Made by a program: the position numbers and the translations under genes | Assembly: GCA_021463795.1 (NCBI GenBank) | Contig: JAJTXE010000003.1 | Location: 553,364-617,363 of the forward strand | Source of the DNA: Candidatus Brocadia sp. | GTDB taxonomy: Bacteria > Planctomycetota > Brocadiia > Brocadiales > Brocadiaceae | Length of the DNA: 64,000 bases | Direction of reading: 5' to 3' | The notes under the pieces: model-generated | What the model was told of the DNA's origin: nothing | The model's database searches: none | Seen by the model: only the letters and a program-made list of their open reading frames with translations | Shown: positions 1 to 64,000 of the stretch, one piece after another | Position numbering within the stretch: the stretch's first letter is position 1 | Layout of the letters: the number at the start of each line of letters is the position of its first letter

Positions 1-198
1 AAACGCCTCTGGCAGGAGATTGTCCACTTCCTCTCCGATGGCCAATCGCCCTTTAAATTTATCTGTCATCTGGCGGAGTTCCGCATCTGTTAATGCCATC
101 ATCTTGGGTTCAAGAGAGTTGGTATATTCTACTATGGGTATTATCTTCTTTATCATCCTCTCATTGGATGTCCCAAATATTTTCGCTAGAAAGCTCAT
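1..198 (-). CDS. secA: preprotein translocase ATPase SecA, first 66 codons (gene runs off the left edge)
   Basis: Not in the ORF track. Minus-strand translation from the ATG at 198-196 gives MSFLAKIFGTSNERMIKKIIPIVEYTNSLEPKMMALTDAELRQMTDKFKGRLAIGEEVDNLLPEAF. This is the canonical SecA N-terminus (FG..NeR block, ...LLPEAF). Confidence 0.85.
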   Translation of the reverse strand, partial: MSFLAKIFGTSNERMIKKIIPIVEYTNSLEPKMMALTDAELRQMTDKFKGRLAIGEEVDNLLPEAF

Positions 199-403
199 AG
201 GTAATTATGCCTTTTGTGCGTCTTTAATGTAGAGAAAATGGAGTAATTTTTGTACCCGTTGCGATACACCAAATCACCTCCCGGGGCTTTTAAATAGATA
301 TTACAGAAAATTTTCAAAGCCAAAAAATACGAAAAATACGTTGCTATTTTAAGCAAATAACGACATCCATGTCAAGGTTATGTTTGGGTACAAGATGAAA
401 AAA

Positions 404-439
404 GAAGGCTGTTGAGCTATTTTTTGTTCAACAGCCTTC
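404..439 (-). terminator. rho-independent terminator downstream of fhs
   Basis: Perfect 12-bp stem GAAGGCTGTTGA / TCAACAGCCTTC with a 12-nt loop. On the minus strand it is followed by TTTTTCATC. It lies 50 nt after the fhs stop. Confidence 0.6.
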
Positions 440-489
440 CCTGAACGACAGTTTCTGTGCTTACCGGCTACCAGCGTTTTGAGCCCGGA

Positions 490-2253
490 CTAGAATACCC
501 CCTTTACCTTTCCCGTATTCACATCAACATCCACACGCCGGAATGCAGGATCAGAGCTTGTTCCCGGCATGAGCTTAATATCTCCTGCCATTGGCACAAC
601 AAATCCCGCTCCCTTGAAAACAAGGATGTCACGGATACGTAATCTCCACCCCTTCGGCGCCCCTTTTAATTGTGGGTTGTCGGTAATGGAGAGGTGGGTT
701 TTTACCATGCACGTCCCCAGTTTTGATATGTCCGGATCGTTTTCCAATGCCTTAACCTTTGTCAAAGCATCGGGAGTAAAATCAACTCCATCCGCTCCAT
801 ACACTTGCTCCGCAATCATCTCAATACGTGTCCTCAAAGGAACGTTTAATTCATAGAGAAATTTAAAATTATTCGGTTGATTGCAAGCATCAACTACCGC
901 ATCAGCCAGTTCCAATGCGCCTTCGCCGCCTTTAAGCCAGTGCTGGGACAGGGCGACCCGGGCGCCTGCTTTTTCTGCCAGTTTGCGGACTGCTTTTACT
1001 TCTGCATCGGTATCCGTATAGAAGTGATTAATACAAACGACCGGATTAATGCCTGCCTTCTTTACCGTATTAATATGATGGATAAGATTTTCTACCCCCT
1101 TTTCTACCCATCCGACGTTTTCTTCTTTATAGCATGGGTCCAAAGGACGCCCGGGTACCGGAACGGGGGCGCCGCCATGGCATTTCAGCGCGCGGATCGT
1201 GGCAACAACTACGGCAGCATTGGCACGATGCCCTGAGTAACGGCACTTTAAGTTCCAGAACTTTTCAAATCCGATATCTGCCCCGAATCCCGATTCAGTA
1301 ACAACATAGTCGCCCAGTTTTAAGGCAATTCTGTCTGCAATAATCGATGACTGACCGATAGCAATATTGGCAAAAGGTCCAGCATGAACGAATACCGGCT
1401 GCCCTTCTATGGTTTGCATCAGGTTCGGATTAATAGCCTCCACCATCCAGGCGGTCATGGCGCCGGCAACTTCGAGGTCGCTCGTTGTTACTGGCCTGCC
1501 TTTTTTATCGTAAGCAACAACCATCTTGCCGATCCGTTCTCTCATATCTTTTAAATCTTTCGCTACCGAAAGAATTGCCATGATCTCAGAAGACACGGCT
1601 ATTGCAAAGCCGGACTCCATCATGAAACCGTCCATCCTGCCCCCGATGCCGACAATGATTTTCCTCAGCGCCTGGGCACAAAAGTCGATAATCCACTTAA
1701 TTTCTATCCGGTCTGTGTCGATGTCGAGACGTTTTAAATTACTTTTTGCAAGCCTTTCATCATCGTAATTAAATTCATGCTGTATCCTGGAAGTAAGTGC
1801 AACCATAGCCAGATTGTGAGCATTCATAATGGCATTAATATCCCCTGTTAGCCCAAGAGAGAAAGGGGTTAAGGGGATACACTGGGAGAGCCCACCGCCT
1901 GCGGCAGATCCTTTAATGTTCATCGTTGGCCCGCCTGATGGCTGCCGGATCGTACCGATAACCTTTTTCCCCCGTTTTCCCAATCCCTGAACTAATCCTA
2001 TAGTTGTTGTGGATTTTCCCTCACCAAGGGGAGTCGGGGTTATCGCAGTCACATCAATAAATTTTCCATCCGGCTTATTCTCTACCCGTTTTAAAACCTT
2101 GCTGAAATCAACCTTTGCCACATAGTGTCCATGGGGCAGGAGTTCTTCTTTCTGGAGTCCTAATTGTTCGGCCAACTGATACACCGTCTTCATTCTTGTT
2201 TCAGCATCTTCTGCTATTTCCCAATCTGCATGCTTGGTGGGATCCAATGCCAT
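490..2253 (-). CDS. fhs: formate--tetrahydrofolate ligase
   Basis: 587 aa. Contains ...[21 protein letters not shown]... (the FTHFS P-loop block) and a C-terminal end ...GKVKGVF. Looks like a full-length FTHFS throughout. Confidence 0.97.
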
Positions 2254-2370
2254 ATTTTTGCCTCCCAGAATTATGATTATTATAAATTAAAATACAAATT
2301 CATCAATATTACCGTTGTCAGATATTAAAAAGCATATATATTAATTAGACCGGCACTAGAGAATTTTGCG

Positions 2371-2398
2371 ATTATACCCGCAAAACTTTCAAGGTCAA
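2371..2398 (-). promoter_or_regulatory. sigma70-type promoter for fhs
   Basis: Minus strand reads TTGACC, a 16-nt spacer, then TATAAT (plus-strand ggtcaa at 2393-2398, attata at 2371-2376). It sits ~110 nt upstream of the fhs ATG, which has a GGGAGG Shine-Dalgarno sequence. Confidence 0.5.
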
Positions 2399-2450
2399 GA
2401 AAAATGATTCTGAAATATCAAGGTTTTTGCAAATATATTTAAAATTTTTA

Positions 2451-2478
2451 TTGACAAGGGCTTTTAGAAATATACAAT
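2451..2478 (+). promoter_or_regulatory. sigma70-type promoter, divergent from the fhs promoter
   Basis: TTGACA (2451-2456), a 16-nt spacer, then TACAAT (2473-2478). Next downstream are a strong hairpin (2510-2549) and then the porin gene ~410 nt away. Confidence 0.5.
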
Positions 2479-2509
2479 GTTCAGTCAAATGAGGCGGACA
2501 GGCCAACAA

Positions 2510-2549
2510 GTGCCTGATAACAGCCATCTTGCTGTTAGATTTCAGGCAC
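2510..2549 (+). other. two-tier RNA hairpin ~30 nt downstream of the predicted TSS (sRNA, attenuator or 5'-UTR element candidate)
   Basis: GTGCCTGA-TAACAGC-catctt-GCTGTTA-gatt-TCAGGCAC, followed by TTTAAT. Seen directly in the sequence; function unknown. Confidence 0.3.
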
Positions 2550-2889
2550 TTTAATGCTGCGATAGTATAATATTGTGTTTAAATATGTAAGGTATGATTT
2601 TCCACACTAGTATCTTCAGCCTTGAGTTTTTTGTCTAGTAACTCATCTCAACAGCATTGGTTAGAACTTTTTATATCTTTTCCAGTTCAGTGAGAGTAAA
2701 TATTTCATTTACAACACACTTATTTTAGGTATTATTTTTGCCTATTTTTATCTCAGTTGCGTGAGAAAGGAGGGCTGAAACATCTCTAAATGATATGGTT
2801 TGTTGATGTTGTTCCTTTATATTCCCTGGAAAGCTCGTGAATTTAATTAGGTAGGTCCTTTTATGATTGAGAAAAGGAGGTAGTTTTTG

Positions 2890-4149
2890 ATGAAAAAGAT
2901 ATACCATTGGGGGTTGGCGGGGATCATATGCAGTGCCATGGCCGGTTTCACTGCGCCGATTTTTGCTGCAGAAGAAACTGTACCACCTGTATTAACCTCG
3001 GAAGACGAAGCAAAGATAGGCGCTTTCTTCGAAAAGGAAGAAGATGTAGGCAAGATGTTCAATTTCTTCAAGAGTGTAGAAGTAAGTGGATTTATTGATA
3101 CGTATTATAGTTATAACTTCTCAAAGCCTGATGACCAGCGGGGATCTGCCGGAGGATTTACCCGGGACGCTGCACAGGGAGACTGGATAGATGTGAGGGC
3201 ATTCGACAGGGAAAACAATTCTTTTACCTTAGATAATATTGAAATCTCGGTCTTTAAGCCATCAACAGAAGAGGATCCGATCGGATTTGGCTTTACGACA
3301 AACTATGGTGAGATTGCCCAGCGGATAACTTTCGTACCGAGCGATGGCAGGGTAGACGATGATGATTTTACGGTAAGCCAGGGGTTTGTAACATACAAAG
3401 CACCTGTGGGAAAGGGTCTGGATTTTAAATTCGGCAAATTCGCCACGTGGATCGGCGCAGAACTTTGGGAAAGCGTGGACAATCCCAACTTCTCACGCTC
3501 ACTCCTCTATCAAAATGCAATCCCATTTACGAACACCGGTCTGGCGGTGAGTTATCCCCTCCTGGATCAGTTAACGACCACCTTTTATCTGGTAAACGGA
3601 TGGGATACCTTTGTAGATAATAATGACAGCAAGACATTAGGATATCAGTTTAACTGGAAGGTAAGCGAAAACACGAGCTTTATTGTAAATGGCAGTCATG
3701 GTGCGGAACAAGATGAAGACATTGTGTCAGATGCCGATGGGAATCTCAGGCATTTCTGGGATCTGATTCTGGCATTAAAACCCTTCGAAAAGACGGCATT
3801 TAACCTCAACTTTGATTTTGGAACGGAAGAGGATGGCAAAGGGGCAACTGGCGGATTCACACCTGGGTCAGGTAATGGTAAATGGTGGGGATTCTCCGGT
3901 ATTGTAAGCCAGGACATCACGGATTATTTTGGATTAGCCTTGAGGGGTGAATATTTCGACGATCATGATGGGGCAAGAATAGGAGTTTCAGCCCTGCGCC
4001 TGTGGGAAATTACCCTTACCGCTAATTTTAAGATCAGGGAAAACCTTCTGGTCAGACCTGAAATCCGTTACGATGAAGGAAGCGAGGATATATTCAATGG
4101 TCATAATGATCAACTTACTACGGCAATTGACGTAGCGTATCTGTTCTAA
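2890..4149 (+). CDS. outer-membrane beta-barrel porin-like protein with signal peptide
   Basis: AGGAGG lies 9 nt before the ATG at 2890 (the track starts at a TTG at 2887). Signal peptide MKKIYHWGLAGIICSAMAGFTAPIFAAEE. Alternating amphipathic beta-strand pattern. The C-terminal ...DVAYLF ends in an aromatic residue, typical of OMPs. Resembles OmpL/bbp2-type porins (from memory, not searched). Confidence 0.7.
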   Translation: MKKIYHWGLAGIICSAMAGFTAPIFAAEETVPPVLTSEDEAKIGAFFEKEEDVGKMFNFFKSVEVSGFIDTYYSYNFSKPDDQRGSAGGFTRDAAQGDWIDVRAFDRENNSFTLDNIEISVFKPSTEEDPIGFGFTTNYGEIAQRITFVPSDGRVDDDDFTVSQGFVTYKAPVGKGLDFKFGKFATWIGAELWESVDNPNFSRSLLYQNAIPFTNTGLAVSYPLLDQLTTTFYLVNGWDTFVDNNDSKTLGYQFNWKVSENTSFIVNGSHGAEQDEDIVSDADGNLRHFWDLILALKPFEKTAFNLNFDFGTEEDGKGATGGFTPGSGNGKWWGFSGIVSQDITDYFGLALRGEYFDDHDGARIGVSALRLWEITLTANFKIRENLLVRPEIRYDEGSEDIFNGHNDQLTTAIDVAYLF

Positions 4150-4220
4150 TTATTTTAATTTCAGTGAAAGTAATTTTGGCATTTTTAAGGTAAACGCCAA
4201 AATGGTATAATCCCCCTATA

Positions 4221-6395
4221 TTGATTACGAAAGTAAGGTATAGGGGGATTTTTATTGGTATGAGATTATCGATCAACACCGCCATTCTCATCTACATATC
4301 ATTGTTTTCCGCAGTCCTTTTTGTAAACGCCATCAGCGGTAATTTTGTCTATGACGACTTTAAGGTTGTCGTTGAAAATTCCTTTGTTAAGGAGTGGAGA
4401 CATCTTCCAAAGGTTTTCACGAAGGATTATTTTTCTCTCTCCGGGGAAATAAGTTACCGCCCTCTGGCTACCCTCTCATACTTTGCTGATTATGCCATCT
4501 GGCATAAAAATCCCCTTGGATTTCACATCACGAACGTCGTTCTGCATACCATGAATAGCGTGTTGTTTTATCTTTTCCTCCGTGCCCTTGTGCCTAACAA
4601 CAAGATCGTCCTCCTGTCACTTTTGTTTTTTATCACCCACCCTGTTCTCGTAGAGACCGTGAACGCCATTGGCTATCGGGAAGACCTCCTGTGTGCAACC
4701 TTTTTCCTCGTTTCGTTTATTTATTTTATAAAATCTGACACACTTGTTTATCGGAAAAGCAATCAGATAACCCGATTCACCGTTTATTACACCATTTCTC
4801 TTGTCTCTTATCTCTGTGCCCTTTTTTCAAAAGAAATGGCAATAACCCTCCCTCTCCTGTTGATGGTATTTACGGTTTTTTTTCATCAAAGGCCCTGGTC
4901 GTCACTTACGAAAAGAGGTAAAGGAATTTATACAGGATACCTTGCGATTTCCCTGCTCTACCTCATCATTCGGTTTATAGTATTCAGCAACCCTGCATTA
5001 CACTCCGTCTATCAACCAGGCGGCTTTTTGGTCAACCTCTTTACGATGATAAAGATTCTGGCATCGTACATCAGACTATCGTTCTTTCCGCTGCATCTTA
5101 ATGCAGACTATCTGGTCCCTCTGGTAACACGTCCCTGGGAAGGGTCATTCATTCTTGCCATAACCTTCTTAATCTCAATTTTTGTCATATTTGCGGTCAT
5201 ATGCAGAACGAGGAATATGCTTGCTGCCTGGATCTCGTGGTTTTTTATCACGCTTTTACCCGTCATGAATATCATTCCGATAGACAATATTATGGCAGAG
5301 AGGTATCTTTATATGCCGATAATGGGATTTTGTGTGGCAAAAGGAATCCTAATTTACCGGATCACCGACCGCACCCTATCTCCACGCGCCATCCCATTGA
5401 GACAGATAGTGCAACGGGTCCTGGTTATCCTCATGATTGGGGGATATGGATTTACGATCATCCGGAAGAATGGAAATTGGCGGGATGAACTTACGCTGTG
5501 GACGAAAACCATCGCCGACTCCCAGAACAGCCATCGCGCCCACTGCAATTTAGGAAATGTATATCTGGAAAGAGGCTTTATTGAAAAGGCTCACAGGGAA
5601 TACCAGCTTGCAGCAGCACTCAATCCCAACAATGCATCTATTCACAGCAACCTCGGCAATCTCTACACAAAAGAGGGGCAGATTGATAAGGCATTCCAGG
5701 AATATCAGACCGCTGTCCTTATCGGCAAAAATTATGCACAATCTCACAACAATCTTGGCAATATCTATTTCAACCAGGGCGCTCCTGATAAGGCAAGGAT
5801 TGAATATGAAGAGGCCATCAGGATACAACCTGACTATGCACCGGCCCATAATGGCCTTGGCAATGTTTACAACGACGCTGGTGACCTCGACCAGGCAATG
5901 GAAGAATTTAAACAAGCCCTTGCTTACGACGGCACGTACATTCCTGCCCTGATCAGTTTGGGTGTGAATTCTGCAAAAAGAGGACAGTTAAACGAAGCCG
6001 TTGTTGCATTCAAAAAAGCTATAAAATTAGATACCCATCAACCTCAAGGTCATTACAACCTGGGACTTGCCTATGAAAAATTAGGGAAACACCGTGAGGC
6101 AGTTGATGAATATAATGCGGTAATCCGATTAGATCCCAAAAACCTCAATGGCCATTATGCACTTGGAAGTTTGTATCAGAACTTGGGCTTAACAGATAAA
6201 GCTATAGAAGCATTCCGGAAAACGGTTTCCCTGAACCCCAACATGACGCATGGATATAAAAACCTTGTTTTTTTATACCTTAACAACAAAAATGACAAGA
6301 AAATGGCTAACCATTATCTGAAGGAATTGTTAAAAAAAGACCCTGCACAGGCACAAGAAGAAGATATTAAACAGGCCTTCGGGCGTTTAAAATGA
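4221..6395 (+). CDS. multi-pass membrane glycosyltransferase-like (PMT/TMTC-like) protein with a C-terminal TPR array
   Basis: The N-terminal ~420 aa has many hydrophobic helices (the FVYDDFKVVVEN... motif is typical of TMTC/DUF1736-type proteins). The C-terminal ~300 aa has at least 8 TPR repeats (recurring NLGN.Y...G..D.A...Y..A....P). The true start may be the ATG at 4260 (MRLSINTA...). Confidence 0.75.
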   Translation: MITKVRYRGIFIGMRLSINTAILIYISLFSAVLFVNAISGNFVYDDFKVVVENSFVKEWRHLPKVFTKDYFSLSGEISYRPLATLSYFADYAIWHKNPLGFHITNVVLHTMNSVLFYLFLRALVPNNKIVLLSLLFFITHPVLVETVNAIGYREDLLCATFFLVSFIYFIKSDTLVYRKSNQITRFTVYYTISLVSYLCALFSKEMAITLPLLLMVFTVFFHQRPWSSLTKRGKGIYTGYLAISLLYLIIRFIVFSNPALHSVYQPGGFLVNLFTMIKILASYIRLSFFPLHLNADYLVPLVTRPWEGSFILAITFLISIFVIFAVICRTRNMLAAWISWFFITLLPVMNIIPIDNIMAERYLYMPIMGFCVAKGILIYRITDRTLSPRAIPLRQIVQRVLVILMIGGYGFTIIRKNGNWRDELTLWTKTIADSQNSHRAHCNLGNVYLERGFIEKAHREYQLAAALNPNNASIHSNLGNLYTKEGQIDKAFQEYQTAVLIGKNYAQSHNNLGNIYFNQGAPDKARIEYEEAIRIQPDYAPAHNGLGNVYNDAGDLDQAMEEFKQALAYDGTYIPALISLGVNSAKRGQLNEAVVAFKKAIKLDTHQPQGHYNLGLAYEKLGKHREAVDEYNAVIRLDPKNLNGHYALGSLYQNLGLTDKAIEAFRKTVSLNPNMTHGYKNLVFLYLNNKNDKKMANHYLKELLKKDPAQAQEEDIKQAFGRLK

Positions 6396-6409
6396 AGGGG
6401 GAAAGGAAA

Positions 6410-6483
6410 TGGGCCCACAAGGATTCGAACCTTGGACACGCGGATTATGAGTCCGCTGCTCTAACCAGCTGAGCTATGGGCCC
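6410..6483 (-). tRNA. tRNA with CAT anticodon, probably tRNA-Ile2 (lysidine) rather than elongator Met; not an initiator
   Basis: Minus-strand cloverleaf: GGGCCCA TA GCTC AGCTGGTTA GAGC A GCGGA CTCATAA TCCGC GTGTC CAAGG TTCGAAT CCTTG TGGGCCC A. G1:C72 rules out an initiator. C4:G69 and C5:G68 match E. coli tRNA-Ile2 and not tRNA-Met. No encoded CCA. Confidence 0.95.
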
Positions 6484-6592
6484 GTGTATGATAAGGGCAC
6501 ATTATAGCAAGACCTTATCCTTTTTCAATTTCATTTTTTGTAACAATTTAGTTTTTTGAAAATCCCAATAATAGCGATGTTTACCATACCGT

Positions 6593-6664
6593 GTAGGGGC
6601 GAAGCATTTGCTGTGATTGGCACAAACATGTCCATACCCAAGCGGGCAAATGCTTTGCCCCTAC
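6593..6664. repeat. long imperfect palindrome (GTAGGGGCGAAGCATTTGC-type REP/MITE-like element)
   Basis: 19-nt arms GTAGGGGCGAAGCATTTGC (6593-6611) and GCAAATGCTTTGCCCCTAC (6646-6664), with one mismatch and a 34-nt loop. Lies between the tRNA and the addB-like stop codon. Confidence 0.7.
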
Positions 6665-6700
6665 TTTTTCAAAAAACTAAAGTGTTACCATTTTTTAAGT

Positions 6701-9700
6701 TCATGGCTTATTGGACTTCTTGCGAACATTCAGATTTATAATTTCCCGGTATTTCTTCAGCCGTGCATCCTGTCCCAGCCGGAACCGGAGCGGTTGATTA
6801 CCCCTTCGGCACGTAGTGGAAAATTCACACCACTCACATTTCCTGGTATCTTCTGCCGGTGATACCGGGAAAATACCCGCACGAATGATTTTTAGAAATT
6901 CCCACAAGGTCTCCCAGTATCGTTCTTTGCAGTTCATCCATTCTTCACTGTTAATGGTCTTTCTTGGTGGAGACCCCTGTACCGCTTTTTCTTCTGTTTC
7001 TGCAACATAGACAAAGGATGCCTCGTCCAGCCTGGTGTGACCTTTGGGAATACGACCTTTCTTCATTTCTTCTGATAGTATCTGTTCTGCCATAATGGCA
7101 TACAAGGGGAGTTGGAGTTTTTGCCCACGGATGACTGATCTCATGAGGTTTTCTTTCAAAAATCTTCCAGATTTGTAATCAATTACCCGAAAACTCGCTA
7201 TGTCTCCGGTTTGTTTCATGTCTATGCGGTCGATCTTTCCCTTCAGCGCCATCTTTAAAGCCTCTCCCTGTTGAGAATCTCCGAAAATTACGTTGTTTTG
7301 CGTACTCAACGTTACCGTTTTTTCAAGATAGGCAGGCACATAGCCAGTCTTCCCGATCTGTTCAAAGTCCCATGTTACGAATCTTGTAAGAAGGGCGGCT
7401 ATCTCCTCTTTTTCTATTTCCCAGATAATCGGGTAAGGAATCGGCGTCTGTTGTTCTATCGCTGTGAAATATTTTTTGGCAACTTCATGGAGAAGCTTGA
7501 TAGGCGCTTGTTCTCTTGTTTTTGCAGTAAAATATCCTTTCCCTATTAAGGCATGATAAAAATCCCTCAATATATTGTGATAAAGGATTCCCAGATCCAC
7601 AGCAGTTACCATCTCAGCCACTTCTGGTTCTGCCAGGGATTCCAATTCAAGGATTTTACTCATAAAAAACTTGAAAGGACACATCCCGAATGTCTCTAAG
7701 GTAGTAGGACTAAGACCCCGTCTTGTCTGCTTATTCCACCAGGCGGACACATCGCCAACGATCCCGTCGTATGGCGTTAAGTGTGGATTGCAGCTTTCGA
7801 TAGAACGAAGAGCCGATTGTCGGCGGACAAAGGCATCCCGGTTACCTCCGAAGGTTTTCATAAAGCAGATGGGGTCTATCCGGTCGAACGCCATCCGGAT
7901 ACTCACCTCCTTTGGTGTAAGCAGCGATATTTCTAGTTTACAGAGTTTTTCTTTAATACTGCGCGGAACGTAAATTTCGTGCACCAGACTTTCGCCCGGT
8001 TCCTTTGTGAACGGAGACGTCCCTTTTGTCGTTTGAATGATATCCATAAGGTAATGGGACTGAACCTTCGGTTTTCCCGTTTCGTCCGAACGTTCGTAAA
8101 GCAGGTAGAGCCGTTCTCTTGCTGCATTTAACAGGAAGGTGAAGAGCAATCGCTCTTCATCAAATCCCCGAAGCTTTTCAGGGATAACGTTTCCCAATAC
8201 CTCGGATAGCCTGCGACGAACGTGGTCCCGCAGGAAGGGTTCTTCAGAGATGGCACGGGGAAACGCTTTTTCATTAAGACCCAGGACAAACAAGGCACGA
8301 AAGGGAATGCCACGGGCCGACATGGCATCCAGCACCTTCACACCTCTGCCATTTTTCAACCCGATGGGCAACGCCTCCTGCCGGCACGCATCTATAAAGA
8401 TATCAAGAAACTGGTTTAAAGTTACCTCTTCTCCCAGACAGTCAAGGGAGCAGAGGGAGAACAACAATTCCCGTATCTTATCCAGTATCAGGAGATCCCT
8501 TTCTGTAACCTCCGGGTTCATACCTTCTGAAGGAACCTGAATATAATCCTGAAACAAGCGGATTGTCTCTGTACTCATCGTCTTCCATGACGCCTTTTCA
8601 GGAAGCAGCGATACGTCATTTGATAAGGAGCGCAGGATATTTTTTAATAATTCGATTTGGTCTCCAGGGATGTGAATATGTCTTGCTGTCCCTTCTTCAT
8701 CTGATAAGAATTCTTCATTGCCCTTATCAACGAATTCTGGCAACACTGCCTTCGCTTGCTCAAGCCTTGTAAACCAGCAGGCGATACCGCCATGAATGCC
8801 CAGTCTTCTGCTCAGGATGTCCCAGAGATCGGGGCGTGGGATAACGCCTTCGGGATCGCATGACGGCATTCTAAAGTAGGGTGATTCAAGCAATTCAATG
8901 ACCATCGGGCGGCAAAAATCTTCTCTCTTCATCTGAAGAACTTGCAGGATGACCTTTACCAGTGGATACTTCCCAATGGGCTCCTGTGCGCTGGTTGCAA
9001 ATGGGATTGCATTTTCCTGAAATATTTTTTTGATGGCATCGGTGTAGGGATCAACCGACCGCGCAACCACGCCAATCTCCTCCATCGTATACCCTTCATC
9101 TGTAAGTTTCAGGATCTCCTTAGCAACTGCCCAGACCTCATCTCTTTTGCCGGAGACATTGATAATAATGGGTTTCGGGTTTCCGGTTTCGGGTGGTGAG
9201 CTGTCAGTTGTACTTTCTGCGTTTAACTTATGCCCTGCAACCCGCAACCCGCAATCAGAAGCAGAAATATCTTCAGATTTAGGGTTCGTTAGGTATGAAA
9301 ATCCATAATCGCGGTCCGCAGGCAATTCCTCTACATCATGCGCTATGCCCAGCACGAACGATTCGTAGAAAGGCTTTACGTAGGCAAAGGCGGGGTGTTT
9401 TTTCTGATAAGGTAGAAATAGTGTCGTTGGGTAATGCCTGAATATTTCTCCAAAAAAATCCTGTTCAACCCCGGTAAGGTCATAAAATCCGTATGCCAGA
9501 ATCTGTTGAAAACCCCTCAGAAATGTGGAATCAGGTACGCATGCCGTAGCCATACGATAAACGTCAGAATAGTGTGATATATGGAGTGTGTTTAATCTCT
9601 GCCTGAACGTATCAAAGAGATGCATGATTCCGTAAGGCTTTTGTATCTCCATACCCTCAACAAAACCTTCCCGCACGGCCTCCTGCATGACATCAGGGTG

Positions 9701-10102
9701 AACATTTGCATCAATAAGATCCTGGATAACCCGGAATAAGGCTTTGGAGAGGGCAGGCAGAGACTGGACATTTTTAAACCGTGGTTCTTGTGGCGCCTGC
9801 TGTTTTAGTAATCCCGCAATGATGCCTTCATAAATAACTGGCTGTTGAATAATCTGGCCTGTGGCAACTCCTGACAGCCTGCATATCTCCTTTGCAAGGG
9901 CGGAGAAGTTCAGAAATGAGACATTCATGAATGAGGCATCATTTCCCAGAACGATTCGTTCCTGGAGCCGGTGTAGCATCCAGTTTGTGGGTGCCACTAC
10001 GGCAAGGGATGCTAAAGGGTCATCCCTTTTTAATATCTGTATTGTTCCTGCGAATGAGTCTTCAAGGGATGGATGATAGTGCCCTATCTTAACGGATAAC
10101 AT
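6701..10102 (-). CDS. AddB-like helicase-nuclease subunit (PD-(D/E)XK nuclease with Fe-S cluster, degenerate helicase domain)
   Basis: 1133 aa. The N-terminal UvrD-like region has no Walker A (…LAVVAPTNWM…). The C-terminal nuclease motifs are RVIDYKSG and QLQLPLYA. AddB-type Fe-S cysteines are present (FGMCPFKFF ... CEWCEFSTTC). Confidence 0.8.
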   Translation of the reverse strand: MLSVKIGHYHPSLEDSFAGTIQILKRDDPLASLAVVAPTNWMLHRLQERIVLGNDASFMNVSFLNFSALAKEICRLSGVATGQIIQQPVIYEGIIAGLLKQQAPQEPRFKNVQSLPALSKALFRVIQDLIDANVHPDVMQEAVREGFVEGMEIQKPYGIMHLFDTFRQRLNTLHISHYSDVYRMATACVPDSTFLRGFQQILAYGFYDLTGVEQDFFGEIFRHYPTTLFLPYQKKHPAFAYVKPFYESFVLGIAHDVEELPADRDYGFSYLTNPKSEDISASDCGLRVAGHKLNAESTTDSSPPETGNPKPIIINVSGKRDEVWAVAKEILKLTDEGYTMEEIGVVARSVDPYTDAIKKIFQENAIPFATSAQEPIGKYPLVKVILQVLQMKREDFCRPMVIELLESPYFRMPSCDPEGVIPRPDLWDILSRRLGIHGGIACWFTRLEQAKAVLPEFVDKGNEEFLSDEEGTARHIHIPGDQIELLKNILRSLSNDVSLLPEKASWKTMSTETIRLFQDYIQVPSEGMNPEVTERDLLILDKIRELLFSLCSLDCLGEEVTLNQFLDIFIDACRQEALPIGLKNGRGVKVLDAMSARGIPFRALFVLGLNEKAFPRAISEEPFLRDHVRRRLSEVLGNVIPEKLRGFDEERLLFTFLLNAARERLYLLYERSDETGKPKVQSHYLMDIIQTTKGTSPFTKEPGESLVHEIYVPRSIKEKLCKLEISLLTPKEVSIRMAFDRIDPICFMKTFGGNRDAFVRRQSALRSIESCNPHLTPYDGIVGDVSAWWNKQTRRGLSPTTLETFGMCPFKFFMSKILELESLAEPEVAEMVTAVDLGILYHNILRDFYHALIGKGYFTAKTREQAPIKLLHEVAKKYFTAIEQQTPIPYPIIWEIEKEEIAALLTRFVTWDFEQIGKTGYVPAYLEKTVTLSTQNNVIFGDSQQGEALKMALKGKIDRIDMKQTGDIASFRVIDYKSGRFLKENLMRSVIRGQKLQLPLYAIMAEQILSEEMKKGRIPKGHTRLDEASFVYVAETEEKAVQGSPPRKTINSEEWMNCKERYWETLWEFLKIIRAGIFPVSPAEDTRKCEWCEFSTTCRRGNQPLRFRLGQDARLKKYREIINLNVRKKSNKP

Positions 10103-10170
10103 TGTTATGTACTGTAAAAGCTTCTTTGTTTTAATGGTATAGGATTTTTACCTGAAAATAATAGCACACT

Positions 10171-10212
10171 GCCATTCTGAGTCCTTCGCTTTTTGTCATT
10201 ATGGGCGAAGTA
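10171..10212. repeat. GTCATT-core palindromic intergenic repeat (copy R1)
   Basis: gccattctgagtCCTTCGCtttttGTCATTatggGCGAAGta. It shares the ttgtcattatg core with the copy at 58017-58027. Confidence 0.4.
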
Positions 10213-10228
10213 AATTCACCCTATCAGA

Positions 10229-11485
10229 CTAGCTTTCCTCTGTCTTGAGAGACACCGAACCTTCTGTCAGCTCCAAACTCCTGATGTGTGGTAATGAAGT
10301 GCCAATAATACCCTCCATGTCACCATACATGCCTGCGGTATTGGTGACGACCCGTTCAATCTGCTTTTCTCTTTTTGCCCACATTTTTACTGTTGCCCTC
10401 TTTTCCTGTTCCAGGTCTTCTTTCATGGATTGAAAAGATTCCACAATCGCCTCAATTCTTTGTCTGAATTCAGAACCGGATAGATAATTGTAGAGCACCT
10501 CCATCTTTTCGCTTTTTCCAACAAGGGATGATTTCAGTTGCGCCAGATCTATCAAGCTCGTTCGTAAGACCGATGCCAGGGCAATTGACAATACGTAACT
10601 GGTAACCCATACCCCTCCTACCTGCGAGAATCTTTCTATTCCCTTGGGCATAGTTTCTGTCACCAGGACGGCAATTTCTGCTTTTACCTCTCTCTGGTCG
10701 TCCTTGAGTTTCGATAACCAGCCGTCATTCCAGGCCTTCGTGTGCTTTGATTCCCAGATAATGGTGCCGCAAAAACGGCCGCCACGGTCATGAACTCGTT
10801 GCACAATGTCTGCCCCTTTAATCCCTTTGGGCACGGGTTCGATCTCGTCAACCAGAAATTGCGATTTCAGGAGAGACTCCAGGTCCAATTCCAACACCTC
10901 TCCCTGGGTTTGCATAGAACCCTGATGTGCCTTGCGTTTGGCCTCATCAAGGGCCTTTTTGGTATCTTCCAGTTGTTTCTCCTTTTCCAGGAGCTTCAGG
11001 CGATTTTCTTCCCCAGCTTCCTTTTTTGCCTTTTCAAAGATTGACTTTCGTTCTTCATCAAGCCTCCTGGTAATCTCGAGTTCCTGATTCTTTCTCAGTT
11101 CTTCTAGCTCGCGTATCTTCCTGCGAAAATCCAGCTCGACCTTTTGCGCCTCTGCAAGTTTTCGTTCTTTTTCACTATTCTGTTCATGAAGGTCTTTTAA
11201 CTCGACCCGAATGGTTTCCTCAACCTCTTTCCTGGCTTCTTGCTTTACCTTTTCTTTTTCGGCCTGTAATTTCTGGGAGACTTGCTGATCGATTGCCTTT
11301 TTTGCATCTTCAATCTTTTTTATTTCATCTGCAAGCGATTTCTCACGTCTGGCAAGTTCTGATTCTCTCTCCCTTGCTTTCAGCTCGAACTCTTTTTGGA
11401 GTTCTTCTTTTATTTGATGGGAGAGCGTTTCGGTTAACGGTATCTCTTTACCGCAATAGGGGCATGTTATGGTTTGATCTTGCAT
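10229..11485 (-). CDS. DUF2130-type protein (Zn-ribbon, long coiled coil, C-terminal nuclease-like globular domain; RmuC-like architecture)
   Basis: The N-terminus ITCPYCGKEIPL is a zinc ribbon. It is followed by a ~200-aa Lys/Glu-rich coiled coil and then a C-terminal domain (...GADIVQRV...GTIIWESKHTKAW...). Family assignment is from memory. Confidence 0.7.
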   Translation of the reverse strand: MQDQTITCPYCGKEIPLTETLSHQIKEELQKEFELKARERESELARREKSLADEIKKIEDAKKAIDQQVSQKLQAEKEKVKQEARKEVEETIRVELKDLHEQNSEKERKLAEAQKVELDFRRKIRELEELRKNQELEITRRLDEERKSIFEKAKKEAGEENRLKLLEKEKQLEDTKKALDEAKRKAHQGSMQTQGEVLELDLESLLKSQFLVDEIEPVPKGIKGADIVQRVHDRGGRFCGTIIWESKHTKAWNDGWLSKLKDDQREVKAEIAVLVTETMPKGIERFSQVGGVWVTSYVLSIALASVLRTSLIDLAQLKSSLVGKSEKMEVLYNYLSGSEFRQRIEAIVESFQSMKEDLEQEKRATVKMWAKREKQIERVVTNTAGMYGDMEGIIGTSLPHIRSLELTEGSVSLKTEES

Positions 11486-12012
11486 ATCGTTATCCCAACC
11501 CGAACAACCGGAAGAGTATTTTTTGATAGGAGATGCTGAATAAACTTGTCATAATGAAGCTCGGGTTTCATTACAATATTTTGCGCTTTGTCATTCAGAA
11601 CTTGTTTCGAAACCCCCTGTATTATAATAGGTTTTCTCCAACTTTCACTCTTTTTCATCTTTTGTTATTCTCAGTATATACTATAATATTATGCCCGAAG
11701 GCAATCCATCATTCCAGCATAAGTAATCAGGTGTGGTATAGGATGAAAAAATTTAACATTAATTTGCCGGAGAGAAGAGGAAAAACTGGCTTTTTTAAGA
11801 TGAGAAACCCGGTATTCAAGCTATGGAGAATACAACTCCCGATCTACCCCCTGTCCTTAAGAAAGACCTTGTTTTTCCAGAGACCATGAATATGTGCGGC
11901 ATGGGACAGTCAGAACGTAGCATTGATATTTCCTGTATAAGGCTTGCATAAGCAAGATTTTCTGCTAAACTACATTATGTCTCGATGGTGATTCGGTTGA
12001 CAGGATTGGAAA

Positions 12013-13293
12013 ATGGACAACGTAATCTCGGTAATCTTGGGTGGCGGACGTGGAACAAGGCTCTATCCTTTAACGAAGGAACGGTCGAAACCCGCCGTGC
12101 CTCTTGCCGGAAAATACCGGCTTATTGACATTCCGATCAGTAATTGTCTCAATTCGGGACTCAATAAAATATATGTACTTACGCAATTTAACTCTGCATC
12201 CCTTCACAGGCATATTACAAGGGCATACAAATTTGACAACTTTTCCCGGGGATTTATTGAAATTCTTGCGGCTACTCAAACCATGGAAAGGATGGATTGG
12301 TACCAGGGCACTGCAGATGCTGTCCGGCAAAATCTTCGGTTTTTTAATCAACCCAATATCGAGCATGTCCTGATCCTTTCCGGTGACCAGCTGTATCGGA
12401 TGGATTATGAGCATCTTATCAGGGAACACATTCAAAACAGAGCGGAAGTAACTATCTCTGCAATTCCCGTAAAAAGAAACGATGCCCACGGTTTGGGAAT
12501 CCTCAAGATCGGTGAACAGGGCTCTATTGCCGGTTTCCATGAGAAGCCAAAAGACGAGAAGATTATCGATTCCCTTTCACTCAGTGCGTCTATTTTCAAT
12601 CGGCAGGGCATTAACGCAAACGGCCGTACCCTTCTTGCATCGATGGGAATTTATCTGTTTAACCTTGAGGTATTGAACGGAATCCTGAAACAAACTCATA
12701 CCTCAGATTTTGGCAAAGATATTATCCCGGAAATCATAAAAACAAGGCGTGTATTCCCGTATTTCTTTGATGGTTATTGGGAGGATATCGGTACCATCAA
12801 GTCATTTTATGAGGCAAACCTGAATCTGGCCTCTCTCTCGCCAAGCTTTACCTTGTACAGCGAAAAGTTGCCAATATACACGAATCCACTTTTTTTGCCC
12901 GGATCGACCATTCGCAACTGCAGGATTACCCAATCCATTATTTCAGATGGTTGCAGGGTCGACAACGCTGAAATCCATAATTCTGTTATAGGAATCCGGA
13001 GCGTTCTTGGGAAAAGCACCTTGATCCAAAACTCAATTATTATGGGCGCAGATTATTACGAGACAGAATCCAATATCCAGGCAAATCGCTTAAAAAAGAT
13101 ACCTGACACCGGCATTGGTAACAACTGCCGTATTGTGAATGCCATCATTGATAAGAATGTGCATATCGGAGAACAGGTTACTATAGAAAACGTAAAGAAG
13201 ACGGAACATCTGGATGCGGACAATTACATGATTCGTGATTCTATCGTAATCATACCCAAAGGCAGTATTTTGCCGTCACACACAACAATATAA
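12013..13293 (+). CDS. glgC: glucose-1-phosphate adenylyltransferase
   Basis: ILGGGRGTRLYPLTKERSKPAVPLAGKYRLIDIPISNCLNSG, plus a C-terminal left-handed beta-helix region. 426 aa. Confidence 0.95.
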   Translation: MDNVISVILGGGRGTRLYPLTKERSKPAVPLAGKYRLIDIPISNCLNSGLNKIYVLTQFNSASLHRHITRAYKFDNFSRGFIEILAATQTMERMDWYQGTADAVRQNLRFFNQPNIEHVLILSGDQLYRMDYEHLIREHIQNRAEVTISAIPVKRNDAHGLGILKIGEQGSIAGFHEKPKDEKIIDSLSLSASIFNRQGINANGRTLLASMGIYLFNLEVLNGILKQTHTSDFGKDIIPEIIKTRRVFPYFFDGYWEDIGTIKSFYEANLNLASLSPSFTLYSEKLPIYTNPLFLPGSTIRNCRITQSIISDGCRVDNAEIHNSVIGIRSVLGKSTLIQNSIIMGADYYETESNIQANRLKKIPDTGIGNNCRIVNAIIDKNVHIGEQVTIENVKKTEHLDADNYMIRDSIVIIPKGSILPSHTTI

Positions 13294-13378
13294 CCACCGC
13301 TTTTTCCCATGGTTATTTCCAAGCAACTCTGAGTTTTTCCCCCATGCAAAATATTCTCAAATTAATAGCAATTCTTAC

Positions 13379-13406
13379 TTGAAAATCTATCCAGGTATTG
13401 TATAAT
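13379..13406 (+). promoter_or_regulatory. sigma70-type promoter
   Basis: TTGAAA (13379-13384), a 16-nt spacer, then TATAAT (13401-13406). It lies upstream of a 56-codon ORF and the DUF2156 gene. Confidence 0.45.
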
Positions 13407-13443
13407 TCTACACAATAATCTTGGATAGGAGAGGTGGTGCGAT

Positions 13444-13614
13444 ATGGAAAATTTTGCAAAAAAAGTCAGACCTTTAAAAGCAACGTTTATGTTTATACCA
13501 ATGAATAACGGTTGGTTCAGGCATCTGCAGGGGATGTCTGCCACTATTCTACAATGGTTTGCACTCGACCTCGAACCTCCGTCGTGCGGGCGAGTCTGGT
13601 GTATACCACATTAG
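13444..13614 (+). CDS. candidate 56-aa small ORF (below the track cutoff)
   Basis: GGAGAGGTGG Shine-Dalgarno sequence ~7 nt before the ATG at 13444. Translation: MENFAKKVRPLKATFMFIPMNNGWFRHLQGMSATILQWFALDLEPPSCGRVWCIPH*. It overlaps the TTG start proposed for the next gene. No recognisable family. Confidence 0.2.
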   Translation: MENFAKKVRPLKATFMFIPMNNGWFRHLQGMSATILQWFALDLEPPSCGRVWCIPH

Positions 13615-14617
13615 GAGAGAAACCATTTTACAACTCATTGAAACGAGTCTCCCGGAAGTAGCAGAACGTAGCATTAGTATCGAGGAAAAATGTAAGCTTT
13701 ATGGTTTAAAACGGTTAAGGATTGAAGATAAAAAGCTTTTTGATAACTATGTAAAAGGAGAGGAGGTAAATTTATGTGATTACTCTTTTGCAAACAATTT
13801 TATCTGGAAAGGTTCAATTGAATTATTATGGAAGCTGATCCATAATAATTTTTGCCTTTTTGGAGTTACTTCCAAAGGCATGTGCATGATGCTCCCCCCA
13901 TTAGGGAAAAATAACATTCAAAATACCCTCCATGAATGTTTTTCTTTAATGCGAGAAATGAATGAGTCCCGCGGTTTCGAATCTTACATCAATTATGTTT
14001 ATGAAGATTTCCTTACCCTTTTTGACAAGGGTTCCTTCCGTATTGCTGAAGGCTATCCCGACTACCTTTACAACACCTCAGACCTCATAAAACTTGCCGG
14101 CGGAAAATACGAAAAGAAGAGAAATGAGATAAACTATTTTAAAAAGCATTACACCGCTTCTTTTGAAAAATTTTACCCCCGCCATATTGCAGACGCACTC
14201 CTGATGATTGACCAATGGAAAAGAGAGAAGATTCAGGAGTCAAATTTGTCAAACCATAATGAAAACCATTACCAGTATAGTCTTGTTCATGAGGCAGAGG
14301 CGGCGAAATGCGCAATCATCTTTTCGGAAGAATTAGGCTTGCATGGGGCAATCATTACCATTGATGGCCGCATTGAGGGTATTACGCTGGGTGAACCAAT
14401 CGCATCCCGTACTGCATCAGTGCTTATCGAAAAAACCAACAACAAGTTTTATGGTATGCCACAATTTATCTATCAGCAATTTTGCTCCAGCCCCTTTTCT
14501 GAAACTGCTTATATCAATGCTGGTGAGGACTGGGGCATTGAAGGCCTGAGAAGGGCAAAGATGTCATACCACCCCTGTGTTTTGGCAAAAAAATTTCTCA
14601 TTTACGAAAAACCTTGA
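13559..14617 (+). CDS. DUF2156 domain protein (lysyl-phosphatidylglycerol synthase C-terminal-like / GNAT-like fold)
   Basis: ...LRIEDKKLFDNYV....CDYSFANNFIWKGS... and ...IEKTNNKFYGMPQFIYQQF... match the DUF2156 pattern. The only canonical in-frame start upstream of the domain is the TTG at 13559, so the start is uncertain. Confidence 0.7.
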   Translation: MHSTSNLRRAGESGVYHIRRETILQLIETSLPEVAERSISIEEKCKLYGLKRLRIEDKKLFDNYVKGEEVNLCDYSFANNFIWKGSIELLWKLIHNNFCLFGVTSKGMCMMLPPLGKNNIQNTLHECFSLMREMNESRGFESYINYVYEDFLTLFDKGSFRIAEGYPDYLYNTSDLIKLAGGKYEKKRNEINYFKKHYTASFEKFYPRHIADALLMIDQWKREKIQESNLSNHNENHYQYSLVHEAEAAKCAIIFSEELGLHGAIITIDGRIEGITLGEPIASRTASVLIEKTNNKFYGMPQFIYQQFCSSPFSETAYINAGEDWGIEGLRRAKMSYHPCVLAKKFLIYEKP

Positions 14618-14664
14618 TTTCCATGCTTTCTTTGACGTAGAATCTGGTTAAAAATCAACACCGA

Positions 14665-14738
14665 GCCCCTATAGCTCAATTGAATAGAGCGTTGGCCTCC
14701 GGAGCCAAAGGTTGCAGGTTTGAATCCTGCTGGGGGCG
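14665..14738 (+). tRNA. tRNA-Arg (CCG)
   Basis: Cloverleaf: GCCCCTA TA GCTC AATTGAATA GAGC G TTGGC CTCCGGA GCCAA AGGTT GCAGG TTTGAAT CCTGC TGGGGGC G. 74 nt, no encoded CCA. Confidence 0.95.
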
Positions 14739-14760
14739 CTTGATTTTATAAGACAACTGT

Positions 14761-15414
14761 TTAAGCGGGAGAGGTGCCGTACTTTCCCACGAGCACCATC
14801 CCTTGTTTGTATTTCGAATCGGCGGCGGGTTGTAAGGAAAAATGATTTTGCAGACGTTGCGTTAATGCCTGAAACTGTTCAAATTGCCCATCCAAAAGCT
14901 CTATTTCTATCTCCCGATATTTTTTTTGACCCCTGTGCCCGCGAAAGGTCACATCATCGAGGGATAACTCCACCTTAAATCCATCATTGCTGGTGATTAT
15001 TCCCGCAGAACGGTTTGTCTCTGCTACTAAAACTTTTCTCAGGGTTTGTCCCCGGAGATCGAGTTCATTCATAATGGCTGGAGGGATCGTTGGCTTTTTC
15101 TCTTCATTCCAGAGCCTTATCTCATCGTGTGAGAGTATCCATTCAAACTCCTTTCGCTCAAAGATGGCTCCGTTTTGCTTGCAGGCCACTTTGTAAGCCC
15201 CCGTATAGCTTCCTCCTCTTTGTCGGATGCGAAAAGCAGAGCCTGAATGAAGAAGGGTGTACTGAGGAGTATCGAGGTAAATATCCGCCTGAAGACAAGG
15301 CTCTTCCTTAAGATAGCGAAACCCCAGGATATCAACAACACCAAGGAGGGCATCAAAATCAAGCGCATCGGCACAAAGAAACTTTGCTTCAATTTCTGTT
15401 TTTTTCTCTATCAT
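14761..15414 (-). CDS. CYTH-domain protein (triphosphate tunnel metalloenzyme / class IV adenylate cyclase-like)
   Basis: The N-terminal EIEAKF (ExExK signature), RIR and later acidic strands fit the CYTH fold. 217 aa. Confidence 0.8.
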   Translation of the reverse strand: MIEKKTEIEAKFLCADALDFDALLGVVDILGFRYLKEEPCLQADIYLDTPQYTLLHSGSAFRIRQRGGSYTGAYKVACKQNGAIFERKEFEWILSHDEIRLWNEEKKPTIPPAIMNELDLRGQTLRKVLVAETNRSAGIITSNDGFKVELSLDDVTFRGHRGQKKYREIEIELLDGQFEQFQALTQRLQNHFSLQPAADSKYKQGMVLVGKYGTSPA

Positions 15415-15421
15415 AGCATAA

Positions 15422-16264
15422 TTACTTTAGGTCTTTTCCGGATAACTCAGCCAGAAGGTCCCGCACCTTCTTCATGTCCTCCCATACCTTAGCCTTGTCG
15501 TTGGGGTTTCTCAGGAGATAGGCGGGGTGGTAGGTAACCATCATGGGGATACCCTTGTAATCGTGGAATCTTCCCCGCAAGGTGCCAACAGGGGACTTTG
15601 TATTAAGCAGTGTTTGGGCGGCAAAGGTGCCCAGGGCACATAAGACCCTGGGTTGGACGATCTCGATCTGCTTCAAAAGATAAGCCACACAGAGGACAAT
15701 TTCTTTGGGTAGGGGACTCCGGTTCTCGGGAGGACGACACTTCAGGACGTTGGCAATATAGACGTCGCTGCGTTTCAGGCCTATGGCTTCAATAATCTTG
15801 GTAAGTAATTGACCAGCACGGCCGACGAAGGGCTCGCCATGAAGGTCTTCATCGCGTCCAGGCGCTTCACCCACAAACATCAGCGACGCCCAAGGATTGC
15901 CAACACCAAAAACAAGATTGGTGCGCTTCTTCCCCAGCGGGCATTTGTGACAGTTCAGCGTTTCGTTCCGCAGCACTTCCAGCATCTGAGACCTTTCTTC
16001 TTTTTCGATCATGGAAGTTTGCTCACCGAGAGGCTTTATTGCGCTCTCCGGCGAACGTTTGTTCGTTTCTTCTTTCGGCATGCGAATTTGCCCGCATCTG
16101 CCAGGGGCCTTTGTGGACTGCTTTTCAGGTGCATGTTGTCCACTCGCCTTGTTCGGCCTGGATAGCGTAATCGTGTCGATTCCAAACTCCTTTTCGATCT
16201 CAACCGCGGTCCTAACAGCCTGAAGTATGGATGCCAATTCCTTTTTTATTTCATTTGCAGACAT
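15422..16264 (-). CDS. uracil-DNA glycosylase, family 4, with a ~100-aa low-complexity N-terminal extension
   Basis: CHKCPL..., GEAPGRDEDLHGEPFVGRAGQLL and HPAYLLRNP motifs. Confidence 0.9.
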   Translation of the reverse strand: MSANEIKKELASILQAVRTAVEIEKEFGIDTITLSRPNKASGQHAPEKQSTKAPGRCGQIRMPKEETNKRSPESAIKPLGEQTSMIEKEERSQMLEVLRNETLNCHKCPLGKKRTNLVFGVGNPWASLMFVGEAPGRDEDLHGEPFVGRAGQLLTKIIEAIGLKRSDVYIANVLKCRPPENRSPLPKEIVLCVAYLLKQIEIVQPRVLCALGTFAAQTLLNTKSPVGTLRGRFHDYKGIPMMVTYHPAYLLRNPNDKAKVWEDMKKVRDLLAELSGKDLK

Positions 16265-16435
16265 GATGCTGGCTCACCGCGAATCCTTACAGAACGCTAT
16301 CAAATAACAAGAAGAACCTTTATCAGCGTCTCAGACAAACACGACACACCGTTCAACTGAGCGTTTAAGGTAAAGCCCATACCACACAAAAAACCCTTTT
16401 CAACAACCGATGTCTTGCGGTGGTCTCTGTTATTT

Positions 16436-17437
16436 TCAATTTGAGATACTACTACTTGATTGTAATAAAGCCTTTTCCAGCTCTTCAAGGATAATTTCCT
16501 GTACTTCAGCAATGTTGCCCTCTATTTCACAACCGGCGGCATATTTGTGGCCGCCACCTCCAAACTTCCTGGCAATGATATTTACATCGAATCCATCTCG
16601 GCTTCTGAGACTTACCTTTACCCAATGGGGTTTTGTCATGTCACGAAATAACACCCCCACGGTTACGCCCTCAAGAGAAACAGGAATGTCAGCAAACTCC
16701 TGCGTATCAATAGCATCAACATTTGTTTTTTCTAACATTTCCTTGGCCATCCAGATCGTGGCAATGCGATTTCCGGCGTGGAGACTGAGTGTGTTGAGCA
16801 CCTGGGCACGCAACTGGATCAGATTAAAACTATTCGTATTGTAAACGTTTTTGGAAATCTCTTCGTGCCGTGCCCCTTGTTCGATAAGAAACGCAGCCGC
16901 CCTGAGGCACTCGGGGGTAGTATTGCTATGGGTAAACCGACCCGTGTCTGTCACAATTGATACGTAGAGCGCTGTAGCAATATCCGCCGTAATATCAACA
17001 TTCATCCCCTTCAGGAGCGTCAGGACGATTTCCCCTGTTGCGCACATATCTTCCGCCACCCAATTGACCGTGCCAAAATATTCATTCGAGATGTGGTGGT
17101 CGATGTTTATTATTACGGCATCCTCAGGAATAATTTCTTGCGTCCTTCCCAGGCGTTCGCGATTAGGGCTGTCAAGGGCAAAAACAACCTCTGCACGATC
17201 CTTTGGAAATTGAGGATAGATATAGACCCCTCCAGAGGGGGTAATGAATTTATACATCTGGGGAGTTGGGGAGTCATTAACAATGCAAACCTTTTTCCCC
17301 ATGCCCGCGAGTGTATGATAAAGAGCTACTTCCGACCCAATTCCGTCTCCATCTGCACGAACATGGGTAGTAACGAGGAAGCTTTGATAGTGTTTTACTA
17401 TGCTATGAATTTCTTCCCTTTGCATCTTTACAACCAT
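16436..17437 (-). CDS. nrnA: DHH-family phosphoesterase, NrnA-like (oligoribonuclease / pAp phosphatase)
   Basis: HVRADGDGIGS, NIDHHISN (DHH) and a C-terminal DHHA1 GGGH motif. The track ORF opens at 17506; I chose the ATG at 17437 (MVVKMQREE...), which is uncertain. Confidence 0.85.
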   Translation of the reverse strand: MVVKMQREEIHSIVKHYQSFLVTTHVRADGDGIGSEVALYHTLAGMGKKVCIVNDSPTPQMYKFITPSGGVYIYPQFPKDRAEVVFALDSPNRERLGRTQEIIPEDAVIINIDHHISNEYFGTVNWVAEDMCATGEIVLTLLKGMNVDITADIATALYVSIVTDTGRFTHSNTTPECLRAAAFLIEQGARHEEISKNVYNTNSFNLIQLRAQVLNTLSLHAGNRIATIWMAKEMLEKTNVDAIDTQEFADIPVSLEGVTVGVLFRDMTKPHWVKVSLRSRDGFDVNIIARKFGGGGHKYAAGCEIEGNIAEVQEIILEELEKALLQSSSSISN

Positions 17438-17685
17438 CTCTTTCACCGTGATACACTCCCCTGACCCGTACGAAACAGCATGCGTTGAGCATAGCCTCTT
17501 TTTCATTAATTTGCCCGGAAAGGGCGATTATAGGGGAAACAGCATCCTTTGTCAAACCTTCTTTTCCCTTGCATTTTATTCTTTGATAAGTTAACATAAA
17601 AATTTGTAATCAAATCGGTTTTTTCTCATAATCTAAATGTATAAAATAATCTCAATATAGCATTGTTTGAAAAGGCGGGGGAGAT

Positions 17686-20064
17686 ATGTACAAGATCGTT
17701 GAAAAGGCAAAAATCGCAGAATCTAATTTTATGATGAAGATTGAGGCGCCTCTGATTGCCAGTAAAAGAAAGCCGGGACAATTTGTGATGCTTCGTATCG
17801 ATGAACCGGGAGAGAGAATACCCTTAACCATTGCTGGCTCTGATACGGCTCGCGGCACCATCACCATTATCTTTCAGGTTGCCGGCGATACGACCCGGCA
17901 GTTGTCCACGTTAAACGTCGATGATTACCTGCTTGATGTCGTAGGTCCGTTAGGTCATCCCACTCATATTGAAAATTTTGGAACTGTCGTATGTATTGGC
18001 GGCGGTCTGGGTATTGCTCTTGTAATGCCAATAGCCGAGGCGCTCCATGAGGCTGGCAATACGCTGATATCCATTATTAGCGCTAGGAATAAGGATTTAC
18101 TGATTTGTGAAAAGGAGATGGAAGCATGCAGCAACGAGTTCATGGTTGCCACTGATGATGGCTCCAAAGGTATCAAGGGCTTTCCCACGCAAATACTCCA
18201 GGATATGATTAATAAAGGAAGAAAGATTGACGTTGTCTTCGCCGTAGGGCCGGTGCCGCTCATGGCTGCAGTCAGTAAACTTACCAAACCTTATAACATC
18301 AAGACGATTGTCAGCCTTAACCCCATCATGGTGGATGGCACCGGGATGTGTGGCTGTTGCAGGGTGTTAATCGATAATAAACCCAAGTTTGTTTGTGTTG
18401 ACGGCCCGGAGTTTGACGGACACCAGGTAGATTATGAAAACTTATCGCAGCGTTTAAAAACATACGCAAGCAAAGAACCCCGGGTGCCCAGTGTAAGCCA
18501 TGATAGTTCCTGCTGGAAACCGCCGGAAGATCGTGCAGGCACGGTTCACAAGCCCGCCGTCTCTATGCATGCCTCTGAAGGACATGCCGTTGTTGATCAA
18601 CTGGCCGCTGGTTTTTCCGGCGCCGAAACCGGTGGGGGAAAGCCGGTCGTAAAGAAGATGGGCGCCATCCCTCGCCAGAAGATGCCGGAACAAGAACCCA
18701 AAAACCGGATAAAGAATTTTGAAGAGGTGCCGTATGGATACACGCCGGAAATGGCCAGACAGGAGGCCTTGCGGTGCCTGCAGTGCAAGAAACCCCTGTG
18801 CTGTGACGGGTGCCCGGTAAGCATCGACATTCCGGGATTTATCAAGCTCATTGCGGAAGGCGATTTTCTTGCTGCGGCAAAGAAGATTAAAGAAACAAAC
18901 GCCCTGCCTGCTGTTTGCGGCCGGGTGTGTCCACAGGAAGATCAATGTGAGAAGGTGTGTATCGTCGGCAAGAAATTCAAACCGGTGGCTATTGGAAATC
19001 TGGAACGTTTTGTTGCTGACTATGAGCGAAAACAGGGCGCCGTGGAAATACCTGCAATACCAGAGAAGACGGGTTATAAAGTGGCAATTGTGGGCGCAGG
19101 CCCTGCCGGTCTTGCCTGTGCTGGTGAATTAATCAAAATGGGGCATGATGTAACGATATTCGAGGCCTTGCATAAGGCCGGAGGCGTGTTGGTTTATGGA
19201 ATTCCTGAATTCAGACTGCCTAAGTCAATCGTAGAATCTGAAGTAGAGTATCTTCGGAAATTGGGAGTCAGGGTTGAGCTGAACGCCGTTATTGGTAAGG
19301 CACAAACCGTAGATGACTTGTTACAGAACGGTTTTGATGCTGTATTCGTTGGCACTGGCGCTGGCTTACCTATGTTCATGGGAATTCCGGGAGAGAACCT
19401 GAACGGTGTTTATTCCGCTAACGAATACCTCACCAGGGTCAACCTGATGCGGGCGTATAATTCGACCTATTCCACTCCTATTGCCATGCGAAAGAATGTG
19501 GCGGTGATTGGCGCCGGAAACGTCGCTATGGATGCAGCGCGCACCGCATTACGCCTGGGTGCTGAGAATGTATATGTCGTGTACCGGCGTTCGCGGGAAG
19601 AGATGCCAGCAAGGATTGAAGAAATTCATCACGGAGAAGAAGAAGGCCTGGAGTTCAGGTTCCTCACAAATCCTATACGAATTTTAGGGGATGAAAAAGG
19701 CTGGGTCAAAGGCCTGGAGTGTGTGCGCATGGAATTGGGTGAGCCTGACGAATCCGGGAGAAGGCGTCCCATGCCGGTAAAAGGATCGGAATTTGTGATC
19801 GATGTCGAGTGTCTGATCATGTCCATCGGCAACGGTCCAAATCCCTTAGTCCAATCCACTACACCTGAAATACAGGTTAATAAATGGGGGAATATTGTCG
19901 CAGATCCGGAGACATGCAAGACGAGCAAAGAAGGGGTTTTTGCAGGGGGAGACATTGTGACGGGCGCTGCAACGGTTATTCTGGCCATGGGCGCAGGCAA
20001 AAAAGCGGCGAAGGCAATTGATGCCTACGTAAGATCAAAAAAGCCAGCCGCAATGGCGAGCTAG
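17686..20064 (+). CDS. single-polypeptide fusion of an NfnA/SudB-like FAD/[2Fe-2S] subunit and an NfnB/GltD-like subunit (ferredoxin/NAD(P)H oxidoreductase)
   Basis: Residues 1-~260 look like NfnA (...KPGQFVMLRIDEPGERIPLTIAGSD..., GGGLGIA, MCGCCRV). A ~65-aa linker with no recognisable family follows. From ...PKNRIKNFEEV the sequence looks like NfnB/GltD (CLQCKKPLC, CGRVCPQEDQCE, VAIVGAGPAGLACA, VAVIGAGNVAMD). The frame is continuous for 792 codons. Confidence 0.85.
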   Translation: MYKIVEKAKIAESNFMMKIEAPLIASKRKPGQFVMLRIDEPGERIPLTIAGSDTARGTITIIFQVAGDTTRQLSTLNVDDYLLDVVGPLGHPTHIENFGTVVCIGGGLGIALVMPIAEALHEAGNTLISIISARNKDLLICEKEMEACSNEFMVATDDGSKGIKGFPTQILQDMINKGRKIDVVFAVGPVPLMAAVSKLTKPYNIKTIVSLNPIMVDGTGMCGCCRVLIDNKPKFVCVDGPEFDGHQVDYENLSQRLKTYASKEPRVPSVSHDSSCWKPPEDRAGTVHKPAVSMHASEGHAVVDQLAAGFSGAETGGGKPVVKKMGAIPRQKMPEQEPKNRIKNFEEVPYGYTPEMARQEALRCLQCKKPLCCDGCPVSIDIPGFIKLIAEGDFLAAAKKIKETNALPAVCGRVCPQEDQCEKVCIVGKKFKPVAIGNLERFVADYERKQGAVEIPAIPEKTGYKVAIVGAGPAGLACAGELIKMGHDVTIFEALHKAGGVLVYGIPEFRLPKSIVESEVEYLRKLGVRVELNAVIGKAQTVDDLLQNGFDAVFVGTGAGLPMFMGIPGENLNGVYSANEYLTRVNLMRAYNSTYSTPIAMRKNVAVIGAGNVAMDAARTALRLGAENVYVVYRRSREEMPARIEEIHHGEEEGLEFRFLTNPIRILGDEKGWVKGLECVRMELGEPDESGRRRPMPVKGSEFVIDVECLIMSIGNGPNPLVQSTTPEIQVNKWGNIVADPETCKTSKEGVFAGGDIVTGAATVILAMGAGKKAAKAIDAYVRSKKPAAMAS

Positions 20065-20068
20065 ACTC

Positions 20069-20269
20069 ATGAAGGTTACGGTAAACGGTGAAATAAAAGA
20101 ATGCCCGGAAGAGACGACGATAGAACGCCTGCTCGACTTATGTAAGATTGACAAAAACCGTGTTGCTGTAGAATTGAATTTACATATCGTTCCCCGGAAA
20201 GAACTTTCTACTCGGATGCTGAACGATGCGGATGTTGTGGAGGTGGTGACCTTTGTTGGTGGCGGATAA
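20069..20269 (+). CDS. thiS: sulfur carrier protein ThiS
   Basis: 66 aa, MKVTVNGE..., C-terminus ...VVTFVGGG. Lies immediately upstream of thiG and overlaps it. Confidence 0.85.
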
Positions 20270-21047
20270 GACCGGAAGGACGATAGAGAACATCCCCTTA
20301 AAGATCGGGAGGCATGAATTTACTTCCCGGCTTTTTGTTGGCACGGGCAAATATCCTTCGATGGAGATCATGAAAGACGCCCTGGCTGCCAGCGGTGCAG
20401 AGGTCGTTACGGTAGCTATTCGCAGGGTAAAGATCAATGAGACTACATCCCTGTTAGACTATATCGATACCAGGAAATTCACGATATTACCTAATACAGC
20501 AGGATGCTATTCAGCAGAAGAAGCCATCAGAACGGCACGACTTGCCCGGGAAGCAGGTATGTCCGATCTGATTAAGCTGGAAGTGCTCGGTGACGAAAAA
20601 ACCCTCCTGCCTGACCCTGTGGAAACTTTAAAGGCAACAGAAGTTCTGGTGAAAGAGGGTTTTACCGTGCTTGTGTATACCTCTGATGACCCGATTGTTG
20701 CCAGAAAGCTGGAAGATGCAGGCGCAACCAGCGTTATGCCTGCCGGTGCGCCGATTGGGTCAGGACAAGGTATTTTAAACAAAAACAACATACGAATTAT
20801 CCTTGAATCAGCAAAGGTACCTGTTATTGTTGATGCAGGCGTTGGCACGGCCTCCGACGTATCCATCGCCATGGAACTCGGATGCGGGGGTGTATTACTA
20901 AATACAGGAATTGCCCTTGCAAAAGACCCCGTCTGCATGGCAAAGGCCATGAAGCTCGCATGTGAAGCAGGACGACTTGCATTTCTTTCCGGACGCATAC
21001 CTAAAAGGCTTTATGCAAAGGCCAGTAGCCCAGAAAAAGATTTCTAA
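20253..21047 (+). CDS. thiG: thiazole synthase
   Basis: ...[17 protein letters not shown]..., ...[15 protein letters not shown]..., ...[14 protein letters not shown]... Confidence 0.95.
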
Positions 21048-21088
21048 CATTGTTCCCCTGTCCCTGGAAATATCACCCTGCAACACCA

Positions 21089-21124
21089 GAGCAAGATTTT
21101 CCATAATCTTGCTCCGTTTTTTTT
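21089..21124 (+). terminator. rho-independent terminator after thiSG
   Basis: GAGCAAGATT-ttccat-AATCTTGCTC followed by CGTTTTTTTT. Confidence 0.8.
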
Positions 21125-21147
21125 AAGAAGGAATTTTTGAATCTCTT

Positions 21148-21921
21148 ATGCTTGCGAAAAGAATTATCCCGTGTCTGGATGTCAAGGACGGACGTGTCGT
21201 TAAAGGGACCAATTTCCTACATTTGAAGGATGCAGGGGACCCTGTAGAAATAGCGTCATTGTACGACAAGGAAGGCGCCGACGAATTAACCTTCCTGGAC
21301 ATTACTGCCTCCCATGAAAACAGAAACATCATCCTTGATGTCGTAAAAAAGACCGCAGAACAGGTATTTATGCCACTAACCGTTGGCGGCGGTATTCGCA
21401 GTACCGACGACATCCGTCGGCTCCTTATCGCAGGGGCAGATAAGGTTTCTATCAATACCGCAGCAATTAAAGAGCCGGAGTTTATTGCAAAGGCCGCCAG
21501 GCGGTTTGGTAGCCAATGTATTGTAATTGCCATCGATGCAAAAAAGATACGAAGCAATTGTGATACACCACAATGGGAGGTTTACATAAACGGCGGCAGA
21601 ACAGCTACCGGTATCGATGCCGTTGCCTGGGCAAGGGCAGCAGAGAAGAGAGGAGCCGGTGAAATATTATTGACCAGCATGGACTGTGACGGTACGAAAG
21701 ATGGTTTTGATATTGCATTAAACAGAACAGTATCCGAAGCAGTCAACATCCCCATTATTGCATCTGGCGGAGCGGGTAAAGTAGAACATTTTTACGATGT
21801 TTTCACGAGCGGGAAGGCAGACGCAGCACTGGCTGCATCTGTTTTTCATTATCGGGAAATTTCTATACAGACGGTGAAGGAGTATCTGATAAAAAATGGT
21901 ATTAACATGAGAACTTACTAG
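21148..21921 (+). CDS. hisF: imidazole glycerol phosphate synthase cyclase subunit
   Basis: [23 protein letters not shown]..., ...ASGGAG... 257 aa. No other his genes are adjacent. Confidence 0.97.
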
Positions 21922-21995
21922 TAGTTATGTATCATTGTGTTCTCTATAAAGTCCTTTTTGCGACTTGTTTAAGTAAAATAAATATTCTCAATTTA

Positions 21996-22023
21996 TTGAC
22001 AATATTTAAATTAATGATATAAT
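21996..22023 (+). promoter_or_regulatory. near-consensus sigma70 promoter with extended -10, for dnaG-rpoD
   Basis: TTGACA (21996-22001), a 16-nt spacer ending ...TGa, then TATAAT (22018-22023). It lies ~45 nt upstream of the dnaG ATG. Confidence 0.6.
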
Positions 22024-22069
22024 TTTAAGGTTTGTTTATCATTTTATATAATTTATTCCCTCCAACTGA

Positions 22070-23866
22070 ATGGCAAATTTGATCCCACAAGAAAAGATTG
22101 CAGAGATACAACTTGCCTCAGATATTGTTCAAATCATCTCAGAGTACGTCAATTTAAAGCAAAGCGGTAAGAATTTTCTCGGCTTATGCCCTTTTCACTC
22201 AGAAAAAACTCCTTCATTTACTGTAAATCCTGAAAAGAAACTTTTTAAGTGCTTTGGTTGTGGTGAAGGTGGAACGGTATTCAATTTTATCATGAAGCAG
22301 GAAGGCATGAATTTTGTGGAGGCGGTAAAATTCATTGCCTCAAAGTCACACATAGATCTCCCTCTGTTCGACAATGCAAAAAAACCGTCTCTTTCCGTTA
22401 CAGAAAAGACACGTCTATTTAATATAAACAATTTGGCAGCAAGCTTTTATCACAAGATTTTACTCGATAGTGATCAGGGAAAAGAGTCGAGAGATTATTT
22501 AAAGAAAAGACAAATTAGCGATCGATCGATAAAAAACTTTTGTCTTGGATATGCGCCCAATAGCTGGGATTCATTCATAAAGGTGTGTAATGGGCGTAAT
22601 ATCTCAACGAACTTATTAGAAAAAACAGGGTTGGCGATACCCAAAAAAGAGGGGAAAGGTTATTACGACCGTTTTCGAAATCGATTGATATTCCCCATTG
22701 CAGACGTACGGAAGAATCTTGTCGGTTTTGGCGGAAGGGCACTGGATGATTCTCTCCCCAAATATCTCAACTCGCCAGAAACCATTCTTTTCAATAAGAG
22801 CCATGTCCTGTATGGAATCGATATTGCGAAAAACGCCATCTCGAAACAGCGTAAAGCGATCCTCATGGAAGGTTACACCGATGTCATCATGGCGCATCAG
22901 CATGGCATTGAATGGTCGGTCGCCGTCATGGGAACCGCTATTTCAAGGCACCATTTGAGACTTTTGCGGCAATATTGCAACCAAGTGATATTGCTGTTGG
23001 ATTCAGACATTGCAGGATGGAAATCTTCTGACAGGAATTTGGACATCTTTATTGAAGAAGAATTTGAGGTGAAGATTGCACAACTACCCAAGGGTTATGA
23101 TCCGTGTGACTTCCTCATAGCAGAGGGTGCGGACAAATTTTTAACGTATGTTCACAATGCAAAGGATTTTTTTAGTTTTAAGATCGAAACGGCAACATCA
23201 AAATGGGACACCTCAACGATCCAGGGAAAGGCAAATGCCATAAACGACGTCCTATCAACGGCCATGAAAATGCCTGATATCATCAAACGCAACGTACTGA
23301 TCAAGTGGATTGCTGAACAAATGTCCGTTGACGAGGCAACATTGCGTATCCAAATAAAAAAAATTACCAAACACCCTTTTGGCGCAGAAATGAAACAAGC
23401 TGTTCCGAAACGATTAGACGCTTCTTTCACCGCAGAGCGGGAGCTTTTGTATCTGATGTTATCTTGTAATGAACTTATCCCCAGAGTTCTTGAAGAGATA
23501 GGGCTGGATGAATTTCAGAATAAGGATCTGTTTAGGATCGCTGGCAAAGTAGTTGAATTATACCGTAAAAAGATGTTGGTAAAAGATGAAGATGTATTGC
23601 ATATATTAGACGACGCACAACTCAACAAGACGCTGATGGATATTGTAATAACAAAGGAGTTTCAAAATATTACTAATCAGGACAAGAGGTTAGAGGCATG
23701 CATACATTTTTTTAAACGGCGGAATAGTAAAAAAGAACGCCACCAGGCAAAGGAAAAAACGCTAAAGACCATGAAGACCAGCAACAACGAAGAAGATATC
23801 CTTGTGTCGCTGGAAGAATTTCATAAAAAAAGCAAAAATATCCACATCCTGAAAAATAAGAGTTGA
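22070..23866 (+). CDS. dnaG: DNA primase
   Basis: Zinc finger [42 protein letters not shown] and DSDIAG. 598 aa. Confidence 0.95.
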
Positions 23867-23883
23867 GGAGGTCTATCTTTTGT

Positions 23884-25536
23884 ATGGAAAGCTTAAACCA
23901 AAAAATCAAGCAGCTTGTGCAAAAAGGCAAAGAGAAGGGTTATTTAACCTATGAAGAATTGAACGATATCTTGCCTGATGATGCTGACATTTCTCCAGAG
24001 AAGATTGATGATATCTTAATGATGCTGGATGAATTAGGCATTGATTTGATCGATGAAACAGAGATTGAAAGCCGCGACGTTGTTGAGACTGAGGAAGGAG
24101 AGCCGTATCCGGAAATTGACCTGGAATTTGGTGAAGTTCCAACCATTACCGAGAAGATAGACGACCCTGTTCGCATGTACCTTACGCAGATGGGTGAAAT
24201 TCCTTTACTTACCCGTGAAGAAGAGATCATGCTCGCAAAAAAGATAGAAATTACCAGAAGAAGATTTTTAAAGAAGGTACTGCACTCCGATCTTTCCCTG
24301 GCGACCTGCTTAAGAATATTAGAGGATGTAAATAACGGAGAATTGTCGTTCGACCGTACGCTGAAGGTGAACGCAATGGTCGACAATTGCAAGAACGAGA
24401 TTTTAGAACAGTTCCCACGAAGCGCAAAAATACTGAGATCCCTCCTCCAGAAAAACAAAGAAGATTATTTTCGTGCAAAACGGAAGCAGATTTCTAAAAA
24501 GGAAAAGATAAAACTCTTCCGGACGATTAGAAACAGAAGGCGAAAAGGAATTGATTTGCTTGAAGAAATAAACATTCGCACAAAACGAATACAGCCCATG
24601 ATGAAAAGACTCCAGGAAATCATTTTTGAGATGGAACTTTTAGAAAACCAGATGGCGGAATCGAAACAGCGTTCCCGATCCAATGGTCATTACAAAGAAT
24701 TGGGATCGCAATTCGTAAAACTGGAAGAACTGGTTTTGGAATCCTCTGAGAGCCTAAAACGGCGTGTCGACTCTGTCGAGAGTATTTATAAAGAACACGA
24801 AACAGCAAAGAGAAAACTTTCTGGCGCAAACCTCCGGTTAGTCGTCAGCATTGCAAAAAAATACCGGAACCGTGGACTGAGTTTCCTGGATTTAATTCAG
24901 GAAGGAAACACCGGCCTCATGCGGGCAGTGGATAAATATGAATATCGGCGTGGCTACAAATTCAGTACGTACGCTACGTGGTGGATACGCCAGGCAATTA
25001 CCCGTTCGATTGCAGACCAGGCAAGAACAATACGTATCCCTGTACATATGATAGAAACTATGAGTAAAATAAGAAATGTTTCCAAGAAGCTGCTGCAGGA
25101 AAAAGGTCGTGAGCCCTCTATAGAAGAAATTGCAAGAGAAGTGAAGATCACGGTAGGAGAAGCGCGGCGTGTCCTGAAAATATCCAGGCATCAGATCTCT
25201 CTTGACCGGCCTGTTGGCGAAAGCGAAGATAGCTCCTTTGGCGATTTTATTGAAGACGAAAAGGCAGAATCTCCCGTATCTGCGGCAACTCAGGAGATGC
25301 TCAAAGACAAGATTGAGAATGTTTTAGAGACGTTAACCTACCGTGAAAGAGAAATCATCAAACTCCGATACGGTATCGGAGATGGCTATACCTATACCCT
25401 TGAAGAAGTTGGCAAAATATTTAAGGTCACCCGTGAAAGGGTAAGACAGATTGAGGCAAAAGCCGTACGAAAATTGCAACATCCGATAAGAAGCCGGAAA
25501 CTGGAAGGGTTTTTGGATGGGATCAGTGTGGATTAA
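23884..25536 (+). CDS. rpoD: primary RNA polymerase sigma factor (sigma70/RpoD)
   Basis: [28 protein letters not shown] (region 1.1), [26 protein letters not shown] (2.3/2.4) and [22 protein letters not shown] (4.2). GAGGAGG Shine-Dalgarno sequence at 23865-23871. The track ORF opens at a TTG at 23863. Confidence 0.95.
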
Positions 25537-25622
25537 CGGGCACGATAGATATTACGCAACCCCTTTATAACTCCCGCTTCATCCCGTGCGAGGCGTATAA
25601 ATTTATCGTTTGAGAGGAATCC

Positions 25623-26357
25623 ATGAATGGAAGGTTAGAGACACTCCGGAGATTACAATCAATAGATACACAACTGCGAAGATTGGAAGGTGATAAACTC
25701 TATCGTGGTTACGATGTTCAAAAGAAACTTGCCCTTATCCAGCAAAAGAAAACTGAGTTGACAAAACTGAACGAAGAGGCAAAGACCTTTCAAAAAAATG
25801 TCGGAATGAAGGAGCTTGATTTGAAAAGTATGGAAACAGAGATTGCGAAATTGCGTTTACAGATGAATCAAGTCAAAACAAACAAAGAATATAGCGCAAT
25901 ACAAGCAGAAATTGGAGGAAAGGAGGCGAACAAATCAGTTCTGGAGGACGAAATCCTTGGTATGATAACGAAGTATGAAGAAATGAACCAGAGATGCAAG
26001 GCGTTTGAAAAAACGATTGAACATGAGAACTCGCAATTCAAAGAACTCCAAAAACATGTGGAAGCCGACCTGACAACCATGGATGCGCAAATACAAGAAC
26101 TGAAAAAAAAGCGTGAGAAATACACGTCCTTGCTTGACTCAGACGCTTTACAGCAATATAATCGCCTGGTAAGCCATAAGGACGCGGTGGCCGTAGTTCC
26201 GGTTGTCAACAAGGTGTGTCAGGGATGTTTTATGTCTGTAACAGCTCAAACGCTGAATCAACTTTTATCAGGTAAGGACACCACCTTTTGCCATAGCTGC
26301 GGACGTATCTTATATCTGCATAATGATAATGAAACGTCCGAGGAAGAGGAAAAGTAG
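25623..26357 (+). CDS. coiled-coil protein with a C-terminal C4 zinc ribbon (COG1579 / HP0958-like)
   Basis: ~190 aa of coiled coil, then CQGCFMSV...CHSCGRILY. 244 aa. Confidence 0.8.
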   Translation: MNGRLETLRRLQSIDTQLRRLEGDKLYRGYDVQKKLALIQQKKTELTKLNEEAKTFQKNVGMKELDLKSMETEIAKLRLQMNQVKTNKEYSAIQAEIGGKEANKSVLEDEILGMITKYEEMNQRCKAFEKTIEHENSQFKELQKHVEADLTTMDAQIQELKKKREKYTSLLDSDALQQYNRLVSHKDAVAVVPVVNKVCQGCFMSVTAQTLNQLLSGKDTTFCHSCGRILYLHNDNETSEEEEK

Positions 26358-26725
26358 ACAAGGCAGTCGCCGGCTCTTGTATCCTTAGGGAAAGAAGAGC
26401 GGGAGGAAAGTCCGAGCTCCACAGGACACGGTGCTCCGTAACGCGGAGTCCCGGTAACGGGAAGGAAAGTGCAACAGAAAATATACCGTCCCATTTTTCA
26501 TGGGATAAGGGTGAAATGGCGGGGTCATTGTCGACTTAATGTAAGAGCCCACCGCTCCGGTGGTGACATCGGAGGCATGGTAAACCCCACCGGGAGAAAG
26601 GTTAAATAGGGAGGGATGAAGTGGTCCGCTTCGGTAATACCTCCGGGTAAACCGTTTGATCTCGCTGGCAACATCGAGACTAGATAAATGACTGCCCACG
26701 ACAGAACTCGGCTTATGGTCTACTT
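26352..26725 (+). ncRNA. rnpB: RNase P RNA, bacterial type A
   Basis: P1 pairs AAGTAGAC (26352-) with GTCTACTT (-26725). Conserved blocks present: GGGAGGAAAGTCCGAGCTCCACAGG, GTAAGAGCCCACCGC, GGTAAACCCCACCGGGAG and AGATAAATGACTGCCCACGACAGAACTCGGCTTAT. Confidence 0.93.
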
Positions 26726-26774
26726 AAAAGCAAAAACCCCTCCGGGATACTGCCTCTGGAGGGGTTTTGCTTTT
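26726..26774. terminator. bidirectional rho-independent terminator
   Basis: AAAAGCAAAAACCCCTCC-gggatactgcctct-GGAGGGGTTTTGCTTTT. A-tract and T-tract flanks allow termination of rnpB (+) and of the convergent minus-strand operon. Confidence 0.7.
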
Positions 26775-26782
26775 AAGGCGAT

Positions 26783-26875
26783 TTATTTCTTTTTCCCCTT
26801 TGATCCTACTTCTTTCTTTCCTGGTTCGTCCTTCTTTTTTCCGCCGGGATTATGTTTCGCACATGTCGTACACAT
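26783..26875 (-). CDS. candidate 30-aa CxxC, lysine-rich small protein (below the track cutoff)
   Basis: AGGGGG Shine-Dalgarno sequence 6 nt before the ATG at 26875. Translation: MCTTCAKHNPGGKKKDEPGKKEVGSKGKKK*. It lies 70 nt downstream of the kor gamma gene on the same strand, and its stop is 8 nt before the terminator hairpin. Confidence 0.3.
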   Translation of the reverse strand: MCTTCAKHNPGGKKKDEPGKKEVGSKGKKK

Positions 26876-26945
26876 ATCTATCCCCCTCTTCCTGTCAAAA
26901 AATGTAATGCCTGAAATAAAATACAATTCTCATAAATTTTTACTG

Positions 26946-27521
26946 TCAGATTTGATGATGGATCGATTCTACTGCGGACATACCTCTTTCCAGCGCTTGC
27001 TTATTGATGGCAAATAAATCTCCTTTTTTTCCTTTCAGCATCTCTTGTAACTGCTTCAAAATAAGCTCTGAAGGAAATAACTTTTTAATTGCAAGATAAG
27101 CGCCCAGCATGACAATGTTTGAAACCAACACATTTCCCAACTTGCTTGCGATCTCTGTTGCCGGTACATTATAGACTTTTGCATCATGACCATTGTTCGA
27201 TTTGATCATGGAGGTATTTAAAAGAAGCAAGCCACCTGGCTTTAACATGCCCTTAAATTTTTGATAAGAAGGTTGATTCATGACTATCAGGGTATCCGCC
27301 TCTTCTATGATTGGTGAAAAAATCTCATCATTTGAGATGACGAGGTGATAGACTGCTGTTCCCCCCCTTACTTCGGTACCATAGGAAGGAAAATACGTCA
27401 CCTTTTTTCCATCAACCATCGCCGCCTGTGCAAGCAATTTTCCCAGCAGCATCATGCCCTGTCCGCCAAAACCGGCCAGGACGATTCTTTCCGTTATATT
27501 TGTGGCTCCATGATTATTCAC
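26946..27521 (-). CDS. 2-oxoacid:ferredoxin oxidoreductase, gamma subunit
   Basis: ...IVLAGFGGQGMMLLGKLLAQAA... 191 aa. Last gene of a delta-alpha-beta-gamma operon. Confidence 0.9.
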   Translation of the reverse strand: MNNHGATNITERIVLAGFGGQGMMLLGKLLAQAAMVDGKKVTYFPSYGTEVRGGTAVYHLVISNDEIFSPIIEEADTLIVMNQPSYQKFKGMLKPGGLLLLNTSMIKSNNGHDAKVYNVPATEIASKLGNVLVSNIVMLGAYLAIKKLFPSELILKQLQEMLKGKKGDLFAINKQALERGMSAVESIHHQI

Positions 27522-28258
27522 GGTTTCCAGTCTTTTATTACTCCGAGCGGAAAGGTTTTAGACATCTCTTCATCAATATGCTTCATTGCTTCGTTGGCAT
27601 CCATTCTCCAGTAAATGGGACAAGGGGAGAGAATTTCTATAAGGGAAAATCCTTTTTTCTCCATCTGTGTCTTAAACCCTCTTTCAAGGGCTTTTTTCGT
27701 CTTGCGAATATTTTCCGGTGAAGATAGACTCACACGTTCAAGGTAACTACTTCCCCCCAGAACGGCCAGGAGTTCGCATACACGAATGGGATATCCATAG
27801 TTCGTCAGGTCTCTGCCTGATTGAGTCGTTGCTGTTTTTTGTCCCACAAGGGTTGTTGGTGCCATCTGGCCGTTTGTCATACCATAGATAGCATTATTAA
27901 CGAAGATGAAGGTGACATTCTCACCTCTATTAGCGGCATGAATAATCTCCGCTGTCCCGATAGCCGCCAGGTCGCCATCACCCTGGTAGGCAAATACGAT
28001 ATGGTCTGGATGCACCCTCTTAATGCCCGTGGCAACTGCAGGAGGACGTCCATGTGCTGCCTCACACATATCAATATCAAGATAGTTATACGCAAGCACG
28101 GAACATCCAACCGGCGCCAGTCCGATAGTTTTCCCGCGAATTCCCCAGGCATCAATGATTTCTGCGATAAGCCTCAGAACGATTCCATGTCCACACCCAG
28201 GGCAGAAATGCGTTGCTGTATCAATAAATGTTTCCGGTCTTTCATATAAAGCCTTCAT
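27518..28258 (-). CDS. 2-oxoacid:ferredoxin oxidoreductase, beta (TPP-binding) subunit
   Basis: FCPGCGHG..., TPP motif ...YQGDGDLAAIGTAE...NN.IYGMTNGQ. Confidence 0.93.
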   Translation of the reverse strand: MKALYERPETFIDTATHFCPGCGHGIVLRLIAEIIDAWGIRGKTIGLAPVGCSVLAYNYLDIDMCEAAHGRPPAVATGIKRVHPDHIVFAYQGDGDLAAIGTAEIIHAANRGENVTFIFVNNAIYGMTNGQMAPTTLVGQKTATTQSGRDLTNYGYPIRVCELLAVLGGSSYLERVSLSSPENIRKTKKALERGFKTQMEKKGFSLIEILSPCPIYWRMDANEAMKHIDEEMSKTFPLGVIKDWKP

Positions 28259-28260
28259 AA

Positions 28261-29355
28261 TTATTTTACCTCAGCTAATTGTAACAAAGCATCGGCCAGG
28301 TTGTCTGGTACGATTTCCACAATCTTTTTGATTACTTGCGAAGAGGTTGGAACTCCTCCTCCCGTTCTTCCGTAAAAATGAACCGGACACCTGCCTTCAA
28401 CGGCAAGCCTTACATCCTCTACCATCTGCCCCGCACTCATCTCGACGGTTAAGATACACTGCACCTTTTCAGATATCTTTCGGATAACCTCTTTGGGGAA
28501 AGGCCATAGGGTGATAGGACGTATCAAGCCAACTTTGAATTCAAGCTTCCTGCTCTTCTTGACAACTTCTGTGCACACCCGGGCAGATGTTCCGTAAGCA
28601 ACTAATACAACATCGGCTTTGTGGGTATTCAGCATTTCATAGCGGACTTCGTTATCTTCTATCTCCTTATATTTTTGCTGCAAACGGGCGTTGAACTCTT
28701 CCAGTTGTCCTTTCACAGGGTAAAAAGACTTTACAATGTTTCTCTTTCTCCCTTCCGCCCCGGTAAGTGACCAGGTTTTCTTCGGAAAATTCTTTCCGGG
28801 TCCTTTCTGAAATTCCACCGGTTCCACTAATTGGCCGATTTGGGCGTCTCCCAAGATCATAACCGGATTACGGTAGGTATCGGCAAGGTCAAAAGCATCG
28901 TAAACAAGATCTGCCATTTCCTGCACAGAACTTGGCGCAAGCACAATGAGGCGATAATCACCGTGTCCGCCGCCTTTAACCGCTTGAAAATAGTCTGCCT
29001 GTGATGCTGAGATATCACCCAAACCAGGCCCCCCTCGCTGTATGTTCACAATGACACACGGCAATTCGCTCCCGGCAAGATAGGAAATTCCCTCTTGTTT
29101 CAGACTAATGCCAGGACTCGAAGAGGATGTCATTGCACGTCCACCTGCCGCCGCACTTCCATAGACCATGTTGATGGCAGCAATCTCACTCTCTGCCTGA
29201 ATAAAGACCCCGCCAACCTGAGGCATCCTCATTGACATATAATTGATCAGTTCATTCTGAGGAGTAATGGGATACCCATAATAGTATCTGCAACCTGCTA
29301 CTATTGCTGCCTCCGCAGCGGCCTCATTTCCCGTCATTAACTGTTTCATTGTCAA
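28261..29355 (-). CDS. 2-oxoacid:ferredoxin oxidoreductase, alpha subunit
   Basis: MTGNEAAAEAAIVAGCRYYYGYPITPQNE..., ...TSSSSPGISL... 364 aa. Confidence 0.93.
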   Translation of the reverse strand: MTMKQLMTGNEAAAEAAIVAGCRYYYGYPITPQNELINYMSMRMPQVGGVFIQAESEIAAINMVYGSAAAGGRAMTSSSSPGISLKQEGISYLAGSELPCVIVNIQRGGPGLGDISASQADYFQAVKGGGHGDYRLIVLAPSSVQEMADLVYDAFDLADTYRNPVMILGDAQIGQLVEPVEFQKGPGKNFPKKTWSLTGAEGRKRNIVKSFYPVKGQLEEFNARLQQKYKEIEDNEVRYEMLNTHKADVVLVAYGTSARVCTEVVKKSRKLEFKVGLIRPITLWPFPKEVIRKISEKVQCILTVEMSAGQMVEDVRLAVEGRCPVHFYGRTGGGVPTSSQVIKKIVEIVPDNLADALLQLAEVK

Positions 29356-29395
29356 TATGCCCCTTGTATATAGTCCTTAGAAATAATCTTACCCG

Positions 29396-29599
29396 TTAAT
29401 GATAAATCTCTATCGCTACATCAGGACACATTATTGCACATTTTTTACAGCCGTCACATTCTGCGTCTTCTCTGAATTTCACCGGATGCAAGCCCTGTTC
29501 ATTTATGGTATCTGATATTACAAACGAGTTGTTATGACATACCGGCACACAGAGAAGACATCCCTTACAATAATTCTCTTTTATTTTAATTACGGCCAT
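29396..29599 (-). CDS. 2-oxoacid:ferredoxin oxidoreductase, delta subunit (2x[4Fe-4S] ferredoxin)
   Basis: CKGCLLCVPVC and CDGCKKCAIMCPD. 67 aa. Confidence 0.85.
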   Translation of the reverse strand: MAVIKIKENYCKGCLLCVPVCHNNSFVISDTINEQGLHPVKFREDAECDGCKKCAIMCPDVAIEIYH

Positions 29600-30428
29600 A
29601 ATTCGGTTGCCCTCCCCAATTTAACTTCTCTCGCAACACGCCATAAAATGTCCTTTCTCCCGTGTCTATCATCTGAACCTCAATGTCTGATCTTTCCACT
29701 TTTATCTTATCGCCCATCTCCAGTTCTGTAAAGACCTGACCGTCAACCGTAAAACCGGTGCCGGCTAATTGAGATAAAATTTCCATCTCAATCTTCACAT
29801 TCGCAGAAACCACCAACGGCCGATTTGTAAGTGTATGCGGGCATGTGGGCACAATAATAAAAGCATGTAAATCTGGTGTTAAAAGCGGCCCCCCAGCGGA
29901 CAGCGAGTGAGCCGTTGAACCTAATGGAGTGGATATGATCAGGCCATCTGAACGGTATGTTGCAACATCCTCCCCGTTAATATTTAATTTTATGGCTATC
30001 AACCGTGAAAAAGAAGAGCGTGAGATCACCGCATCATTAATGCCCATGGATTCGTTTATCATAGTTCCTGCACGCTCAACACGGGATAACAGGAGCATCC
30101 TTTTGCGCACCTGATATTTTCCCGTAAATATTTTTTCTAAAGCGGCACACACATCCCTTTCTATAACTTCCGCCAAAAAGCCAAACCTTCCCATATGCAC
30201 GCCAATGATCGGTATCTGATTTCTTCCAAGCCCACGGCAGGTCGCAAGAATTGCCCCGTCGCCTCCAAACACTACAGCAATTTCCGCTCCCATTTTTTCA
30301 ATTTTCTTCCCTTTCGGCACATCAAGAATTTCAACAACTACATGCTTGTCCATCCATGGTTTTAAGCCAAAGATCGTATCATGAATTTTTTTCTTATTTA
30401 AGTCGCCAAGAACCAGAATCTTTTTCAT
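29586..30428 (-). CDS. nadK: NAD kinase
   Basis: ...VVFGGDGAILA..., ...NDAVI..., ...STPLGSTAHSLSAGGP... Confidence 0.93.
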   Translation of the reverse strand: MKKILVLGDLNKKKIHDTIFGLKPWMDKHVVVEILDVPKGKKIEKMGAEIAVVFGGDGAILATCRGLGRNQIPIIGVHMGRFGFLAEVIERDVCAALEKIFTGKYQVRKRMLLLSRVERAGTMINESMGINDAVISRSSFSRLIAIKLNINGEDVATYRSDGLIISTPLGSTAHSLSAGGPLLTPDLHAFIIVPTCPHTLTNRPLVVSANVKIEMEILSQLAGTGFTVDGQVFTELEMGDKIKVERSDIEVQMIDTGERTFYGVLREKLNWGGQPNYGRN

Positions 30429-30432
30429 TTGT

Positions 30433-32367
30433 TTAAACGGTCAAACGTTGCTTTCCTGCTTTGGGAAAAGAACCACGCATATCCAATAAATCAAGCATTG
30501 CAATAAATTTCTCAGCAATTCCGTTTTCATCTAAGCCGATATTTTTTAATATCAAATTTCGTGGGCCATGCTCCATAAAACGATCAGGAATACCGGCGCG
30601 TACAATTTTGTTAACGTTTTCCCCTTCCTCAGAAACGAGTTCTAGCACCGCAGAACCGAAACCACCCATTAACACATGGTCTTCTACCGTGAGAATCAAT
30701 TTGTTATTCCTAACCAACCGCAAAATAAGTTCTTTGTCAAGGGGTTTTGCAAACCTTGCATTTACCACAGTAACCTCAACCCCTTTTTCACTTAGTTTTT
30801 CTGCTGCTAGCATGCACCGGCACACCATAGCGCCATAGGCGAGAAGTACACCATCAGGTCCTTCTCTTAAAATCTCAGCCTTTCCAATTTCAAATTTTTT
30901 ATACGGTGGACTGACTTTTTCTTCGGGGATGTCTTCTTTCGGATATCGGATCGCTGTGGGTCTGCCGGATTCTAAAGCAATCTTCATCATAGACTTTAAC
31001 TCATTCCCATCCTTTGGCGCCATTAAGACAATCTCAGGCAGATTACGAAGATAGGCAATGTCAAATATTCCATTATGCGTCGGGCCGTCATTTCCCACAA
31101 TTCCTGCCCGATCGAGTGCGAATACAACACCATGCTTTTGTAAACAAATGTCGTGAAACACCTGATCATAAGCCCTTTGTAAGAATGTCGAATAAATAGC
31201 TACCACAGGTTTAAGACCCCCCGCTGATAGTCCATTAGCCAAACCAACAGCATGCTGTTCACAAATTCCAACGTCATAGAATCTATCCGGAAATTTTTTA
31301 CCAAAAGAAACTATGCCAGTTCCATCAGGCATGGCGGCAGTAATACCGACCACCTTCGGGTCTATTTTTGCCAGTTCTACAAGGGTATTTCCAAAAACCT
31401 TGGTATAAGCAACCTTCTGGGAATCGGGGGATGACGTTTTTATCTTTCCGTTACACATCTCAAAGTTGCCGGCACTGTGGTATTGTGCCGGATTTTGGTA
31501 TGCCGGTTCAAAACCTCTTCCTTTTTCCGTTATCACATGGAGCAGCACGGGCCCATTCAGGTGCTTGACATCATTCAAAGTTTCAGTAAGTATCCGGAAA
31601 TCATGCCCATCAATTGGCCCGAAATAATTTAAGCCAAGATCTTTAAATATTTGCCCCGGAACCGTACCTCCCTTTATTAACTCAACAACATGTTCCATTG
31701 TCTTCTCAACTGACTTGCCAAGGACAGGAACTACTTTCAATAAATTATGGACATCTTTTCTTATATCCACATAGATTGGGGCTGTCCGGATTTTGTTTAA
31801 ATATTTCGAGAAAGCGCCAACGGTATTTGAAATAGACATCTCATTATCGTTTAATACCACCAGCAATTTTTTTTTCAGATCACCCGCATGGTTCAATGCC
31901 TCCAAAGACATTCCCGCCCCGATCGCACCGTCACCTACAACTGCCACGACCGATCGCTTCTCTCCAAGAATTGCATCAGCACAAGACATGCCCAGGGCAG
32001 ACGATATGGCGTCTCCGCTGTGGCCGCAGGTAAATGGATCATACTCACTCTCGTTTTTATCAGGGAAACCACTGAGTCCCTTATATTGTCTTAGGGTTGG
32101 AAACTTCGATTTTCTACCCGTCAGAATCTTGTGGACATACGCCTGATGTCCCACGTCCCACACGATTCTATCTTTCTTAAAATCGAAACAGTAATGGAGT
32201 GCGATGGTTAACTCGACGACACCAAGATTTGATGAAAGGTGTCCGGGATTTTTTGAAACGACATCCACGATCAATTCGCGGATTTCCGCAGCAAGCTTTG
32301 GTAAGTCTTCCAGTCTCAACTTCTTTAAATCTTCCGGATATTCAATAGAATCCAATAGTTTACTCAT
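30433..32367 (-). CDS. dxs: 1-deoxy-D-xylulose-5-phosphate synthase
   Basis: ...GHLSSNLGVVELTIALH..., TPP motif VVGDGAIGAGMSLEALN...NDN. 644 aa. Confidence 0.97.
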   Translation of the reverse strand: MSKLLDSIEYPEDLKKLRLEDLPKLAAEIRELIVDVVSKNPGHLSSNLGVVELTIALHYCFDFKKDRIVWDVGHQAYVHKILTGRKSKFPTLRQYKGLSGFPDKNESEYDPFTCGHSGDAISSALGMSCADAILGEKRSVVAVVGDGAIGAGMSLEALNHAGDLKKKLLVVLNDNEMSISNTVGAFSKYLNKIRTAPIYVDIRKDVHNLLKVVPVLGKSVEKTMEHVVELIKGGTVPGQIFKDLGLNYFGPIDGHDFRILTETLNDVKHLNGPVLLHVITEKGRGFEPAYQNPAQYHSAGNFEMCNGKIKTSSPDSQKVAYTKVFGNTLVELAKIDPKVVGITAAMPDGTGIVSFGKKFPDRFYDVGICEQHAVGLANGLSAGGLKPVVAIYSTFLQRAYDQVFHDICLQKHGVVFALDRAGIVGNDGPTHNGIFDIAYLRNLPEIVLMAPKDGNELKSMMKIALESGRPTAIRYPKEDIPEEKVSPPYKKFEIGKAEILREGPDGVLLAYGAMVCRCMLAAEKLSEKGVEVTVVNARFAKPLDKELILRLVRNNKLILTVEDHVLMGGFGSAVLELVSEEGENVNKIVRAGIPDRFMEHGPRNLILKNIGLDENGIAEKFIAMLDLLDMRGSFPKAGKQRLTV

Positions 32368-32418
32368 GTTTTATCACATTGTGATACACTGAAAAAGGTT
32401 GTTAGGATAAACAAATAG

Positions 32419-32667
32419 CTATTTCGAATTATTATTTTGAGTCGTTTCTATCTCATAATCTCTCGTACGGAAAACGCCATTCTCATCCTTCACGAGAATT
32501 TGAATCTTTTTTTCTGCATCTTCCAACAAGGCAACACACTGCTTATAGAGTTTAATACCCTGCTCATATTTTGACAAGGTTTCATCGAGCGGCAAATCTC
32601 CTTTTTCAAGACGTTCTACAATATCCTCTAATCCTTTTGCAGCATCCTCAAATTTTATCTTTGCCAT
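32419..32667 (-). CDS. xseB: exodeoxyribonuclease VII small subunit
   Basis: 82 aa. FEDAAKGLEDIVERLEKGDLPLDETLSKYEQGIKLYKQC. Confidence 0.9.
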   Translation of the reverse strand: MAKIKFEDAAKGLEDIVERLEKGDLPLDETLSKYEQGIKLYKQCVALLEDAEKKIQILVKDENGVFRTRDYEIETTQNNNSK

Positions 32668-32795
32668 AAACTATAACAATCCGGAGAAAATACTCCCGTA
32701 CTATTCTGATGTCCCTATTCTTGCAATCTTCCATCGGCATATGGGCTGTATGCTATTGCAGTTTGCAACGATGGTAGCGATTTCTTCATACTCGT

Positions 32796-34040
32796 TTACT
32801 TTAATACCTCAATGACTGACGACACTACGCTGCCATGGAAAAGGCGAGTCTTTAACATTTGTCCCGCAGTTAATCCTTCTGTCGACTTGATCAGTTTATC
32901 GTCCCCTGCTGTGGTAGTAAGTGAATAGCCCCTGCTGAGTACTCGCAATGGGCTGGTACTATCCAATTGGTTCGCAATGCCAACGAGCCGTTCGCGTTCC
33001 AATTGTACTATGTGTTTTCCTGCGGTAACAAGTCGTTGGATCATTTCATCCAAATTCTGTTGTAAGCGGTATACTTTATCGAATGGTCTTTTCAACGAAA
33101 AACTATGCTCAATCCTCAGCAACCTGCTTCTCATTAGCAATATTTTATTATACAATGCTTGTGCAAGTCTAGTTTTAATTTTCTCGCATGCATCCTTTAT
33201 CTGATCGTACCTGGGGACGACCAGCTCACCAGCCTCAGTAGGTGTAAGCGCTCTCTTGTCTGCAACCAGGTCTGAAATCGTCACATCAATTTCGTGACCC
33301 ACCGCTGAAACCACAGGAATTCTGGAGGCGAAAATACTGCGTGCGACCACTTCTTCGTTAAATGCCCACAAATCCTCCAAGCTGCCGCCCCCTCTTCCCA
33401 CAATCATTACATCAATGCCGGGAATGGTGTTCAAATCACTGATCGCCCGCGCAATCTCTTGTGCTGCACCTTCACCCTGCACCTTCACAGGGCAAATGAG
33501 GATTTCCACCCTGGCAAAGCGCCTGTTGATTACGTTTATAATGTCTCTGATTGCAGCGCCCGTTAACGATGTCACCACAGCAATCTTCCGGGGAAGAACA
33601 GGAAGTGGCTTTTTATGTGCCGGATCAAATAAGCCCTCCTTTTCGAGCCGCTCCTTTAATTGCAAAAAAGCCAGTTGTAACGCCCCGATTCCTTTGGGTT
33701 CCATGCGTTCAACAACCAGCTGATACTGCCCTCGAGCCTCATAAACCGTGACAGAACCAAAGGCCATGACCTCTAAACCGTCTCGCACCTCAAACTTCAG
33801 GCCATTTGCAACGGATTTAAATACGACGGCCTGAAGCTGCGCATGGGTGTCTTTCAGAGTCAGATACACATGTCCGGATGATGGCCTCTTCACATTCGAC
33901 AACTCTCCTACGACCCATACATTAAAGAACTCCTGTTCCATTGAACCCCGTATCCTTCGGGTAAGTTCAGAAATCGTAAGTATCGTGTTTCGGCTTTTTG
34001 CCGTATCCAAAAATAAGGGCAGGGGACTGGCTAGATTCAT
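32796..34040 (-). CDS. xseA: exodeoxyribonuclease VII large subunit
   Basis: OB-fold N-terminus (...VWVVGELSNVKRPSSGHVYLTLKD...), ...VGRGGGSLEDLWAFNEE... 414 aa. Confidence 0.95.
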   Translation of the reverse strand: MNLASPLPLFLDTAKSRNTILTISELTRRIRGSMEQEFFNVWVVGELSNVKRPSSGHVYLTLKDTHAQLQAVVFKSVANGLKFEVRDGLEVMAFGSVTVYEARGQYQLVVERMEPKGIGALQLAFLQLKERLEKEGLFDPAHKKPLPVLPRKIAVVTSLTGAAIRDIINVINRRFARVEILICPVKVQGEGAAQEIARAISDLNTIPGIDVMIVGRGGGSLEDLWAFNEEVVARSIFASRIPVVSAVGHEIDVTISDLVADKRALTPTEAGELVVPRYDQIKDACEKIKTRLAQALYNKILLMRSRLLRIEHSFSLKRPFDKVYRLQQNLDEMIQRLVTAGKHIVQLERERLVGIANQLDSTSPLRVLSRGYSLTTTAGDDKLIKSTEGLTAGQMLKTRLFHGSVVSSVIEVLK

Positions 34041-34832
34041 TTAATCGCCCTCTTTAATTTCAATTCTTTTAATGTTCTCTGCATTTCCCGTTTTGCTGTT
34101 TACAACGATCTTTACGCCGTTTATCCGCATATCCTTTTCCGCCACATCAAATCTCGTAGGCATCTGTGTCACAATTGCCTTTAACACGCACTCAACCTTT
34201 CTGCCTAAAACAGACTCATGGGGACCCGTCATCCCTAAATCACTGATAAAGGCCGTTCCCTTCGGGAGTATTTTTTCGTCCGCAGTGGACACGTGGGTAT
34301 GCGTCCCCAGAACGGCGCTTACTTTACCATCCAAATACCACCCCATAGCAATCTTTTCTGAGGTCGCTTCAGCATGCATATCGACAAAGATTATCTTCGT
34401 TTCCCTTGAAATATTCTTAACAATCTCATCAGACACCCGAAAAGGGCAATCTATGGGTTTCATAAATACCCGGCCCAACAAATTAATCACTCCAATCGGA
34501 TTTCCCAATTTGGAATTCTTTACCACATAGCCTTTTCCCATTGCCAGCGGGGAATAATTCGCCGGCCTGAGCACATCGGTACCGGTTTCCAGCATGGGCA
34601 GGATTTCTTTTTTATCCCATACATGGTCTCCGGTAGTTATGACGTCGATTCCGTAAGAAAGTAATTCTGTGGCTATTTCAGCGGTAATACCTGCTCCGGC
34701 TGCAGCATTCTCCCCATTTGCAATACAAAAGTGTATTTCTTCCTTATCAATAAATGATTTTAGCTTTTCTTTCAAGATCACGCGGCCTGGCTTCCCTACG
34801 ATATCTCCAATAACGAAGACGTTCGTTTTCAT
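34041..34832 (-). CDS. ymdB: YmdB-like metallophosphoesterase (TIGR00282-type 2',3'-cyclic-nucleotide phosphodiesterase)
   Basis: MKTNVFVIGDIVGKPGR..., ...ANGENAAAGAGIT..., ...GTHTHV... Confidence 0.9.
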   Translation of the reverse strand: MKTNVFVIGDIVGKPGRVILKEKLKSFIDKEEIHFCIANGENAAAGAGITAEIATELLSYGIDVITTGDHVWDKKEILPMLETGTDVLRPANYSPLAMGKGYVVKNSKLGNPIGVINLLGRVFMKPIDCPFRVSDEIVKNISRETKIIFVDMHAEATSEKIAMGWYLDGKVSAVLGTHTHVSTADEKILPKGTAFISDLGMTGPHESVLGRKVECVLKAIVTQMPTRFDVAEKDMRINGVKIVVNSKTGNAENIKRIEIKEGD

Positions 34833-35332
34833 GAAAAATTCTTTCTATAGGCATGTTTAAATTTCTGCATCAAACGCCTCTCAACACCGGACGGAACAAA
34901 TTGGCTCACGCTTCCTCCCAGGCTAACGGCTTCCTTGATGAGCGTGGAATTGAGAAACGAATATTGTTCACTGGTCATTACAAATACAGTCTCCACTTCC
35001 CTGTCAAGCACCCGATTCGCCAGCGCCCTCTGAAATTCATATTCAAAATCAGATACCGTACGTATACCACGTAATATGATATTCGTCTGTTGTTTTTTGA
35101 GATAATCTACTAACATTCCGTTAAAACTATCGACCTCAACATTTTGTAAACCCGCGACCTGCTCCCGAATCATCTCCATGCGTTCCTCTACAGAGAAGAG
35201 GGCATCTTTAAACGGATTGCATCCTACCGACACAACTAAGGCATCGAAAATCATGCTCCCTCTCTGCATCACATCAAGATGCCCGTTGGTAACAGGATCA
35301 AACGTTCCGGGATATACTGCCTTTCTCATCAT
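34829..35332 (-). CDS. coaD: phosphopantetheine adenylyltransferase
   Basis: MMRKAVYPGTFDPVTNGHLDV... The track ORF opens at a TTG at 35347, which overlaps the lptD-like stop. Confidence 0.93.
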   Translation of the reverse strand: MMRKAVYPGTFDPVTNGHLDVMQRGSMIFDALVVSVGCNPFKDALFSVEERMEMIREQVAGLQNVEVDSFNGMLVDYLKKQQTNIILRGIRTVSDFEYEFQRALANRVLDREVETVFVMTSEQYSFLNSTLIKEAVSLGGSVSQFVPSGVERRLMQKFKHAYRKNFS

Positions 35333-35337
35333 TCGAT

Positions 35338-38145
35338 CTAAAACCAAAAACGTTTCGTTCTTCTCTCCAGCCCTTTTGGTGTAATGTCAAATCTATAGGA
35401 ACGATCATCCGTTACCGGATTCAGTTCGAGGGTAAGGCTTCCTACCCAATCATGAAAATAACGGGATAAGACAAGATTTGTCTTAAGGTTTTGGGATTTA
35501 TTTTCTCTGTCGATATCATCATCCTTGCCTTCAACTAATTCAATAGACTTGAAATCGTACTTTTCCCCACCCATCACCTTCCACTTTTCACTAATCGTGT
35601 ATTCAGCCGCTAAGATCACGGTAGAACTGATATCCCTGATAAAGCGATGGCCAACAAAAAATTGCCAGTCGGGTGAATTATAGATTTCAACGCCCGAGGA
35701 AAAAACATCGAACTGGAACTTTTCTGTGTTAAACTCATTCCGTTCGGAAACAAACGCAACAATGTCCGTTAGCTGGGATCGGAAATCGATATTGATGAAG
35801 TTATCTTTTCTTATGATAATACCGTTTATCCCGTCATTATAAATACCTGCCCTTGACGGAAACAGATAATAGTCCACATTAAAATCGATAAAATCCACTG
35901 TTTTCTCAAGGCCTGGTTCTCCGCGTTTTGTTTGCAATTTATTTTTTACCCCTATAACGGCAACTTGGGATGCGTCCAGGGCATCAACTGCATCATATTG
36001 ATAGAAATTATTCGGGTCTTCCGTAACGATGGGACTATACGTATACCGGAGTTCAGGAACAAAGATATGTCTTAAACGGTTAATCCTAAAAAAATCATTA
36101 TACATACTATAGCTTCTCCAGTGGGTCGAGCTCCAATCAAAACCAAAGGAACCAATAAAACGCCCGGTGGCTGGGCCATTTGGCTCGTTCACCACCTCTG
36201 AGGTGTCAATGCTTTCTGTGTACGCCGTGACCCGGCCTTCCACAAAGGGATTTATGTTAAAAAATCCAGGTTTAAACGGCATACTTATACGATTTACACT
36301 GTCAACCCGTGCAACGGGTTCAGATTCAACTTCCGGATCAACCCGTTCAAAAGAGCCGTTAAAATAGGTAGCTGCTGATTCTGACGTAAATATCAGCAGG
36401 TTGTCTCCGATCGGCTCTCCTATCATCCGGTACGAAATCTCAGGCAGTCGTTCTGCATATTGTCTTTCCCGTAACGAATCAACGGTTGTGTCAAATCCGT
36501 TAAACTGTTCATTAATCAGAAAGGTTTCTGCCGTGGTGTCGTGCATTCTGCGGAAGTACAATGCTGTTTCGTGGTCTTTCTCCTGTTTAAATTCCTGCCG
36601 GAAATATTCTCTGAGAAACCGCGGGTCACTCAAATAGGAATACTCCATCTCCAAGCGCCAATCATACGGCAATTCCTGCCGATGTCTCCAAAGAATGGTG
36701 CCTCGGTCTTCGTTTTCGATTGGAACTTTATTAATATCGAATTCTCCCTGGTCCTTTATATAATAGGTATCGATATAACCAAATATATCCTGCCGGTTAT
36801 ATTCAAAATCAAGCCCGGCACCAACCCCTCTCTCCTCTAAATAATCGAGGTTTAAAATAAGATCACTCCAGTCTTTTTGCATTCCGCCGAGGGCAGCAAA
36901 TAAATCCCAGTCTGTCTTGAAAAACGAGCCAAAACGTGATGAGCTCCCGAATTGCCAATCTCGTAAAAGTCGCTCTTTCCTTCGCACGTCAAGGGACAAA
37001 TAGGGCAAATACGCAATCGGATATCTCTCCAGGTAAAAAGTATTATTTGTAGATGAGACGATATTATGCACCCCCCTCTGAACCAACCGGATCTTTTTTC
37101 CTTTAAAATGGTAATGAGGATGTCCGTATCCACAGGCGGTTATCGCACCATTTTTAATTTCGTACTGCCCTTTGCCCAAACGTTTTATCTCTTCTCCTTG
37201 AACGTAAGCTGGTAATCCTTCAAAAGAAAACGCCTTTCTTTTTCGTGAAGGTGTTCTCATTTCAGAGACAGCATCCGCATTCTCTTGTTGATCTTGCTTT
37301 TTCTGAATCACTGTCTTGATCTTGCTGTTGATGAGAATCCCTTTTTCTTCCTTTACATTCTCAAAGATCCTGTCAGCAATTTGTATATCATCCTTGCGGC
37401 GCATCGTCACATTTCCCTCTGCATAAATTTCACTCAAAGGCATCTTTATATGCTTCTGGCTATCGGATTCCGCTGTATCAAACCACAAGATGACACTATC
37501 TGCATCGACCGTTAAGTCTTCTTTTTTAATTTTCACATTTCCAAGGGCAACAACGATTCGTTTATCTCCCTCTTCCCACGAATCGATACTATCTGCCATA
37601 ATATCGACCAGCTCCTCTTTTTGAGAGGCGCCTGAAGGAGAAACTTCTTTGGAAAGTTCTGTGGACAGATATTCTTCTTTTTCCATCGAACGAATTTCTT
37701 CACCCCGGCGAACAACCTCTGTCTCCTGGGCAACTTCGTATGTTTCGATTGGCTGTACATCAGGATTGACGACTATGCCCGTCAGGGTCTCAAATCTTAA
37801 GTAGACTTGCTCATAATGCTCGTAGTTTTCTTCTTCCAGAATGGTCACCTTTCCCTCACAATAGACTTCCACGACAGCTTCTTTCTGCTGAACCGCCTCT
37901 TCCTCATGAAACCAGCAAACCACGGTATCCGCGGTAATCTGAAATGGTCCCTGTAATATTCTTGCATCTTTATTGACAACAAACACGCGAATCCCGTCTT
38001 TTTCCCACGTAACAATACGGTTTCCTGACAAGGAAAAGGGTCGTTGTTCAATACCTTTTACCTTAGAAAGCAAACTCTCCGCGCAGCTATATCCAGAGAT
38101 GAAAAACGAGACAGTCAGCACGAAAAAAAAAGACGGTATTCGCAT
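35338..38145 (-). CDS. lptD: LptD/OstA-like LPS-assembly outer-membrane protein
   Basis: Signal peptide MRIPSFFFVLTVSFFISGYSCAE, an N-terminal OstA-like region and a very large beta-rich C-terminal part ending ...KRFWF. The family call is from architecture and is moderate. Confidence 0.65.
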   Translation of the reverse strand: MRIPSFFFVLTVSFFISGYSCAESLLSKVKGIEQRPFSLSGNRIVTWEKDGIRVFVVNKDARILQGPFQITADTVVCWFHEEEAVQQKEAVVEVYCEGKVTILEEENYEHYEQVYLRFETLTGIVVNPDVQPIETYEVAQETEVVRRGEEIRSMEKEEYLSTELSKEVSPSGASQKEELVDIMADSIDSWEEGDKRIVVALGNVKIKKEDLTVDADSVILWFDTAESDSQKHIKMPLSEIYAEGNVTMRRKDDIQIADRIFENVKEEKGILINSKIKTVIQKKQDQQENADAVSEMRTPSRKRKAFSFEGLPAYVQGEEIKRLGKGQYEIKNGAITACGYGHPHYHFKGKKIRLVQRGVHNIVSSTNNTFYLERYPIAYLPYLSLDVRRKERLLRDWQFGSSSRFGSFFKTDWDLFAALGGMQKDWSDLILNLDYLEERGVGAGLDFEYNRQDIFGYIDTYYIKDQGEFDINKVPIENEDRGTILWRHRQELPYDWRLEMEYSYLSDPRFLREYFRQEFKQEKDHETALYFRRMHDTTAETFLINEQFNGFDTTVDSLRERQYAERLPEISYRMIGEPIGDNLLIFTSESAATYFNGSFERVDPEVESEPVARVDSVNRISMPFKPGFFNINPFVEGRVTAYTESIDTSEVVNEPNGPATGRFIGSFGFDWSSTHWRSYSMYNDFFRINRLRHIFVPELRYTYSPIVTEDPNNFYQYDAVDALDASQVAVIGVKNKLQTKRGEPGLEKTVDFIDFNVDYYLFPSRAGIYNDGINGIIIRKDNFINIDFRSQLTDIVAFVSERNEFNTEKFQFDVFSSGVEIYNSPDWQFFVGHRFIRDISSTVILAAEYTISEKWKVMGGEKYDFKSIELVEGKDDDIDRENKSQNLKTNLVLSRYFHDWVGSLTLELNPVTDDRSYRFDITPKGLERRTKRFWF

Positions 38146-38161
38146 GGAAAAATGCCAGAAT

Positions 38162-39268
38162 TTATTGTTGTGAAATGAATTTTTTTATGTGGCCAATTAC
38201 CTGATCTTGTTCTTTCCCGGTAATCTCAGGAAAGATAGGCAAGGCCAAGGTCTCAAGTGAAGCTCTTTCAGACTCAGGCAAGTCACCTCTTTCGTACCCC
38301 AGGAAATCAAAACACTCTTGCAAGTGAAGTGGAACAGGATAATAAATAGCAGTTTCAATCCCTTGAAGGTCGAGGTATTTTGCCAGAGCATCCCGATCCG
38401 GCGTTGCTATGACATACTGGTGAAAAATATGGATGTTATGAGAATCTATTTGGGGTAGCCGGATGGGCAGATCCTTTAGATGCTCCTGATAATAAGCCGC
38501 AACCCCCCTGCGTTTCTTCGACCAGCCGCTTAGATAGTTAAGTTTTACTGACAGGACGGCAGCCTGGATCGCATCCAACCTTCCATTGATGCCAATATGC
38601 GAGTGATAATACTTCGATTTTGATCCATGCACCCTTAATATTTTAATAAACTCCGCCAGTTTGTCATCGTTGGTTGTTATGAGTCCCCCGTCACCATAAC
38701 CACCAAGATTTTTTGTGGGATAAAATGAGAAACAACCAACATCTCCAAAAGAGCCGGCATTTCTTCCTTTATACGTCGCGCCTATCGCCTGCGCAGCATC
38801 CTCAATAACCCGCAATCCGTGGATGCGCGCAATGTCAAGGATTGCATCCATATTTGCACACTGGCCATAAAGGTGCACAGGCAGGATCGCCTTTGTCCTT
38901 TTCGTTACGGCAGCAGGGATCTTCGTAACGTCAATGTTGTACGTAATGGGGTCTATATCCACAAAAACTGGCACAGCTCCCAGCCGCGCAATTGAACTTG
39001 CCGTTGCAAAAAAAGTAAAAGGCGTCGTAATAACCTCATCGCCATTTTTTATACCACATGCCATCAAGGCTAACAAGAGGGCATCCGTGCCTGAAGACAC
39101 CCCGATGGCGTGTTTTACACAGCAAAATTGTGCAATTTTACCTTCAAACGATTCAACATATGGCCCCAGGATAAAGGATTGGCTCCTTATTACTTCCAAA
39201 ACCGCTTTGTCTATTTCTTCCCGGATGGTTTCATACTGTCGTTTTAAAGCCAGAGAGTTTACTTTCAT
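38162..39268 (-). CDS. DegT/DnrJ/EryC1/StrS-family PLP-dependent sugar aminotransferase
   Basis: ...[10 protein letters not shown]..., ...[15 protein letters not shown]... (PLP lysine block). 368 aa. Confidence 0.9.
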
Positions 39269-39458
39269 TAACGAAACGGTAGCTTTCGTGAGTTGATTAA
39301 AATTTAGTTCGTAAGTTTACTAATCCACAATATTTGCATCATTAACGGCTTCCATTGTATTGTGAGAAAATAGATTTGTCAATAAAAAAGACTGCCCAGG
39401 GCATTTCCCCGATTCTCCCTTATCTAACGAATTGGGGACAATGTGCTAATAATTAGGC

Positions 39459-39486
39459 TTGACACCACTAGATATATTTGTACTAT
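39459..39486 (+). promoter_or_regulatory. sigma70-type promoter with a ~200-nt leader
   Basis: TTGACA (39459-39464), a 16-nt spacer, then TACTAT (39481-39486). The next gene starts at 39690. Confidence 0.45.
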
Positions 39487-39689
39487 AGGGAAAACTTCAG
39501 TTGTAAAAGTAAGACAGAGTACCAACTGGAATATCAGGGGGGGTGAGATGTGAATGGGAGAAATTCATATCTCAATACCTCCACACCTCCACCAAGGATT
39601 CAGAAAATGTATCCGTATGTTTGGAATCAATTGATGGTTTTTTTATTTATGAATCTACCCACCGGCGAAACACGGATTAGCACGAAAGA

Positions 39690-40034
39690 ATGCAACTAAA
39701 AAACTTCGTGGTTTATTTTATGCTTGGCGGTAGCATTGTAAGTGCCGTAACTTTTATGGGTTCGCAAGGCAAGGGACTTCTGGCCGCCTTTGTGGCCACA
39801 TTTCCCACCATGACCGTACTCACCTTTGCCTTGATTCACAGTAAGGCGGGACAAGCTGCCACCGTAGAGTATGCCAAGGGATTGCTCTTCATGACTCCTC
39901 CATGGATTATTTACGTAGTATGCCTTATCATATTATTGCCGAGGTGGGGCTTTCTGAAATCCCTTATTGTTGGCGTACTAACTTACATGGTCCTCGCTGG
40001 CCTTGTGAGTATTGTGATACGACATCTTAAATAA
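39690..40034 (+). CDS. small 4-TM membrane protein (GlpM/DUF3147-like, uncertain)
   Basis: 114 aa with four hydrophobic segments (…YFMLGGSIVSAVTFMG…LLAAFVATFPTMTVLTF…). No conserved TM1 glutamate, so it is not an SMR protein. Confidence 0.6.
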   Translation: MQLKNFVVYFMLGGSIVSAVTFMGSQGKGLLAAFVATFPTMTVLTFALIHSKAGQAATVEYAKGLLFMTPPWIIYVVCLIILLPRWGFLKSLIVGVLTYMVLAGLVSIVIRHLK

Positions 40035-40108
40035 CCGGGGCAGGACAAAACGGCAAAAGGTTATCGTTGGATTGTTGTTATTGATGACACATAAGTATTC
40101 ACCATTCC

Positions 40109-40915
40109 ATGTACAGAATTAACAAATATCAATTTAACGAATTCAAATGCCAGGCAAGTTTACATAAGTCCAATTACGCCGTTTTAGTCAATATACCAGA
40201 TACAGGAATAAAATACTCGCCAGATTTTGATTTTTCTGAAGAATACTATATACTCAAGGAGTTCAGTCACCCGCAAATACCAACCACGACTGATTTTGGA
40301 GAAGGAGAATTATTCAGAGATGACAAATTTTTAATCAAACAACAATTTATTATATTACAACATGTACATGGATATGACCTTGTAGACTATTTCGCTGAAA
40401 AGGATATGGAAAATGAGGAAACAATTGATGAGGTTATCAAATCATTTATAACCGTCTGTGACCCACTGCAACATGTTCACAGCAAACATTACATTCATTG
40501 CGATTTAAAACCAGGACACCTGATTCTCAATCAAAAAACCGGTCTCGTGCATCTTATCGACTTTGAATTGGCTATTAAACGGGGAGGTATCATTAAGGGA
40601 ATTAGCAAAGAATATGCATCGCCGGAACAGTTACAGATGCTCAACTACCTGAAAGATCTGCCGAGAAAGGTCCATTATGAGACAATTTCCTCTACCATCC
40701 GGCTGGACGGCAGAACAGACCTTTATTCTTTGGGTCTCATATTCTATCAAATAGTAACAAAAAAATTATGGCAGACAGAAAAAATTTTACCCGGTAAAAT
40801 AAACAGCCACATCCCCCGGAAGCTCGAAGAGATCCTGCATGGTCTCCTGGAAGCAAATCCCGCTCAGAGAATTGCGTCTGCGGAGGAAGTAAAGAAGACA
40901 TTGATGGGCATGTAA
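40109..40915 (+). CDS. atypical Hanks-type protein kinase-like protein (possible pseudokinase), no sensor domain
   Basis: IHCDLKPGH (HRD-like loop), IDFELA (the DFG position reads DFE), SKEYASPEQ (APE-like) and DLYSLGLIFYQI (subdomain IX). There is no glycine-rich loop; that position reads KCQASLH. Confidence 0.7.
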   Translation: MYRINKYQFNEFKCQASLHKSNYAVLVNIPDTGIKYSPDFDFSEEYYILKEFSHPQIPTTTDFGEGELFRDDKFLIKQQFIILQHVHGYDLVDYFAEKDMENEETIDEVIKSFITVCDPLQHVHSKHYIHCDLKPGHLILNQKTGLVHLIDFELAIKRGGIIKGISKEYASPEQLQMLNYLKDLPRKVHYETISSTIRLDGRTDLYSLGLIFYQIVTKKLWQTEKILPGKINSHIPRKLEEILHGLLEANPAQRIASAEEVKKTLMGM

Positions 40916-40949
40916 CGTTTGCAAACTTTTTATGCTTTACTGATAACCG

Positions 40950-41873
40950 ATGAAGAACATTATCATATCAGACATCCATAGCAACGCCGACGCCTTGCTG
41001 GCGGTAGTCAAAGAAATCGCCGAAAAGGAACCTCCTGTCTCCCGGCTCCTGATCGCCGGCGATATCGTCGGCTACGGCGCATCACCTAATGAATGCTGCG
41101 GTGTTGCACGTTTCTTGATCTATGGCAGAAAGGCGGTAGATATAAAGAAGATCGGCGAAATTGTTGCACAGCCATATCTTGATTCCCATCAGCAGCAAGA
41201 TCTGTACACTGCCCTTCTTGCATTAGAAAAGAAAGGGCTCGCAATCGGAGGAAATCACGACAGGGAAACAGCCGGAGAACCATCCCTTACGAGTGAGATG
41301 AACCCTGTAGCATCAGCCGCTGTCGAATGGACAAGGGGGGTGTTAACAAAAGAAAATCTCAAATTTTTAAAAGGTCTTTCACTAAGAATGAAATTTGGCA
41401 AAGAGGGATTCGAGATCGTACACAGCACACCTTCTTATCCGCGGGGCTACGAATATGTCAAAAATGCCGGCGTGCTGAAGTATACAACGCTATGGTCGCA
41501 GGTAACCTTTGGAGGCCATACACATCGTCCGTCAGCGTATATCTATACTAAAGAAACCAGGACCGTGAACGCCTCTGTTCTTGTTCCGGCAGACAACTAC
41601 GATATGAGGCTTATGCTTATTGAAAGGCAATCAACGAACAAGGTAGAATCTTTCGATATCGATTCTGGCAAGGACTGGAAGTATTATGTCAACGTGGGGT
41701 CGGTAGGCCAGCCGAGGGATGGAAATCCACAGTCAAGTTATGTTGTGTTCGATTCAGCAACAAAACATATCGATTTTAAACGGGTGCCTTATAATACCGA
41801 AGCAGCATCAAAAAGAATAACCGAGGCAAAACTGCCGAAAGAATTGTCGGAAAGGGTATTAAAGGGTGTTTAA
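40950..41873 (+). CDS. calcineurin-like metallophosphoesterase (ApaH/PrpE-type Ser/Thr phosphatase or diadenosine tetraphosphatase family)
   Basis: ISDIHSN, AGDIVGYG, GGNHD, GGHTH and ...VGSVGQPRDGNPQSSYVVFD... 307 aa. A ~50-aa insert separates the GD and GNHD motifs. Confidence 0.85.
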   Translation: MKNIIISDIHSNADALLAVVKEIAEKEPPVSRLLIAGDIVGYGASPNECCGVARFLIYGRKAVDIKKIGEIVAQPYLDSHQQQDLYTALLALEKKGLAIGGNHDRETAGEPSLTSEMNPVASAAVEWTRGVLTKENLKFLKGLSLRMKFGKEGFEIVHSTPSYPRGYEYVKNAGVLKYTTLWSQVTFGGHTHRPSAYIYTKETRTVNASVLVPADNYDMRLMLIERQSTNKVESFDIDSGKDWKYYVNVGSVGQPRDGNPQSSYVVFDSATKHIDFKRVPYNTEAASKRITEAKLPKELSERVLKGV

Positions 41874-41890
41874 GCTTATAAGATATATTG

Positions 41891-41912
41891 TACCATTTTT
41901 GCAAAAATGGTA
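41891..41912. terminator. bidirectional hairpin between convergent genes
   Basis: TACCATTTTT-gc-AAAAATGGTA, a perfect 10-bp palindrome. It lies between the phosphatase stop (41873) and the moaC stop (41992). Confidence 0.5.
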
Positions 41913-41991
41913 ACGCCAATTCCTTATCGTCAGCATTTATACGGGGATATCCACATCCCTAACCCTCACTCTGCATTCCAATTCGTTCTGA

Positions 41992-42474
41992 TTACGCATC
42001 TTTATCAAAAATAAAAGTCCCGCTCTTCCCGCCTGATTTTTTTACCAGATGAATGTCGCTAATTACCATCCCCTTATCTGCAGCCTTGCACATATCATAT
42101 ATCGTCATGGCACAGACCGCAGCAGCAGTAATCGCCTCCATCTCTACCCCGGTTTTCCCTGTCACTCTCACCTCTGAAAGCACATCAATTTCATTGACAG
42201 CATTGTTAGTAAAGTCAATCTTTACACTCGTTAAATTGAGTGGATGGCACATCGGAATCAGGGTGCAGGTATGCTTTGAGGCCATAATCCCTGCAACCCT
42301 GGCTACCTCCAGCACATCTCCCTTTTGTATTTTTTTATCCATAATAAGCTGGAAGGTCTCAGGTTTCATAATAATCTTTGCATGGGCGACGGCAACCCTA
42401 TCGGTGTCCTCTTTCTTGCTGACATCCACCATGCGGGATGCACCCTGTTCGTCAAAATGGGTCAACTGTGTCAT
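41992..42474 (-). CDS. moaC: cyclic pyranopterin monophosphate synthase
   Basis: MTQLTHFDEQGASRMVDVSKKEDTDRVAVA..., ...LIPMCHPL..., ...GVEMEAITAAAV... The track ORF opens 15 codons upstream at 42519. Confidence 0.93.
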   Translation of the reverse strand: MTQLTHFDEQGASRMVDVSKKEDTDRVAVAHAKIIMKPETFQLIMDKKIQKGDVLEVARVAGIMASKHTCTLIPMCHPLNLTSVKIDFTNNAVNEIDVLSEVRVTGKTGVEMEAITAAAVCAMTIYDMCKAADKGMVISDIHLVKKSGGKSGTFIFDKDA

Positions 42475-42567
42475 GGCCTGGTATTCACCTCCCTCTTTAT
42501 TTTCCTCATAATAAAACAAACTAACTGGCTCGCAGCATTTCCTCCAATGCTGATAAAGAATCGTTTC

Positions 42568-43425
42568 CTATTTATCTTTCATCTTCCATATTCCATTCCA
42601 ATCCGGGCTTGGGGGACTCTTTGAGAGGATTTCGCATCGTTTTGCCATTACCGACCCTATCCCTAAGCCATATTCCTGGTAAATCTTTTGAAAGAGTTCC
42701 GCTGCTGTTGCCCATTCTTTTCTGCAATACCTCGAATATGCCTCAGAATATTCTTTCTGGGAGTTTTTTTTCGTCTCAAATCTGGGGTCATTGTCAATAA
42801 GGATTTCAAATAGGGTGATAGGCTCCCGAAAACCCTTCAATATGATCCGGTCAATAAAACGATACGAAAACCTTTGATCCGTGGATATATAGCCTTCGGC
42901 AAATTTAAAAAAACGGTCAGAAACCAAGGCCCTGGCGTCATACAATCTGGATAATCCTTCAATCCTTGCCGCCTCATGAACACACCGGCCTACGGGATGA
43001 TCGCGTTTGTCCAGCGGATAATAGATAAACGAAACTTCTCCTACCGTAATACCAAAGCCGATATCGATTCTGGGTTTCAGAACACCCGCACCCTGGGAAT
43101 CATTATAGATGCGCATGCGTTTTGTCAGCCGGTAGATGTTTTCTAAAATGTACTTTGCATTATCCTCAGGAAATATTCCCATCACACCATCACCGTATAT
43201 TTCCGCATAGGTGTTTTCATGTCCTAAATAGAGTTCTTTATAGGACGTATCGTGGACATCCATAATAAAATCTGCATAGGTAAAGGCTTTTTCTCCTGAA
43301 CTTTCAATACCACGGTAGACACCTTGTTCAAAATCCATCAAGATATCTGTTGAATTCCGAAGATCACAAAACATAACAATCCGTTTCGCATTTTCCGTTG
43401 GATATTTAATAGTACTATCCTCCAT
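42568..43425 (-). CDS. class III nucleotidyl (adenylate/guanylate) cyclase domain protein with a ~70-aa helical C-terminal tail
   Basis: IVMFCDLRNST (metal Asp), YGDGVMGIF (second metal Asp), GITVGEV and ...VHEAARIEG. There is no sensor or TM domain. Confidence 0.85.
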   Translation of the reverse strand: MEDSTIKYPTENAKRIVMFCDLRNSTDILMDFEQGVYRGIESSGEKAFTYADFIMDVHDTSYKELYLGHENTYAEIYGDGVMGIFPEDNAKYILENIYRLTKRMRIYNDSQGAGVLKPRIDIGFGITVGEVSFIYYPLDKRDHPVGRCVHEAARIEGLSRLYDARALVSDRFFKFAEGYISTDQRFSYRFIDRIILKGFREPITLFEILIDNDPRFETKKNSQKEYSEAYSRYCRKEWATAAELFQKIYQEYGLGIGSVMAKRCEILSKSPPSPDWNGIWKMKDK

Positions 43426-43582
43426 TCCCCCTGTTTATGGCGTGAAAAAAACAGGCCATCTAAGAATGCATGTTGTATTGAAATTCTCAGACAGCCTGTA
43501 TTGCTTACTTCTTCAAGTTTTTGAGGTTTAAGTGTGTCTCTTTAATAATATCATCTTTAACCTGCTTTTCCTTCCTGTATGC

Positions 43583-44170
43583 TCATTTGCATTTTTGAAT
43601 CAATGTTGTAGATAATGAATCGATCGGTTTGGCCGCTTCTTCCAGCTGGGACACAAGTTTTATACTTCCGTCCATGGCAGAAACAAAACGTTCAATCATC
43701 AGGCCAACGACCTTGCGTAAGATATCAGGCATTTTTTCAACCTCTTTTTCAAAAAGCCTGGGATCAATCATCCGCCCTTTGATAGTTAATATCTCATGCA
43801 AACAATTCGTCAAACGGCTATAGACATCACTAAGGTAAAAAAAGTCCTGAGTCATTTTGTCGAGTTTGACGCGTACTTCGGGAGAGAGTTTGTTGATAGC
43901 TTCCATAAAGGTGTCTTTGGTAATCATCCCTACGAGCACATCGCCATCTGCTGTCACAGAAGCGGTTCTCTTTGCCATACCGAAAAAACTCATTTCCCCA
44001 AAAATATCGCCTTCCTTTAGGGTGCCAACAAGCACCTGTTTATTGTTGATATTTTTCCAGACCTTGGCCCTGCCGGACTGTAAAACATAGGCATAATATG
44101 CCCAACTCCCCTCTTCTAAAATAATACTGCCATCCTTTATCTTCTCTGTCCTGCTAATGAACTGCTCCAT
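43583..44170 (-). CDS. cyclic-nucleotide-binding (CAP-family) domain protein with a ~75-aa non-HTH helical tail
   Basis: ...LKEGDIFGEMSFFGMAKRTASVTA... is the phosphate-binding cassette. 195 aa. The tail contains no recognisable DNA-binding helix-turn-helix, TM, TIR or nuclease motif. Confidence 0.85.
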   Translation of the reverse strand: MEQFISRTEKIKDGSIILEEGSWAYYAYVLQSGRAKVWKNINNKQVLVGTLKEGDIFGEMSFFGMAKRTASVTADGDVLVGMITKDTFMEAINKLSPEVRVKLDKMTQDFFYLSDVYSRLTNCLHEILTIKGRMIDPRLFEKEVEKMPDILRKVVGLMIERFVSAMDGSIKLVSQLEEAAKPIDSLSTTLIQKCK

Positions 44171-44216
44171 AAACGCTCCTTTGTATTAATTTAAGGTTTA
44201 GGAATTTCAAAGCTGA

Positions 44217-44292
44217 GATTCTTCGGCCTTTTCACTTCCTCAGAATGGCAGAATAATGTGAAAATGTCATTCTGCGCGGAGCGAAGAATCTA
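44217..44292. repeat. GTCATT-core palindromic intergenic repeat (copy R2, ~76-nt imperfect hairpin)
   Basis: Outer arms AGATTCTTCG / CGAAGAATCT and inner arms CAGAATGGCA / TGTCATTCTG. Confidence 0.6.
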
Positions 44293-44303
44293 ATTTTGTG
44301 AAT

Positions 44304-44582
44304 TTACCAAATCGACGGGATATTCACACACTTCGGTATGGTTTTGATAACGTTTTCGTTCCCCTCGTCGTTGTATGAGTTCGTGATTTTTTGATATCTC
44401 AGCGAAGGCATATTATCAAAATAATCAACTTTCAAGTCAACACAAATCCCTGAAATCTGCAAGGCGCCTTGATAGGCAAAAGGACAGCCGGCAGGATGCG
44501 GACTTATCACAGACCTCGCTCTCGTAGGATTCATAACCATTTCCGTGAAACCTAAAGGAGATAACAACCTACTCGCTGTCAC
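44304..44582 (-). CDS. hypothetical ORF (92 codons, GTG start), weak
   Basis: Only an open frame; no recognisable motif and no clear Shine-Dalgarno sequence. Kept because nothing else explains this ~280-bp stretch. Confidence 0.2.
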   Translation of the reverse strand: MTASRLLSPLGFTEMVMNPTRARSVISPHPAGCPFAYQGALQISGICVDLKVDYFDNMPSLRYQKITNSYNDEGNENVIKTIPKCVNIPSIW

Positions 44583-44691
44583 GACAATTTTTTGTTTGAC
44601 AATTTATATTTTTCCTATATCTTTACTTTTTTGAGGTTTTGTTAAGATTTCTTTGTCCGCAGAATTAAATCGTTAAGGAGCTTTCTGTTCT

Positions 44692-45081
44692 ATGAGTCCT
44701 CTTTCAAAAAATTTTGTGCGTGCAAGCCTGATTTACTTTTTCATTGCAGCCATTCTTGGTATCATCATGATTTCTATGAAGAGCTACCCGGCACAATTAC
44801 TCTTCACCCATGTCCATCTCAATCTTCTTGGATGGATGTCAATGATGATTTTTGGTGTTGGGTACCATATCTTGCCGAGATTCTCAGGAACTCCGCTTGC
44901 TTATCCCAAAATAGGCACCCTCCAATTCTATCTCGCAAACATTGGCCTGGTAGGATTGGTGTGTTTCCGTCCAATCCATCCACTTGCGGAAATATTTGCA
45001 GGTTTGCTCGTGGTGTCTGTTGGTTTGTTTGTGTTTAATATCTGGATGAGTATGATACCGCCTAAGCCTGAACCTGAATAG
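44692..45081 (+). CDS. small 4-TM membrane protein with a His-rich motif resembling haem-copper-oxidase subunit I / NnrS helices
   Basis: 129 aa. ...LLFTHVHLNLLGWMSMMIFGVGYHILPRF... AAGGAG Shine-Dalgarno sequence upstream. The family call is tentative. Confidence 0.55.
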   Translation: MSPLSKNFVRASLIYFFIAAILGIIMISMKSYPAQLLFTHVHLNLLGWMSMMIFGVGYHILPRFSGTPLAYPKIGTLQFYLANIGLVGLVCFRPIHPLAEIFAGLLVVSVGLFVFNIWMSMIPPKPEPE

Positions 45082-45370
45082 GCAATCTGTGAACAATTAT
45101 CTTCCCTACATGAGCCAGCGGTAACAGACAATCAATTTTCTCATACCATAGGAGCGGAATTGAAAACCGTAAGGTTGTTTAAGAATTATTCCTTCATCCC
45201 CGTTTCCCCGTTTTTATTGCAAATTTCACCCATGCTCAACAAACAGCATATTTGTTTGGTAAAATTAACAAGATTATGGACCCGTTTATAGGCGTCCGTA
45301 ATTTTAAAGATAAAATTTTTATACGTTTGAGGCAATGCCTCGATAAAATACCAAAAGGAGATTTTTGAGA

Positions 45371-47296
45371 ATGTACACAATAGGAATTGATATTGGTTCA
45401 ATGTCAACCAATGGAGTTCTGATAAATGAGAAAAAAGAGATTCTTTCATCAATCATAATACCAACCGGCGCCAGCAGCAAAAAGGCTGCTGATAAAATCT
45501 TTCAACAGATACTTACCGAAAACAAGCTGTCTGCAAGTGATATTGATTATATTGTTGCCACCGGCTATGGGCGTATTAAGGTGCCGTTTGCCAATGAAGT
45601 AGTAACAGAAATAACCTGTCATGCGAAGGGTGCAAACTACTATTTTCCCATGGCAAGAACAATCATTGATATTGGTGGACAAGACAGCAAGGTCATTAAG
45701 GTCGACGCGAATGGAAATGTCCTCGACTTTGTTATGAATGACAAGTGTGCTGCCGGAACGGGACGGTTTCTTGAGGTTATGGCCAGAACCCTGGAGATCG
45801 ATCTGGAAGAAATGGGACCAATTTCGTTGAACGGAAAGAATAATGTTTCCGTCAGCAGTCTTTGTACGGTATTTGCAGAATCCGAGGTGGTATCCCTCAT
45901 TGGCGCAGATCACAAAACGGCGGATATTTGCAAAGGCTTACACATTTCCATTGCCAAACGCATCACCGCGCAGCTCAAGAGGATTGGGCTGGAAGAAGAG
46001 ATTGTCATGACAGGCGGCGTTGCAAAGAATATCGGTGTTGTAACAGAGATAGAGAAACATCTTGGGTGTAAAATCAAGATTTCAGAAGAACCACAAATCA
46101 ATGGAGCGCTTGGGGCGGCATTGATTGCCCTGGAAAAGGCGCGGGTAAAAACCAATAACCCTGTCTCGGTGTCCGTTTCTGTCTCCGGAAATACACAAAC
46201 CGAAGCTTCCGTAACAGAATTTTCCATTGAGGACCACGCCTTACCGAAAATCGGGTATTTTTGTTCTTACACGCCGGTGGAGCTTATTCGCGCCGCCGGA
46301 TTCCATCCGGTCAGAATTAAGGGTTCAGAACAGGAATCGAGCGCTGCCAATGAAATGCTTTGCGGCAATATCTGCCCTTATATCAAGGCTGTTGTTGATC
46401 AAAAAGTCAATGGCCAGCTGGAAGATTTTAAAGGAATGGTGTTTGTCAATTCATGTGACGGGATGAGACGGCTGTATGATGCATGGATAAAATTAGATAA
46501 TGGGAAAAAGTCGTTTAACTATATCTTAGATATTCCAAAAAATACCGATGATGCCGCAGTTTTTTATTACGCAAACCTGCTCAAAAACTTCAAAGAAAAA
46601 CTGGAAACATTTTTCATGCTGAAGATCAATCAGGATGACATTAACCAGAGTATTACCATCTACAATGCGGTAAGGGAAAAAGTCCGGGTGTTTTTACAAA
46701 AGTACTGGAATGGCTATCTCGGACAATCCGGTTATGAGATCTTTTCCCTGTTAAAGAAGGGCGCTAATGCAGTGCCGGAGAAATTCCAGTCCTATTTGAC
46801 CCATCTGATGAAACAAAGGGAAGACATTCGTGATACCCGGGACATACCCAGGCTCTTCGTCTGGGGGAGCATCATGGAAAACGAAAAGATCATGAAGATT
46901 ATAGAGGACGCTGGTTCAAAGGTAATTGCAGAGGATTTATGCAATGGCAGCCGCTACTTTGACGCCCAGGTTCATGTCAGCGACGACCCCATCCTGTCCA
47001 TTGCCAGGAGATATATCCTGCGATCTCCGTGCTCCCGGATGGTTAACATCTTTGACAGGATTAATAATGTGCTGACCACGATGCAGGAAAGATCAATTCA
47101 TGGGGCGATTTATCACACACTCAAATTTTGTGATCACAATCTCCTGGATTACCCTATGATAAAAAAGACGTTCCACGAGAAAAATATTCCCCTCCTTCAT
47201 CTCAATTGTGATTATTCCCTGAGCAGTGAAGGCCAAATAAAAACAAGGGTTGAAGCATTTCTTGAACAATTAACCAGTACCTCCAGGAAAGAGTAA
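45371..47296 (+). CDS. fusion protein: BadF/BadG/BcrA/BcrD-type ATPase (HgdC-like activator) plus a 2-hydroxyacyl-CoA dehydratase / double-cubane-cluster-family subunit
   Basis: N-terminal part: MYTIGIDIGSMSTNGV..., IIDIGGQDSKVI, and the cluster-bridging cysteines MNDKCAAGTGRF and SSLCTVFAESE. Linker: ...PVSVSVSVSGN... C-terminal part: ...GYFCSYTPVELIRAAGFHPVR..., ...LCGNICPY..., ...FVNSCDGMRR... The frame is continuous. Confidence 0.85.
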   Translation: MYTIGIDIGSMSTNGVLINEKKEILSSIIIPTGASSKKAADKIFQQILTENKLSASDIDYIVATGYGRIKVPFANEVVTEITCHAKGANYYFPMARTIIDIGGQDSKVIKVDANGNVLDFVMNDKCAAGTGRFLEVMARTLEIDLEEMGPISLNGKNNVSVSSLCTVFAESEVVSLIGADHKTADICKGLHISIAKRITAQLKRIGLEEEIVMTGGVAKNIGVVTEIEKHLGCKIKISEEPQINGALGAALIALEKARVKTNNPVSVSVSVSGNTQTEASVTEFSIEDHALPKIGYFCSYTPVELIRAAGFHPVRIKGSEQESSAANEMLCGNICPYIKAVVDQKVNGQLEDFKGMVFVNSCDGMRRLYDAWIKLDNGKKSFNYILDIPKNTDDAAVFYYANLLKNFKEKLETFFMLKINQDDINQSITIYNAVREKVRVFLQKYWNGYLGQSGYEIFSLLKKGANAVPEKFQSYLTHLMKQREDIRDTRDIPRLFVWGSIMENEKIMKIIEDAGSKVIAEDLCNGSRYFDAQVHVSDDPILSIARRYILRSPCSRMVNIFDRINNVLTTMQERSIHGAIYHTLKFCDHNLLDYPMIKKTFHEKNIPLLHLNCDYSLSSEGQIKTRVEAFLEQLTSTSRKE

Positions 47297-47303
47297 GTAA
47301 AAC

Positions 47304-48647
47304 ATGACGTCAATTCGTAAATATAAGGAATGGTTAATACCACTCCGTCGTCGTTTTTCTCCGATGTTGTTTCGTGAACTTTTGCGGTTTCTGCGGGTCT
47401 ATTCTTTTTTCTTCCGGGGAAATAAAAAGAAAGAATTGGTTTCCCTGCGCGTTCAGACCCGTGTCGGCGTAAAGCATCTGTACAAGGTGTATGCCAACCC
47501 GAAACGAACTGTTTGGACGACGATGTTCGTTCCGTCAGAAATGCTGTTTGCCATGGGATTGTATCCTTTTTGCCTGGAAATTGGCGCGGCGCTCTTTGCT
47601 GGTTTGGGACAAAGCTCGAAGGGGCTTATGGAGGCTGAGTCATATGGAGTTCCCACGGATATCTGCACCTTTCACCGATCCGCAATCGGGCACACCTTCA
47701 GAGATCTTTTTCCCAAAAACATCCTCCAGGTGGCCACGACAACGCTTTGTGATAACAACACCAAGACGATGAAGATATGCGAGTCTGTATCGGGAAAAGA
47801 GACCATCGTTATTGACGTGCCTTACGAGGCAGATGATTATTCGGTTCAATATCTTGCGAAACAACTGGAAGATTTTGCTCGCCGGCTAGAAGAGATCTCA
47901 GGCAGGAAGATGGAACAAGCGGCACTTGCAAAAGCAATTGATTACGCAAACCAAACACGGGAAAAGATGATCGAAATCAATGAGTTGAGAAAAGATCCGT
48001 TTTGTCCCCTCCCCGGTAGCAATGCATTAGGGTTTATGTTTCCGGCATATTTGTTAATTGGCTCGAAACTATCCGTGGAGTTTTTCTCTGCGCTGGCTGC
48101 TGAATTACGTGAGAAAACTGAAGAAGACAAGAAGAAAGGGGGACCTAGTCCCCGAAAAGATCTGATCAGGATTCTTTGGTTAGAATTAAAGCCTTATTTT
48201 AAGGTCGATTTCCTGACAAAATTAGAACAGGAGCAAGGGGTCAGGATTGTTTTTGAGGAAACCAATTACGTATACTGGGATAAGCTTGATCCGCAAAGAC
48301 CCTATGAAAGCCTTGCAAAGAAGCTCATTACCAGCCACTATAATGGTCCATTGGAGCGGCGTATTGAGATAACCAGGAAGCTTGCCAGAGAGTATCAGGT
48401 TGACGGCGTAGTGGTATTTTCATCCTGGGGCTGCAGGCGCAATAATGCTGCTGTGCCCACGCTGAAAAGGGAATTGAATAAGATCGGCTACCCCCTCCTC
48501 AGTCTTGACGGAGATTGTATCGATGATCACAATTATATGCCGGGACAATTCTCCACACGGATAGAAGGCTTTTTAGAGATGTTACGGGGAAGGAAAACAT
48601 CCGAGAGCCTTCCACAACCAGAAATATGTGAAGTGGGGGCAAGTTAA
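47304..48647 (+). CDS. 2-hydroxyacyl-CoA dehydratase / benzoyl-CoA reductase BcrB/C / double-cubane-cluster family subunit
   Basis: ...VWTTMFVPSEMLFAMGLYPFCLE..., ...GVPTDICTFHRSAIG..., ...TTTLCDNNTKT..., ...SSWGCRRNN... Starts 7 nt after the previous gene. Confidence 0.8.
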   Translation: MTSIRKYKEWLIPLRRRFSPMLFRELLRFLRVYSFFFRGNKKKELVSLRVQTRVGVKHLYKVYANPKRTVWTTMFVPSEMLFAMGLYPFCLEIGAALFAGLGQSSKGLMEAESYGVPTDICTFHRSAIGHTFRDLFPKNILQVATTTLCDNNTKTMKICESVSGKETIVIDVPYEADDYSVQYLAKQLEDFARRLEEISGRKMEQAALAKAIDYANQTREKMIEINELRKDPFCPLPGSNALGFMFPAYLLIGSKLSVEFFSALAAELREKTEEDKKKGGPSPRKDLIRILWLELKPYFKVDFLTKLEQEQGVRIVFEETNYVYWDKLDPQRPYESLAKKLITSHYNGPLERRIEITRKLAREYQVDGVVVFSSWGCRRNNAAVPTLKRELNKIGYPLLSLDGDCIDDHNYMPGQFSTRIEGFLEMLRGRKTSESLPQPEICEVGAS

Positions 48648-48651
48648 AAGG

Positions 48652-49272
48652 TTATTCGCTTTCATCTCTGCAACATGCAAGGCCTGCCACGACTTTTTCC
48701 AGGGGTGTCTTCCTGCGTATGATACCAGGGATAGCGAAATGGGGCAGTGTCCGTCACCATAATGCCAGAACGGCCGCCGTTCCCGATGCATTGTCATTAG
48801 CCCCCGGTGTATCTTCAAGCGAGTCGTAGTGCCCGCCGATTACCACAATTTCTCCCGGCCTTTCAGAACCGGTAATCTCACCTTCAAGATTATAACATCT
48901 CCGACCTCGCAAACTGCTCAAACTCACTTCATAGCCTTGACGGGAGACCTTAAGGCCTGCTTGTTGCAACGATGCTTCAATAAAATCTGCCGCAACAGCA
49001 AGATTTTTGTAGTTCGTTCTGACATTGCGGTCGCCGATCACTCCGGCTAATTGGTACACATCTTCCCGCAAAGTTTGCCTCAATAATTTTTGTTCCTCTG
49101 TCAGGGCGGGCATTGGCCTCTGATAGTTTTTACCTGGCATTCGAAACATAACGAACCACACCCCAATGCAAACAAGAGCAACGACAGGAATAACGTAAAC
49201 AAGAGAAACTTTATGCCGCCAGTCCTTCTTTATAGATGAGACAGGAAGGCTTTGTCCTGGCAAACGTTTCAC
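48652..49272 (-). pseudogene. M28-family aminopeptidase, internally deleted and frameshifted
   Basis: The N-terminal part reads ...IVVIGGHYDSLEDTPGANDNASGTAAVLALW* (first His/Asp zinc ligands). About 5 codons later, in another frame, comes TAPFRYPWYHTQEDTP (the C-terminal His ligand block). The last stretch (L)EKVVAGLACCRDESE* returns to the first frame. The ~130-150 residues that normally carry the Glu-Glu and Asp ligands are missing. Confidence 0.75.
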
Positions 49273-49334
49273 CCCGGTGACTATCTCAGGATGTTACTGA
49301 TTGTAAAACATTATTTGTAGGCGAAAATACCTCT

Positions 49335-50081
49335 TTATGAGTCCTGATCATATTTTACTTCGATGAGGCACAGGCCTTTTGCGGGCGCTGTGGGACCCGC
49401 GAGGTTCCTGTTCTTTGCACCTAAGATATCCTTCATGCTTTCCACCATAATTTTTCCCCTTCCCACCTCGATAAGAGTACCTACCATTGTTCTTACCATG
49501 TTATACAGAAAACCATTCGCCTCAACAGTAAAATAGAGATATTTCCCCTCTCTGGTAATCTCCAGCCTTTTTACCGTGCGTATCCGGTTTTTTCCCTGAA
49601 GTGCACTTGTGGTGAAGGAGGTAAAATCGTGAGTGCCTATGAGGTATTGTGCAGCGTACCGCATTTTCTCTGCATTCAGCAGAAGGCCGCAGAGATAACA
49701 AAAATTGCGATTGAGCGAGGTTCTTATCCAGTTATTAAGAAGCGTATATCGGTAGATCTTTGATTGAGCATCATATTGAGCATGAAAAGATACCGGTACA
49801 TCAGCCGCACCTTTTACGGTGATGTCGTGAGGGAGATAGAAATTGATGGCATGAATCAGCCGCTTGGATGGAACAGAGGATGTAGTTTTAAAATTTGCTA
49901 CCTGACCCAGGGCGTGCACCCCTGAATCAGTTCTGCTGGCGCCATAAATTTTAACCGGCTCCTGAACGACCTGTTCTACCGCCTTTGAAAGCATTTCCTG
50001 GACGGTTTTCTGGTCATTCTGCCATTGCCAGCCTGCGTATTGCGTACCGTCATATTCTATTAAAAGCCGTATGTTACGCAT
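49335..50081 (-). CDS. truA: tRNA pseudouridine(38-40) synthase
   Basis: MRNIRLLIEYDGTQYAGWQWQ..., ...GASRTDSGVHALGQV... Confidence 0.95.
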   Translation of the reverse strand: MRNIRLLIEYDGTQYAGWQWQNDQKTVQEMLSKAVEQVVQEPVKIYGASRTDSGVHALGQVANFKTTSSVPSKRLIHAINFYLPHDITVKGAADVPVSFHAQYDAQSKIYRYTLLNNWIRTSLNRNFCYLCGLLLNAEKMRYAAQYLIGTHDFTSFTTSALQGKNRIRTVKRLEITREGKYLYFTVEANGFLYNMVRTMVGTLIEVGRGKIMVESMKDILGAKNRNLAGPTAPAKGLCLIEVKYDQDS

Positions 50082-50139
50082 AGGCTAAATGAGTATTGTA
50101 AAGATGTACTCCCCGCAACTAAATCTCCCCCCCTTGGCC

Positions 50140-50196
50140 GGTAGAACAAGCGTTCCCGTTTGTCATTACGATATCAACCTGGCGGCTGACCTGCCT
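50140..50196 (+). repeat. GTCATT-core palindromic intergenic repeat (copy A, full length)
   Basis: GGTAGAACAAGCGTTCCCgtTTGTCATTACGATATCAACctGGCGGCTGACCTGCCT. Collinear with the copy at 57997-58055, with additional flank similarity on both sides. Confidence 0.65.
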
Positions 50197-50525
50197 CATG
50201 GTTTTGAGGGTTGCAAAATACTTGTAAAAAATTGAAACAAAAAAGATAGGTACAATCAACCAAAAAAAACACCTTTCACATATCTGTTTTTACTCAAAAT
50301 AGGTCTGAATCTTTTGTCGCAGTCCCCTGTGCTATCGTCAGGGGTCAGCAGGGTTTTGAGAATTCTGACAGAAAATCACCATGTTGAGACAGCATTATTC
50401 GGACAAAAACATTTTAACCGGCATTGCTTTTGTGGATTGACATTGTCATGGAAAACTGGAATACTATTCAATTCTTAATAAAAGCAGAGGTAGGTGTATC
50501 ATTTATCTGGAATGAGGAGAAGGCT

Positions 50526-51083
50526 ATGGTAATACCAGCGGGAACATATCATTTGACTGCGAATTCAGGAAAGTTGTCTGTTTATACGTTTAAAGAGGGA
50601 TTTCTCAGTGCAGTGGCTCATGACCTGTTAATCGAAGTGACCGGTTTTTCTGTTAAACTACATATTCCGGCCGGAGACATCCGTTTCGCAAGTGTGGAAG
50701 CCGAAATTCAGGCCAATTCATTGAAGGTAATCTGCGCCATGAAGGATGGTCTGCAACGGCATGATCTGCTGAAGGAAAAGGACAAGTCAGACATCGAAGA
50801 AGCCACTTTTAAGGATGTGCTACATTCGGACAAACACCCAGTTATCAACTTTCGTTCCACAAATATCCAGGAAAGGGACGGTGCGTACCACGTCGAAGGT
50901 GAGCTGGCCTTACATGGGGTTACGCGTCCTGCAGCATTTTCCGTGAAAACTACTGGAAAAGATCTTAAAGGAAAATTCATCCTGTCACAGAAAGATTATG
51001 GAATAAAACCTTACAAGGCGTTATTGGGAACGCTCAAGGTGAAAAACGAGATAGAGATGACGTTTGATTTCTCGTTAAGTTAA
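50526..51083 (+). CDS. YceI-like (polyisoprenoid-binding) domain protein, no signal peptide
   Basis: GAGGAG Shine-Dalgarno sequence 6 nt before the ATG at 50526. ...SGKLSVYTFKEGFLSAVAHDLLIEV... and ...VEGELALHGVTRPAAF... The track ORF opens at a TTG at 50424. Confidence 0.8.
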   Translation: MVIPAGTYHLTANSGKLSVYTFKEGFLSAVAHDLLIEVTGFSVKLHIPAGDIRFASVEAEIQANSLKVICAMKDGLQRHDLLKEKDKSDIEEATFKDVLHSDKHPVINFRSTNIQERDGAYHVEGELALHGVTRPAAFSVKTTGKDLKGKFILSQKDYGIKPYKALLGTLKVKNEIEMTFDFSLS

Positions 51084-51284
51084 ACATGATTGTAAACCAG
51101 TCCAGGTCATTTTAGTTTGGTGGATCTTTAAGATACCTGCTTTAAAAAATACCTTTATTTTTGGAACAAAAATTTATACAATTACGGTTTTTAGTTCAAC
51201 ACCAGAAACTTAAATAAGGTGAATTGCGGTTTAAACGGTGGCCGGTTTTTGATGATTGTTTCAGCGGAAGCGGAAAAGGGGTAA

Positions 51285-51776
51285 ATGGTGGAAAACAATA
51301 GAAGAAAATTCCTGAAAGTTGTGTCACATAGCCTGGGAGGTGTTTTGGCAGCAGGCATCGCAGCGCCACTGGTTGGTTTAGGGATACACCCGTGGCTGAA
51401 AGAAACAGTGTATGGAACTGAGGACTTTATTAACCTTGGCAAATTGGAAGATTTTCCCGTTGGTATTCCTAAAAAAATGAACGTTACCTCTTCCAAGATG
51501 GATGCATGGAATGTCTTTGAAGGATTGGTTATGGGGTCGGTTTGGGTGCTGCGGAAAGAAGATGATTCTTTAAAGGTATTTTCGGTAAATTGCCCGCATC
51601 TTGGCTGTGGCATCAACTGGGGAGAAGATGAAAAGCAATTTCTGTGTCCCTGCCACGAAGGGGTTTTTGACATAAATGGTAAGGTACTATCGGGGCCCGC
51701 ACCTCGCAGCCTTTACAGTTACGAAACGAAGATTGAAAATGATAATGTTCTGGTAAATTATAAAAAATTGATATAA
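51285..51776 (+). CDS. Rieske [2Fe-2S] protein with a twin-arginine signal
   Basis: NRRKFLKVV (Tat motif), CPHLGC...CPCHEGVF (Rieske boxes). 163 aa. Confidence 0.9.
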   Translation: MVENNRRKFLKVVSHSLGGVLAAGIAAPLVGLGIHPWLKETVYGTEDFINLGKLEDFPVGIPKKMNVTSSKMDAWNVFEGLVMGSVWVLRKEDDSLKVFSVNCPHLGCGINWGEDEKQFLCPCHEGVFDINGKVLSGPAPRSLYSYETKIENDNVLVNYKKLI

Positions 51777-51805
51777 AGATATTGTTAAAAGGTGATAGGT
51801 AATCT

Positions 51806-53593
51806 ATGGCAAACAAGCTTGGTGAATGGATAGAAGACAGAACTGGACTTAGCAAACTGTTAAAAGCGGCGTTGGATGAGCCAGTGCATGGCGGGGCCAA
51901 ATGGTCATATATTTTTGGGAGCGGACTGGTATTTCTCTTCGTTCTGCAGGCGGTGACCGGCATTTTTATGGCGAGTTACTATTCTCCTTCTTCGACGGCA
52001 GCGTGGGGAAGTGTTTATTACCTTCAGTACAAAACCTCTTTCGGATGGTTTGTACGCGGCGTGCACCATTATGGTTCGAGCGCAATGATGATCGTGGCCA
52101 TGGTGCATATGTTTCAGGTCTTTATTTTCGGCGCATATAAAAAACCCCGGGAGCTGAATTGGATTTCCGGAGTTATCCTGCTTTTATTCCTGGCTGGCTT
52201 TGGTCTTACCGGGTATCTGTTGCCTTGGGATCAGAAGGGATACTGGGCCACACAGGTTGCCACCAATATTATGGGAACGGTCCCGGTGATTGGAAAGTAC
52301 ATTAAGATTCTGCACCAGGGAGGGGCCGACTATGGGAATTTTACCATAACCCGTTTCTACACCCTGCATGTATTTTTATTACCCATTTCGCTCGTCTTTT
52401 TCCTCTTTATTCACATAGCCCTTTTTCGTAAGCACGGGGTAACCCCATATTGGAAAATGAGAGAAGATGTGTTAAGAGACCGTATTGACCCCTTTTGGCC
52501 TGACCAGATATTTAAAGACATTGTATTCGCTCTGGGCATGTATGCAGTCATTGCCGGCGTTGTTTTTTGGACACGGGGCGCCGAGCTGCAATCGCCAGCA
52601 GACCCTGCCTCTAATTACCTTGCACGGCCTGAATGGTATTTCTTATTCTTGTTTGAACTCTTAAAATATTGCCAGGGAAAATATCTCATTGTCGGAACTG
52701 TGATCATTCCCGCCCTTGCTCTGACTTTTTTATTTGTACTGCCATTTATCGACAGAAATACCTCAAGGTATCCTTCAAAGAGGATGCCATATTTTGGAGC
52801 GATATTTTCTGGATTGACCGGGGCCGTTGTTTTGACCGTGCTCGCCATGCATCATGACAGCAAGGATATCCATATCATCCATCAGCGTGAGGAGGCAGAG
52901 AAACAGGCCGCTAGAGCGGTGAAGTTAGCAGAAAAAGGTATTCCTCCCACGGGAGCCCTGTCGATCTTCCTTCACGATCCCCTTGCCCTTGGTGGAAAAA
53001 TCTTTAAAGAAAGCTGTATTGGTTGTCATAAAATAGGAGTGGAGGGCGGTGATAATGGCCCTGACTTTACCAACTTTGGTTCAAGAGAATGGATTGCCGG
53101 GCTGTTGAAAAACCCGAAAGACGTAAAGTATTTCAAAGAATCAGGGGCGATGCCTCCCATAAAACTCCCGGATGAATCACTCCTGGACATGACGGAATTC
53201 CTTTTAAGCCAGTCAGAGGGCTTGATCCATCAAAATGCCGAACGAGTGGAGAGGGGAAAAGAACTGGTATTAAAAGGGAATTGCGTTGTCTGCCATCCCA
53301 TTGGCAACAAAGACCTGAAAAAGATCGCACCAAACCTGACGGAATATCTGTCGGAGACATGGTTAAAAGAATTCATCAGGAACCCGGGCGATCCTAGATT
53401 CTACGGTACCAGGAATAAAATGCCTGCCTTTGACAGGCTTACCGATAGCCAGTTAGATGCACTGATTCAGTACTTATTCAGTTTATCAAAGGATCGGGCG
53501 CTGGTTTCCGAAAAACAGGAAAAGGGAAAAAGGGGGTATGTGTTCGGTCTCACCTCCCCGCGGACAATGATTACTTTTCAAGACAAGTCCTGA
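51806..53593 (+). CDS. cytochrome b (b6 plus subunit IV-like) fused to a C-terminal dihaem cytochrome c
   Basis: ...FVRGVHHYGSSAMMIVAMVHMFQVF... and ...GYLLPWDQKGYWAT... belong to the cyt b core. Two CxxCH motifs are present: CIGCH (nt 53015-53029) and CVVCH (nt 53282-53296). 595 aa. Confidence 0.9.
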   Translation: MANKLGEWIEDRTGLSKLLKAALDEPVHGGAKWSYIFGSGLVFLFVLQAVTGIFMASYYSPSSTAAWGSVYYLQYKTSFGWFVRGVHHYGSSAMMIVAMVHMFQVFIFGAYKKPRELNWISGVILLLFLAGFGLTGYLLPWDQKGYWATQVATNIMGTVPVIGKYIKILHQGGADYGNFTITRFYTLHVFLLPISLVFFLFIHIALFRKHGVTPYWKMREDVLRDRIDPFWPDQIFKDIVFALGMYAVIAGVVFWTRGAELQSPADPASNYLARPEWYFLFLFELLKYCQGKYLIVGTVIIPALALTFLFVLPFIDRNTSRYPSKRMPYFGAIFSGLTGAVVLTVLAMHHDSKDIHIIHQREEAEKQAARAVKLAEKGIPPTGALSIFLHDPLALGGKIFKESCIGCHKIGVEGGDNGPDFTNFGSREWIAGLLKNPKDVKYFKESGAMPPIKLPDESLLDMTEFLLSQSEGLIHQNAERVERGKELVLKGNCVVCHPIGNKDLKKIAPNLTEYLSETWLKEFIRNPGDPRFYGTRNKMPAFDRLTDSQLDALIQYLFSLSKDRALVSEKQEKGKRGYVFGLTSPRTMITFQDKS

Positions 53594-53682
53594 GCAAAAT
53601 CCGGAAGCTGATGCACGGAAGTTCAACAGAATTATAACATCTATATCGTGGTGCAGCAAAGCCGTAAACAAATCCCTCTATT

Positions 53683-53712
53683 GGTAGGACAAGCGTCCCG
53701 GTTGACCTACCT
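53683..53712 (+). repeat. GTCATT-family repeat, collapsed copy B (arms only, central core missing)
   Basis: GGTAGGACAAGCGTCCC|GGTTGACCTACCT is the left and right arms of copies A and C joined directly (11 of 13 bp stem). Left-flank similarity to copy C is also present (caaagc..aaac.aat.cctct.tt). Confidence 0.6.
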
Positions 53713-54120
53713 AACAGCCGTATTCTGATTGCCGTAAGCGAAATGGTGAAGGAGGGCGGTTTAGGAAACGATATCAGTGAATTGCCGGTGGCTGGCGCGT
53801 GCACGGAGTGGATGAGTGAAAAGGCAATTGCTATCGGGCAATTTCTGGTAGCCTCTGGTATTTATACCGTCTTTGGTATGAATTCGCCGGTGGCTGGTGC
53901 TCCCGATATGCAAAGGTTGCTAACAAAAGAGATGGAAGAGATGTGTGGCGCACGATGGGATTTTGAGGCTGATTTAAAGAAGATCGGAAAGATGCTCATG
54001 GATCACATCGAAAAGAAGAGAGATGCACTTGGTATTAACGTGAATAAGGAGAGAAAACTGTACGATATGGCTGAGAGAAGGGCGCTCGAAAGGGAGTGCA
54101 AGCCGGCAGCACATCATTAA
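53713..54120 (+). pseudogene. acsA: Ni,Fe-CO dehydrogenase catalytic subunit (AcsA/CooS), C-terminal ~135 codons only
   Basis: NSRILIAVSEMVKEGGLGNDISELPVAGACTEWMSEKAIAIGQFLVASGIYTVFG... matches the extreme C-terminus of CooS/AcsA (..VDNSRI.., LPVA...EWMSEKA). An in-frame stop lies at 53665-53667. No N-terminal ~500 codons exist upstream, because the cyt b stop is at 53593. Confidence 0.8.
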
Positions 54121-54142
54121 AGTGATTTAAAGGGGTGTTTTT

Positions 54143-56326
54143 ATGTCCAAGATTATCTGTACTGCCGCCATTCGCGGCGCATATAAAATTGTAGATAAGG
54201 CTGATAAAAAACTTGCCGATGCAATAGCGCAAAAGGGACGCGATTGCAAGGTGGAGTTTCCGAACACGGCGTATTACTTGCCCATCATTTATTCCATGAC
54301 GGGTGTTGCCGTGAAAACACTGGAGGATTGCGAGTATATCCTGGGAATGGCGCGGAGCATGCTCCCGCCATTGCCGGCAGAAAAGCACTGGGTACCTTAC
54401 CTTGGGCATACCCTTGATGCCGGGATGGCAACGCTTTTTGCCGAGGAAGTGTATGAGGCCTGTAAATATCTCATCGGGCCTCACCCGGTAGACGGAATAT
54501 GGCTTGGCGCTGCTGATGACGTTATCATGCGCGAACGCGGCATTGAGTTTGTCGATGGCACGGCGCCAGGGTTTGCCGCAATTGTGGGGTGTGCGCCTGA
54601 TGCAGATACGGCCGTGAAGATTGCCAGGGAACTTCAGCAAAAGAATCTGTACGTGTTTATGCAGTCAGATAATTTTGGGACATCGTTTGCCGAGCAATTG
54701 GCTGAAAAGGGCGTCCAGATGGGGTGGGATACCCGACTGGTGCCTTTTGGAAAAGAGACCTCGGCTGCTGTATATTCTCTGGGTTTTGCCAACAGGGCAG
54801 CCCTTTCATTTGGAAATGTGCCCCCCGGTGAGGCAAGGAGAAATCTCCTCTATAACAAAAACCGCATCTTTGCATTTGTTATGGCAATAGGAACCGCCGT
54901 AACAGATGAACAGTATGCCAACGCAGCGGGTGCTATCAATTATGGTTTTCCGACGATTTCAAATATCGACATTCCGGAGATATTGCCCACCGGCGTATGT
55001 ACCTATGAACACGTGGTTTCAAGGGTGCCGGTGGACAAGATTGTTGATAAATGCATTGAAGTCCGTGGGCTAAAGATTTCTATCCACAAGATGGATATCC
55101 CCGTGGCGTACGGTCCGGCTTTCGAAGGTGAGCGTATCAGAAAAGAGGATATGCAGATTGAGATTGGCGGCCCCGGCGTCCCTGCATTTGAATATGTGTG
55201 CACCAAAGAAATTGACGCGGTTGAGGATGGCAAAATACAGGTTATCGGGCCAGACCTGGACGAAATTAAGCCGGGACCAGGTGTGTCGCTTGGTATCATG
55301 GTTGAGGTGGCAGGCCGAAAGATGCAGCCTGATTTTGAGCCAATCTTCGAACGTCAGATGCACCGGTTTCTGGGTGAAGCCCAGGGCCTGTTCCACATGG
55401 GGCAAAGGGACATCATCCGTCATCGCATCAGTAAAGAGGCATTTAAGGCAGGGTTCAGGATCAAGCATATCGGCAGTATCATCCATTCGCAGTTCCATAG
55501 TAATTTTGGGGCGATTGTTGACAAAGTGCAGGTTACCTTTTATACCAAAAGGGAAGATGTGGAGCGGATATTAAAAGACGTGCGCGCCGCTTATGCAGAG
55601 CGTGATGCGCGATTAGAGGGTATGACCGATGACTCGGTGAACATGTTTTACAGTTGCACCCTCTGTCAAAGTTTTGCGCCTACCCATATTTGCGTTGTGA
55701 CACCGGAACGTTCCGGTCTTTGTGGCTCCGTCAGCTGGCTGGACGGCAAGGCAGGCTACGAGATCAACCCCACAGGGCCAAATCAGCCGATCGAGCGTGG
55801 CAAGGTGGTGAATGAAAATCTGGGGCAGTGGGAAGGCACGAACTCATTTATCTATAATGGGTCAAACCGGTCGCTGGAGAAGGTAAGTTTGTATAGTATT
55901 ATGACAGACCCGATGACCAGTTGCGGCTGTTTTGAGTGCATCTCGGCGATGTTGCCCATGACGAATGGGATTATGGTGGTAGACCGTGACTTCACGGAAA
56001 TGACCCCCTGTGGTATGAAATTTTCCACGCTTGCCGGGACGGTTGGCGGTGGTTTGCAGACCCCCGGGTTTATGGGGCACAGCAAGTTTTATTTAGGCAG
56101 TAGGAAATTCATTTCAGCCGATGGTGGTTTGGGCCGTGTTGTGTGGATGCCCAAGGCACTGAAGGAGGAGTTGGCGGAAACGCTTGCCGATACGGCACAG
56201 GAGCTTGGTCTTGAAGATTTTCTCAATAAAATAGCTGATGAAACGGTTGCTCAGACTGAGGACGAAGTTGTGGCTTATATGCAGAAAGTTAGCCATCCGG
56301 CTTTGGTTATGCCGGGAAAAGATTAA
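54143..56326 (+). CDS. acsB: acetyl-CoA synthase (CODH/ACS A-cluster subunit)
   Basis: MSKIICTAAIRGAYKIV..., A-cluster cysteines CTLCQSFAPTHICVVTPERSGLCG and SCGCFEC. 727 aa, apparently full length. Confidence 0.95.
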   Translation: MSKIICTAAIRGAYKIVDKADKKLADAIAQKGRDCKVEFPNTAYYLPIIYSMTGVAVKTLEDCEYILGMARSMLPPLPAEKHWVPYLGHTLDAGMATLFAEEVYEACKYLIGPHPVDGIWLGAADDVIMRERGIEFVDGTAPGFAAIVGCAPDADTAVKIARELQQKNLYVFMQSDNFGTSFAEQLAEKGVQMGWDTRLVPFGKETSAAVYSLGFANRAALSFGNVPPGEARRNLLYNKNRIFAFVMAIGTAVTDEQYANAAGAINYGFPTISNIDIPEILPTGVCTYEHVVSRVPVDKIVDKCIEVRGLKISIHKMDIPVAYGPAFEGERIRKEDMQIEIGGPGVPAFEYVCTKEIDAVEDGKIQVIGPDLDEIKPGPGVSLGIMVEVAGRKMQPDFEPIFERQMHRFLGEAQGLFHMGQRDIIRHRISKEAFKAGFRIKHIGSIIHSQFHSNFGAIVDKVQVTFYTKREDVERILKDVRAAYAERDARLEGMTDDSVNMFYSCTLCQSFAPTHICVVTPERSGLCGSVSWLDGKAGYEINPTGPNQPIERGKVVNENLGQWEGTNSFIYNGSNRSLEKVSLYSIMTDPMTSCGCFECISAMLPMTNGIMVVDRDFTEMTPCGMKFSTLAGTVGGGLQTPGFMGHSKFYLGSRKFISADGGLGRVVWMPKALKEELAETLADTAQELGLEDFLNKIADETVAQTEDEVVAYMQKVSHPALVMPGKD

Positions 56327-56471
56327 CCGTTTGATTTCTGTTGAGACGGGACAACCCCTGGGAAAGGTAGAGACGGATACCAAGAGAAATTTCTGGATGT
56401 CCGCTGAAGAAGCTTTCAAATACGGATTGGTCAGTAAAATTATACAGACGAGTGATGATTTAAAGACATAG
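56316..56471 (+). pseudogene. clpP: ClpP protease, C-terminal ~45-50 codon remnant
   Basis: EKINRLISVETGQPLGKVETDTKRNFWMSAEEAFKYGLVSKIIQTSDDLKT* matches the ClpP C-terminal pattern (…TGQ..e.i..Dt.RD.fMsAeEA.eYGL.D.I…). It overlaps the acsB stop in another frame. No catalytic part lies upstream. Confidence 0.7.
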
Positions 56472-56612
56472 TTTTATGGTAATTGCTCAATATCAACGGC
56501 ACGCATGTTCTTTTTATATCCACTCCGTTATCCACTTTTCATGAATGCGGGTGAGTGGGTGGTTATTCGTTTGATGATGTGCAAATTTCTTTATGTGAAA
56601 GGATAGTAGAGC

Positions 56613-57953
56613 ATGGCACTAACGGGATTAGACATTTATAAACTCCTTCCCAAAACAAATTGCAAGAAGTGCGGAAGGCCTACCTGTCTTGCATTTGCGA
56701 TGCAATTGGCGCAAAAAAAGGCAAACCTGTCGGATTGTCCGGATGTAAGCGAAGAGGCAAAAAAAGTGCTGGGTGCGGCAGCAGCCCCTCCCATTAAACT
56801 CGTGACGGTTGGTGCGGGCGCCAGACAAGTTCAGGTGGGTGAGGAAAATGTCCTGTTCAGACACGAAGAGAAGTTTTATCATCCCACGGGCGTCGCCGTC
56901 ACTATCCCGGACGACCTGAGTGAAGATGCTTTCAACGACCGGTTAAAAAAGGTTAACAGTTTGAAACTTACCCGTGTTGGTACGGAAATCGAGATTGACC
57001 TGATTGCCGTGATGAACAAGAGCAATAATGCAGAAAAATTTGCCGAAGCGGCAAAGAAAGTAAGTGCCGGGTCTCATTTGAATATGATTTTAAGCAGTGC
57101 GTCTGTGGATAATATGAAGGCTGCTTTGCAACATTGTGCTGAAAAGAGACCGCTGCTTCATGGCGCCAGTGCCAGCAACTGTGAGGCAATGGCAGCTCTT
57201 GCACAGGAAAAGAAGTGCCCGATGACCGTAACAGCCCAGACCCTTGAGGAGCTTGCTGAACTGGCAGAACGTGCCAAAAAGGCTGGCGTTGAAGAGATTG
57301 TTCTGGATGTGGGAGGGAACAATCCCAAAGAGGTGCTGCAAAAACTGACCAAGGTTCGTCGCCTTGCCTTAAAGAAAAATTTCCGCACGCTCGGATTCCC
57401 GATGATTACCTTTGTGTGTGATGAAGACCCGTTCCAGGAAATCGCACTGGCAAGCACCTATTTGCTGAAGTATGCCGGCATTGTTGCGGTGAATGCGTGT
57501 GAGCCATGGGCAATTATGCCCCTGCTTACTGCCAGGACAAATATATTTACGGATCCGCAAAAGCCCATACAGGTGGAGCCGCGATTGTACGCCGTTGGTG
57601 ACGTTAAGGATGATTCCCCGATATTGTTTACCACAAACTTCTCACTTACCTATTATACGGTTGAGGGAGAGGTTGAGTCGAGCCGTGTGCCTGCCTATAT
57701 TTTAGCGGTGGATACGGGTGGGACCTCCGTGCTAACTGCGTACTCAGGAGACAAATTAAACGACAAGGTGGTTGCGAAGGCCATGACAGACGCACAGGTT
57801 GATACCAAGGTAAAGCATAAGAAAATGATCATCCCGGGTCTTGTTGCCGTGATGTCCGGGAAATTGCAGGAGACCCTTGGATGGGAAATTCTGGTGGGTC
57901 CACGAGAGGCTTCGGGACTCCCTTCCTATCTGAAAACGGTGTGGAAAGCGTAA
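56613..57953 (+). CDS. acsC: corrinoid iron-sulfur protein, large subunit
   Basis: MALTGLDIYKLLPKTNCKKCGRPTCLAFAMQLAQKKANLSDCP ([4Fe-4S] motif). 446 aa. Confidence 0.95.
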   Translation: MALTGLDIYKLLPKTNCKKCGRPTCLAFAMQLAQKKANLSDCPDVSEEAKKVLGAAAAPPIKLVTVGAGARQVQVGEENVLFRHEEKFYHPTGVAVTIPDDLSEDAFNDRLKKVNSLKLTRVGTEIEIDLIAVMNKSNNAEKFAEAAKKVSAGSHLNMILSSASVDNMKAALQHCAEKRPLLHGASASNCEAMAALAQEKKCPMTVTAQTLEELAELAERAKKAGVEEIVLDVGGNNPKEVLQKLTKVRRLALKKNFRTLGFPMITFVCDEDPFQEIALASTYLLKYAGIVAVNACEPWAIMPLLTARTNIFTDPQKPIQVEPRLYAVGDVKDDSPILFTTNFSLTYYTVEGEVESSRVPAYILAVDTGGTSVLTAYSGDKLNDKVVAKAMTDAQVDTKVKHKKMIIPGLVAVMSGKLQETLGWEILVGPREASGLPSYLKTVWKA

Positions 57954-57996
57954 CATAACAAAGCTGCAACCAATACCTCTCTATTACCTCTCTCTT

Positions 57997-58055
57997 GGTA
58001 GGACAAGCGTCCCCACTTGTCATTATGATGTCAACCGGGGACGGTTGACCTGCCT
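57997..58055 (+). repeat. GTCATT-core palindromic intergenic repeat (copy C, full length)
   Basis: GGTAGGACAAGCGTCCCCacTTGTCATTATGATGTCAACcGGGGACGGTTGACCTGCCT. The outer arms are an imperfect inverted repeat. The core has GTCA..GTCA spaced 11 nt apart. Confidence 0.65.
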
Positions 58056-58175
58056 TAGGGATTTGCGGACGTGGTAAAAAACTTGCAAAAGCATGTCCTC
58101 ATGAAAATGGGGAAAGAATTTCTTACACAATAATACGATAAAACTGTTTAAGGATTTTCACTTCAGGTCTAATGT

Positions 58176-60203
58176 ATGGAAAACTCACGATTTAAAGTAC
58201 AGTTCTTTCCTGTTGACGTTACCGTAGAGATTGAAAAGGGAAAAACTATCCTCGATGCTGCATATAAGGGAGACCTGTTTATAAACGCCCTGTGCGGGGG
58301 CGACGGCACGTGCGGCAAGTGTAAAGTCATTCTGGGTTCCGGTATGATTGAAAGCATGCCCACGACTCATATCTCGGTATCAGAGGCGCAAAAAGGGTAT
58401 GTCCTCGCATGCAGTACAAAGGTAATGGGCAACCTGGAAGTAATCATTCCTGAAGAATCGAAGCTTGATAAAAGTCAAATCCTTGTCAGTGAATTTCCTC
58501 AATTCTCAGGTTCCCTGGCAGCAGCTACCGCTAACGTGGAACATTTTCAGCAAGACCCTTTGGTGAATAAAGTATATCTTGAACTGCCGCAACCTACCCT
58601 GGATGACAGTATGGCTGATTATGAGCGGCTGTGCAGGGAGATCATGGTGAAAACCCACGTTCCACTGGAAAAGCTGACTACAAATTTCGATGTCCTCAAA
58701 CGCCTTCCGGGTATTCTGAGGAGCAGTAACTGGAAGGTGACGATGACGCTGGGATACAGGGGTCCGTCGGTAGAAATTATGGAAATACAGGGGGGCAATG
58801 CCAGCGAAGGAAATTATGGTGTTGCCGTGGACGTTGGAACAACCACGGTGGTTGCGCACCTTATGAATCTTTCCCGCGGAGAGACGGTCGATGTTGAAGC
58901 AACCTACAATTCTCAGATTAAATATGGGGACGATTATATTCAGAGGATTATGTATGCCGCTGAAAATAACGCCATGGAGCTCATGCAGGAGGTGCTGGTT
59001 GAGGATATTAACCATCTCATTTCTACCCTTGTTAAGAGAAACCATCTTAGTATCCACGATATTCATGCGGTGGTTTGTGCGGGAAATACGGTAATGACCC
59101 ATTTTCTCATCGGTTTGGACCCTACGAATATCAGAAAAGAGCCGTATCTTCCGTCCGCAAGCTTTGTGCCTCCGTTGAGGGCACATGAGGTAGGGGTGAA
59201 AATTAATAGCAACGGCCTGCTCTATACCCTCCCGTGCGTTGGCGCTTATGTGGGAGGGGATATTTCTTCTGGTGCTTTGGCAATCAGGCTGGACAAGGCG
59301 GAGATGTTGTCGCTGCTCGTTGATATCGGCACGAATGGCGAGATTGTGCTGGGCAATAAAGACTGGATGGTGTGCTGTTCCGCATCGGCAGGCCCTTCTT
59401 TTGAAGGCAGCGGTATCTCCTGTGGTACCCGTGCGGCTAAGGGTGCTATTGAAAAGGTGTCGATTACAAAAAATTACCATGTTACGTATAAAACCATCGG
59501 AGACGCCCCGGCAAGCGGTATTTGTGGCTCCGGGCTTTTAGACTGCCTGGCGAATCTTGTCAGAAGTGGTGTCATCGACAGAACTGGCAATTTCCAGAAA
59601 GGAATAAGCTCAGATCGTTTGAGGAAAACAGACAACGGCTATGAATTTATCCTGGTTGACAGGAGCGAAACCTCTACAAAACGGGATATCGTTATTACCC
59701 AGGCGGACATTCAGAATCTCATGCGGTCAAAAGCGGCGATCTATTCGGCAATCTCTACCCTGCTCGAATCCATGGGAATGGAAGCAAGTAATATTGAGCA
59801 GCTCTATCTTGCGGGCGGGTTTGGCAATTATCTCGACATACGGAGCGCGATCACGATTGGGATGCTCCCTGACATGTCTGCTTCAAAAGTACAGTTTGTA
59901 GGGAATACCTCGGTGCTTGGCGCAAAGATGGTCCTCCTCGCAAAAGATGCCTATGAAGTGATGCTCCCTGACATGTCTGCTTCAAAAGTACAGTTTGTAG
60001 GGAATACCTCGGTGCTTGGCGCAAAGATGGTCCTCCTCGCAAAAGATGCCTATGAAGTTGCCAGAGTCATTGCGTCCAAGATGACATATTTTGATCTCAT
60101 GAGTAATAATAAATACATGGAGGAATATGTATCGGCAAACTTTTTGCCGCACACCGATATTGAAAAATTTCCATCCGTTGCAGAGGAACTGATGGTAAGT
60201 TAG
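58176..60203 (+). CDS. reductive activase of the corrinoid Fe-S protein (RACo: [2Fe-2S] ferredoxin plus ASKHA ATPase, DUF4445-type), carrying an internal 33-aa duplication
   Basis: N-terminal CGGDGTCGKCKV...LAC ferredoxin, ASKHA motifs VAVDVGTTTVVAH and LLVDIGTNGEIVLG. 675 aa including the duplicated MLPDMSASKVQFVGNTSVLGAKMVLLAKDAYEV. Confidence 0.9.
   Translation: MENSRFKVQFFPVDVTVEIEKGKTILDAAYKGDLFINALCGGDGTCGKCKVILGSGMIESMPTTHISVSEAQKGYVLACSTKVMGNLEVIIPEESKLDKSQILVSEFPQFSGSLAAATANVEHFQQDPLVNKVYLELPQPTLDDSMADYERLCREIMVKTHVPLEKLTTNFDVLKRLPGILRSSNWKVTMTLGYRGPSVEIMEIQGGNASEGNYGVAVDVGTTTVVAHLMNLSRGETVDVEATYNSQIKYGDDYIQRIMYAAENNAMELMQEVLVEDINHLISTLVKRNHLSIHDIHAVVCAGNTVMTHFLIGLDPTNIRKEPYLPSASFVPPLRAHEVGVKINSNGLLYTLPCVGAYVGGDISSGALAIRLDKAEMLSLLVDIGTNGEIVLGNKDWMVCCSASAGPSFEGSGISCGTRAAKGAIEKVSITKNYHVTYKTIGDAPASGICGSGLLDCLANLVRSGVIDRTGNFQKGISSDRLRKTDNGYEFILVDRSETSTKRDIVITQADIQNLMRSKAAIYSAISTLLESMGMEASNIEQLYLAGGFGNYLDIRSAITIGMLPDMSASKVQFVGNTSVLGAKMVLLAKDAYEVMLPDMSASKVQFVGNTSVLGAKMVLLAKDAYEVARVIASKMTYFDLMSNNKYMEEYVSANFLPHTDIEKFPSVAEELMVS
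59861..60058 (+). repeat. perfect 2 x 99-bp in-frame tandem duplication inside the RACo gene
   Basis: Unit 1 (59861-59959) and unit 2 (59960-60058) are identical base for base (gatgctccctgacatgtctg...gatgcctatgaagt). The flanking bases differ, so each unit is exactly 99 bp (33 codons). Confidence 0.97.
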
Positions 60204-60246
60204 GCCTTCGGCTACGTATAAATACAAATTTTCCCGACTGGAGTCC

Positions 60247-60304
60247 ATCCCCTTTCACCCCTGCCAGCGGGGGACATTTGTTTGTCGCCTTCCGTGAGAG
60301 GGAT
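60247..60304. repeat. imperfect palindrome of the CCCCTTTCAC...GTGAGAGGG type
   Basis: ATCCCCTTTCAC (60247-60258) pairs with GTGAGAGGGAT (60294-60304), with mismatches. Intergenic, between the RACo gene and cooC. Confidence 0.35.
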
Positions 60305-60359
60305 TAAGGGGGAGAAAATTTTTGTTTGAAATTTCTAAACCTTCAAAAAAGAGGTTTCT

Positions 60360-61151
60360 ATGGCTTTTAATATTGCAGTGGCAGGAAAGGGAGGAACGGG
60401 GAAGTCGACCCTTTCTGCCCTTATTATCCGATATATTACCGAAGAGCTTGGTAAGCCGGTATCGGCGGTAGATGCCGATCCGAATGCGTCTCTCGGTTCA
60501 TTGCTTGGTCTGCACGTGCAAAGCACCGTTGCTGACATCCGTGAAGATATCGTGGAGAAAAAAGTAGATTTTTCCGGGATGTCTAAGGACAGATATATTG
60601 AGTATGCCATCGAGGAGTCTATCATTGAAAAGGAGAAATTTGATCTTTTAACGATGGGGAGGCCGGAAGGGCCGAAATGTTATTGCTATGTCAATAATCT
60701 CCTGCGTAAATATCTTGATAAAGTAGGCACAACGTACCCGTTTATTGTTACCGACAATGAGGCAGGGATGGAGCATCTCTCACGCAGGACAACGAACAAT
60801 GTCGATCTCCTGTTGATTGTAAGTGAACCAACGATTGTAGGTGCATTGACCTTACAAAGGATCATCGCATTAGCTGAATCTCTTTCGGTTACGATCCGGC
60901 AAAAGTATTGTATCCTAAACCGGGTGCCCCAGAAGGGTATTCATGAAAATCTTCAGCAGAAGTTGGACAGCCTGGGAATTGAAGTATCTGCGATTTTCCC
61001 CTTTGATCAGGAGGTTTACGATACTGCGGCGTGTGGTGCTTCTGTGTTTGAAATTTCCCGTGAAAATGAGCTATATCAAAAACTGGGGAATTTCCTGCAG
61101 AAACATTTGCCGGCAAGTATGCTCGAAAAGAGCATCTCTGGGCGTACCTAA
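60360..61151 (+). CDS. cooC: CooC/AcsF-type Ni-insertion accessory ATPase
   Basis: AVAGKGGTGKST (P-loop) and GPKCYCYVNN (the CxC metal site). 263 aa. Confidence 0.9.
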   Translation: MAFNIAVAGKGGTGKSTLSALIIRYITEELGKPVSAVDADPNASLGSLLGLHVQSTVADIREDIVEKKVDFSGMSKDRYIEYAIEESIIEKEKFDLLTMGRPEGPKCYCYVNNLLRKYLDKVGTTYPFIVTDNEAGMEHLSRRTTNNVDLLLIVSEPTIVGALTLQRIIALAESLSVTIRQKYCILNRVPQKGIHENLQQKLDSLGIEVSAIFPFDQEVYDTAACGASVFEISRENELYQKLGNFLQKHLPASMLEKSISGRT

Positions 61152-61185
61152 AAGAGCGCGCCTTTAAAGGTTATACGCAGACACT

Positions 61186-61243
61186 TGTCATTGCGAGGAA
61201 CGCATGTAACGAAGCAATATTAATTCAAGGTTTAGGAATTTTA
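61186..61243. repeat. GTCATT-core repeat (copy R6) followed by a 25-nt motif shared with 44186-44210
   Basis: cacTTGTCATTGCgaggaacgcatgtaacgaaGCAATattaattcAAGGTTTAGGAATTTtaa. The stretch attaatt-N-aaggtttaggaattt-N-aa recurs at 44186-44210 with 2 mismatches. Confidence 0.45.
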
Positions 61244-61420
61244 ACCTTTTTGACTCAGGTAGAGCGACCAGCCTTGTCGTTCCACAATGAGGGAAGCTTA
61301 AAGTCGCTGCCTAAGGCAGCCAAAATAAAGAAAAACTCGTTCATTGACGTGTCCGCCAGCACGATGATGAGGTTTCTTGAGATTTTTAGATATTGAACGG
61401 ATTGGGTAGGAGAGAAATGA

Positions 61421-62380
61421 ATGGAAATACCAAATGTAGCTGACAAGTGGTCGGGTACGGTTAATGAAATTACCCTTGGCGCCACAAAGGACAATGGAGG
61501 TACGAGGACAAAGACCATTACGATTGGTGGTGCAAAAAGTATCCCTTTTATGGACTTTGAGGGGAATCCGGGACAAAAGCCTGTGGTTGCCATGGATGTC
61601 TATGACGTGCCGCCGGAAGACTGGCCGGAAACCCTGGCAAAACCTTTTGCGGACGTCCTTAACGATCCGGCACAATGGGCAAAAAAGTGCGTGGAACAGT
61701 ATGGTGCAGATTTAATCTGCCTCAAATTGGAGGGAATTCATCCCGATAAAGGCAACAAAACTGCAGAAGAGACCGTAAAGACGGTAAAATCGATCCTTGC
61801 TGCAGTAGGTGTCCCCCTGATTATCTGGGGATGTGAACATGACGAAAAAGACAATGAGGTCATGCCCAAGATAAGCCAGGCTGCAAGGGGAGAATGTTGT
61901 CTGATGGGGGTTGTTACCCAGGATAATTACAAGACACTTACCGCTACATGTCTGGCGGACGGACATGCGCTTATTACGCTGGCTCCGGTGGATATCAATA
62001 TTGCAAAACAGGTAAATATTCTTGTGTCTGAAATGGATTTTCCGCTCAACCGGATCGTGATGTTTCAGTCAACCGGTGCCCTGGGTTACGGTCTTGAGTA
62101 CACCTATTCTATTCAGGAACGCGAACGGCTGGCGGCGCTTACGGGTGATAAGATGATGTCGATGCCCGTAATCTGTGATGTTGGGCATGAGGCGTGGAGA
62201 ACCAAGGAGTCAAAATCGGGCGATAATGAAGTTCCCCAGTGGGGAGCGCGGGATGAGAGAGGCCCCATGTGGGAGGCTATTACGGCGGTTGGTTTGCTGC
62301 AGTCGGGTGTGGATATTATCCGTATGAGCCATCCGAAGGCCGTTGCTACGGTAAAAAAGTGTATTGACCGTTTATATTAA
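61421..62380 (+). CDS. acsD: corrinoid iron-sulfur protein, small subunit
   Basis: MEIPNVADKWSGTVNEITLGATKDNGGTRTKTITIGG... 319 aa, TIM-barrel-type CdhD/AcsD pattern. Confidence 0.95.
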   Translation: MEIPNVADKWSGTVNEITLGATKDNGGTRTKTITIGGAKSIPFMDFEGNPGQKPVVAMDVYDVPPEDWPETLAKPFADVLNDPAQWAKKCVEQYGADLICLKLEGIHPDKGNKTAEETVKTVKSILAAVGVPLIIWGCEHDEKDNEVMPKISQAARGECCLMGVVTQDNYKTLTATCLADGHALITLAPVDINIAKQVNILVSEMDFPLNRIVMFQSTGALGYGLEYTYSIQERERLAALTGDKMMSMPVICDVGHEAWRTKESKSGDNEVPQWGARDERGPMWEAITAVGLLQSGVDIIRMSHPKAVATVKKCIDRLY

Positions 62381-62485
62381 AAAACGTAATATTCACCTCA
62401 AAGACACGAATGACACAAAGGAAGAACGAAAGTAATAAAAAGTTCAAGGAATTGATAATTTTTAGAAAGAAAGGATAAACATACA

Positions 62486-63097
62486 ATGATTTCCATCGGT
62501 GAGCGCATTAATGGTATGTTTAAAGATGTACGAGAGGCGATAAAGAATAAAGATCCGAAGGCAGTAAGGGAACTTGCCATAAGACAGACAGAAGCAGGGG
62601 CAAGCTTTCTCGACGTAAATGTCGGCACTGCCGCAGCTGACCCTGTTGAGGCAATGAAATGGCTGATTGAGGTGGTTCAGGATACGGTAAAGACGCCGAT
62701 CGCCATTGATAGCCAGAAATTTGATGTAGTAAAGGCGGGTTTATCAGTTGCAAAGAACGAGATCTTGATCAATTCTTCAAAAGGAGATCCAGAAGAATTG
62801 GATAAATTCATGACCATAGCCAAGGAATATAATGCATCACTGATATGCCTGACCATGGATAAAACCGGTATTCCGCAGGACGTCGAGCGTCGCATGGAAT
62901 TTGCCATGAAGATCGTTGAAAAGGCCGTGGAGCATGAATACGAACTGTCAAAGGTCTATATCGATCCCATACTTTTCCCTATTAATGTTGATCAGAAGCA
63001 GCCAGCGCTCATGTTCGACATCTTCAATCAGATTAGAGGCACAAGCTGCAGGGGTGCCTACGATCGGTTATGGGGCATTTATCAATACGATCATTGA
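62486..63097 (+). pseudogene. acsE: methyl-THF:corrinoid/Fe-S protein methyltransferase, 3'-truncated after about codon 184
   Basis: MISIGERINGMFKDVREAIKNKDP...[27 protein letters not shown] is collinear with AcsE/MeTr. Expected next is ...P..KTV.GLSNVS... plus ~75 more residues. Instead the frame reads [19 protein letters not shown]. Confidence 0.8.
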
Positions 63098-63269
63098 TTT
63101 TATCATAGTTGCGTTCGCCATCTTTATGTTAGTTCGGGTCATCAACAAGGTAACACAACCAAAACCTGTGGCTGCACCTGCAAAAACAAAAGAATGCGCA
63201 TTCTGCATCTCCGCTGTTCCGATCAAAGCAACCCGATGTCCATTTTGCACCTCTGAGTTAAAGGCCTAA
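63036..63269 (+). pseudogene. mscL: large-conductance mechanosensitive channel, C-terminal ~75 codons only
   Basis: [39 protein letters not shown]... aligns with MscL TM2 (E. coli ...[28 protein letters not shown]). The tail is a Zn-ribbon-like [22 protein letters not shown]. There is no TM1 or start codon, because the upstream DNA is acsE in another frame. Confidence 0.75.
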
Positions 63270-63323
63270 TATCAAATCATGAAAGCAATGATAGAGGCCT
63301 TCCATTTTTTGCACATGTTTGTT

Positions 63324-63375
63324 ACACCTCTTGATTTTATCGTAAGTGTTTTGTCGCGACGAAATCAAGAGGTGT
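63324..63375. terminator. hairpin between convergent genes (bidirectional terminator candidate)
   Basis: Perfect 14-bp arms ACACCTCTTGATTT / AAATCAAGAGGTGT with a 24-nt loop, followed by TTTGCCTTTC on the plus strand. Confidence 0.55.
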
Positions 63376-63411
63376 TTTGCCTTTCTGCTCTATGGAGACA
63401 AGTTAAGCATC

Positions 63412-63957
63412 TTAATAGATATTTTTCCTCTCAGATTTATTTTCCAGACAAGCAAGATAGTGGAGCGCTATCTCATTTTTCGGAGCAATTTCCAGCACTT
63501 TTTTATACCAGGAGATAGCAGTTCTATCCTCATGAATTTGGCGATAGGCATGACCCAGGTTCAAACGGACCCGCACTTTCGCAAGATCGTTTTCTCCTGC
63601 CAAAAGATCCGCCTTTCGATAGTTTTCAATCACAAATTCATAGAGATCAGTCCGATAGTATTTTGCCAGTGGCCATATGGTATCGGCTGATTCTTTATAA
63701 TAACGCTCTGATTTCTGGTTCCACTGTTTTCCCCAATTCAGAAGTTCAACGGCCTGATCTGCTTTTCCCTCACCATCAGGCATCCGGTTTGGGTTTTTTG
63801 TCCAGGATACCCATTTCGACCACAGCAGCCAGGCCATCGTAGTATAGGTATCGATATCTTTACGATCAATGGTAACAATTCGATAACCAATGCGAATCGC
63901 CTTGTTATAGCTTCCCGCGGGATTATCAAAATGCTGGTTGTCTATGTAAAAGCCCAT
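63412..63957 (-). CDS. TPR-like repeat protein, function unknown
   Basis: 181 aa. AAGGAG lies just upstream of the ATG at 63957. The C-terminal ...LNLGHAYRQIHEDRTAISWYKKVLEIAPKNEIALHYLA... is a TPR unit. Confidence 0.55.
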   Translation of the reverse strand: MGFYIDNQHFDNPAGSYNKAIRIGYRIVTIDRKDIDTYTTMAWLLWSKWVSWTKNPNRMPDGEGKADQAVELLNWGKQWNQKSERYYKESADTIWPLAKYYRTDLYEFVIENYRKADLLAGENDLAKVRVRLNLGHAYRQIHEDRTAISWYKKVLEIAPKNEIALHYLACLENKSERKNIY

Positions 63958-64000
63958 ACACTCCTTTAACAGACCTGTATCATATTGACAAGGTAAATCT

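Follow-up and report, generated by a model that had tools for sequence, protein, structure and literature searches.

Private breakpoints in the acs operon of a Candidatus Brocadia assembly probably reflect assembly joins next to an inherited M28 peptidase pseudogene

Introduction

Taken at face value, the 64-kb stretch of DNA analysed here (the window) describes an anammox bacterium without CO dehydrogenase and without part of its carbon-fixation operon, which would be a striking metabolic claim. Anammox bacteria fix carbon via the acetyl-CoA pathway, so the disrupted genes are ones that the organism should need. Does this loss belong to the organism, or to the assembly? An initial annotation of the window had listed lesions in an M28 peptidase gene, acsA, clpP, RACo and acsE/mscL; all of them are present, and each could be placed to the base.

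Results

The acs cluster is interrupted at four breakpoints (53712/53713, 56311/56312, 59959/59960 and 63035/63036) and is written in the window as follows:

53676-53712, plus strand: dispersed palindromic (REP-like) intergenic element, cut off at 53712/53713
53713-54120, plus strand: 3' remnant of acsA (CODH catalytic subunit), codons 519-653 of 653
54143-56326, plus strand: acsB (acetyl-CoA synthase), codons 1-723 intact, last four residues changed from APMF to PGKD via 56311/56312
56310-56471, plus strand: 3' remnant of clpP, codons 160-212 of 212
56613-57953, plus strand: acsC (large corrinoid iron-sulfur protein subunit), intact, 446 aa
58176-60203, plus strand: RACo (reductive activator of corrinoid protein), with a 99-bp tandem duplication
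60360-61151, plus strand: cooC/acsF-type maturation ATPase, intact, Pfam CbiA
61421-62380, plus strand: acsD (small corrinoid iron-sulfur protein subunit), intact and, at 319 aa, of the same length as in relatives
62486-63035, plus strand: 5' part of acsE (methyltransferase), codons 1-183 of 261
63036-63269, plus strand: 3' remnant of mscL, codons 71-147 of 147, joined to acsE out of frame
63412-64000, minus strand: gene for a TPR protein, naturally adjacent to mscL, running past the window end

The acsA remnant covers only positions 441-513 of the 513-position Pfam Prismane profile, its alignment to every intact relative begins at 53712/53713, and no N-terminal part of acsA was found by tblastn anywhere in the window. 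The acsE part covers positions 14-186 of 244 in the Pfam Pterin_bind profile; its alignment to all relatives stops at 63035, and the ORF continues out of frame to 63097, into mscL. Of the components of a functional CODH/ACS cluster, AcsB is altered in its last four residues only, AcsC and AcsD have the same lengths as in relatives and exact matches on record, and a full-length AcsA (approximately 653 aa in Brocadia) and a complete AcsE (261 aa) are missing from the locus as written, as the initial annotation had stated.

The 56311/56312 junction, which has a 2-bp TG ambiguity, removes 743 bp comprising the acsB 3' end, intergenic hairpin repeats and 159 clpP codons, yet the acsB product is still 727 aa long. 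The duplication in RACo is perfect and in frame (59861-59959 and 59960-60058), giving a protein of 675 rather than 642 aa, and it is the only direct repeat of at least 35 bp in the 64 kb. The sequence shared at the acs junctions amounts to only 0-2 bp, and there are no gap characters at the joins. The earlier observation that the region carries no mobile element also stands, there being no transposase, integrase or phage gene among the annotated ORFs.

More than 15 related assemblies, 97-100% identical to the window, have an intact acs operon with the order cooC(258)-acsA(653)-acsB(727)-clpP(208-212)-acsC(446)-RACo(642)-cooC(263)-acsD(319)-acsE(261), lengths being in amino acids. All relatives that were compared across each acs junction lack the junction. 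The ORFs of the altered AcsB, the duplicated RACo and the truncated AcsE each occur on exactly one contig in a search of approximately 15 billion proteins, the 1,160,425-bp NCBI source contig. The initial annotation had listed five independent lesions, but they are not five events of one kind: the large loss in the M28 gene is ancient and shared, and the remaining five breakpoints occur in this single assembly alone.

Point divergence in the same region is almost absent. Over approximately 6.7 kb (54995-61704), a comparison that crosses two breakpoints, the window differs by one base from the intact Logan contigs L081 and L102 of SRR33746415. L081 encodes an identical 446-aa AcsC and has one mismatch to window DNA 56310-58045, L102 has none to 58025-59959, and the exact protein of the cooC/acsF-type ATPase turns up on at least 23 contigs (with 50 blocks in the index). 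Relative to B. carolinensis, the great majority of codon differences are synonymous, and the surviving genes thus show no sign of decay: synonymous against non-synonymous counts are 16 and 1 in acsB, 7 and 3 in acsC, 68 and 6 in RACo, 7 and 0 in cooC, and 48 and 5 in acsD, in total 145 and 15 (approximately 10:1). The excess of non-synonymous changes, frameshifts and stops that would accompany relaxed selection was not seen in these genes.

The remainder of the window is largely undisturbed, in agreement with the initial annotation, which had found no comparable damage in the left 48 kb. Over 14665-48693 the window runs collinear with near-identical relatives, without any structural difference except for approximately 165 bp (26297-26460) that are uncovered, being absent from every fetched contig; for positions 1-14664 the statement is based on ORF integrity. 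Private events number four in the 9.3 kb of acs, versus one, a 44-bp deletion in the M28 gene, in the adjacent 39 kb.

To place the joined loci we compared their positions in relatives. In B. pituitae the accessions run from AcsE (BBO15926) through AcsA (15934), CooC (15935) and cytochrome b (15984) to TPR/MscL (18929/18930). In the SOEX01 MAG (GCA_029760015.1), which is 99.1-99.4% identical to the window, cytochrome b (MDG6025428) and the CooC-to-RACo genes (MDG6025476-481) are on one contig and MscL is on another. This order places the native acs operon a few genes to the left of the window start and on the other strand, so the join at 53712 looks like a flipped block of approximately 60 kb. 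The synteny check suggested by the initial annotation thus finds an intact operon in the relatives, just left of the window position and in opposite orientation. Judged by this gene order, 53712 and 63035 are joins of loci that are not adjacent in relatives, and not simple truncations.

The left join falls within the REP-like element, which lies 83 bp downstream of the cytochrome b gene, has a second copy at 57990-58060 and occurs in 12 loci. Alignment to five left-side relatives ends at 53712, and the Logan contigs, which terminate within approximately 100 bp of copies of the element, end 58-94 bp beyond it. The 53713 side follows a known C/T strain polymorphism. Both sides of 53712/53713 are places where independent short-read assemblies also break, which favours an assembly join; against this, 53712 sits 36 bp before the point where the relatives diverge, and not exactly on it.

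A second regularity is found at the other end of the fragment. P0225 is a 113-aa truncated MscL encoded on another, unannotated NCBI contig of 2,284,717 bp that probably belongs to the same assembly as the source contig; the TPR protein next to mscL has 242 aa in the latter (P0198, 1,160,425-bp contig). P0225 is intact to codon 103 (window 63134) and then runs into unrelated sequence. The window mscL starts at codon 71 (63036), and the two therefore share exactly 99 bp, 63036-63134. Together with the RACo duplication this makes two independent overlaps of exactly 99 bp, a fixed, k-mer-sized length, as expected where the ends of contigs built in a k=99 graph are linked with their overlaps left unmerged.

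The M28 peptidase gene presents a different picture. Its features are:

48652-49272, minus strand: pseudogene of an M28 peptidase, made up of an N-terminal ORF of 172 codons and, after it, C-terminal remnants in other frames
48694-48703, no strand assigned: kept copy of a 10-bp direct repeat, TTTTTCCAGG, at the site of a 44-bp deletion in the pseudogene
48760-48770, minus strand: junction of the old internal deletion, sequence TTCTGGCATTA

The N-terminal ORF (48754-49272, minus strand) matches only positions 1-43 of the 193-position Pfam M28 profile. The C-terminal remnant lies at 48652-48753 in other frames and reads MVTDTAPFRYPWYHTQEDTP, followed by VVAGLACC. Approximately 138 codons are lost internally, and TTCTGGCATTA at the junction codes for both ...VLAL and SGIM..., a double reading that fits a deletion between presumed ancestral short direct repeats of approximately 10 bp. 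This loss is common to all nine near-identical Brocadia assemblies compared, whose alignments are unbroken across 48760-48770, and the same 172-aa truncated gene is called in several independent assemblies. More intact orthologues have 277-297 aa, and other strains carry forms of 119+50, 131 and 169+50 aa, i.e. different lesions. The second deletion is private to the window: the same nine of nine relatives have 44 extra bases between two copies of TTTTTCCAGG.

Truncated and frameshifted relative to its orthologues and inherited by related strains, the M28 gene is an old, natural and ordinary pseudogene inherited by the whole strain group. Erosion continues through small deletions, each between short direct repeats; the present strain has lost 44 bp more. 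The view that the M28 damage is biological is borne out by the internal loss in nine independent assemblies and by the short direct repeats at both deletions. About the acs lesions, however, the M28 damage carries no information, since the two are unrelated in age and in kind.

Discussion

We consider it most likely, with a probability of about 0.78, that the four acs breakpoints are assembly artefacts, that M28 is a true pseudogene and that the organism has a normal, intact acs operon. The window comes from a Candidatus Brocadia (anammox) genome out of a metagenome probably holding several closely related strains. Contig ends, probably the output of a de Bruijn assembly at k = 99 (assembler and k being our supposition), would have been wrongly joined into a megabase-scale sequence. 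At 59959/59960 two true neighbours may have been concatenated with their 99-bp overlap unmerged, producing the apparent RACo duplication. At 56311/56312 a short piece between two contigs would have been skipped; its length would be 743 bp, or 941 bp if both overlaps are counted. At 53712/53713 and 63035/63036 contigs may have been paired with a wrong neighbour or placed in a wrong orientation. Mis-joins predict that independent assemblies of this strain, or of one very close to it, lack the junctions, as is seen here, and the initial annotation's suggestion of mis-assembly, possibly with variant paths from a mixed population, gains from this privacy, from the lack of point divergence, from the two 99-bp overlaps and from the joining of non-adjacent loci.

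Three observations sit less easily with assembly joins. No known strain polymorphism lies beside 56311, 59959/60 or 63035, and it is hard to explain why graph edges should end at these three breakpoints unless reads carrying the junctions existed. Moreover, a de Bruijn path error needs a shared k-mer and the junctions share only 0-2 bp, which forces the assumption of a further chaining, scaffolding or bridging step. Finally, selection could also tolerate, in a real variant, an in-frame 99-bp duplication and an AcsB of unaltered length.

The strongest competitor, though an unlikely one, is that the junctions are real DNA: an inverted partial acs copy from a subpopulation or a second locus, with the intact operon elsewhere. 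Serial template switching in replication, or a DNA fragment captured at a break, could have produced it, the path running from the REP-like hairpin element to acsA, skipping 743 bp, stepping 99 bp back and ending in mscL, and the assembler having threaded the variant. The three acs segments are indeed collinear and in the same orientation, and such an arrangement with 0-2 bp shared at the junctions is typical of template switching. In addition, the left breakpoint lies inside a palindromic element, 100% identity to the intact operon is what a very recent copy would show, the assembly of a 1.16-Mb source contig probably drew on long-range information, and de Bruijn contig sequence normally requires reads with the junction k-mers. 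Set against this, the junction-spanning ORFs that were looked up, for three of the four acs junctions, occur in no other dataset. There is no biological rationale for two overlaps of exactly 99 bp, one of which is shared with a different contig; mscL would need a second break exactly 99 bp away, and four private events cluster in 9.3 kb, as against a single small one in the neighbouring 39 kb. The more specific proposal that a Brocadia sub-lineage or second locus carries an inverted, rearranged partial CODH/ACS copy from one template-switching burst at the REP-like hairpin element is less probable again; if true, and if this were the only copy, it would imply an anammox line without CODH and methyltransferase, fed carbon by its neighbours.

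We find it very improbable that a redundant second acs cluster is decaying, as the initial annotation had also proposed, or that the sole cluster is decaying in a lineage that gave up autotrophy. Several operon genes are disrupted, an undoubted M28 pseudogene lies 5 kb away, and acetate assimilation without CODH/ACS is possible in principle; but acsB, acsC, cooC and acsD are intact, the surviving genes have neither frameshifts nor stops, and substitutions relative to B. carolinensis are synonymous by about ten to one. In addition, a single base in 6.7 kb differs from the intact operon, the lesions are absent from 99-100% identical strains, both fragment ends join foreign loci, and B. pituitae, the closest complete genome, yielded a single AcsB locus among the 80 best hits, although identical proteins of an unannotated assembly would be concealed in shared index entries. 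Least probable of all are library or amplification chimeras (multiple-displacement amplification, ligation) in a low-coverage or single-read long-read stretch: amplified and ligated libraries are known to contain such chimeras, and the joins are blunt or share 1-2 bp, one linking opposite-strand DNA approximately 60 kb away, but the sequence is error-free against short-read assemblies, unlike a single raw long read, and the 99-bp regularity points to k-mer overlaps and not to random chimeras.

The evidence indicates that the loss belongs to the assembly and not to the organism. In metabolic reconstructions, pseudogene counts and pangenomes based on this genome, acsA, clpP, acsE and mscL should not be counted as losses or RACo as a duplication. 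Real biology is confined to an ordinary M28 pseudogene and a dispersed REP-like repeat. For megabase-scale metagenome assemblies in general, private structural breaks with no point divergence and one fixed, k-mer-sized spacing are a warning sign.

The M28 gene resembles other bacterial pseudogenes eroded by slipped-strand deletion, with its 44-bp deletion, perfect 10-bp repeats and strain-specific lesions, and is nothing unusual; the slipped-strand model covers M28 only and not the acs breakpoints. Window 53713-63035 aligns block-wise at 92.8-99.2% nucleotide identity to the acs operons of B. pituitae AP021856 (BBO15926-15935) and B. carolinensis AYTS01000093, and at 98.5-100% to the Logan contigs of SRR33746415. 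Within the fragment, the genes are ordered and oriented as in the known Brocadia operons. Unlike them, the window lacks cooC1, acsA codons 1-518, clpP codons 1-159 and acsE codons 184-261, has 99 extra bp in RACo, and lies on the opposite strand approximately 60 kb from the relatives' operon position.

Rearrangements attributed to template switching (FoSTeS/MMBIR, tandem-inversion duplications) are similar in their clustered, low-homology junctions and in combining deletion, duplication and inverted placement, but that mechanism leaves the fixed 99-bp lengths unexplained. MAG mis-joins with unmerged k-mer overlaps at contig boundaries, which can yield artificial duplications, skipped short contigs and mis-oriented contigs, share the private breakpoints, the fixed, odd 99-bp length, the near absence of point divergence and a junction side within a dispersed repeat where other assemblies break. 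The window differs from mis-joins of this kind in having no gap characters and in that three of its breakpoints lie away from visible polymorphisms.

The acs breakpoints are private to this assembly

All lesions named in the initial annotation, namely those of the M28 peptidase gene, acsA, clpP, RACo (reductive activator of corrinoid protein) and acsE/mscL, are present in the window sequence. The last four affect the CODH/ACS carbon-fixation (acs) operon, which in relatives has the intact order cooC-acsA-acsB-clpP-acsC-RACo-cooC-acsD-acsE. The acs breakpoints in the window (53712/53713, 56311/56312, 59959/59960 and 63035/63036) are base-sharp in every comparison.

Altered genes in the window
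acsA: codons 519-653 left; normally 653 aa
clpP: codons 160-212 left; normally 208-212 aa
RACo: lengthened to 675 aa by a perfect tandem duplication of 99 bp; normally 642 aa
acsE/mscL: acsE codons 1-183 left, joined out of frame to mscL codons 71-147; normally 261 aa and 147 aa
M28 peptidase: 172-codon ORF that covers the profile up to position 43 of 193, with the C-terminus out of frame behind it; normally 277-297 aa

Three junctions give rise to the altered ORFs AcsB' (last four codons changed), the 675-aa RACo and the 203-aa AcsE'. Among approximately 15 billion proteins these were found on a single contig, an NCBI record of 1,160,425 bp that is evidently the source contig of the window. 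The genome scan returned intact operons only, a metagenome scan with AcsC as the query returned nothing above 88%, and neither AcsB' nor the TPR fragment is on record as a gene call in public collections. The acs breakpoints are private to this assembly. The 125-aa AcsA' ORF also occurs on Logan contig L201, but there it arises by coincidence at a contig edge, in a strain of 96.9% identity, and was rejected as an instance of the lesion.

Repeat-mediated recombination was rejected, since no repeat of more than 28 nt connects the breakpoints. The sequence shared at the junctions is only 0-2 bp, and a GTTGAC shared near 53712 sits offset from the junction. The window is without any N, an observation neutral towards N-runs having been stripped from a scaffold. 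The left side of 53712 lies within a REP-like element, and its copies repeatedly have the end of a Logan contig (k=31) within ~100 bp. The right side of 53712 comes after a C/T polymorphism among strains, and is the only breakpoint side beside a known strain polymorphism; 56311, 59959/60 and 63035 are beside none. The REP-like element is dispersed, palindromic and intergenic, has the core TTGGTAGGACAAGCGTCCC...GGTTGACCT(A/G)CCT, and occurs in short and long (hairpin-containing) forms.

Copies of the REP-like element
Window: 53676-53712
Window: 57990-58060
Logan contig L001: 17741-17757
Logan contig L012: 14708-14724
Logan contig L081: 8052-8068

Every Brocadia examined has clpP within the acs operon, placed between acsB and acsC. 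The acsB-clpP spacer (L081 5637-5887, L098 5236-5584, L012 12185-12900; deleted from the window at 56311) is of hypervariable length and holds GGGTTCAGGTTTGCAACCTGAACCC-type hairpin repeats. In relatives, the stretch absent from the window measures 679-878 bp.

Two joins connect loci that lie apart in relatives

The native layout was read from protein accession order. In B. pituitae this runs AcsE BBO15926, RACo 15930, ClpP 15932, AcsA 15934, CooC 15935, cytochrome b 15984 and TPR/MscL 18929/18930. In the closed-genome synteny comparison called for in the initial annotation, the acs operon, cytochrome b and TPR/MscL of B. pituitae are not adjacent. The SOEX01 MAG, 99.1-99.4% identical over 39378-53712, carries cytochrome b (MDG6025428) and CooC to RACo (MDG6025476-481) on one 270,834-bp contig and MscL on another. 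Considering accession order together with the ~45 genes that separate the FTHFS gene from cytochrome b in the window, the native operon maps to the opposite strand, only a few genes beyond the left end of the window. The 53712 join would then be the expected outcome of flipping a block of ~60 kb that stretches between acsA codon 518/519 and the REP-like element behind cytochrome b. The partner of acsE at 63035 is a locus found far away from it in B. pituitae.

490-2253, minus strand: intact FTHFS gene (formate-tetrahydrofolate ligase; Wood-Ljungdahl methyl branch); in relatives, accession order puts it just a few genes away from the native acs operon
51285-53593: intact Rieske protein gene, then a fused cytochrome b/di-haem cytochrome c gene (bc-type complex); the fusion is 595 aa here and in the near-identical relatives examined, and 593 aa in WS118 and one Logan form

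Segment C, the part of the window past 63035 with the mscL remnant and TPR gene, was rejected as the natural sequel of the cytochrome b locus, since in relatives 53712 is followed by trehalose-synthesis genes or an LTD-domain gene rather than mscL. Logan contig L003 has a TPR homologue upstream of acs, but without mscL. The region downstream of cytochrome b varies by strain: one relative has a 518-aa protein and trehalose-synthesis genes, another an LTD-domain protein (L086 1-6370, L091 1-942), and the two part 36 bp past the 53712 breakpoint.

A 99-bp regularity points to a probable assembly artefact

Exactly 99 bp are duplicated in RACo, and this is the sole direct repeat of at least 35 bp in the window. 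The window mscL starts at codon 71 (63036). P0225, a 113-aa truncated MscL on another, unannotated NCBI contig (2,284,717 bp), is the same as full-length MscL to codon 103 (63134) and then continues into the unrelated sequence ITMNTSYTMS, a junction partner absent from every fetched locus. What the two truncated copies have in common is therefore 63036-63134, a second stretch of exactly 99 bp. In a de Bruijn graph, as used by assemblers such as SPAdes and IDBA-UD, neighbouring contigs have a fixed k-sized overlap. As a consequence, unmerged concatenation of true neighbours gives a k-sized tandem duplication, and when two neighbours are each given a wrong partner, both products retain the k-mer that the neighbours shared. 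The piece skipped at 56311, which includes the hairpin-repeat-rich, hypervariable acsB-clpP spacer, would as a contig measure 743 + 2x99 = 941 bp, small enough for removal by a 1-kb length filter.

We propose that the acs breakpoints are probably an assembly artefact (probability of roughly 0.78), a reading drawn from the comparison of assembled sequences. It would need a chaining or bridging step outside the graph, assumed because the junctions share so little sequence, and we infer that the 1.16-Mb and 2.28-Mb contigs are linked as parts of the same assembly. That 56311, 59959/60 and 63035 lie at no visible polymorphism also weakens it. Its main rival, that serial template switching produced junctions physically present in a subpopulation or second locus, is unlikely: the segments are collinear and in the same orientation and the left breakpoint is palindromic, as that rival would have it, but the two 99-bp coincidences do not fit and the junctions are missing from all other data. 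Of the two options in the original description of a decaying or mis-assembled locus, the private junctions and 99-bp overlaps favor mis-assembly for acs, and decay holds for M28 only. There is no new biology here.

Sequence divergence does not support a decaying second acs cluster

The genome scan with the window's AcsB retrieved Candidatus Brocadia genomes, with the best matches in B. pituitae (AP021856, a complete genome), B. carolinensis and Brocadia sp. WS118. The acs region of the window aligns block by block with B. pituitae and B. carolinensis at 89.7-99.2% DNA identity and with Logan contigs of run SRR33746415 at 98.5-100%. Over 54995-61704, a stretch that spans the 743-bp deletion and the duplication, L081 and L102, intact contigs of that run, differ from the window at one base. 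Codon differences versus B. carolinensis in acsB, acsC, RACo, cooC and acsD are 145 synonymous and 15 non-synonymous; acsB, acsC, cooC and acsD are full-length in the window. B. pituitae, the closest complete genome, has one AcsB locus among the best 80 matches. Taken together, the near-zero divergence, mostly synonymous changes, full-length genes and single B. pituitae locus leave the redundant, decaying second cluster first suggested for this locus unsupported, and genuine decay or loss of acs is very improbable. Library chimeras are a marginally poorer explanation still for the junctions.

A strain chimera at the junctions was rejected, as the closest relative is unchanged at the breakpoints and identity to SRR33746415 is continuous over 56311 and 59960. 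The divergent tracts, 53886-54994 and 61705-63035, begin and finish away from the junctions. Mismatches to the SRR33746415 strain number 40, mostly third-position, in 1.1 kb, 1 in the next 6.7 kb and 23 in 1.3 kb; the 53886-54994 tract is nearer B. carolinensis. Such patchiness resembles recombination tracts between co-occurring Brocadia strains, or a strain-switching consensus.

Positions 14665-48693 are collinear with relatives and the M28 gene is an old pseudogene

Many Brocadia MAG and Logan contigs match positions 14665-53712 at 98.6-99.9% identity. The left 48 kb had been described as free of comparable damage; this stands for 14665-48693, structurally the same as near-identical relatives, except for ~165 bp (26297-26460) outside the coverage of the fetched contigs. 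Logan contigs stop on either side of it (L096 at 26296, L195 at 26461, L196 at 26604), suggesting a further repeat or variable site. As first annotated, the ORFs of the window include no transposase, integrase or phage gene, nor do those of collinear relatives. All six contigs shown with the CYTH gene (14761-15414) stop 50-96 bp past it (sites 14665-14760 and 15425). WS118 synteny also breaks near CYTH, with TPR-mscL-CstA-VTT-p296 beside the UDG gene replacing LPG-synthase/CYTH; the window itself shows no lesion at this point. A sixth lesion, in a DHH/RecJ-like gene near 17500, was rejected, as the WS118 gene call is merely over-extended at its N-terminus.

The M28 gene is a real, old pseudogene, in agreement with the earlier view that its decay is biological. 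Its internal loss is present in 9/9 near-identical assemblies compared, several of which have the same 172-aa truncated gene called. Damage in other strains differs (gene calls of 119+50, 131 and 169+50 aa), and one form of 277 aa has kept the internal part but carries a frameshift close to its end. A 44-bp deletion private to the window, at 48694-48703, has been added: a classic case of slippage, unlikely to be a simulated random structural variant, as its flanking perfect 10-bp repeats would occur by chance about once in a million. The older junction, TTCTGGCATTA, encodes both ...VLAL and SGIM... and is compatible with the same slippage mechanism acting on a putative ancestral repeat.

Follow-up and report, generated by a model that had tools for sequence, protein, structure and literature searches.

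In the window (the whole stretch of 64,000 nucleotides that was analysed), acsA, the gene for the catalytic subunit of the Ni,Fe-CO dehydrogenase (CODH), is reduced to a 3' fragment, and comparison with related sequences suggests that this truncation is very probably an artefact of contigs joined without spacers rather than biology. The fragment begins at the first of four structural breaks (J1 to J4) that lie within 9.3 kb, and each of these, save the duplication at J3, leaves gene fragments behind. Junctions J1 to J4 occur only in this window and are absent from the independent assemblies examined. On this reading, the window would comprise a sound piece A, which ends at 53712 and covers at least 26.6-53.7 kb, followed by four further pieces:

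53713-56311: piece B, 2.6 kb, acs operon
56310-59959: piece C, 3.65 kb, acs operon
59960-63035: piece D, 3.08 kb, acs operon
from 63036: piece E, beginning with an mscL remnant

The features around the first junction are as follows:

51285-51776, forward strand: Rieske Fe-S protein gene of a bc1-type complex, in piece A (Pfam Rieske, E = 4.5e-12)
51806-53593, forward strand: gene for a 595-aa fusion of cytochrome b and a di-haem cytochrome c, last gene in piece A (Pfam Cytochrome_B, Cytochrom_B_C and two Cytochrom_C domains)
53676-53712, forward strand: short allele of a Brocadia intergenic palindromic repeat (stem GGTAGG...CCTACC, 53683-53711)
53712/53713, no strand: junction J1, where the bc1 locus abuts internal acsA sequence; either side could supply the T at 53712
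53713-54120, forward strand: 3' fragment of acsA, 135 codons plus stop, at the start of piece B
54143-56326, forward strand: acsB (acetyl-CoA synthase, 727 aa; Pfam CODH_A_N, CdhC and ACS_CODH_B_C)

The Rieske gene is upstream context and lies outside the acs operon.

The initial annotation had described a CODH subunit cut down to its last ~135 codons, and this description holds. From 53713 the translation reads NSRILIAVSEMVKEGG...RALERECKPAAHH and closes with the stop codon at 54118-54120. The Pfam Prismane/CODH model (PF03063) is matched at positions 427-513 of 513 only (E = 5.3e-19; 68.7 bits against a cut-off of 27), the fragment aligns with residues ~526-630 of PDB CODH chains of 630-636 residues (6ytt, 9fzy, 1mjg and 1su6; E = 7e-20), as had been proposed as a check for the 125-aa open reading frame, and its 135 residues equal residues 528-662 of AcsA from B. 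carolinensis (L021) with 100% amino-acid identity. Full-length CODHs have ~630-675 aa and span the whole model; here, 135 of 653-662 residues are present. The fragment is like AcsA/CooS in being the extreme C-terminus of the family and in adjoining acsB as in intact operons, and differs from it in lacking the PF03063 positions before 427. A tblastn search with full AcsA as the query found no second acsA piece in the window (remaining matches E > 0.4). The local geometry had also been read correctly: the open reading frame of cytochrome b/c ends at 53593, which is 119 nt before 53713, an in-frame TAA lies upstream of the fragment at 53665-53667, and both are confirmed by the reading-frame coordinates. 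The spacer between the fragment and acsB is 22 nt and identical in L021, and acsB keeps the A-cluster cysteines that had been noted, namely the C-x2-C...C...C motif (from residue 505) and Cys-Gly-Cys (residue 594).

In relatives, the Cys of the CVDNSR motif lies three codons 5' of the break. The alignment of the fragment to 1su6 starts at residue 528, and the N-terminal CxxC motifs are absent. The C-cluster ligands, in the numbering of C. hydrogenoformans CODH-II, we take to be His261, Cys295, Cys333, Cys446, Cys476 and Cys526; from this list and the 1su6 alignment, the fragment would lack every B-, C- and D-cluster ligand. Judged by its sequence, the acsA fragment as deposited cannot yield a working enzyme. 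The earlier statement that the locus cannot supply CO to acetyl-CoA synthase thus stands for the deposited sequence and fails for the organism, since near-identical assemblies carry an intact operon.

The fragment does not represent a distinct small-protein family. The 125-aa product, the form in which a gene caller would report a real internal fragment, has one record among public assemblies, on a contig (L001) that opens with the first codon of this product, and no free-standing C-terminal CODH family emerged from a protein homology search with the fragment, which returned short CODH pieces only. Three such pieces were considered as standalone short CODHs and rejected: P0001 (L003) and P0002 (L004) both begin no more than 35 nt from a contig end, and P0005 (L002) comes from a frameshift-ridden long-read contig in which acsA is otherwise complete. 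Compared with L001, the fragment has 17 nucleotide differences, all of them synonymous; together with the 100% amino-acid match to L021, this indicates that it has undergone no sequence decay.

The position of J1 is sharply defined. Nucleotide homology with ~30 Brocadiaceae loci starts exactly at 53712/53713 in each, in agreement with the initial annotation, which had placed the start of homology right after the 30-bp repeat. With a slash marking the break, relatives read ...GCGTGTGTTGAT/AACAGCCGT at this site, that is ...GCG TGT GTT GAT/AAC AGC CGT (A-C-V-D/N-S-R), and the window reads ...GGTTGACCTACCT/AACAGCCGT, also written ...CCGGTTGACCTACCT/AACAGCCGT; the junction string of the window is GGTTGACCTACCT/AACAGCCGTATT, with GGTTGACCTACCTAACAGCCGTATT as a further J1 string. 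The missing 5' part of acsA would be expected to run up to the break as ...TGTGTTGA(T/C), and the acsA-side sequence of relatives at the break is conserved coding DNA (...GCGTGTGTTGAT/AAC). Full-length acsA (~653-662 aa) was present in 65 of the 77 fetched loci with acsA beside acsB; among the remaining 12, 11 are cut by the end of the contig or locus, and the other (L075) aligns over residues 42-662 and is essentially full. Seven independent contigs extend to the site 3' of cytochrome b, and all of them lack J1; on the acs side it is carried by no locus examined. An exact 28-mer scan for the junction in JGI metagenome contigs gave 0 matches, as did the natural-acsA control; the lineage is therefore absent there, and the zero carries no information on J1. 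Microhomology-mediated joining at the pentamer GTTGA was considered and rejected because J1 does not lie within it.

Both flanks of J1 look, from their sequence, like the ends of contigs (unitigs) in a de Bruijn graph. On the acsA side, the base before 53713 is a third codon position that varies among relatives, most having GAT and L005 and L095 having GAC. On the bc1 side, contig L088 ends at exactly 53712, right before a natural base that varies (T in L085; C in L087 and L090), and of the seven independent contigs, four terminate within or at the repeat by J1.

The natural continuation of the bc1 locus can be read in independent assemblies. A protein identical to the Rieske protein of the window occurs in 99 blocks of the public collection, from which 23 contigs were examined and ten (L085-L094) compared with the window. 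These ten Logan contigs are collinear with the window, the earliest from 41328 and the latest to 53712, and in total the window is collinear with independent contigs over 14709-17752, 26604-42514 and 41328-53712. In these upstream stretches the sole difference is the loss of 44 bp between direct repeats of 10 bp at 48694-48703. L085, from run SRR33746415, is 99.5-99.8% identical to the window over 41883-53712, and exact-product look-ups found neither the cytochrome b of the window nor its 181-aa TPR reading frame on record. Four contigs (L085, L087, L088 and L090) share the same short 30-nt palindrome and are identical to the window in this region up to ...GGTTGACCTACCT (53712). Beyond that base, L085 continues as TAGGGGTTTCTGGGG... 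(TAGGGGTTTC...) for 941 nt into a gene with an LTD domain, and L087 and L090 continue as CAGGGGTTTC...; at the bc1 site, L086, L089 and L091 have a long repeat allele, within which they end. In none of the relatives did the L085 tail match sequence up to 10 kb from acs, from which we conclude that the bc1 and acs loci are not neighbours in related genomes. It follows that acsA does not naturally adjoin cytochrome b.

The repeat at J1 is a member of a dispersed family. Positions 53683-53711 form an imperfect palindrome with 13-nt arms, which is a shortened copy of a ~70-nt repeat. The window has three copies (at about 50128, 53676 and 57990), and others occur in L005, L016, L021, L085-L094 and L095/L098. 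The copy in the spacer between acsC and the gene for the reductive activator of corrinoid protein (RACo) is of full length:

57990-58060, forward strand: full-length palindromic repeat in the acsC-RACo spacer (predicted fold -40.5 kcal/mol, z = -3.9)

The RNA fold of the short allele is not significant (z = -0.77). At J1, the natural sequence is ...CCTACCT/TAGGGGTTTC, which matches the tail of the full copy, and the window lacks that tail. Logan contigs also break inside the full copy in the acsC-RACo spacer. The repeat resembles REP or MITE-like repeats, being a ~70-nt imperfect palindrome present in several intergenic spacers with long and short alleles at one site, and differs from them in having no Rfam match (scan of 53.4-58.3 kb). 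The evidence supports no role for the repeat at J1 beyond stopping contig extension.

Downstream of J1, the remainder of the acs cluster contains three more junctions:

56310/56311, no strand: junction J2, with a 2-nt TG that is ambiguous between the sides
56310-56471, forward strand: 3' remnant of clpP, 53 codons plus stop, at the start of piece C (Pfam CLP_protease 136-181 of 182, E = 6e-13)
56613-57953, forward strand: acsC (large subunit of the corrinoid Fe-S protein), intact (Pfam FeS and CdhD)
58176-60203, forward strand: RACo gene, 675 aa (Pfam RACo domains, with RACo_C_ter in two stretches)
59861-60058, forward strand: junction J3, an exact 99-bp tandem duplication (repeat family D1)
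60360-61151, forward strand: gene for a cooC/acsF-type Ni-insertion ATPase, intact (Pfam CbiA)
61421-62380, forward strand: acsD (small subunit of the corrinoid Fe-S protein), intact, 319 aa as in relatives (Pfam CdhD)
62486-63035, forward strand: 5' part of acsE (methyltransferase), 183 of 261 codons, at the end of piece D (Pfam Pterin_bind 14-186 of 244)
63036-63269, forward strand: 3' remnant of mscL, 77 codons plus stop, at the start of piece E (Pfam MscL 62-111 of 123, E = 1.2e-11)

These three further structural breaks in the same 10 kb had been missed by the initial annotation. At J2, the window lacks 826 bp that are found in all relatives, comprising the end of acsB, the spacer and the 5' part of clpP, which encodes 212 aa in L095 and 208 aa in L096. 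As a result acsB is intact save for its last four codons, which are chimeric (PGKD followed by the stop, against APMF in relatives), and the exact AcsB product of the window is not on record because of this chimeric C-terminus. At J3, 59861-59959 and 59960-60058 are 100% identical; the duplication is absent from all relatives, and L098 is 100% identical to the window on both sides without it. Because of these 99 nt, RACo is lengthened by 33 residues to 675 aa, against 642 aa (L096, L097, L098 and L102) or 641 aa (L105) in five independent assemblies. At J4 (63035/63036), the 5' part of acsE is joined out of frame to the 3' part of mscL, and the homology of all relatives across acsE ends at 63035. 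Polymorphic bases were not seen on both sides of J2 and J4; only one side of J2 fits (AAG/AAA before TGCCGG).

Intact counterparts of this cluster exist in strains that are nearly identical to the one in the window. A scan with AcsB, which took one genome per species, assigns the window to Candidatus Brocadia; the genome collection contained 529 confirmed acsB-encoding stretches. Across the acsA 3' fragment and acsB, the window is 99.2% identical at the nucleotide level to L021 (B. carolinensis) and 97.9% to L016 (B. pituitae); segment by segment, identity is 92.8-99.2% to L021 and 98.5-100% to the SRR33746415 contigs L095 and L098. L095 has one mismatch in 1736 nt over 56310-58045 and carries cooC, acsA (653 aa), acsB, clpP (212 aa) and acsC on one contig of 8.1 kb, so that an AcsC identical to that of the window lies there beside a full acsA. 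L098 has 0 mismatches over 58025-59959 and over 59960-61704, the first mismatch being at 61705, and encodes RACo (642 aa, no duplication), cooC, acsD and acsE (261 aa). A protein identical to the cooC/acsF-type ATPase of the window occurs in 50 blocks of the public collection. None of the junctions J1 to J4 is present in the SRR33746415 contigs L085, L095 and L098; read-through is provided by L085 for the bc1 side, by L095 and L096 for the acsA side and J2, and by L098 for J3 and the left side of J4. The window shares the order acsA-acsB-[clpP]-acsC-RACo-cooC-acsD-acsE with the Brocadiaceae acs cluster (e.g. B. carolinensis AYTS01000093 and B. pituitae AP021856). It differs from it in what is missing (1.6 kb of the acsA 5' part, 826 bp of acsB/clpP and the 3' 78 codons of acsE), in its flanks, which are bc1 and mscL rather than cooC and the natural downstream genes, and in the extra 99 bp of RACo. 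From these comparisons, a complete cooC-acsA-acsB-clpP-acsC-RACo-cooC-acsD-acsE cluster is almost certainly present in the organism itself.

We propose a model in which the acs operon, highly conserved among co-occurring Brocadia strains and flanked by a dispersed palindromic repeat, was shattered by a de Bruijn-graph assembler into short contigs that would end at polymorphic sites and repeats. The 1.6 kb of the acsA 5' part, the 826 bp between acsB and clpP, and the 3' end of acsE may have remained unassembled or may lie in discarded contigs, e.g. contigs that were too short. Pieces B, C and D would then have been set in operon order and abutted without spacers. Adjacent contigs share a 99-nt overlap after assembly at k = 99/100, and J3 may be the place where piece C ends and piece D begins with one k-mer in common, the two having been abutted instead of merged. 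The process behind the joins, as we infer it, was scaffolding, reference ordering or concatenation without Ns. The window resembles spacer-less joins in draft assemblies in its exact, k-mer-like 99-nt duplication, in its ends by polymorphisms or a repeat and in its pieces of 2.6-3.7 kb; it differs in having no visible Ns or gap annotation and in the strain switch at J3, which is not seen.

Several observations count against abutted contigs: (i) B, C and D follow one another as in the operon and point the right way, which requires an ordering step by a scaffolder or a reference. (ii) In relatives, over 7 kb separate acsA from the true neighbour of piece A, and for that reason the adjacency of A and B is left unexplained by a simple paired-end link. 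(iii) The strain switch predicted after the 99-mer of J3 was not seen, since past J3 the window and L098 agree at 100% for another 1745 nt. (iv) Polymorphic sites clearly adjoin J1, but not both sides of J2 or J4. (v) The length of the duplication, 99, is a multiple of 3 and is compatible with an in-frame biological duplication.

The last of these points would also fit the principal alternative, in which real and recent illegitimate recombination and deletions joined bc1 to the middle of acsA, removed the 5' part of clpP, duplicated 99 bp of RACo and cut acsE, leaving a dead acs operon and a dependence on another CODH or on organic carbon. We consider this improbable. In its favour are clean junctions at which 1-2 nt may be microhomology (T at J1 and TG at J2), a RACo duplication that is in frame, and the 44-bp deletion between direct repeats elsewhere in the window, which resembles genuine slippage; against this, there would have to be four independent lesions in one essential operon of a strain otherwise 99.9-100% identical to an intact one, the fragments have not decayed, the junction is missing from each independent assembly examined, and both flanks of J1 are places where graph assemblies break. 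Anammox bacteria fix carbon via the Wood-Ljungdahl pathway (PMC6828613), and loss of acsA and acsE should therefore be severely deleterious for autotrophic growth, which is a further argument against a real rearrangement. In its specific form, that a Brocadia subpopulation, in other respects nearly the same as strains with a normal operon, very recently wrecked its CODH/ACS cluster by several illegitimate recombinations, one of them at the REP-like palindrome, we regard the proposal that the junctions are real as highly improbable; were it correct, it would describe an anammox lineage unable to fix CO2 by the Wood-Ljungdahl pathway, for which organic carbon or neighbours would be needed.

A second alternative is that 53713-63035 is a partial, decaying duplicate of the acs cluster beside bc1, with an intact primary copy elsewhere in the genome. 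On this view a crippled locus and an autotrophic organism would be compatible, and the piece is indeed bounded by unrelated genes at both ends. However, the sequence that follows 53712 in L085 is not found after 63035, and therefore no simple insertion took place; a second copy would branch the SRR33746415 graph, yet L085, L095 and L098 are unbranched at the junction positions; and four rearrangements combined with 100% identity over kilobases are implausible, so that the chance of such a duplicate appears slim in the extreme. The last alternative, assembler collapse or mis-threading between two repeat copies (one after cytochrome b and one beside acsA) with deletion of the intervening DNA, would suit a dispersed repeat that has several copies in the window and in related acs clusters and at which public contigs habitually break, but it has next to no likelihood given that no relative has a copy at or near the acsA break (none in L005, L016, L021, L095 or L096), that the 30-nt form, which had been taken for a collapsed repeat, is a natural allele of the bc1 site in four independent assemblies, and that the whole repeat unit would be expected to be kept, yet its tail is lost. 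The initial annotation had offered an assembly error, a second copy and a repeat-associated deletion as its options; the first is upheld as a join of unrelated pieces, and second copy, repeat-associated deletion and collapse are not.

Returning to abutted contigs as the preferred explanation, the truncation of acsA is a problem of sequence quality, and a biological truncation is very unlikely on the sequences compared here. Taken at face value, the locus would describe an anammox bacterium without a working CO dehydrogenase, and the Wood-Ljungdahl pathway would be wrongly dropped from its metabolic reconstruction. The practical value of the finding lies in quality control: ~9.3 kb (53.7-63.0 kb) would be a patchwork with false truncations of acsA, clpP, acsE and mscL, a spurious 33-residue extension of RACo and four incorrect residues at the C-terminal end of AcsB. 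Weak spots of Brocadia metagenome assemblies would thus include conserved operons that have dispersed palindromic repeats at their flanks.

At the acsB/clpP junction (56310/11), comparison with relatives revealed that 826 bp present in all of them is absent from the window, and the last four codons of acsB read PGKD-stop in the window as against APMF-stop in the relatives. At 63035/36, acsE retains 183 of its 261 codons before an out-of-frame join to mscL, the part beyond the join comprising the last 77 mscL codons (Pfam MscL positions 62-111 of 123). RACo is lengthened by a duplication to 675 aa in the window versus 641-642 aa elsewhere, and none of the relatives carries this duplication, not even a contig that matches the window at 100% identity to either side of it. 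A length of 99 bp is typical of the k-mer overlap between contig ends. The features concerned are:

56310-56471, clpP remnant, last 53 codons only (Pfam positions 136-181 of 182)
59861-60058, exact 99-bp tandem duplication inside the RACo gene
62486-63269, acsE-mscL join

A smaller loss, of 44 bp, lies at 48694-48703, where all 10 of 10 independent contigs carry the missing bases. The direct repeat TTTTTCCAGG flanks these bases on either side, and the loss looks like a slippage deletion. The site is just downstream of a truncated ORF, which is comparably short in other assemblies (119-172 aa):

48754-49272, Peptidase_M28 ORF, only model positions 1-43 of 193

Intergenic spacers of Brocadia also harbour a family of imperfect palindromic repeats of roughly 70 nt, without a match in Rfam, and the ends of public short-read contigs habitually fall inside this repeat. 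The full copy (57990-58060) has a predicted fold of -40.5 kcal/mol (z = -3.9), and the site downstream of cytochrome b carries either a long or a short (30-nt) repeat allele, depending on the sample. Copies were located as follows:

Window: 50128-50205, 53676-53712 and 57990-58060
Related locus L005: 12205-12281 and 17694-17759
B. pituitae (L016): about 14700-14770
B. carolinensis (L021): about 11510-11580

An independent Logan contig (SRR12234144) from a 97%-identical strain begins at window position 53743, 31 nt past the polymorphic base at 53712; since Logan assembles with k = 31, this offset suggests that the GAT/GAC site at 53712 may break the assembly graph of that contig as well. In a related 150-kb contig (ENA ERZ1286166 contig_67, 8587-12515), frameshifts split acsA and acsB into many short ORFs, a pattern typical of an unpolished long-read assembly, which explains why a 100-aa 'CODH' protein (P0005) occurs on a long contig.

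Within the segment that begins with the acsA 3' fragment (53713-56311), all 40 of 40 mismatches to the otherwise near-identical Logan contig L095 (SRR33746415) are confined to a 1.1-kb block at 53886-54994 (L095 3196-4304), on both flanks of which the two are identical. Over this segment, the window is nearer to B. carolinensis (99.2%) than to L095. This clustering of mismatches, together with the closeness to B. carolinensis, indicates a putative strain mosaic that would have arisen via recombination or mixed-strain consensus.

Follow-up and report, generated by a model that had tools for sequence, protein, structure and literature searches.

The gene for the reductive activator of the corrinoid/Fe-S protein (RACo) in one contig of a Candidatus Brocadia species contains a 99-bp segment twice in direct succession, which raises the question of whether the organism carries this duplication or whether it was introduced when the contig was built. 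The stretch of DNA analysed, 64 kb in length and termed the window, contains no N bases, and the coordinates of its relevant features are collected in Table 1. The first-pass annotation had described two identical 99-bp units with distinct flanks, and this description holds: the copies match at all 99 of 99 positions, and Tandem Repeats Finder reports a period of 99, 2.0 copies, 100% matches and a score of 396. The repeat is the sole exact repeat of 20 or more bases in the 64-kb window, and an origin by chance is excluded. The copies meet at 59959/59960, where GAAGT is followed by GATGC. On the outer sides, the flanks diverge immediately (ATTGG on the left and TGCCAG on the right), so the unit is exactly 99 bp long. 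It begins at codon position 3, is in frame and leaves the open reading frame (ORF) running to its normal stop; the peptide MLPDMSASKVQFVGNTSVLGAKMVLLAKDAYEV stands twice in succession in the 675-aa protein, in agreement with the 33-codon unit described earlier. The repeat is thus confirmed as genuine in the deposited sequence. As a trait of the organism, it is probably not real. The best explanation, to which we assign a probability of about 0.65, is a false duplication made at an assembly join of the 1.16-Mb contig, where an overlap was left untrimmed.

Table 1. Positions of the RACo repeat, the acs operon genes and a neighbouring intergenic element in the window
Feature	Position	Strand	Remarks
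Repeated intergenic element, short copy	53676-53712	+	window-private junction 53712/53713
acsA remnant (CODH catalytic subunit)	53743-54120	+	125 aa; 653-654 aa in relatives; homology starts at 53713
acsB (acetyl-CoA synthase)	54143-56326	+	last 4 codons replaced by those of clpP via a 744-bp deletion at 56311
acsC (CoFeSP large subunit)	56613-57953	+	Pfam FeS and CdhD; exact protein also in SRR33746415
RACo	58176-60203	+	675 aa with the duplication, 642 aa without
99-bp unit, copy 1	59861-59959	+	RACo residues 563-595; identical to copy 2
99-bp unit, copy 2	59960-60058	+	RACo residues 596-628; homologues align here
CooC/AcsF-like P-loop ATPase	60360-61151	+	exact protein on many independent contigs
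acsD (CoFeSP small subunit)	61421-62380	+	
acsE-like methyltransferase (Pterin_bind)	62486-63097	+	203 aa; 261 aa in relatives; homology ends at 63035

The gene itself was correctly named as RACo at first pass, as is evident from its domains, its sequence and its predicted fold. The product contains the Pfam domains Fer2, RACo_linker, Raco_middle and RACo_C_ter. Fer2, the N-terminal plant-type [2Fe-2S] ferredoxin domain, covers residues 13-83 (E = 2.5e-11), and scores elsewhere are 79 bits for PF17650, 187.5 bits for PF17651 and 357 bits, in two stretches, for PF14574. Residues C40, C46, C49 and C79 are invariant in the 58-59 homologues aligned. The match to RACo of Carboxydothermus hydrogenoformans (3ZYY) has an E-value of 7e-162, and a Foldseek search with the AlphaFold model returned 3ZYY and 4C1N at the top, followed by Hsp70 and sugar kinases. 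The C. hydrogenoformans enzyme, also represented by its complex with the corrinoid/Fe-S protein CoFeSP (4C1N), has the same four-part layout of ferredoxin, linker, middle and ASKHA domains. It differs from the window protein, to which residues 560-630 of 3ZYY align twice, in that the latter has 33 additional residues found in no other RACo examined. ASKHA ATPases of the RACE type carry out the ATP-driven reduction of inactive Co(II) corrinoids to the Co(I) state (PMC7317905). By homology, the window RACo is assigned to these reductive activators, and reduction of Co(II)-CoFeSP is predicted for it as a property of the family. Its genomic setting, with acsC upstream and a cooC-like gene and acsD downstream, has the same order in relatives. 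In Ca. Brocadia caroliniensis (AYTS01000093.1) and Ca. Brocadia pituitae (AP021856.1), RACo is single-copy (642 and 641 aa, respectively) and shares 99% amino acid and ~97% nucleotide identity with that of the window; their acs operons follow the window's gene order, with the differences that clpP lies between acsB and acsC and that acsA and acsE are full-length. Homologues assign the window to Candidatus Brocadia.

Within RACo, the repeat falls in the conserved C-terminal part of the ASKHA domain, where the first-pass annotation had placed it; the unit comes after the GGFG motif, and P598, F607, G609, N610 and G615 are invariant in the 58-59 homologues. In the model of the single-copy protein (mean pLDDT 76.8, pTM 0.76), the unit is predicted to comprise a loop, a strand (572-576), a helix (578-588) and the beginning of a further helix (590-602), consistent with the earlier view of it as a beta-alpha element of the ATPase fold. 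That annotation had also proposed aligning homologues and modelling both variants. The homologues align to copy 2, and copy 1 is predicted to be disordered in the AlphaFold2 model of the 675-aa protein (mean pLDDT 69.5, pTM 0.68), in which residues 548-598, including copy 1, have pLDDT values below 50. Copy 2 is modelled as the native strand (605-609) and helices (611-621 and 623-635) with pLDDT values of 67-92, and the C-terminal tail is also less confident. The native appearance of one copy is weak evidence, because it is partly set by how homologues align. A looped-out insertion of 33 residues is conceivable on the basis of this model. In T4 lysozyme, tandem duplications engineered by the Matthews laboratory reportedly left one copy native and the other extruded; as in the window RACo, these were in-frame repeats of a secondary-structure element in a folded domain. 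However, the T4 lysozyme duplications were designed and experimentally characterised, whereas that of the window RACo is known from sequence and may be absent from the DNA itself.

A genuine in-frame tandem duplication of very recent date in a strain or subpopulation, neutral or mildly harmful, would accommodate the open frame and the model, with one copy native and the other forming a 33-residue loop-out. The duplication keeps one complete native sequence path, and AlphaFold2 places copy 2 natively. However, the unit that is repeated holds invariant residues, and the mean pLDDT of the model drops from the single-copy to the two-copy form, with a weaker C-terminal tail. This reading is unlikely.

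Among the listed members of its 90%-identity cluster, the 675-aa RACo has a single known source, an NCBI contig of 1,160,425 bp; the others are 641-642 aa long or fragments. Lengths among the best 120 of 7,586 RACo homologues range from 485 to 664 aa, and full-length RACo matches in 94 related loci span 1875-1926 nt, which is the single-copy length. An exact look-up of contigs encoding the 675-aa protein found none on record. Moreover, a degenerate-codon pattern for the junction (DAYEV joined to MLPDM) gave 0 matches in 185,579 species genomes and the JGI metagenomes, collections that do not include the window's own record; there is therefore no independent sighting of the duplication. The exact CooC protein of the window is encoded on ten further contigs. 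Five of these (from B. caroliniensis, SRR33746415, SRR13076528, SRR18853683 and SRR26868051) span the repeat site, and each has a single copy.

One of these sequences comes from the Logan assembly of SRR33746415 (contig L001), where a 642-aa allele (P0122) with one 99-bp unit is otherwise identical to the window RACo. Contigs of this run are 100% identical in DNA to window positions 58025-61704, yet contain one unit only. Across 54995-61704 (~6.6 kb), they differ at a single base, at 56363, and keep clpP. The operon around this allele has clpP in place, an acsE of 261 aa and an acsA that is uncut at the point matching 53713 (at least 653 aa, running off the end of the locus). Similarity to SRR33746415 forms a mosaic, with the one mismatch in 54995-61704 and ~3% divergence in 53713-55000 and 61705-63035, a pattern suggestive of mixed strains, of recombination or of chimeric contigs in either assembly. 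The duplication is thus private to one record, and a single-copy, otherwise identical allele exists, which argues for an artefact of joining. Its absence from every independent assembly, including one with a single base difference over ~6.6 kb, counts against a real duplication; on the other side, a very recent private mutation would likewise be absent from other assemblies.

The boundaries of the unit have no microhomology (0 bp): the unit start GATGC faces TGCCA in the right flank, and TTGG in the left flank faces the unit end AAGT. Replication slippage usually differs in this respect, and classical slippage is disfavoured because of it. As to the origin, the first-pass annotation had named recent slippage, a variant within the population and an artefact of assembly without choosing among them; of these, the artefact is now favoured, and slippage in its classical form has lost ground. 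Of the marks of a genuine duplication, two head-to-tail copies are present, whereas boundary microhomology is absent and no independent sighting in a strain or population was found. The length of the unit also speaks against a real duplication, being that of a standard assembler k: k = 99 is part of the standard k lists of MEGAHIT and SPAdes, and contig names with the prefixes k99_, k127_ and k141_ occur among Brocadiaceae MAGs in the related loci. With 100% identity between its copies, the repeat may have the length of the k used for the window's record.

Genuine deletion of the slippage type does occur in this lineage, a point in favour of a real duplication. The Peptidase_M28 gene (48694-49272) is decayed; it lacks 408 bp between direct repeats of 11 bp, TAATGCCAGAA, and the same deletion is found in GCA_949281235.1 and several Logan runs. 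Likewise, 28 nt have been lost from a copy of an intergenic repeat, and this deletion, which has 2 bp of microhomology, is found in independent assemblies. The assemblies with these two deletions are 99.2-99.9% identical to the window, and both deletions are regarded as real lineage features because independent assemblies have them. The 408-bp deletion had been entertained as an assembly anomaly and was withdrawn as such, being common to independent assemblies. Microhomology length was similarly rejected as a discriminator between real and artefactual changes, the lineage-real 28-nt deletion having 2 bp only. A 44-bp deletion in the M28 gene, associated with a 10-bp repeat, is present in the window only. 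Single-base indels relative to relatives are intergenic where checked against the ORF list, and the base-level quality of the window is therefore good. Both this quality and the reality of some other deletions in the window weigh against an artefact of joining, and the former also favours a real duplication.

The RACo repeat is not the only private feature of the operon. Comparison with B. caroliniensis, B. pituitae, Brocadia WS118 and Logan contigs identified three further private structural differences within 9.3 kb, at 53712, 56311 and 63035. At the first of these, the window keeps only the last ~408 bp of acsA (53713-54120), directly after a cytochrome b/c gene. At the second, the 744-bp deletion removes clpP, which is present between acsB and acsC in all close relatives, and the acsB product changes its tail from VMAPMF to VMPGKD before the stop while its length is still 727 aa. 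The conserved presence of clpP within an anammox acs operon is curious in itself. At 63035/63036, the truncated acsE-like gene abuts the 3ʹ half of an mscL-like gene, as read by eye. This mscL-like half extends to ~63280 and ends in a CxxC...CxxC tail, and a TPR gene follows at 63412-63957 on the minus strand. For each of the variant proteins encoded by the acsA remnant (P0192), acsB (P0135) and the acsE-like gene (P0150), the 1,160,425-bp NCBI contig is the only known source.

In the complete genome of B. pituitae, ~60 kb separates cytochrome b from the acs operon, which is on the other strand; one inversion or one wrong join would therefore produce the junction at 53712. Upstream of the operon, the window contains a gene pair resembling 2-hydroxyacyl-CoA dehydratases of the BcrAD/HGD-D type (45365-48647) and a Rieske protein with a cytochrome b/c fusion of a bc1-type complex (51285-53593); both stretches are collinear with B. 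pituitae 310-322 kb.

An independent Logan contig (L103/L117) ends exactly at window position 53712, and four contigs from other runs (L102, L115, L116 and L120) read through this point, with C or T as the next base and the usual downstream sequence thereafter. On the other side, the base that natively precedes 53713 in acsA is C or T among close strains. Unitigs from strain mixtures end at variable sites such as those on both sides of 53712, and a random breakpoint would be so flanked on both sides with a chance of roughly 2%, a rough estimate from few sequences. The junction therefore looks like a join of de Bruijn contigs. It coincides with the end of a short copy of an intergenic repeat, an element ~75 nt long that contains an inverted repeat, GTCAACCGG...CGGTTGAC. 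Copies of this element are found in the window at 50133-50209, 53676-53712 and 57990-58068 and in contig L100 at 8335-8424 and 11871-11944, and several Logan contigs break within the copy at 58025-58045. The element may be a REP/MITE-like sequence or a terminator.

Should all private changes be real, the acs operon would be in the course of being dismantled, through loss of the Wood-Ljungdahl pathway or as a redundant partial copy, and the RACo repeat would be one lesion among others under relaxed selection. The acsA remnant of 125 aa, the truncated acsE and the clpP deletion do all lie in one operon, and a single inversion with breakpoints in acsA and after cytochrome b would give the junction at 53712. 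However, one base difference stands beside two structural changes in ~6.6 kb, so such decay would be extremely recent; none of the four changes is found in any independent assembly; and the search gave a single RACo locus in the complete genome of B. pituitae. In addition, anammox bacteria depend on the Wood-Ljungdahl pathway for carbon fixation. We regard wholesale decay of the operon as highly improbable. A real recent variant of whatever kind is, overall, doubtful.

The same disproportion between structural and base differences relative to SRR33746415 is also explicable by chimeric or template-switched molecules or reads, arising from amplified DNA or as long-read chimeras, that were kept in a draft and later polished. 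The operon fragment from 53713 to 63035, 9.3 kb in length, lies between junctions to unrelated loci in an orientation opposite to that of B. pituitae, as a chimera might. Neither the duplication junction nor the clpP deletion has more than 2 bp of microhomology (0-2 bp), which is compatible with this origin, and polishing would render both copies identical. Chimeric molecules, however, leave unexplained the exact length of 99 and the coincidence of 53712 with a strain-variable branch point and with the end of an independent contig. An origin of this kind is rather improbable.

A false duplication by an untrimmed overlap would address both points. The deposited contig would have been stitched from shorter, graph-derived pieces. 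Two neighbouring pieces would have had the same 99 bases at the end of one and the start of the next, and would have been concatenated without trimming. In a de Bruijn graph at k = 99, adjacent contigs would have an overlap of exactly 99 bases. Truly adjacent pieces, left untrimmed, would then yield a perfect 99-bp tandem repeat with arbitrary boundaries, whereas missing or misplaced pieces would appear as deletions and rearrangements. The RACo of the organism would be the ordinary single-copy form of 642 aa. False duplications at contig boundaries are a common assembly error and may pass for tandem duplications (Rhie et al., doi 10.1101/2020.05.22.110833). The homotype duplications of that study resemble the window case in that the sequence of one locus is doubled in tandem at a join. 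They differ in that they were observed in long-read vertebrate assemblies, with a duplicated length close to the read length, whereas in the window the length equals a de Bruijn k and there is no gap at the join.

Several observations argue for this explanation. The same contig has other anomalies of the join type, one of which, 53712, lies at a graph-type branch point. Furthermore, two structural differences but a single differing base in ~6.6 kb are hard to square with ordinary divergence. As a matter of arithmetic, suggestive but not evidence, the 744 bp missing at 56311 and two 99-bp overlaps sum to 942 bp, below a common contig cut-off of 1 kb. Against it, a contig of 1.16 Mb suggests long reads, and the argument from k = 99 is void for a pure long-read assembly. 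No strain SNP, the sign of a de Bruijn branch, was found among relatives directly beside the unit boundaries, and the k-overlap mechanism of the join is therefore one that we infer, as we do the lack of read support for two copies. The contig of one unrelated MAG (L109; GCA_028283925.1, JAQFVR010000097.1) starts at window position 60063, 5 bp past the end of the unit, and this was judged to be chance. No restriction or ligation motifs (GATC, AATT) were seen by eye at the junction sequences.

If the duplication were true, it would be a natural test of the tolerance of the ASKHA ATPase core to insertion, and would still be a private, very recent variant and not an evolved feature. If all rearrangements were true, the acs operon would have been caught mid-dismantling, with CODH split by an inversion, clpP lost, acsE cut and RACo extended by 33 residues, which would point to an anammox bacterium in which Wood-Ljungdahl carbon fixation has recently been lost or is redundant. 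The RACo repeat is most likely not a biological novelty at all, having arisen in contig building. Its main value is for quality control: a useful warning pattern for genome scans is a perfect tandem repeat that has the length of an assembler k, lacks microhomology and finds no support in sister assemblies. For the anammox carbon-fixation operon, the RACo of 675 aa, the CODH fragment of 125 aa and the truncated methyltransferase in the public record are probably wrong, and inference about metabolism or protein evolution from this record could mislead.

Follow-up and report, generated by a model that had tools for sequence, protein, structure and literature searches.

An acsE/mscL junction in a Candidatus Brocadia record: almost certainly an assembly artefact and very probably a seam between end-to-end k=99 contigs

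In a 64,000-nucleotide stretch of a Candidatus Brocadia contig (hereafter the window), the 5' part of acsE is followed directly by the 3' part of mscL. This junction is almost certainly an assembly artefact and not a biological feature. The sequence comparisons described below make it very probable that the switch at 63035/63036 arose in the deposited assembly, as a seam where contigs of a k=99 assembly were set end to end, and that it does not reflect genome structure. Concatenation of k=99 de Bruijn contigs is the reading adopted here because the breaks are blunt, a duplication of 99 bp and an MscL overlap of 99 nt were found, and the aberrant proteins all lie on one contig.

An earlier note on this DNA had described an abrupt acsE/mscL junction with no spacer and with both gene copies cut. 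The sequence confirms that description to within a few bases. In an alignment with intact 261-aa alleles, acsE homology stops at nt 63035, after 183 codons and 1 nt, while mscL homology begins at nt 63036, in a frame offset by +1 from that of acsE, and comprises codons 71-147 and the stop codon. At most one base, the A at 63035, is common to both homologies. The features at the junction, which is referred to below as J4, are as follows.

62486-63035, + strand: 5' part of acsE, codons 1-183 and 1 nt, read as the end of an assembly fragment (Pfam, alignment, 99% nucleotide identity to Logan contig L004)
63036-63097, + strand: read-through tail of the cut acsE ORF, about 20 junk codons and then a stop (ORF list, alignment, frame offset of +1)
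63036-63269, + strand: 3' part of mscL, residues 71-147 and stop, read as the start of the next assembly fragment (Pfam, Logan contig L087)
63036-63134, + strand: 99-nt stretch encoding MscL residues 71-103, which also end the protein P0361; candidate k-mer overlap (protein comparison)
63412-64000, - strand: TPR-repeat gene, in Brocadia convergent with mscL as its native neighbour, running past the window's end (homologues; L087, L088 and L089)

The sequences across the junction (marked by a slash) read as follows.

Intact acsE: ...CAATCAGATTA / AGATGATTTCC
Window: ...CAATCAGATTA / GAGGCACAAGC
Intact mscL: ...AGCCGTGCA / GAAGCACAAGC

Judged by sequence similarity, the matches on both sides of the junction are not due to chance. 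GC content falls from 0.44-0.50 before the junction to 0.40-0.43 after it, a slight drop that does not discriminate between the readings considered here.

The product of acsE, which we take to be the methyl-H4folate:corrinoid/Fe-S protein methyltransferase (AcsE, or MeTr), is encoded in the window by an ORF of 203 aa (62486-63097), and its homologues measure 259-274 aa, mostly 261. The Pfam profile Pterin_bind (PF00809) is matched by the window ORF only over positions 14-186 of 244 and by the intact allele over positions 15-239. The window protein follows the 261-aa Brocadiaceae AcsE residue for residue through ...FNQI and then diverges. This agrees with the earlier observation that AcsE is collinear with its homologues to about codon 184 and then lacks the GLSN block and the C-terminus; residues 184-261 are missing, including the GLSNFS block. 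All full-length homologues aligned contain this block (P0004 and P0015, discussed below, are themselves cut short), and its Asn, in the form GLSN(F/V)S, is presumably important for catalysis, as reported for the Moorella MeTr. The gene lies after cdhD/acsD in the acs (CODH/ACS) cluster, as acsE should, and its ORF falls short of a complete pterin-binding (beta/alpha)8 barrel, which has about 260 residues.

A natural family of short AcsE proteins was considered and rejected, as no intact AcsE of this length was found in relatives. The two short homologues proved to be a nonsense and a frameshift variant: P0004 (181 aa) results from a CAG-to-TAG change in a different species, in DNA that is collinear with full-length acsE, and P0015 (184 aa) from a frameshift in another assembly. 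GTDB species representatives were scanned as well: of the 80 AcsE loci retained, 79 extend over residues 1-256 of 261 or more, and the remaining, partial one is situated at a contig end. Positions 240-785 of L110, from a public assembly of a Wunengus-like species, hold an acsE with a premature TAG at codon 182, and in P0015, from another public assembly, the acsE frame shifts after ...DPVLF. Both probably stem from sequencing or strain variation and have no connection with the junction.

Intact acsE alleles are present in strains nearly identical to that of the window. The sequencing runs SRR33746415, SRR36073043 and SRR30202069 contain such near-identical strains. The CdhD protein exactly as it occurs in the window is encoded by three independent Logan assemblies (L004, L005 and L006). 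The acsE genes of L004 and L005 are intact, with 261 aa, and L006 ends inside acsE; L004 also carries a RACo of 642 aa. At the nucleotide level, L004 is 100% identical to the window over 58025-59959 and 99% identical over 59960-63035, and its AcsE matches the B. pituitae protein at 100% identity. The suggestion that the methyl hand-off enzyme of the Wood-Ljungdahl pathway would be non-functional in the organism is therefore unwarranted, given an intact acsE at 99% nucleotide identity in near-identical strains.

The acs region also varies on a finer scale. Identity between the window and L004 is 100% over 58025-61704, after which 23 SNPs and a 9-bp intergenic indel (62409-62417) occur within 1.3 kb (61705-62965). 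Identity to B. pituitae and B. carolinensis also changes segment by segment, which suggests a strain mosaic or recombination within the acs operon.

On the other side of the junction, Pfam MscL (PF01741) matches the window fragment over profile positions 61-111 of 123 (E = 8.5e-12). The fragment comprises the periplasmic loop, TM2 and the CxxC..CxxC tail; residues 1-70, TM1 and the start codon are missing, so that the window copy does not provide two TM helices in one polypeptide with its own start. MscL had been described as running from the loop and TM2 to its end, in another frame and without TM1 or a start, and this holds, the retained residues being 71-147. Logan contig L087 matches window positions 63035-64000 at 98.8% nucleotide identity without gaps and carries the full 147-aa mscL (1004-1447, - strand), convergent with the TPR gene. 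Its MscL is identical to B. pituitae BBO18930.1 and was seen on 172 contigs. The convergent TPR/mscL pair is present in L087, L088 and L089. Longer alleles that restore both genes, for which the earlier note had proposed to look, thus exist in independent assemblies of near-identical strains (acsE at 99% and mscL at 98.8% nucleotide identity).

A first best match of 79% for MscL had suggested foreign DNA 3' of the junction. This was rejected: the TPR gene and L087 show Brocadia DNA of the same species. Among the homologues of the TPR gene, all named records are Brocadia and the others are of no stated taxon, the best match being 99% identical. With regard to the protein itself, the CxxC-x11-CxxC tail of the Brocadia-type MscL (window 63195-63269) gave no significant Pfam match, and comparable tails are seen in MscL homologues that bear the names of Chloroflexi, Nitrospirota and other groups. 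The Brocadia tail may be a zinc-ribbon C-terminus that replaces the part matching the last 12 profile positions.

The gene order in relatives bears on whether the two genes could have been joined by loss of the DNA between them. In L004, L005 and B. pituitae, acsE is followed by an AP-endonuclease-family gene, alanine racemase and peptidase M32, and in B. sapporoensis-like genomes by a squalene-hopene cyclase. The native neighbours of mscL are the TPR gene and cstA. In the closest complete genome, that of B. pituitae, about 3000 protein ids separate AcsE (BBO15926.1) from MscL (BBO18930.1); in a 3.49-Mb Brocadia genome, AcsE (QOJ07488) is 136 ids from the TPR neighbour of mscL (QOJ07352); and in Brocadia sp. 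WS118 the acsE locus and the mscL/TPR locus are on different scaffolds. No acsE locus with a flank reaching that far has mscL within 10 kb on its 3' side, and no compared acsE locus except L003 matches the window beyond 63060. Neither adjacency nor same-strand closeness of acsE and mscL was found in related genomes.

A deletion joining same-strand neighbours had been one of two explanations first offered for the junction. Such a simple deletion between adjacent genes would account for two fragments on the same strand with no spacer between them, but other genes follow acsE natively in every relative examined, and mscL is flanked by the TPR gene and cstA. Since acsE and mscL are never neighbours in the relatives examined, such a deletion is excluded, and we give it next to no credence. 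Whether mscL normally follows acsE in related genomes had been posed as a check; it does not. A single inversion that breaks within mscL and within acsE was also considered, and it fits the orientation at J4, but its reciprocal products are absent from the window and three further breaks (J1-J3, described below) would be left unexplained. In WS118, the mscL-TPR pair is located about 4 kb from UDG-DHH-gltD-like genes, which in the window occupy 15.4-20 kb; the window lacks the intervening genes expected from an inversion (cstA, a VTT-domain gene, peptidase M32 and alr).

The last part of the window is occupied by the gene cluster for acetyl-CoA synthase (Wood-Ljungdahl pathway) of an anammox planctomycete. 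Its genes are as follows.

54143-56326: acsB
56613-57953: acsC
58176-60203: RACo
60360-61151: cooC-like ATPase
61421-62380: cdhD
from 62486: acsE

This order is the same in L001, L004 and L007. Within 9.3 kb upstream of J4, three more breaks were located by comparison with B. pituitae, B. carolinensis, WS118 and B. sapporoensis (L007-L010) and with Logan contigs.

53712-53713, + strand: J1, blunt join between the 3' flank of a bc1-type cytochrome b gene and the middle of a CODH catalytic-subunit gene (comparison with L090)
56310-56314, + strand: J2, blunt join of acsB, minus its last 4 codons, to a clpP-like gene of which the last ~53 codons are left (BLAST against L007-L010)
59861-60058, + strand: J3, perfect 99-bp tandem duplication in RACo (TRF, 2.0 copies, 100% identity; a second repeat search agrees)

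At J1, the CODH remnant (53713-54120) matches Prismane profile positions 427-513 of 513 and represents the last ~135 codons of its gene. The native left-side continuation in L090, from the same sample as L004, differs from the window, and in B. pituitae the cytochrome b and CODH genes are about 50 protein ids apart. At J2, 848 bp of B. pituitae (L007) are missing, the gap being 667-876 bp in the other three relatives, and the clpP-like remnant matches Pfam CLP_protease positions 136-181 of 182. The duplication at J3 is in frame and adds 33 aa, giving a RACo of 675 aa here against 641-642 aa in relatives; it is absent from L004, L007 and L008. Microhomology amounts to 1-2 nt at J1, J2 and J4, and to 0-2 nt across all breaks. 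The fragments between the breaks measure 2600, 3647 and 3076 bp. No frameshifts, stop codons or other decay were seen in the gene remnants at the breaks.

A patchwork of small contigs over the whole window was also considered. It is refuted by the collinearity of 14.7-53.7 kb (save for a 1.2-kb link, 25414-26604): independent contigs run collinear with window segments 14665-25414, 26604-42514 and 41328-53712, with identities of 98.6-99.8%, and align to the first two of these segments without gaps. Judging from these alignments, the defects found within the compared span (14665 onward, save 25414-26604) are confined to the last 10 kb of the window.

Two observations concern other parts of the window. 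A palindromic intergenic repeat (GTAGGGGCGAAGCATTTGC ... GCAAATGCTTTGCCCCTAC) lies at 6540-6668, and the same palindrome is found in L004 (9597 to its end), L005 (6362-6397), L007 (15208-15337) and L011 (three places). The element is found repeatedly in Brocadia genomes and looks like a dispersed REP-like repeat; copies of it stand at the ends of two independent Logan contigs. Further, a tRNA-Arg(CCG) gene (14665-14739) is the end point of all six independent Logan contigs shown, and the gene content to its left differs from that of Brocadia sp. WS118. The region may vary between strains, serve as a hotspot of integration or contain another seam.

The breaks could be taken as real. A genuine rearrangement by illegitimate recombination, translocation or inversion, in a strain or sub-population, would have inactivated both acsE and mscL alongside further deletions in the acs operon. 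The junction is indeed unambiguous in the record, it is flanked on both sides by genuine DNA of the same Brocadia species, and the genus does undergo rearrangements, as differences in gene order from one Brocadia species to another show. We nevertheless regard such an origin as very unlikely. Anammox autotrophs need the acs operon for CO2 fixation. Four independent structural mutations in this one operon would be required (truncation of CODH, clpP and acsE, and the 33-aa duplication in RACo), point-mutational decay is absent, the aberrant alleles occur in one record only while near-identical strains in several samples are intact, and the reciprocal halves are absent from the window. The recurrence of 99 in two separate measurements also points to a k-mer artefact. 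It is a shade less likely still, in our estimation, that all four breaks are real in a Brocadia sub-population whose CODH/ACS operon was broken by illegitimate recombination, leaving a lineage without Wood-Ljungdahl carbon fixation of its own; were this true, the sub-population would survive, for example, by cross-feeding within the anammox granule.

The evidence for k=99 contigs placed end to end comes from the distribution of the aberrant proteins and from the number 99 itself. Among ~15 billion proteins, the AcsB ending in ...PGKD, RACo-675, AcsE-203 and CODH-125 are each confined to a single NCBI contig, 1,160,425 bp in length. Another NCBI contig, of 2,284,717 bp, encodes P0361, a 113-aa protein that consists of MscL residues 1-103 followed by the junk sequence ITMNTSYTMS. 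We infer that P0361 comes from the same assembly as the window. As deduced from the protein sequence, P0361 and the MscL fragment of the window overlap over residues 71-103, which is 33 codons or 99 nt, the length of the duplication at J3. With two independent breakpoints in a 444-nt gene, the chance of an overlap within 1 nt of 99 is about 1%. Neighbouring contigs of a de Bruijn graph have exactly k bases in common.

The marks by which such a seam can be recognized are found here: a perfect tandem duplication of fixed length (J3, 99 bp); the other half of a split gene located elsewhere and sharing k bases (P0361, provided that it stems from the same assembly); and aberrant alleles in one record with intact alleles in independent assemblies (L004, L005 and L087). 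Exact-pattern scans of JGI metagenome contigs gave no match for the junction, and none for the intact mscL allele either. The contig missing at J2 would measure about 1046 bp (848 + 2 x 99), and all retained fragments exceed 2.5 kb; a length of about 1046 bp falls under common binning cut-offs.

These results suggest the following course of events. The source record would be a pseudo-molecule of Ca. Brocadia, from a genome close to B. pituitae and B. carolinensis, in which de Bruijn-graph contigs with an overlap of 99 were set one after another, with no N spacers and with their overlaps unmerged. Where true neighbours were placed together, the common 99-mer would appear twice, producing the tandem duplication in RACo (J3). 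Where the true neighbour was absent, perhaps too short for binning or placed elsewhere, the ends of unrelated or non-adjacent contigs would abut bluntly. One contig would thus end inside acsE at 63035 and the next would start inside mscL at 63036. The contig that precedes the 3' part of mscL, with the same 99-mer at its end, would have been put into another pseudo-molecule and given rise to the 113-aa P0361. The pipeline itself presumably involved k=99, a binning cut-off and reference-guided ordering. A chimeric assembly join had been the other explanation first proposed for the junction; the present results support it and give it the more specific form of a blunt concatenation of k=99 contigs.

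An artefact of a different kind could also be proposed. The 1.16-Mb contig could come from a long-read assembly instead, in which case the mechanism of error would differ. A chimeric long read (from ligation or MDA), or a mis-assembly during long-read assembly or polishing, would have spliced the 9.3-kb block 53712-63035 between unrelated loci, the 848-bp loss and the 99-bp duplication being local polishing or consensus errors. Contigs of 1.16 Mb, the length of the source contig, are typically produced by long-read assembly, J1 and J4 are blunt with ~1 nt of microhomology, as in ligation chimeras, and the breaks are restricted to one 10-kb stretch. Such a mechanism would, however, require four separate errors within 10 kb, and it leaves unexplained both the perfect duplication of exactly 99 bp and the exact 99-nt overlap with the complementary MscL fragment. 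It is considered unlikely, and concatenation of k=99 contigs is retained as the explanation of the junction.

Taken at face value, the record would describe an anammox bacterium without the methyl-branch hand-off enzyme and the CODH of its only CO2-fixation pathway, which is a striking metabolic claim. The inference of pathway loss is unwarranted because the junction is read as an assembly join and not as genome structure, and this reading prevents a false call of a pseudogene or of a lost pathway. The record is best flagged as a pseudo-molecule, whose truncations, 33-aa 'insertions' and odd gene neighbourhoods are not suited to biological interpretation. Perfect 99-bp tandem duplications and blunt truncations of intact genes could be used to find any remaining seams.

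With respect to known systems, the intact AcsE of a near-identical strain aligns with solved MeTr structures (PDB 2YCI, 2E7F and 1F6Y) over residues 1-259 (E = 8e-74), and with 2YCI over residues 2-259. The AcsE of the window is identical in kind up to residue 183 and lacks the last quarter of the TIM barrel; as recorded, it is an incomplete member of this family. Similarly, the MscL fragment matches the part of its family that comprises the loop and TM2. With the full Brocadia protein, the match extends over profile positions 1-111 of 123, and the Brocadia-type CxxC-x11-CxxC tail stands in place of a match to the last 12 positions. The defects themselves resemble those of draft or metagenome-assembled genomes (MAGs) with unmerged k-mer overlaps or spacer-less concatenation, the length of the duplication being that of a common assembler k (99). 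As in such concatenated drafts and MAGs, blunt joins cut intact genes, the complementary half of a cut gene has the same 99-nt end, and the aberrant alleles occur in one record. The window differs from them in that three consecutive fragments stand in the correct operon order, which points to an ordering step, reference-guided or graph-based, and not to random placement.
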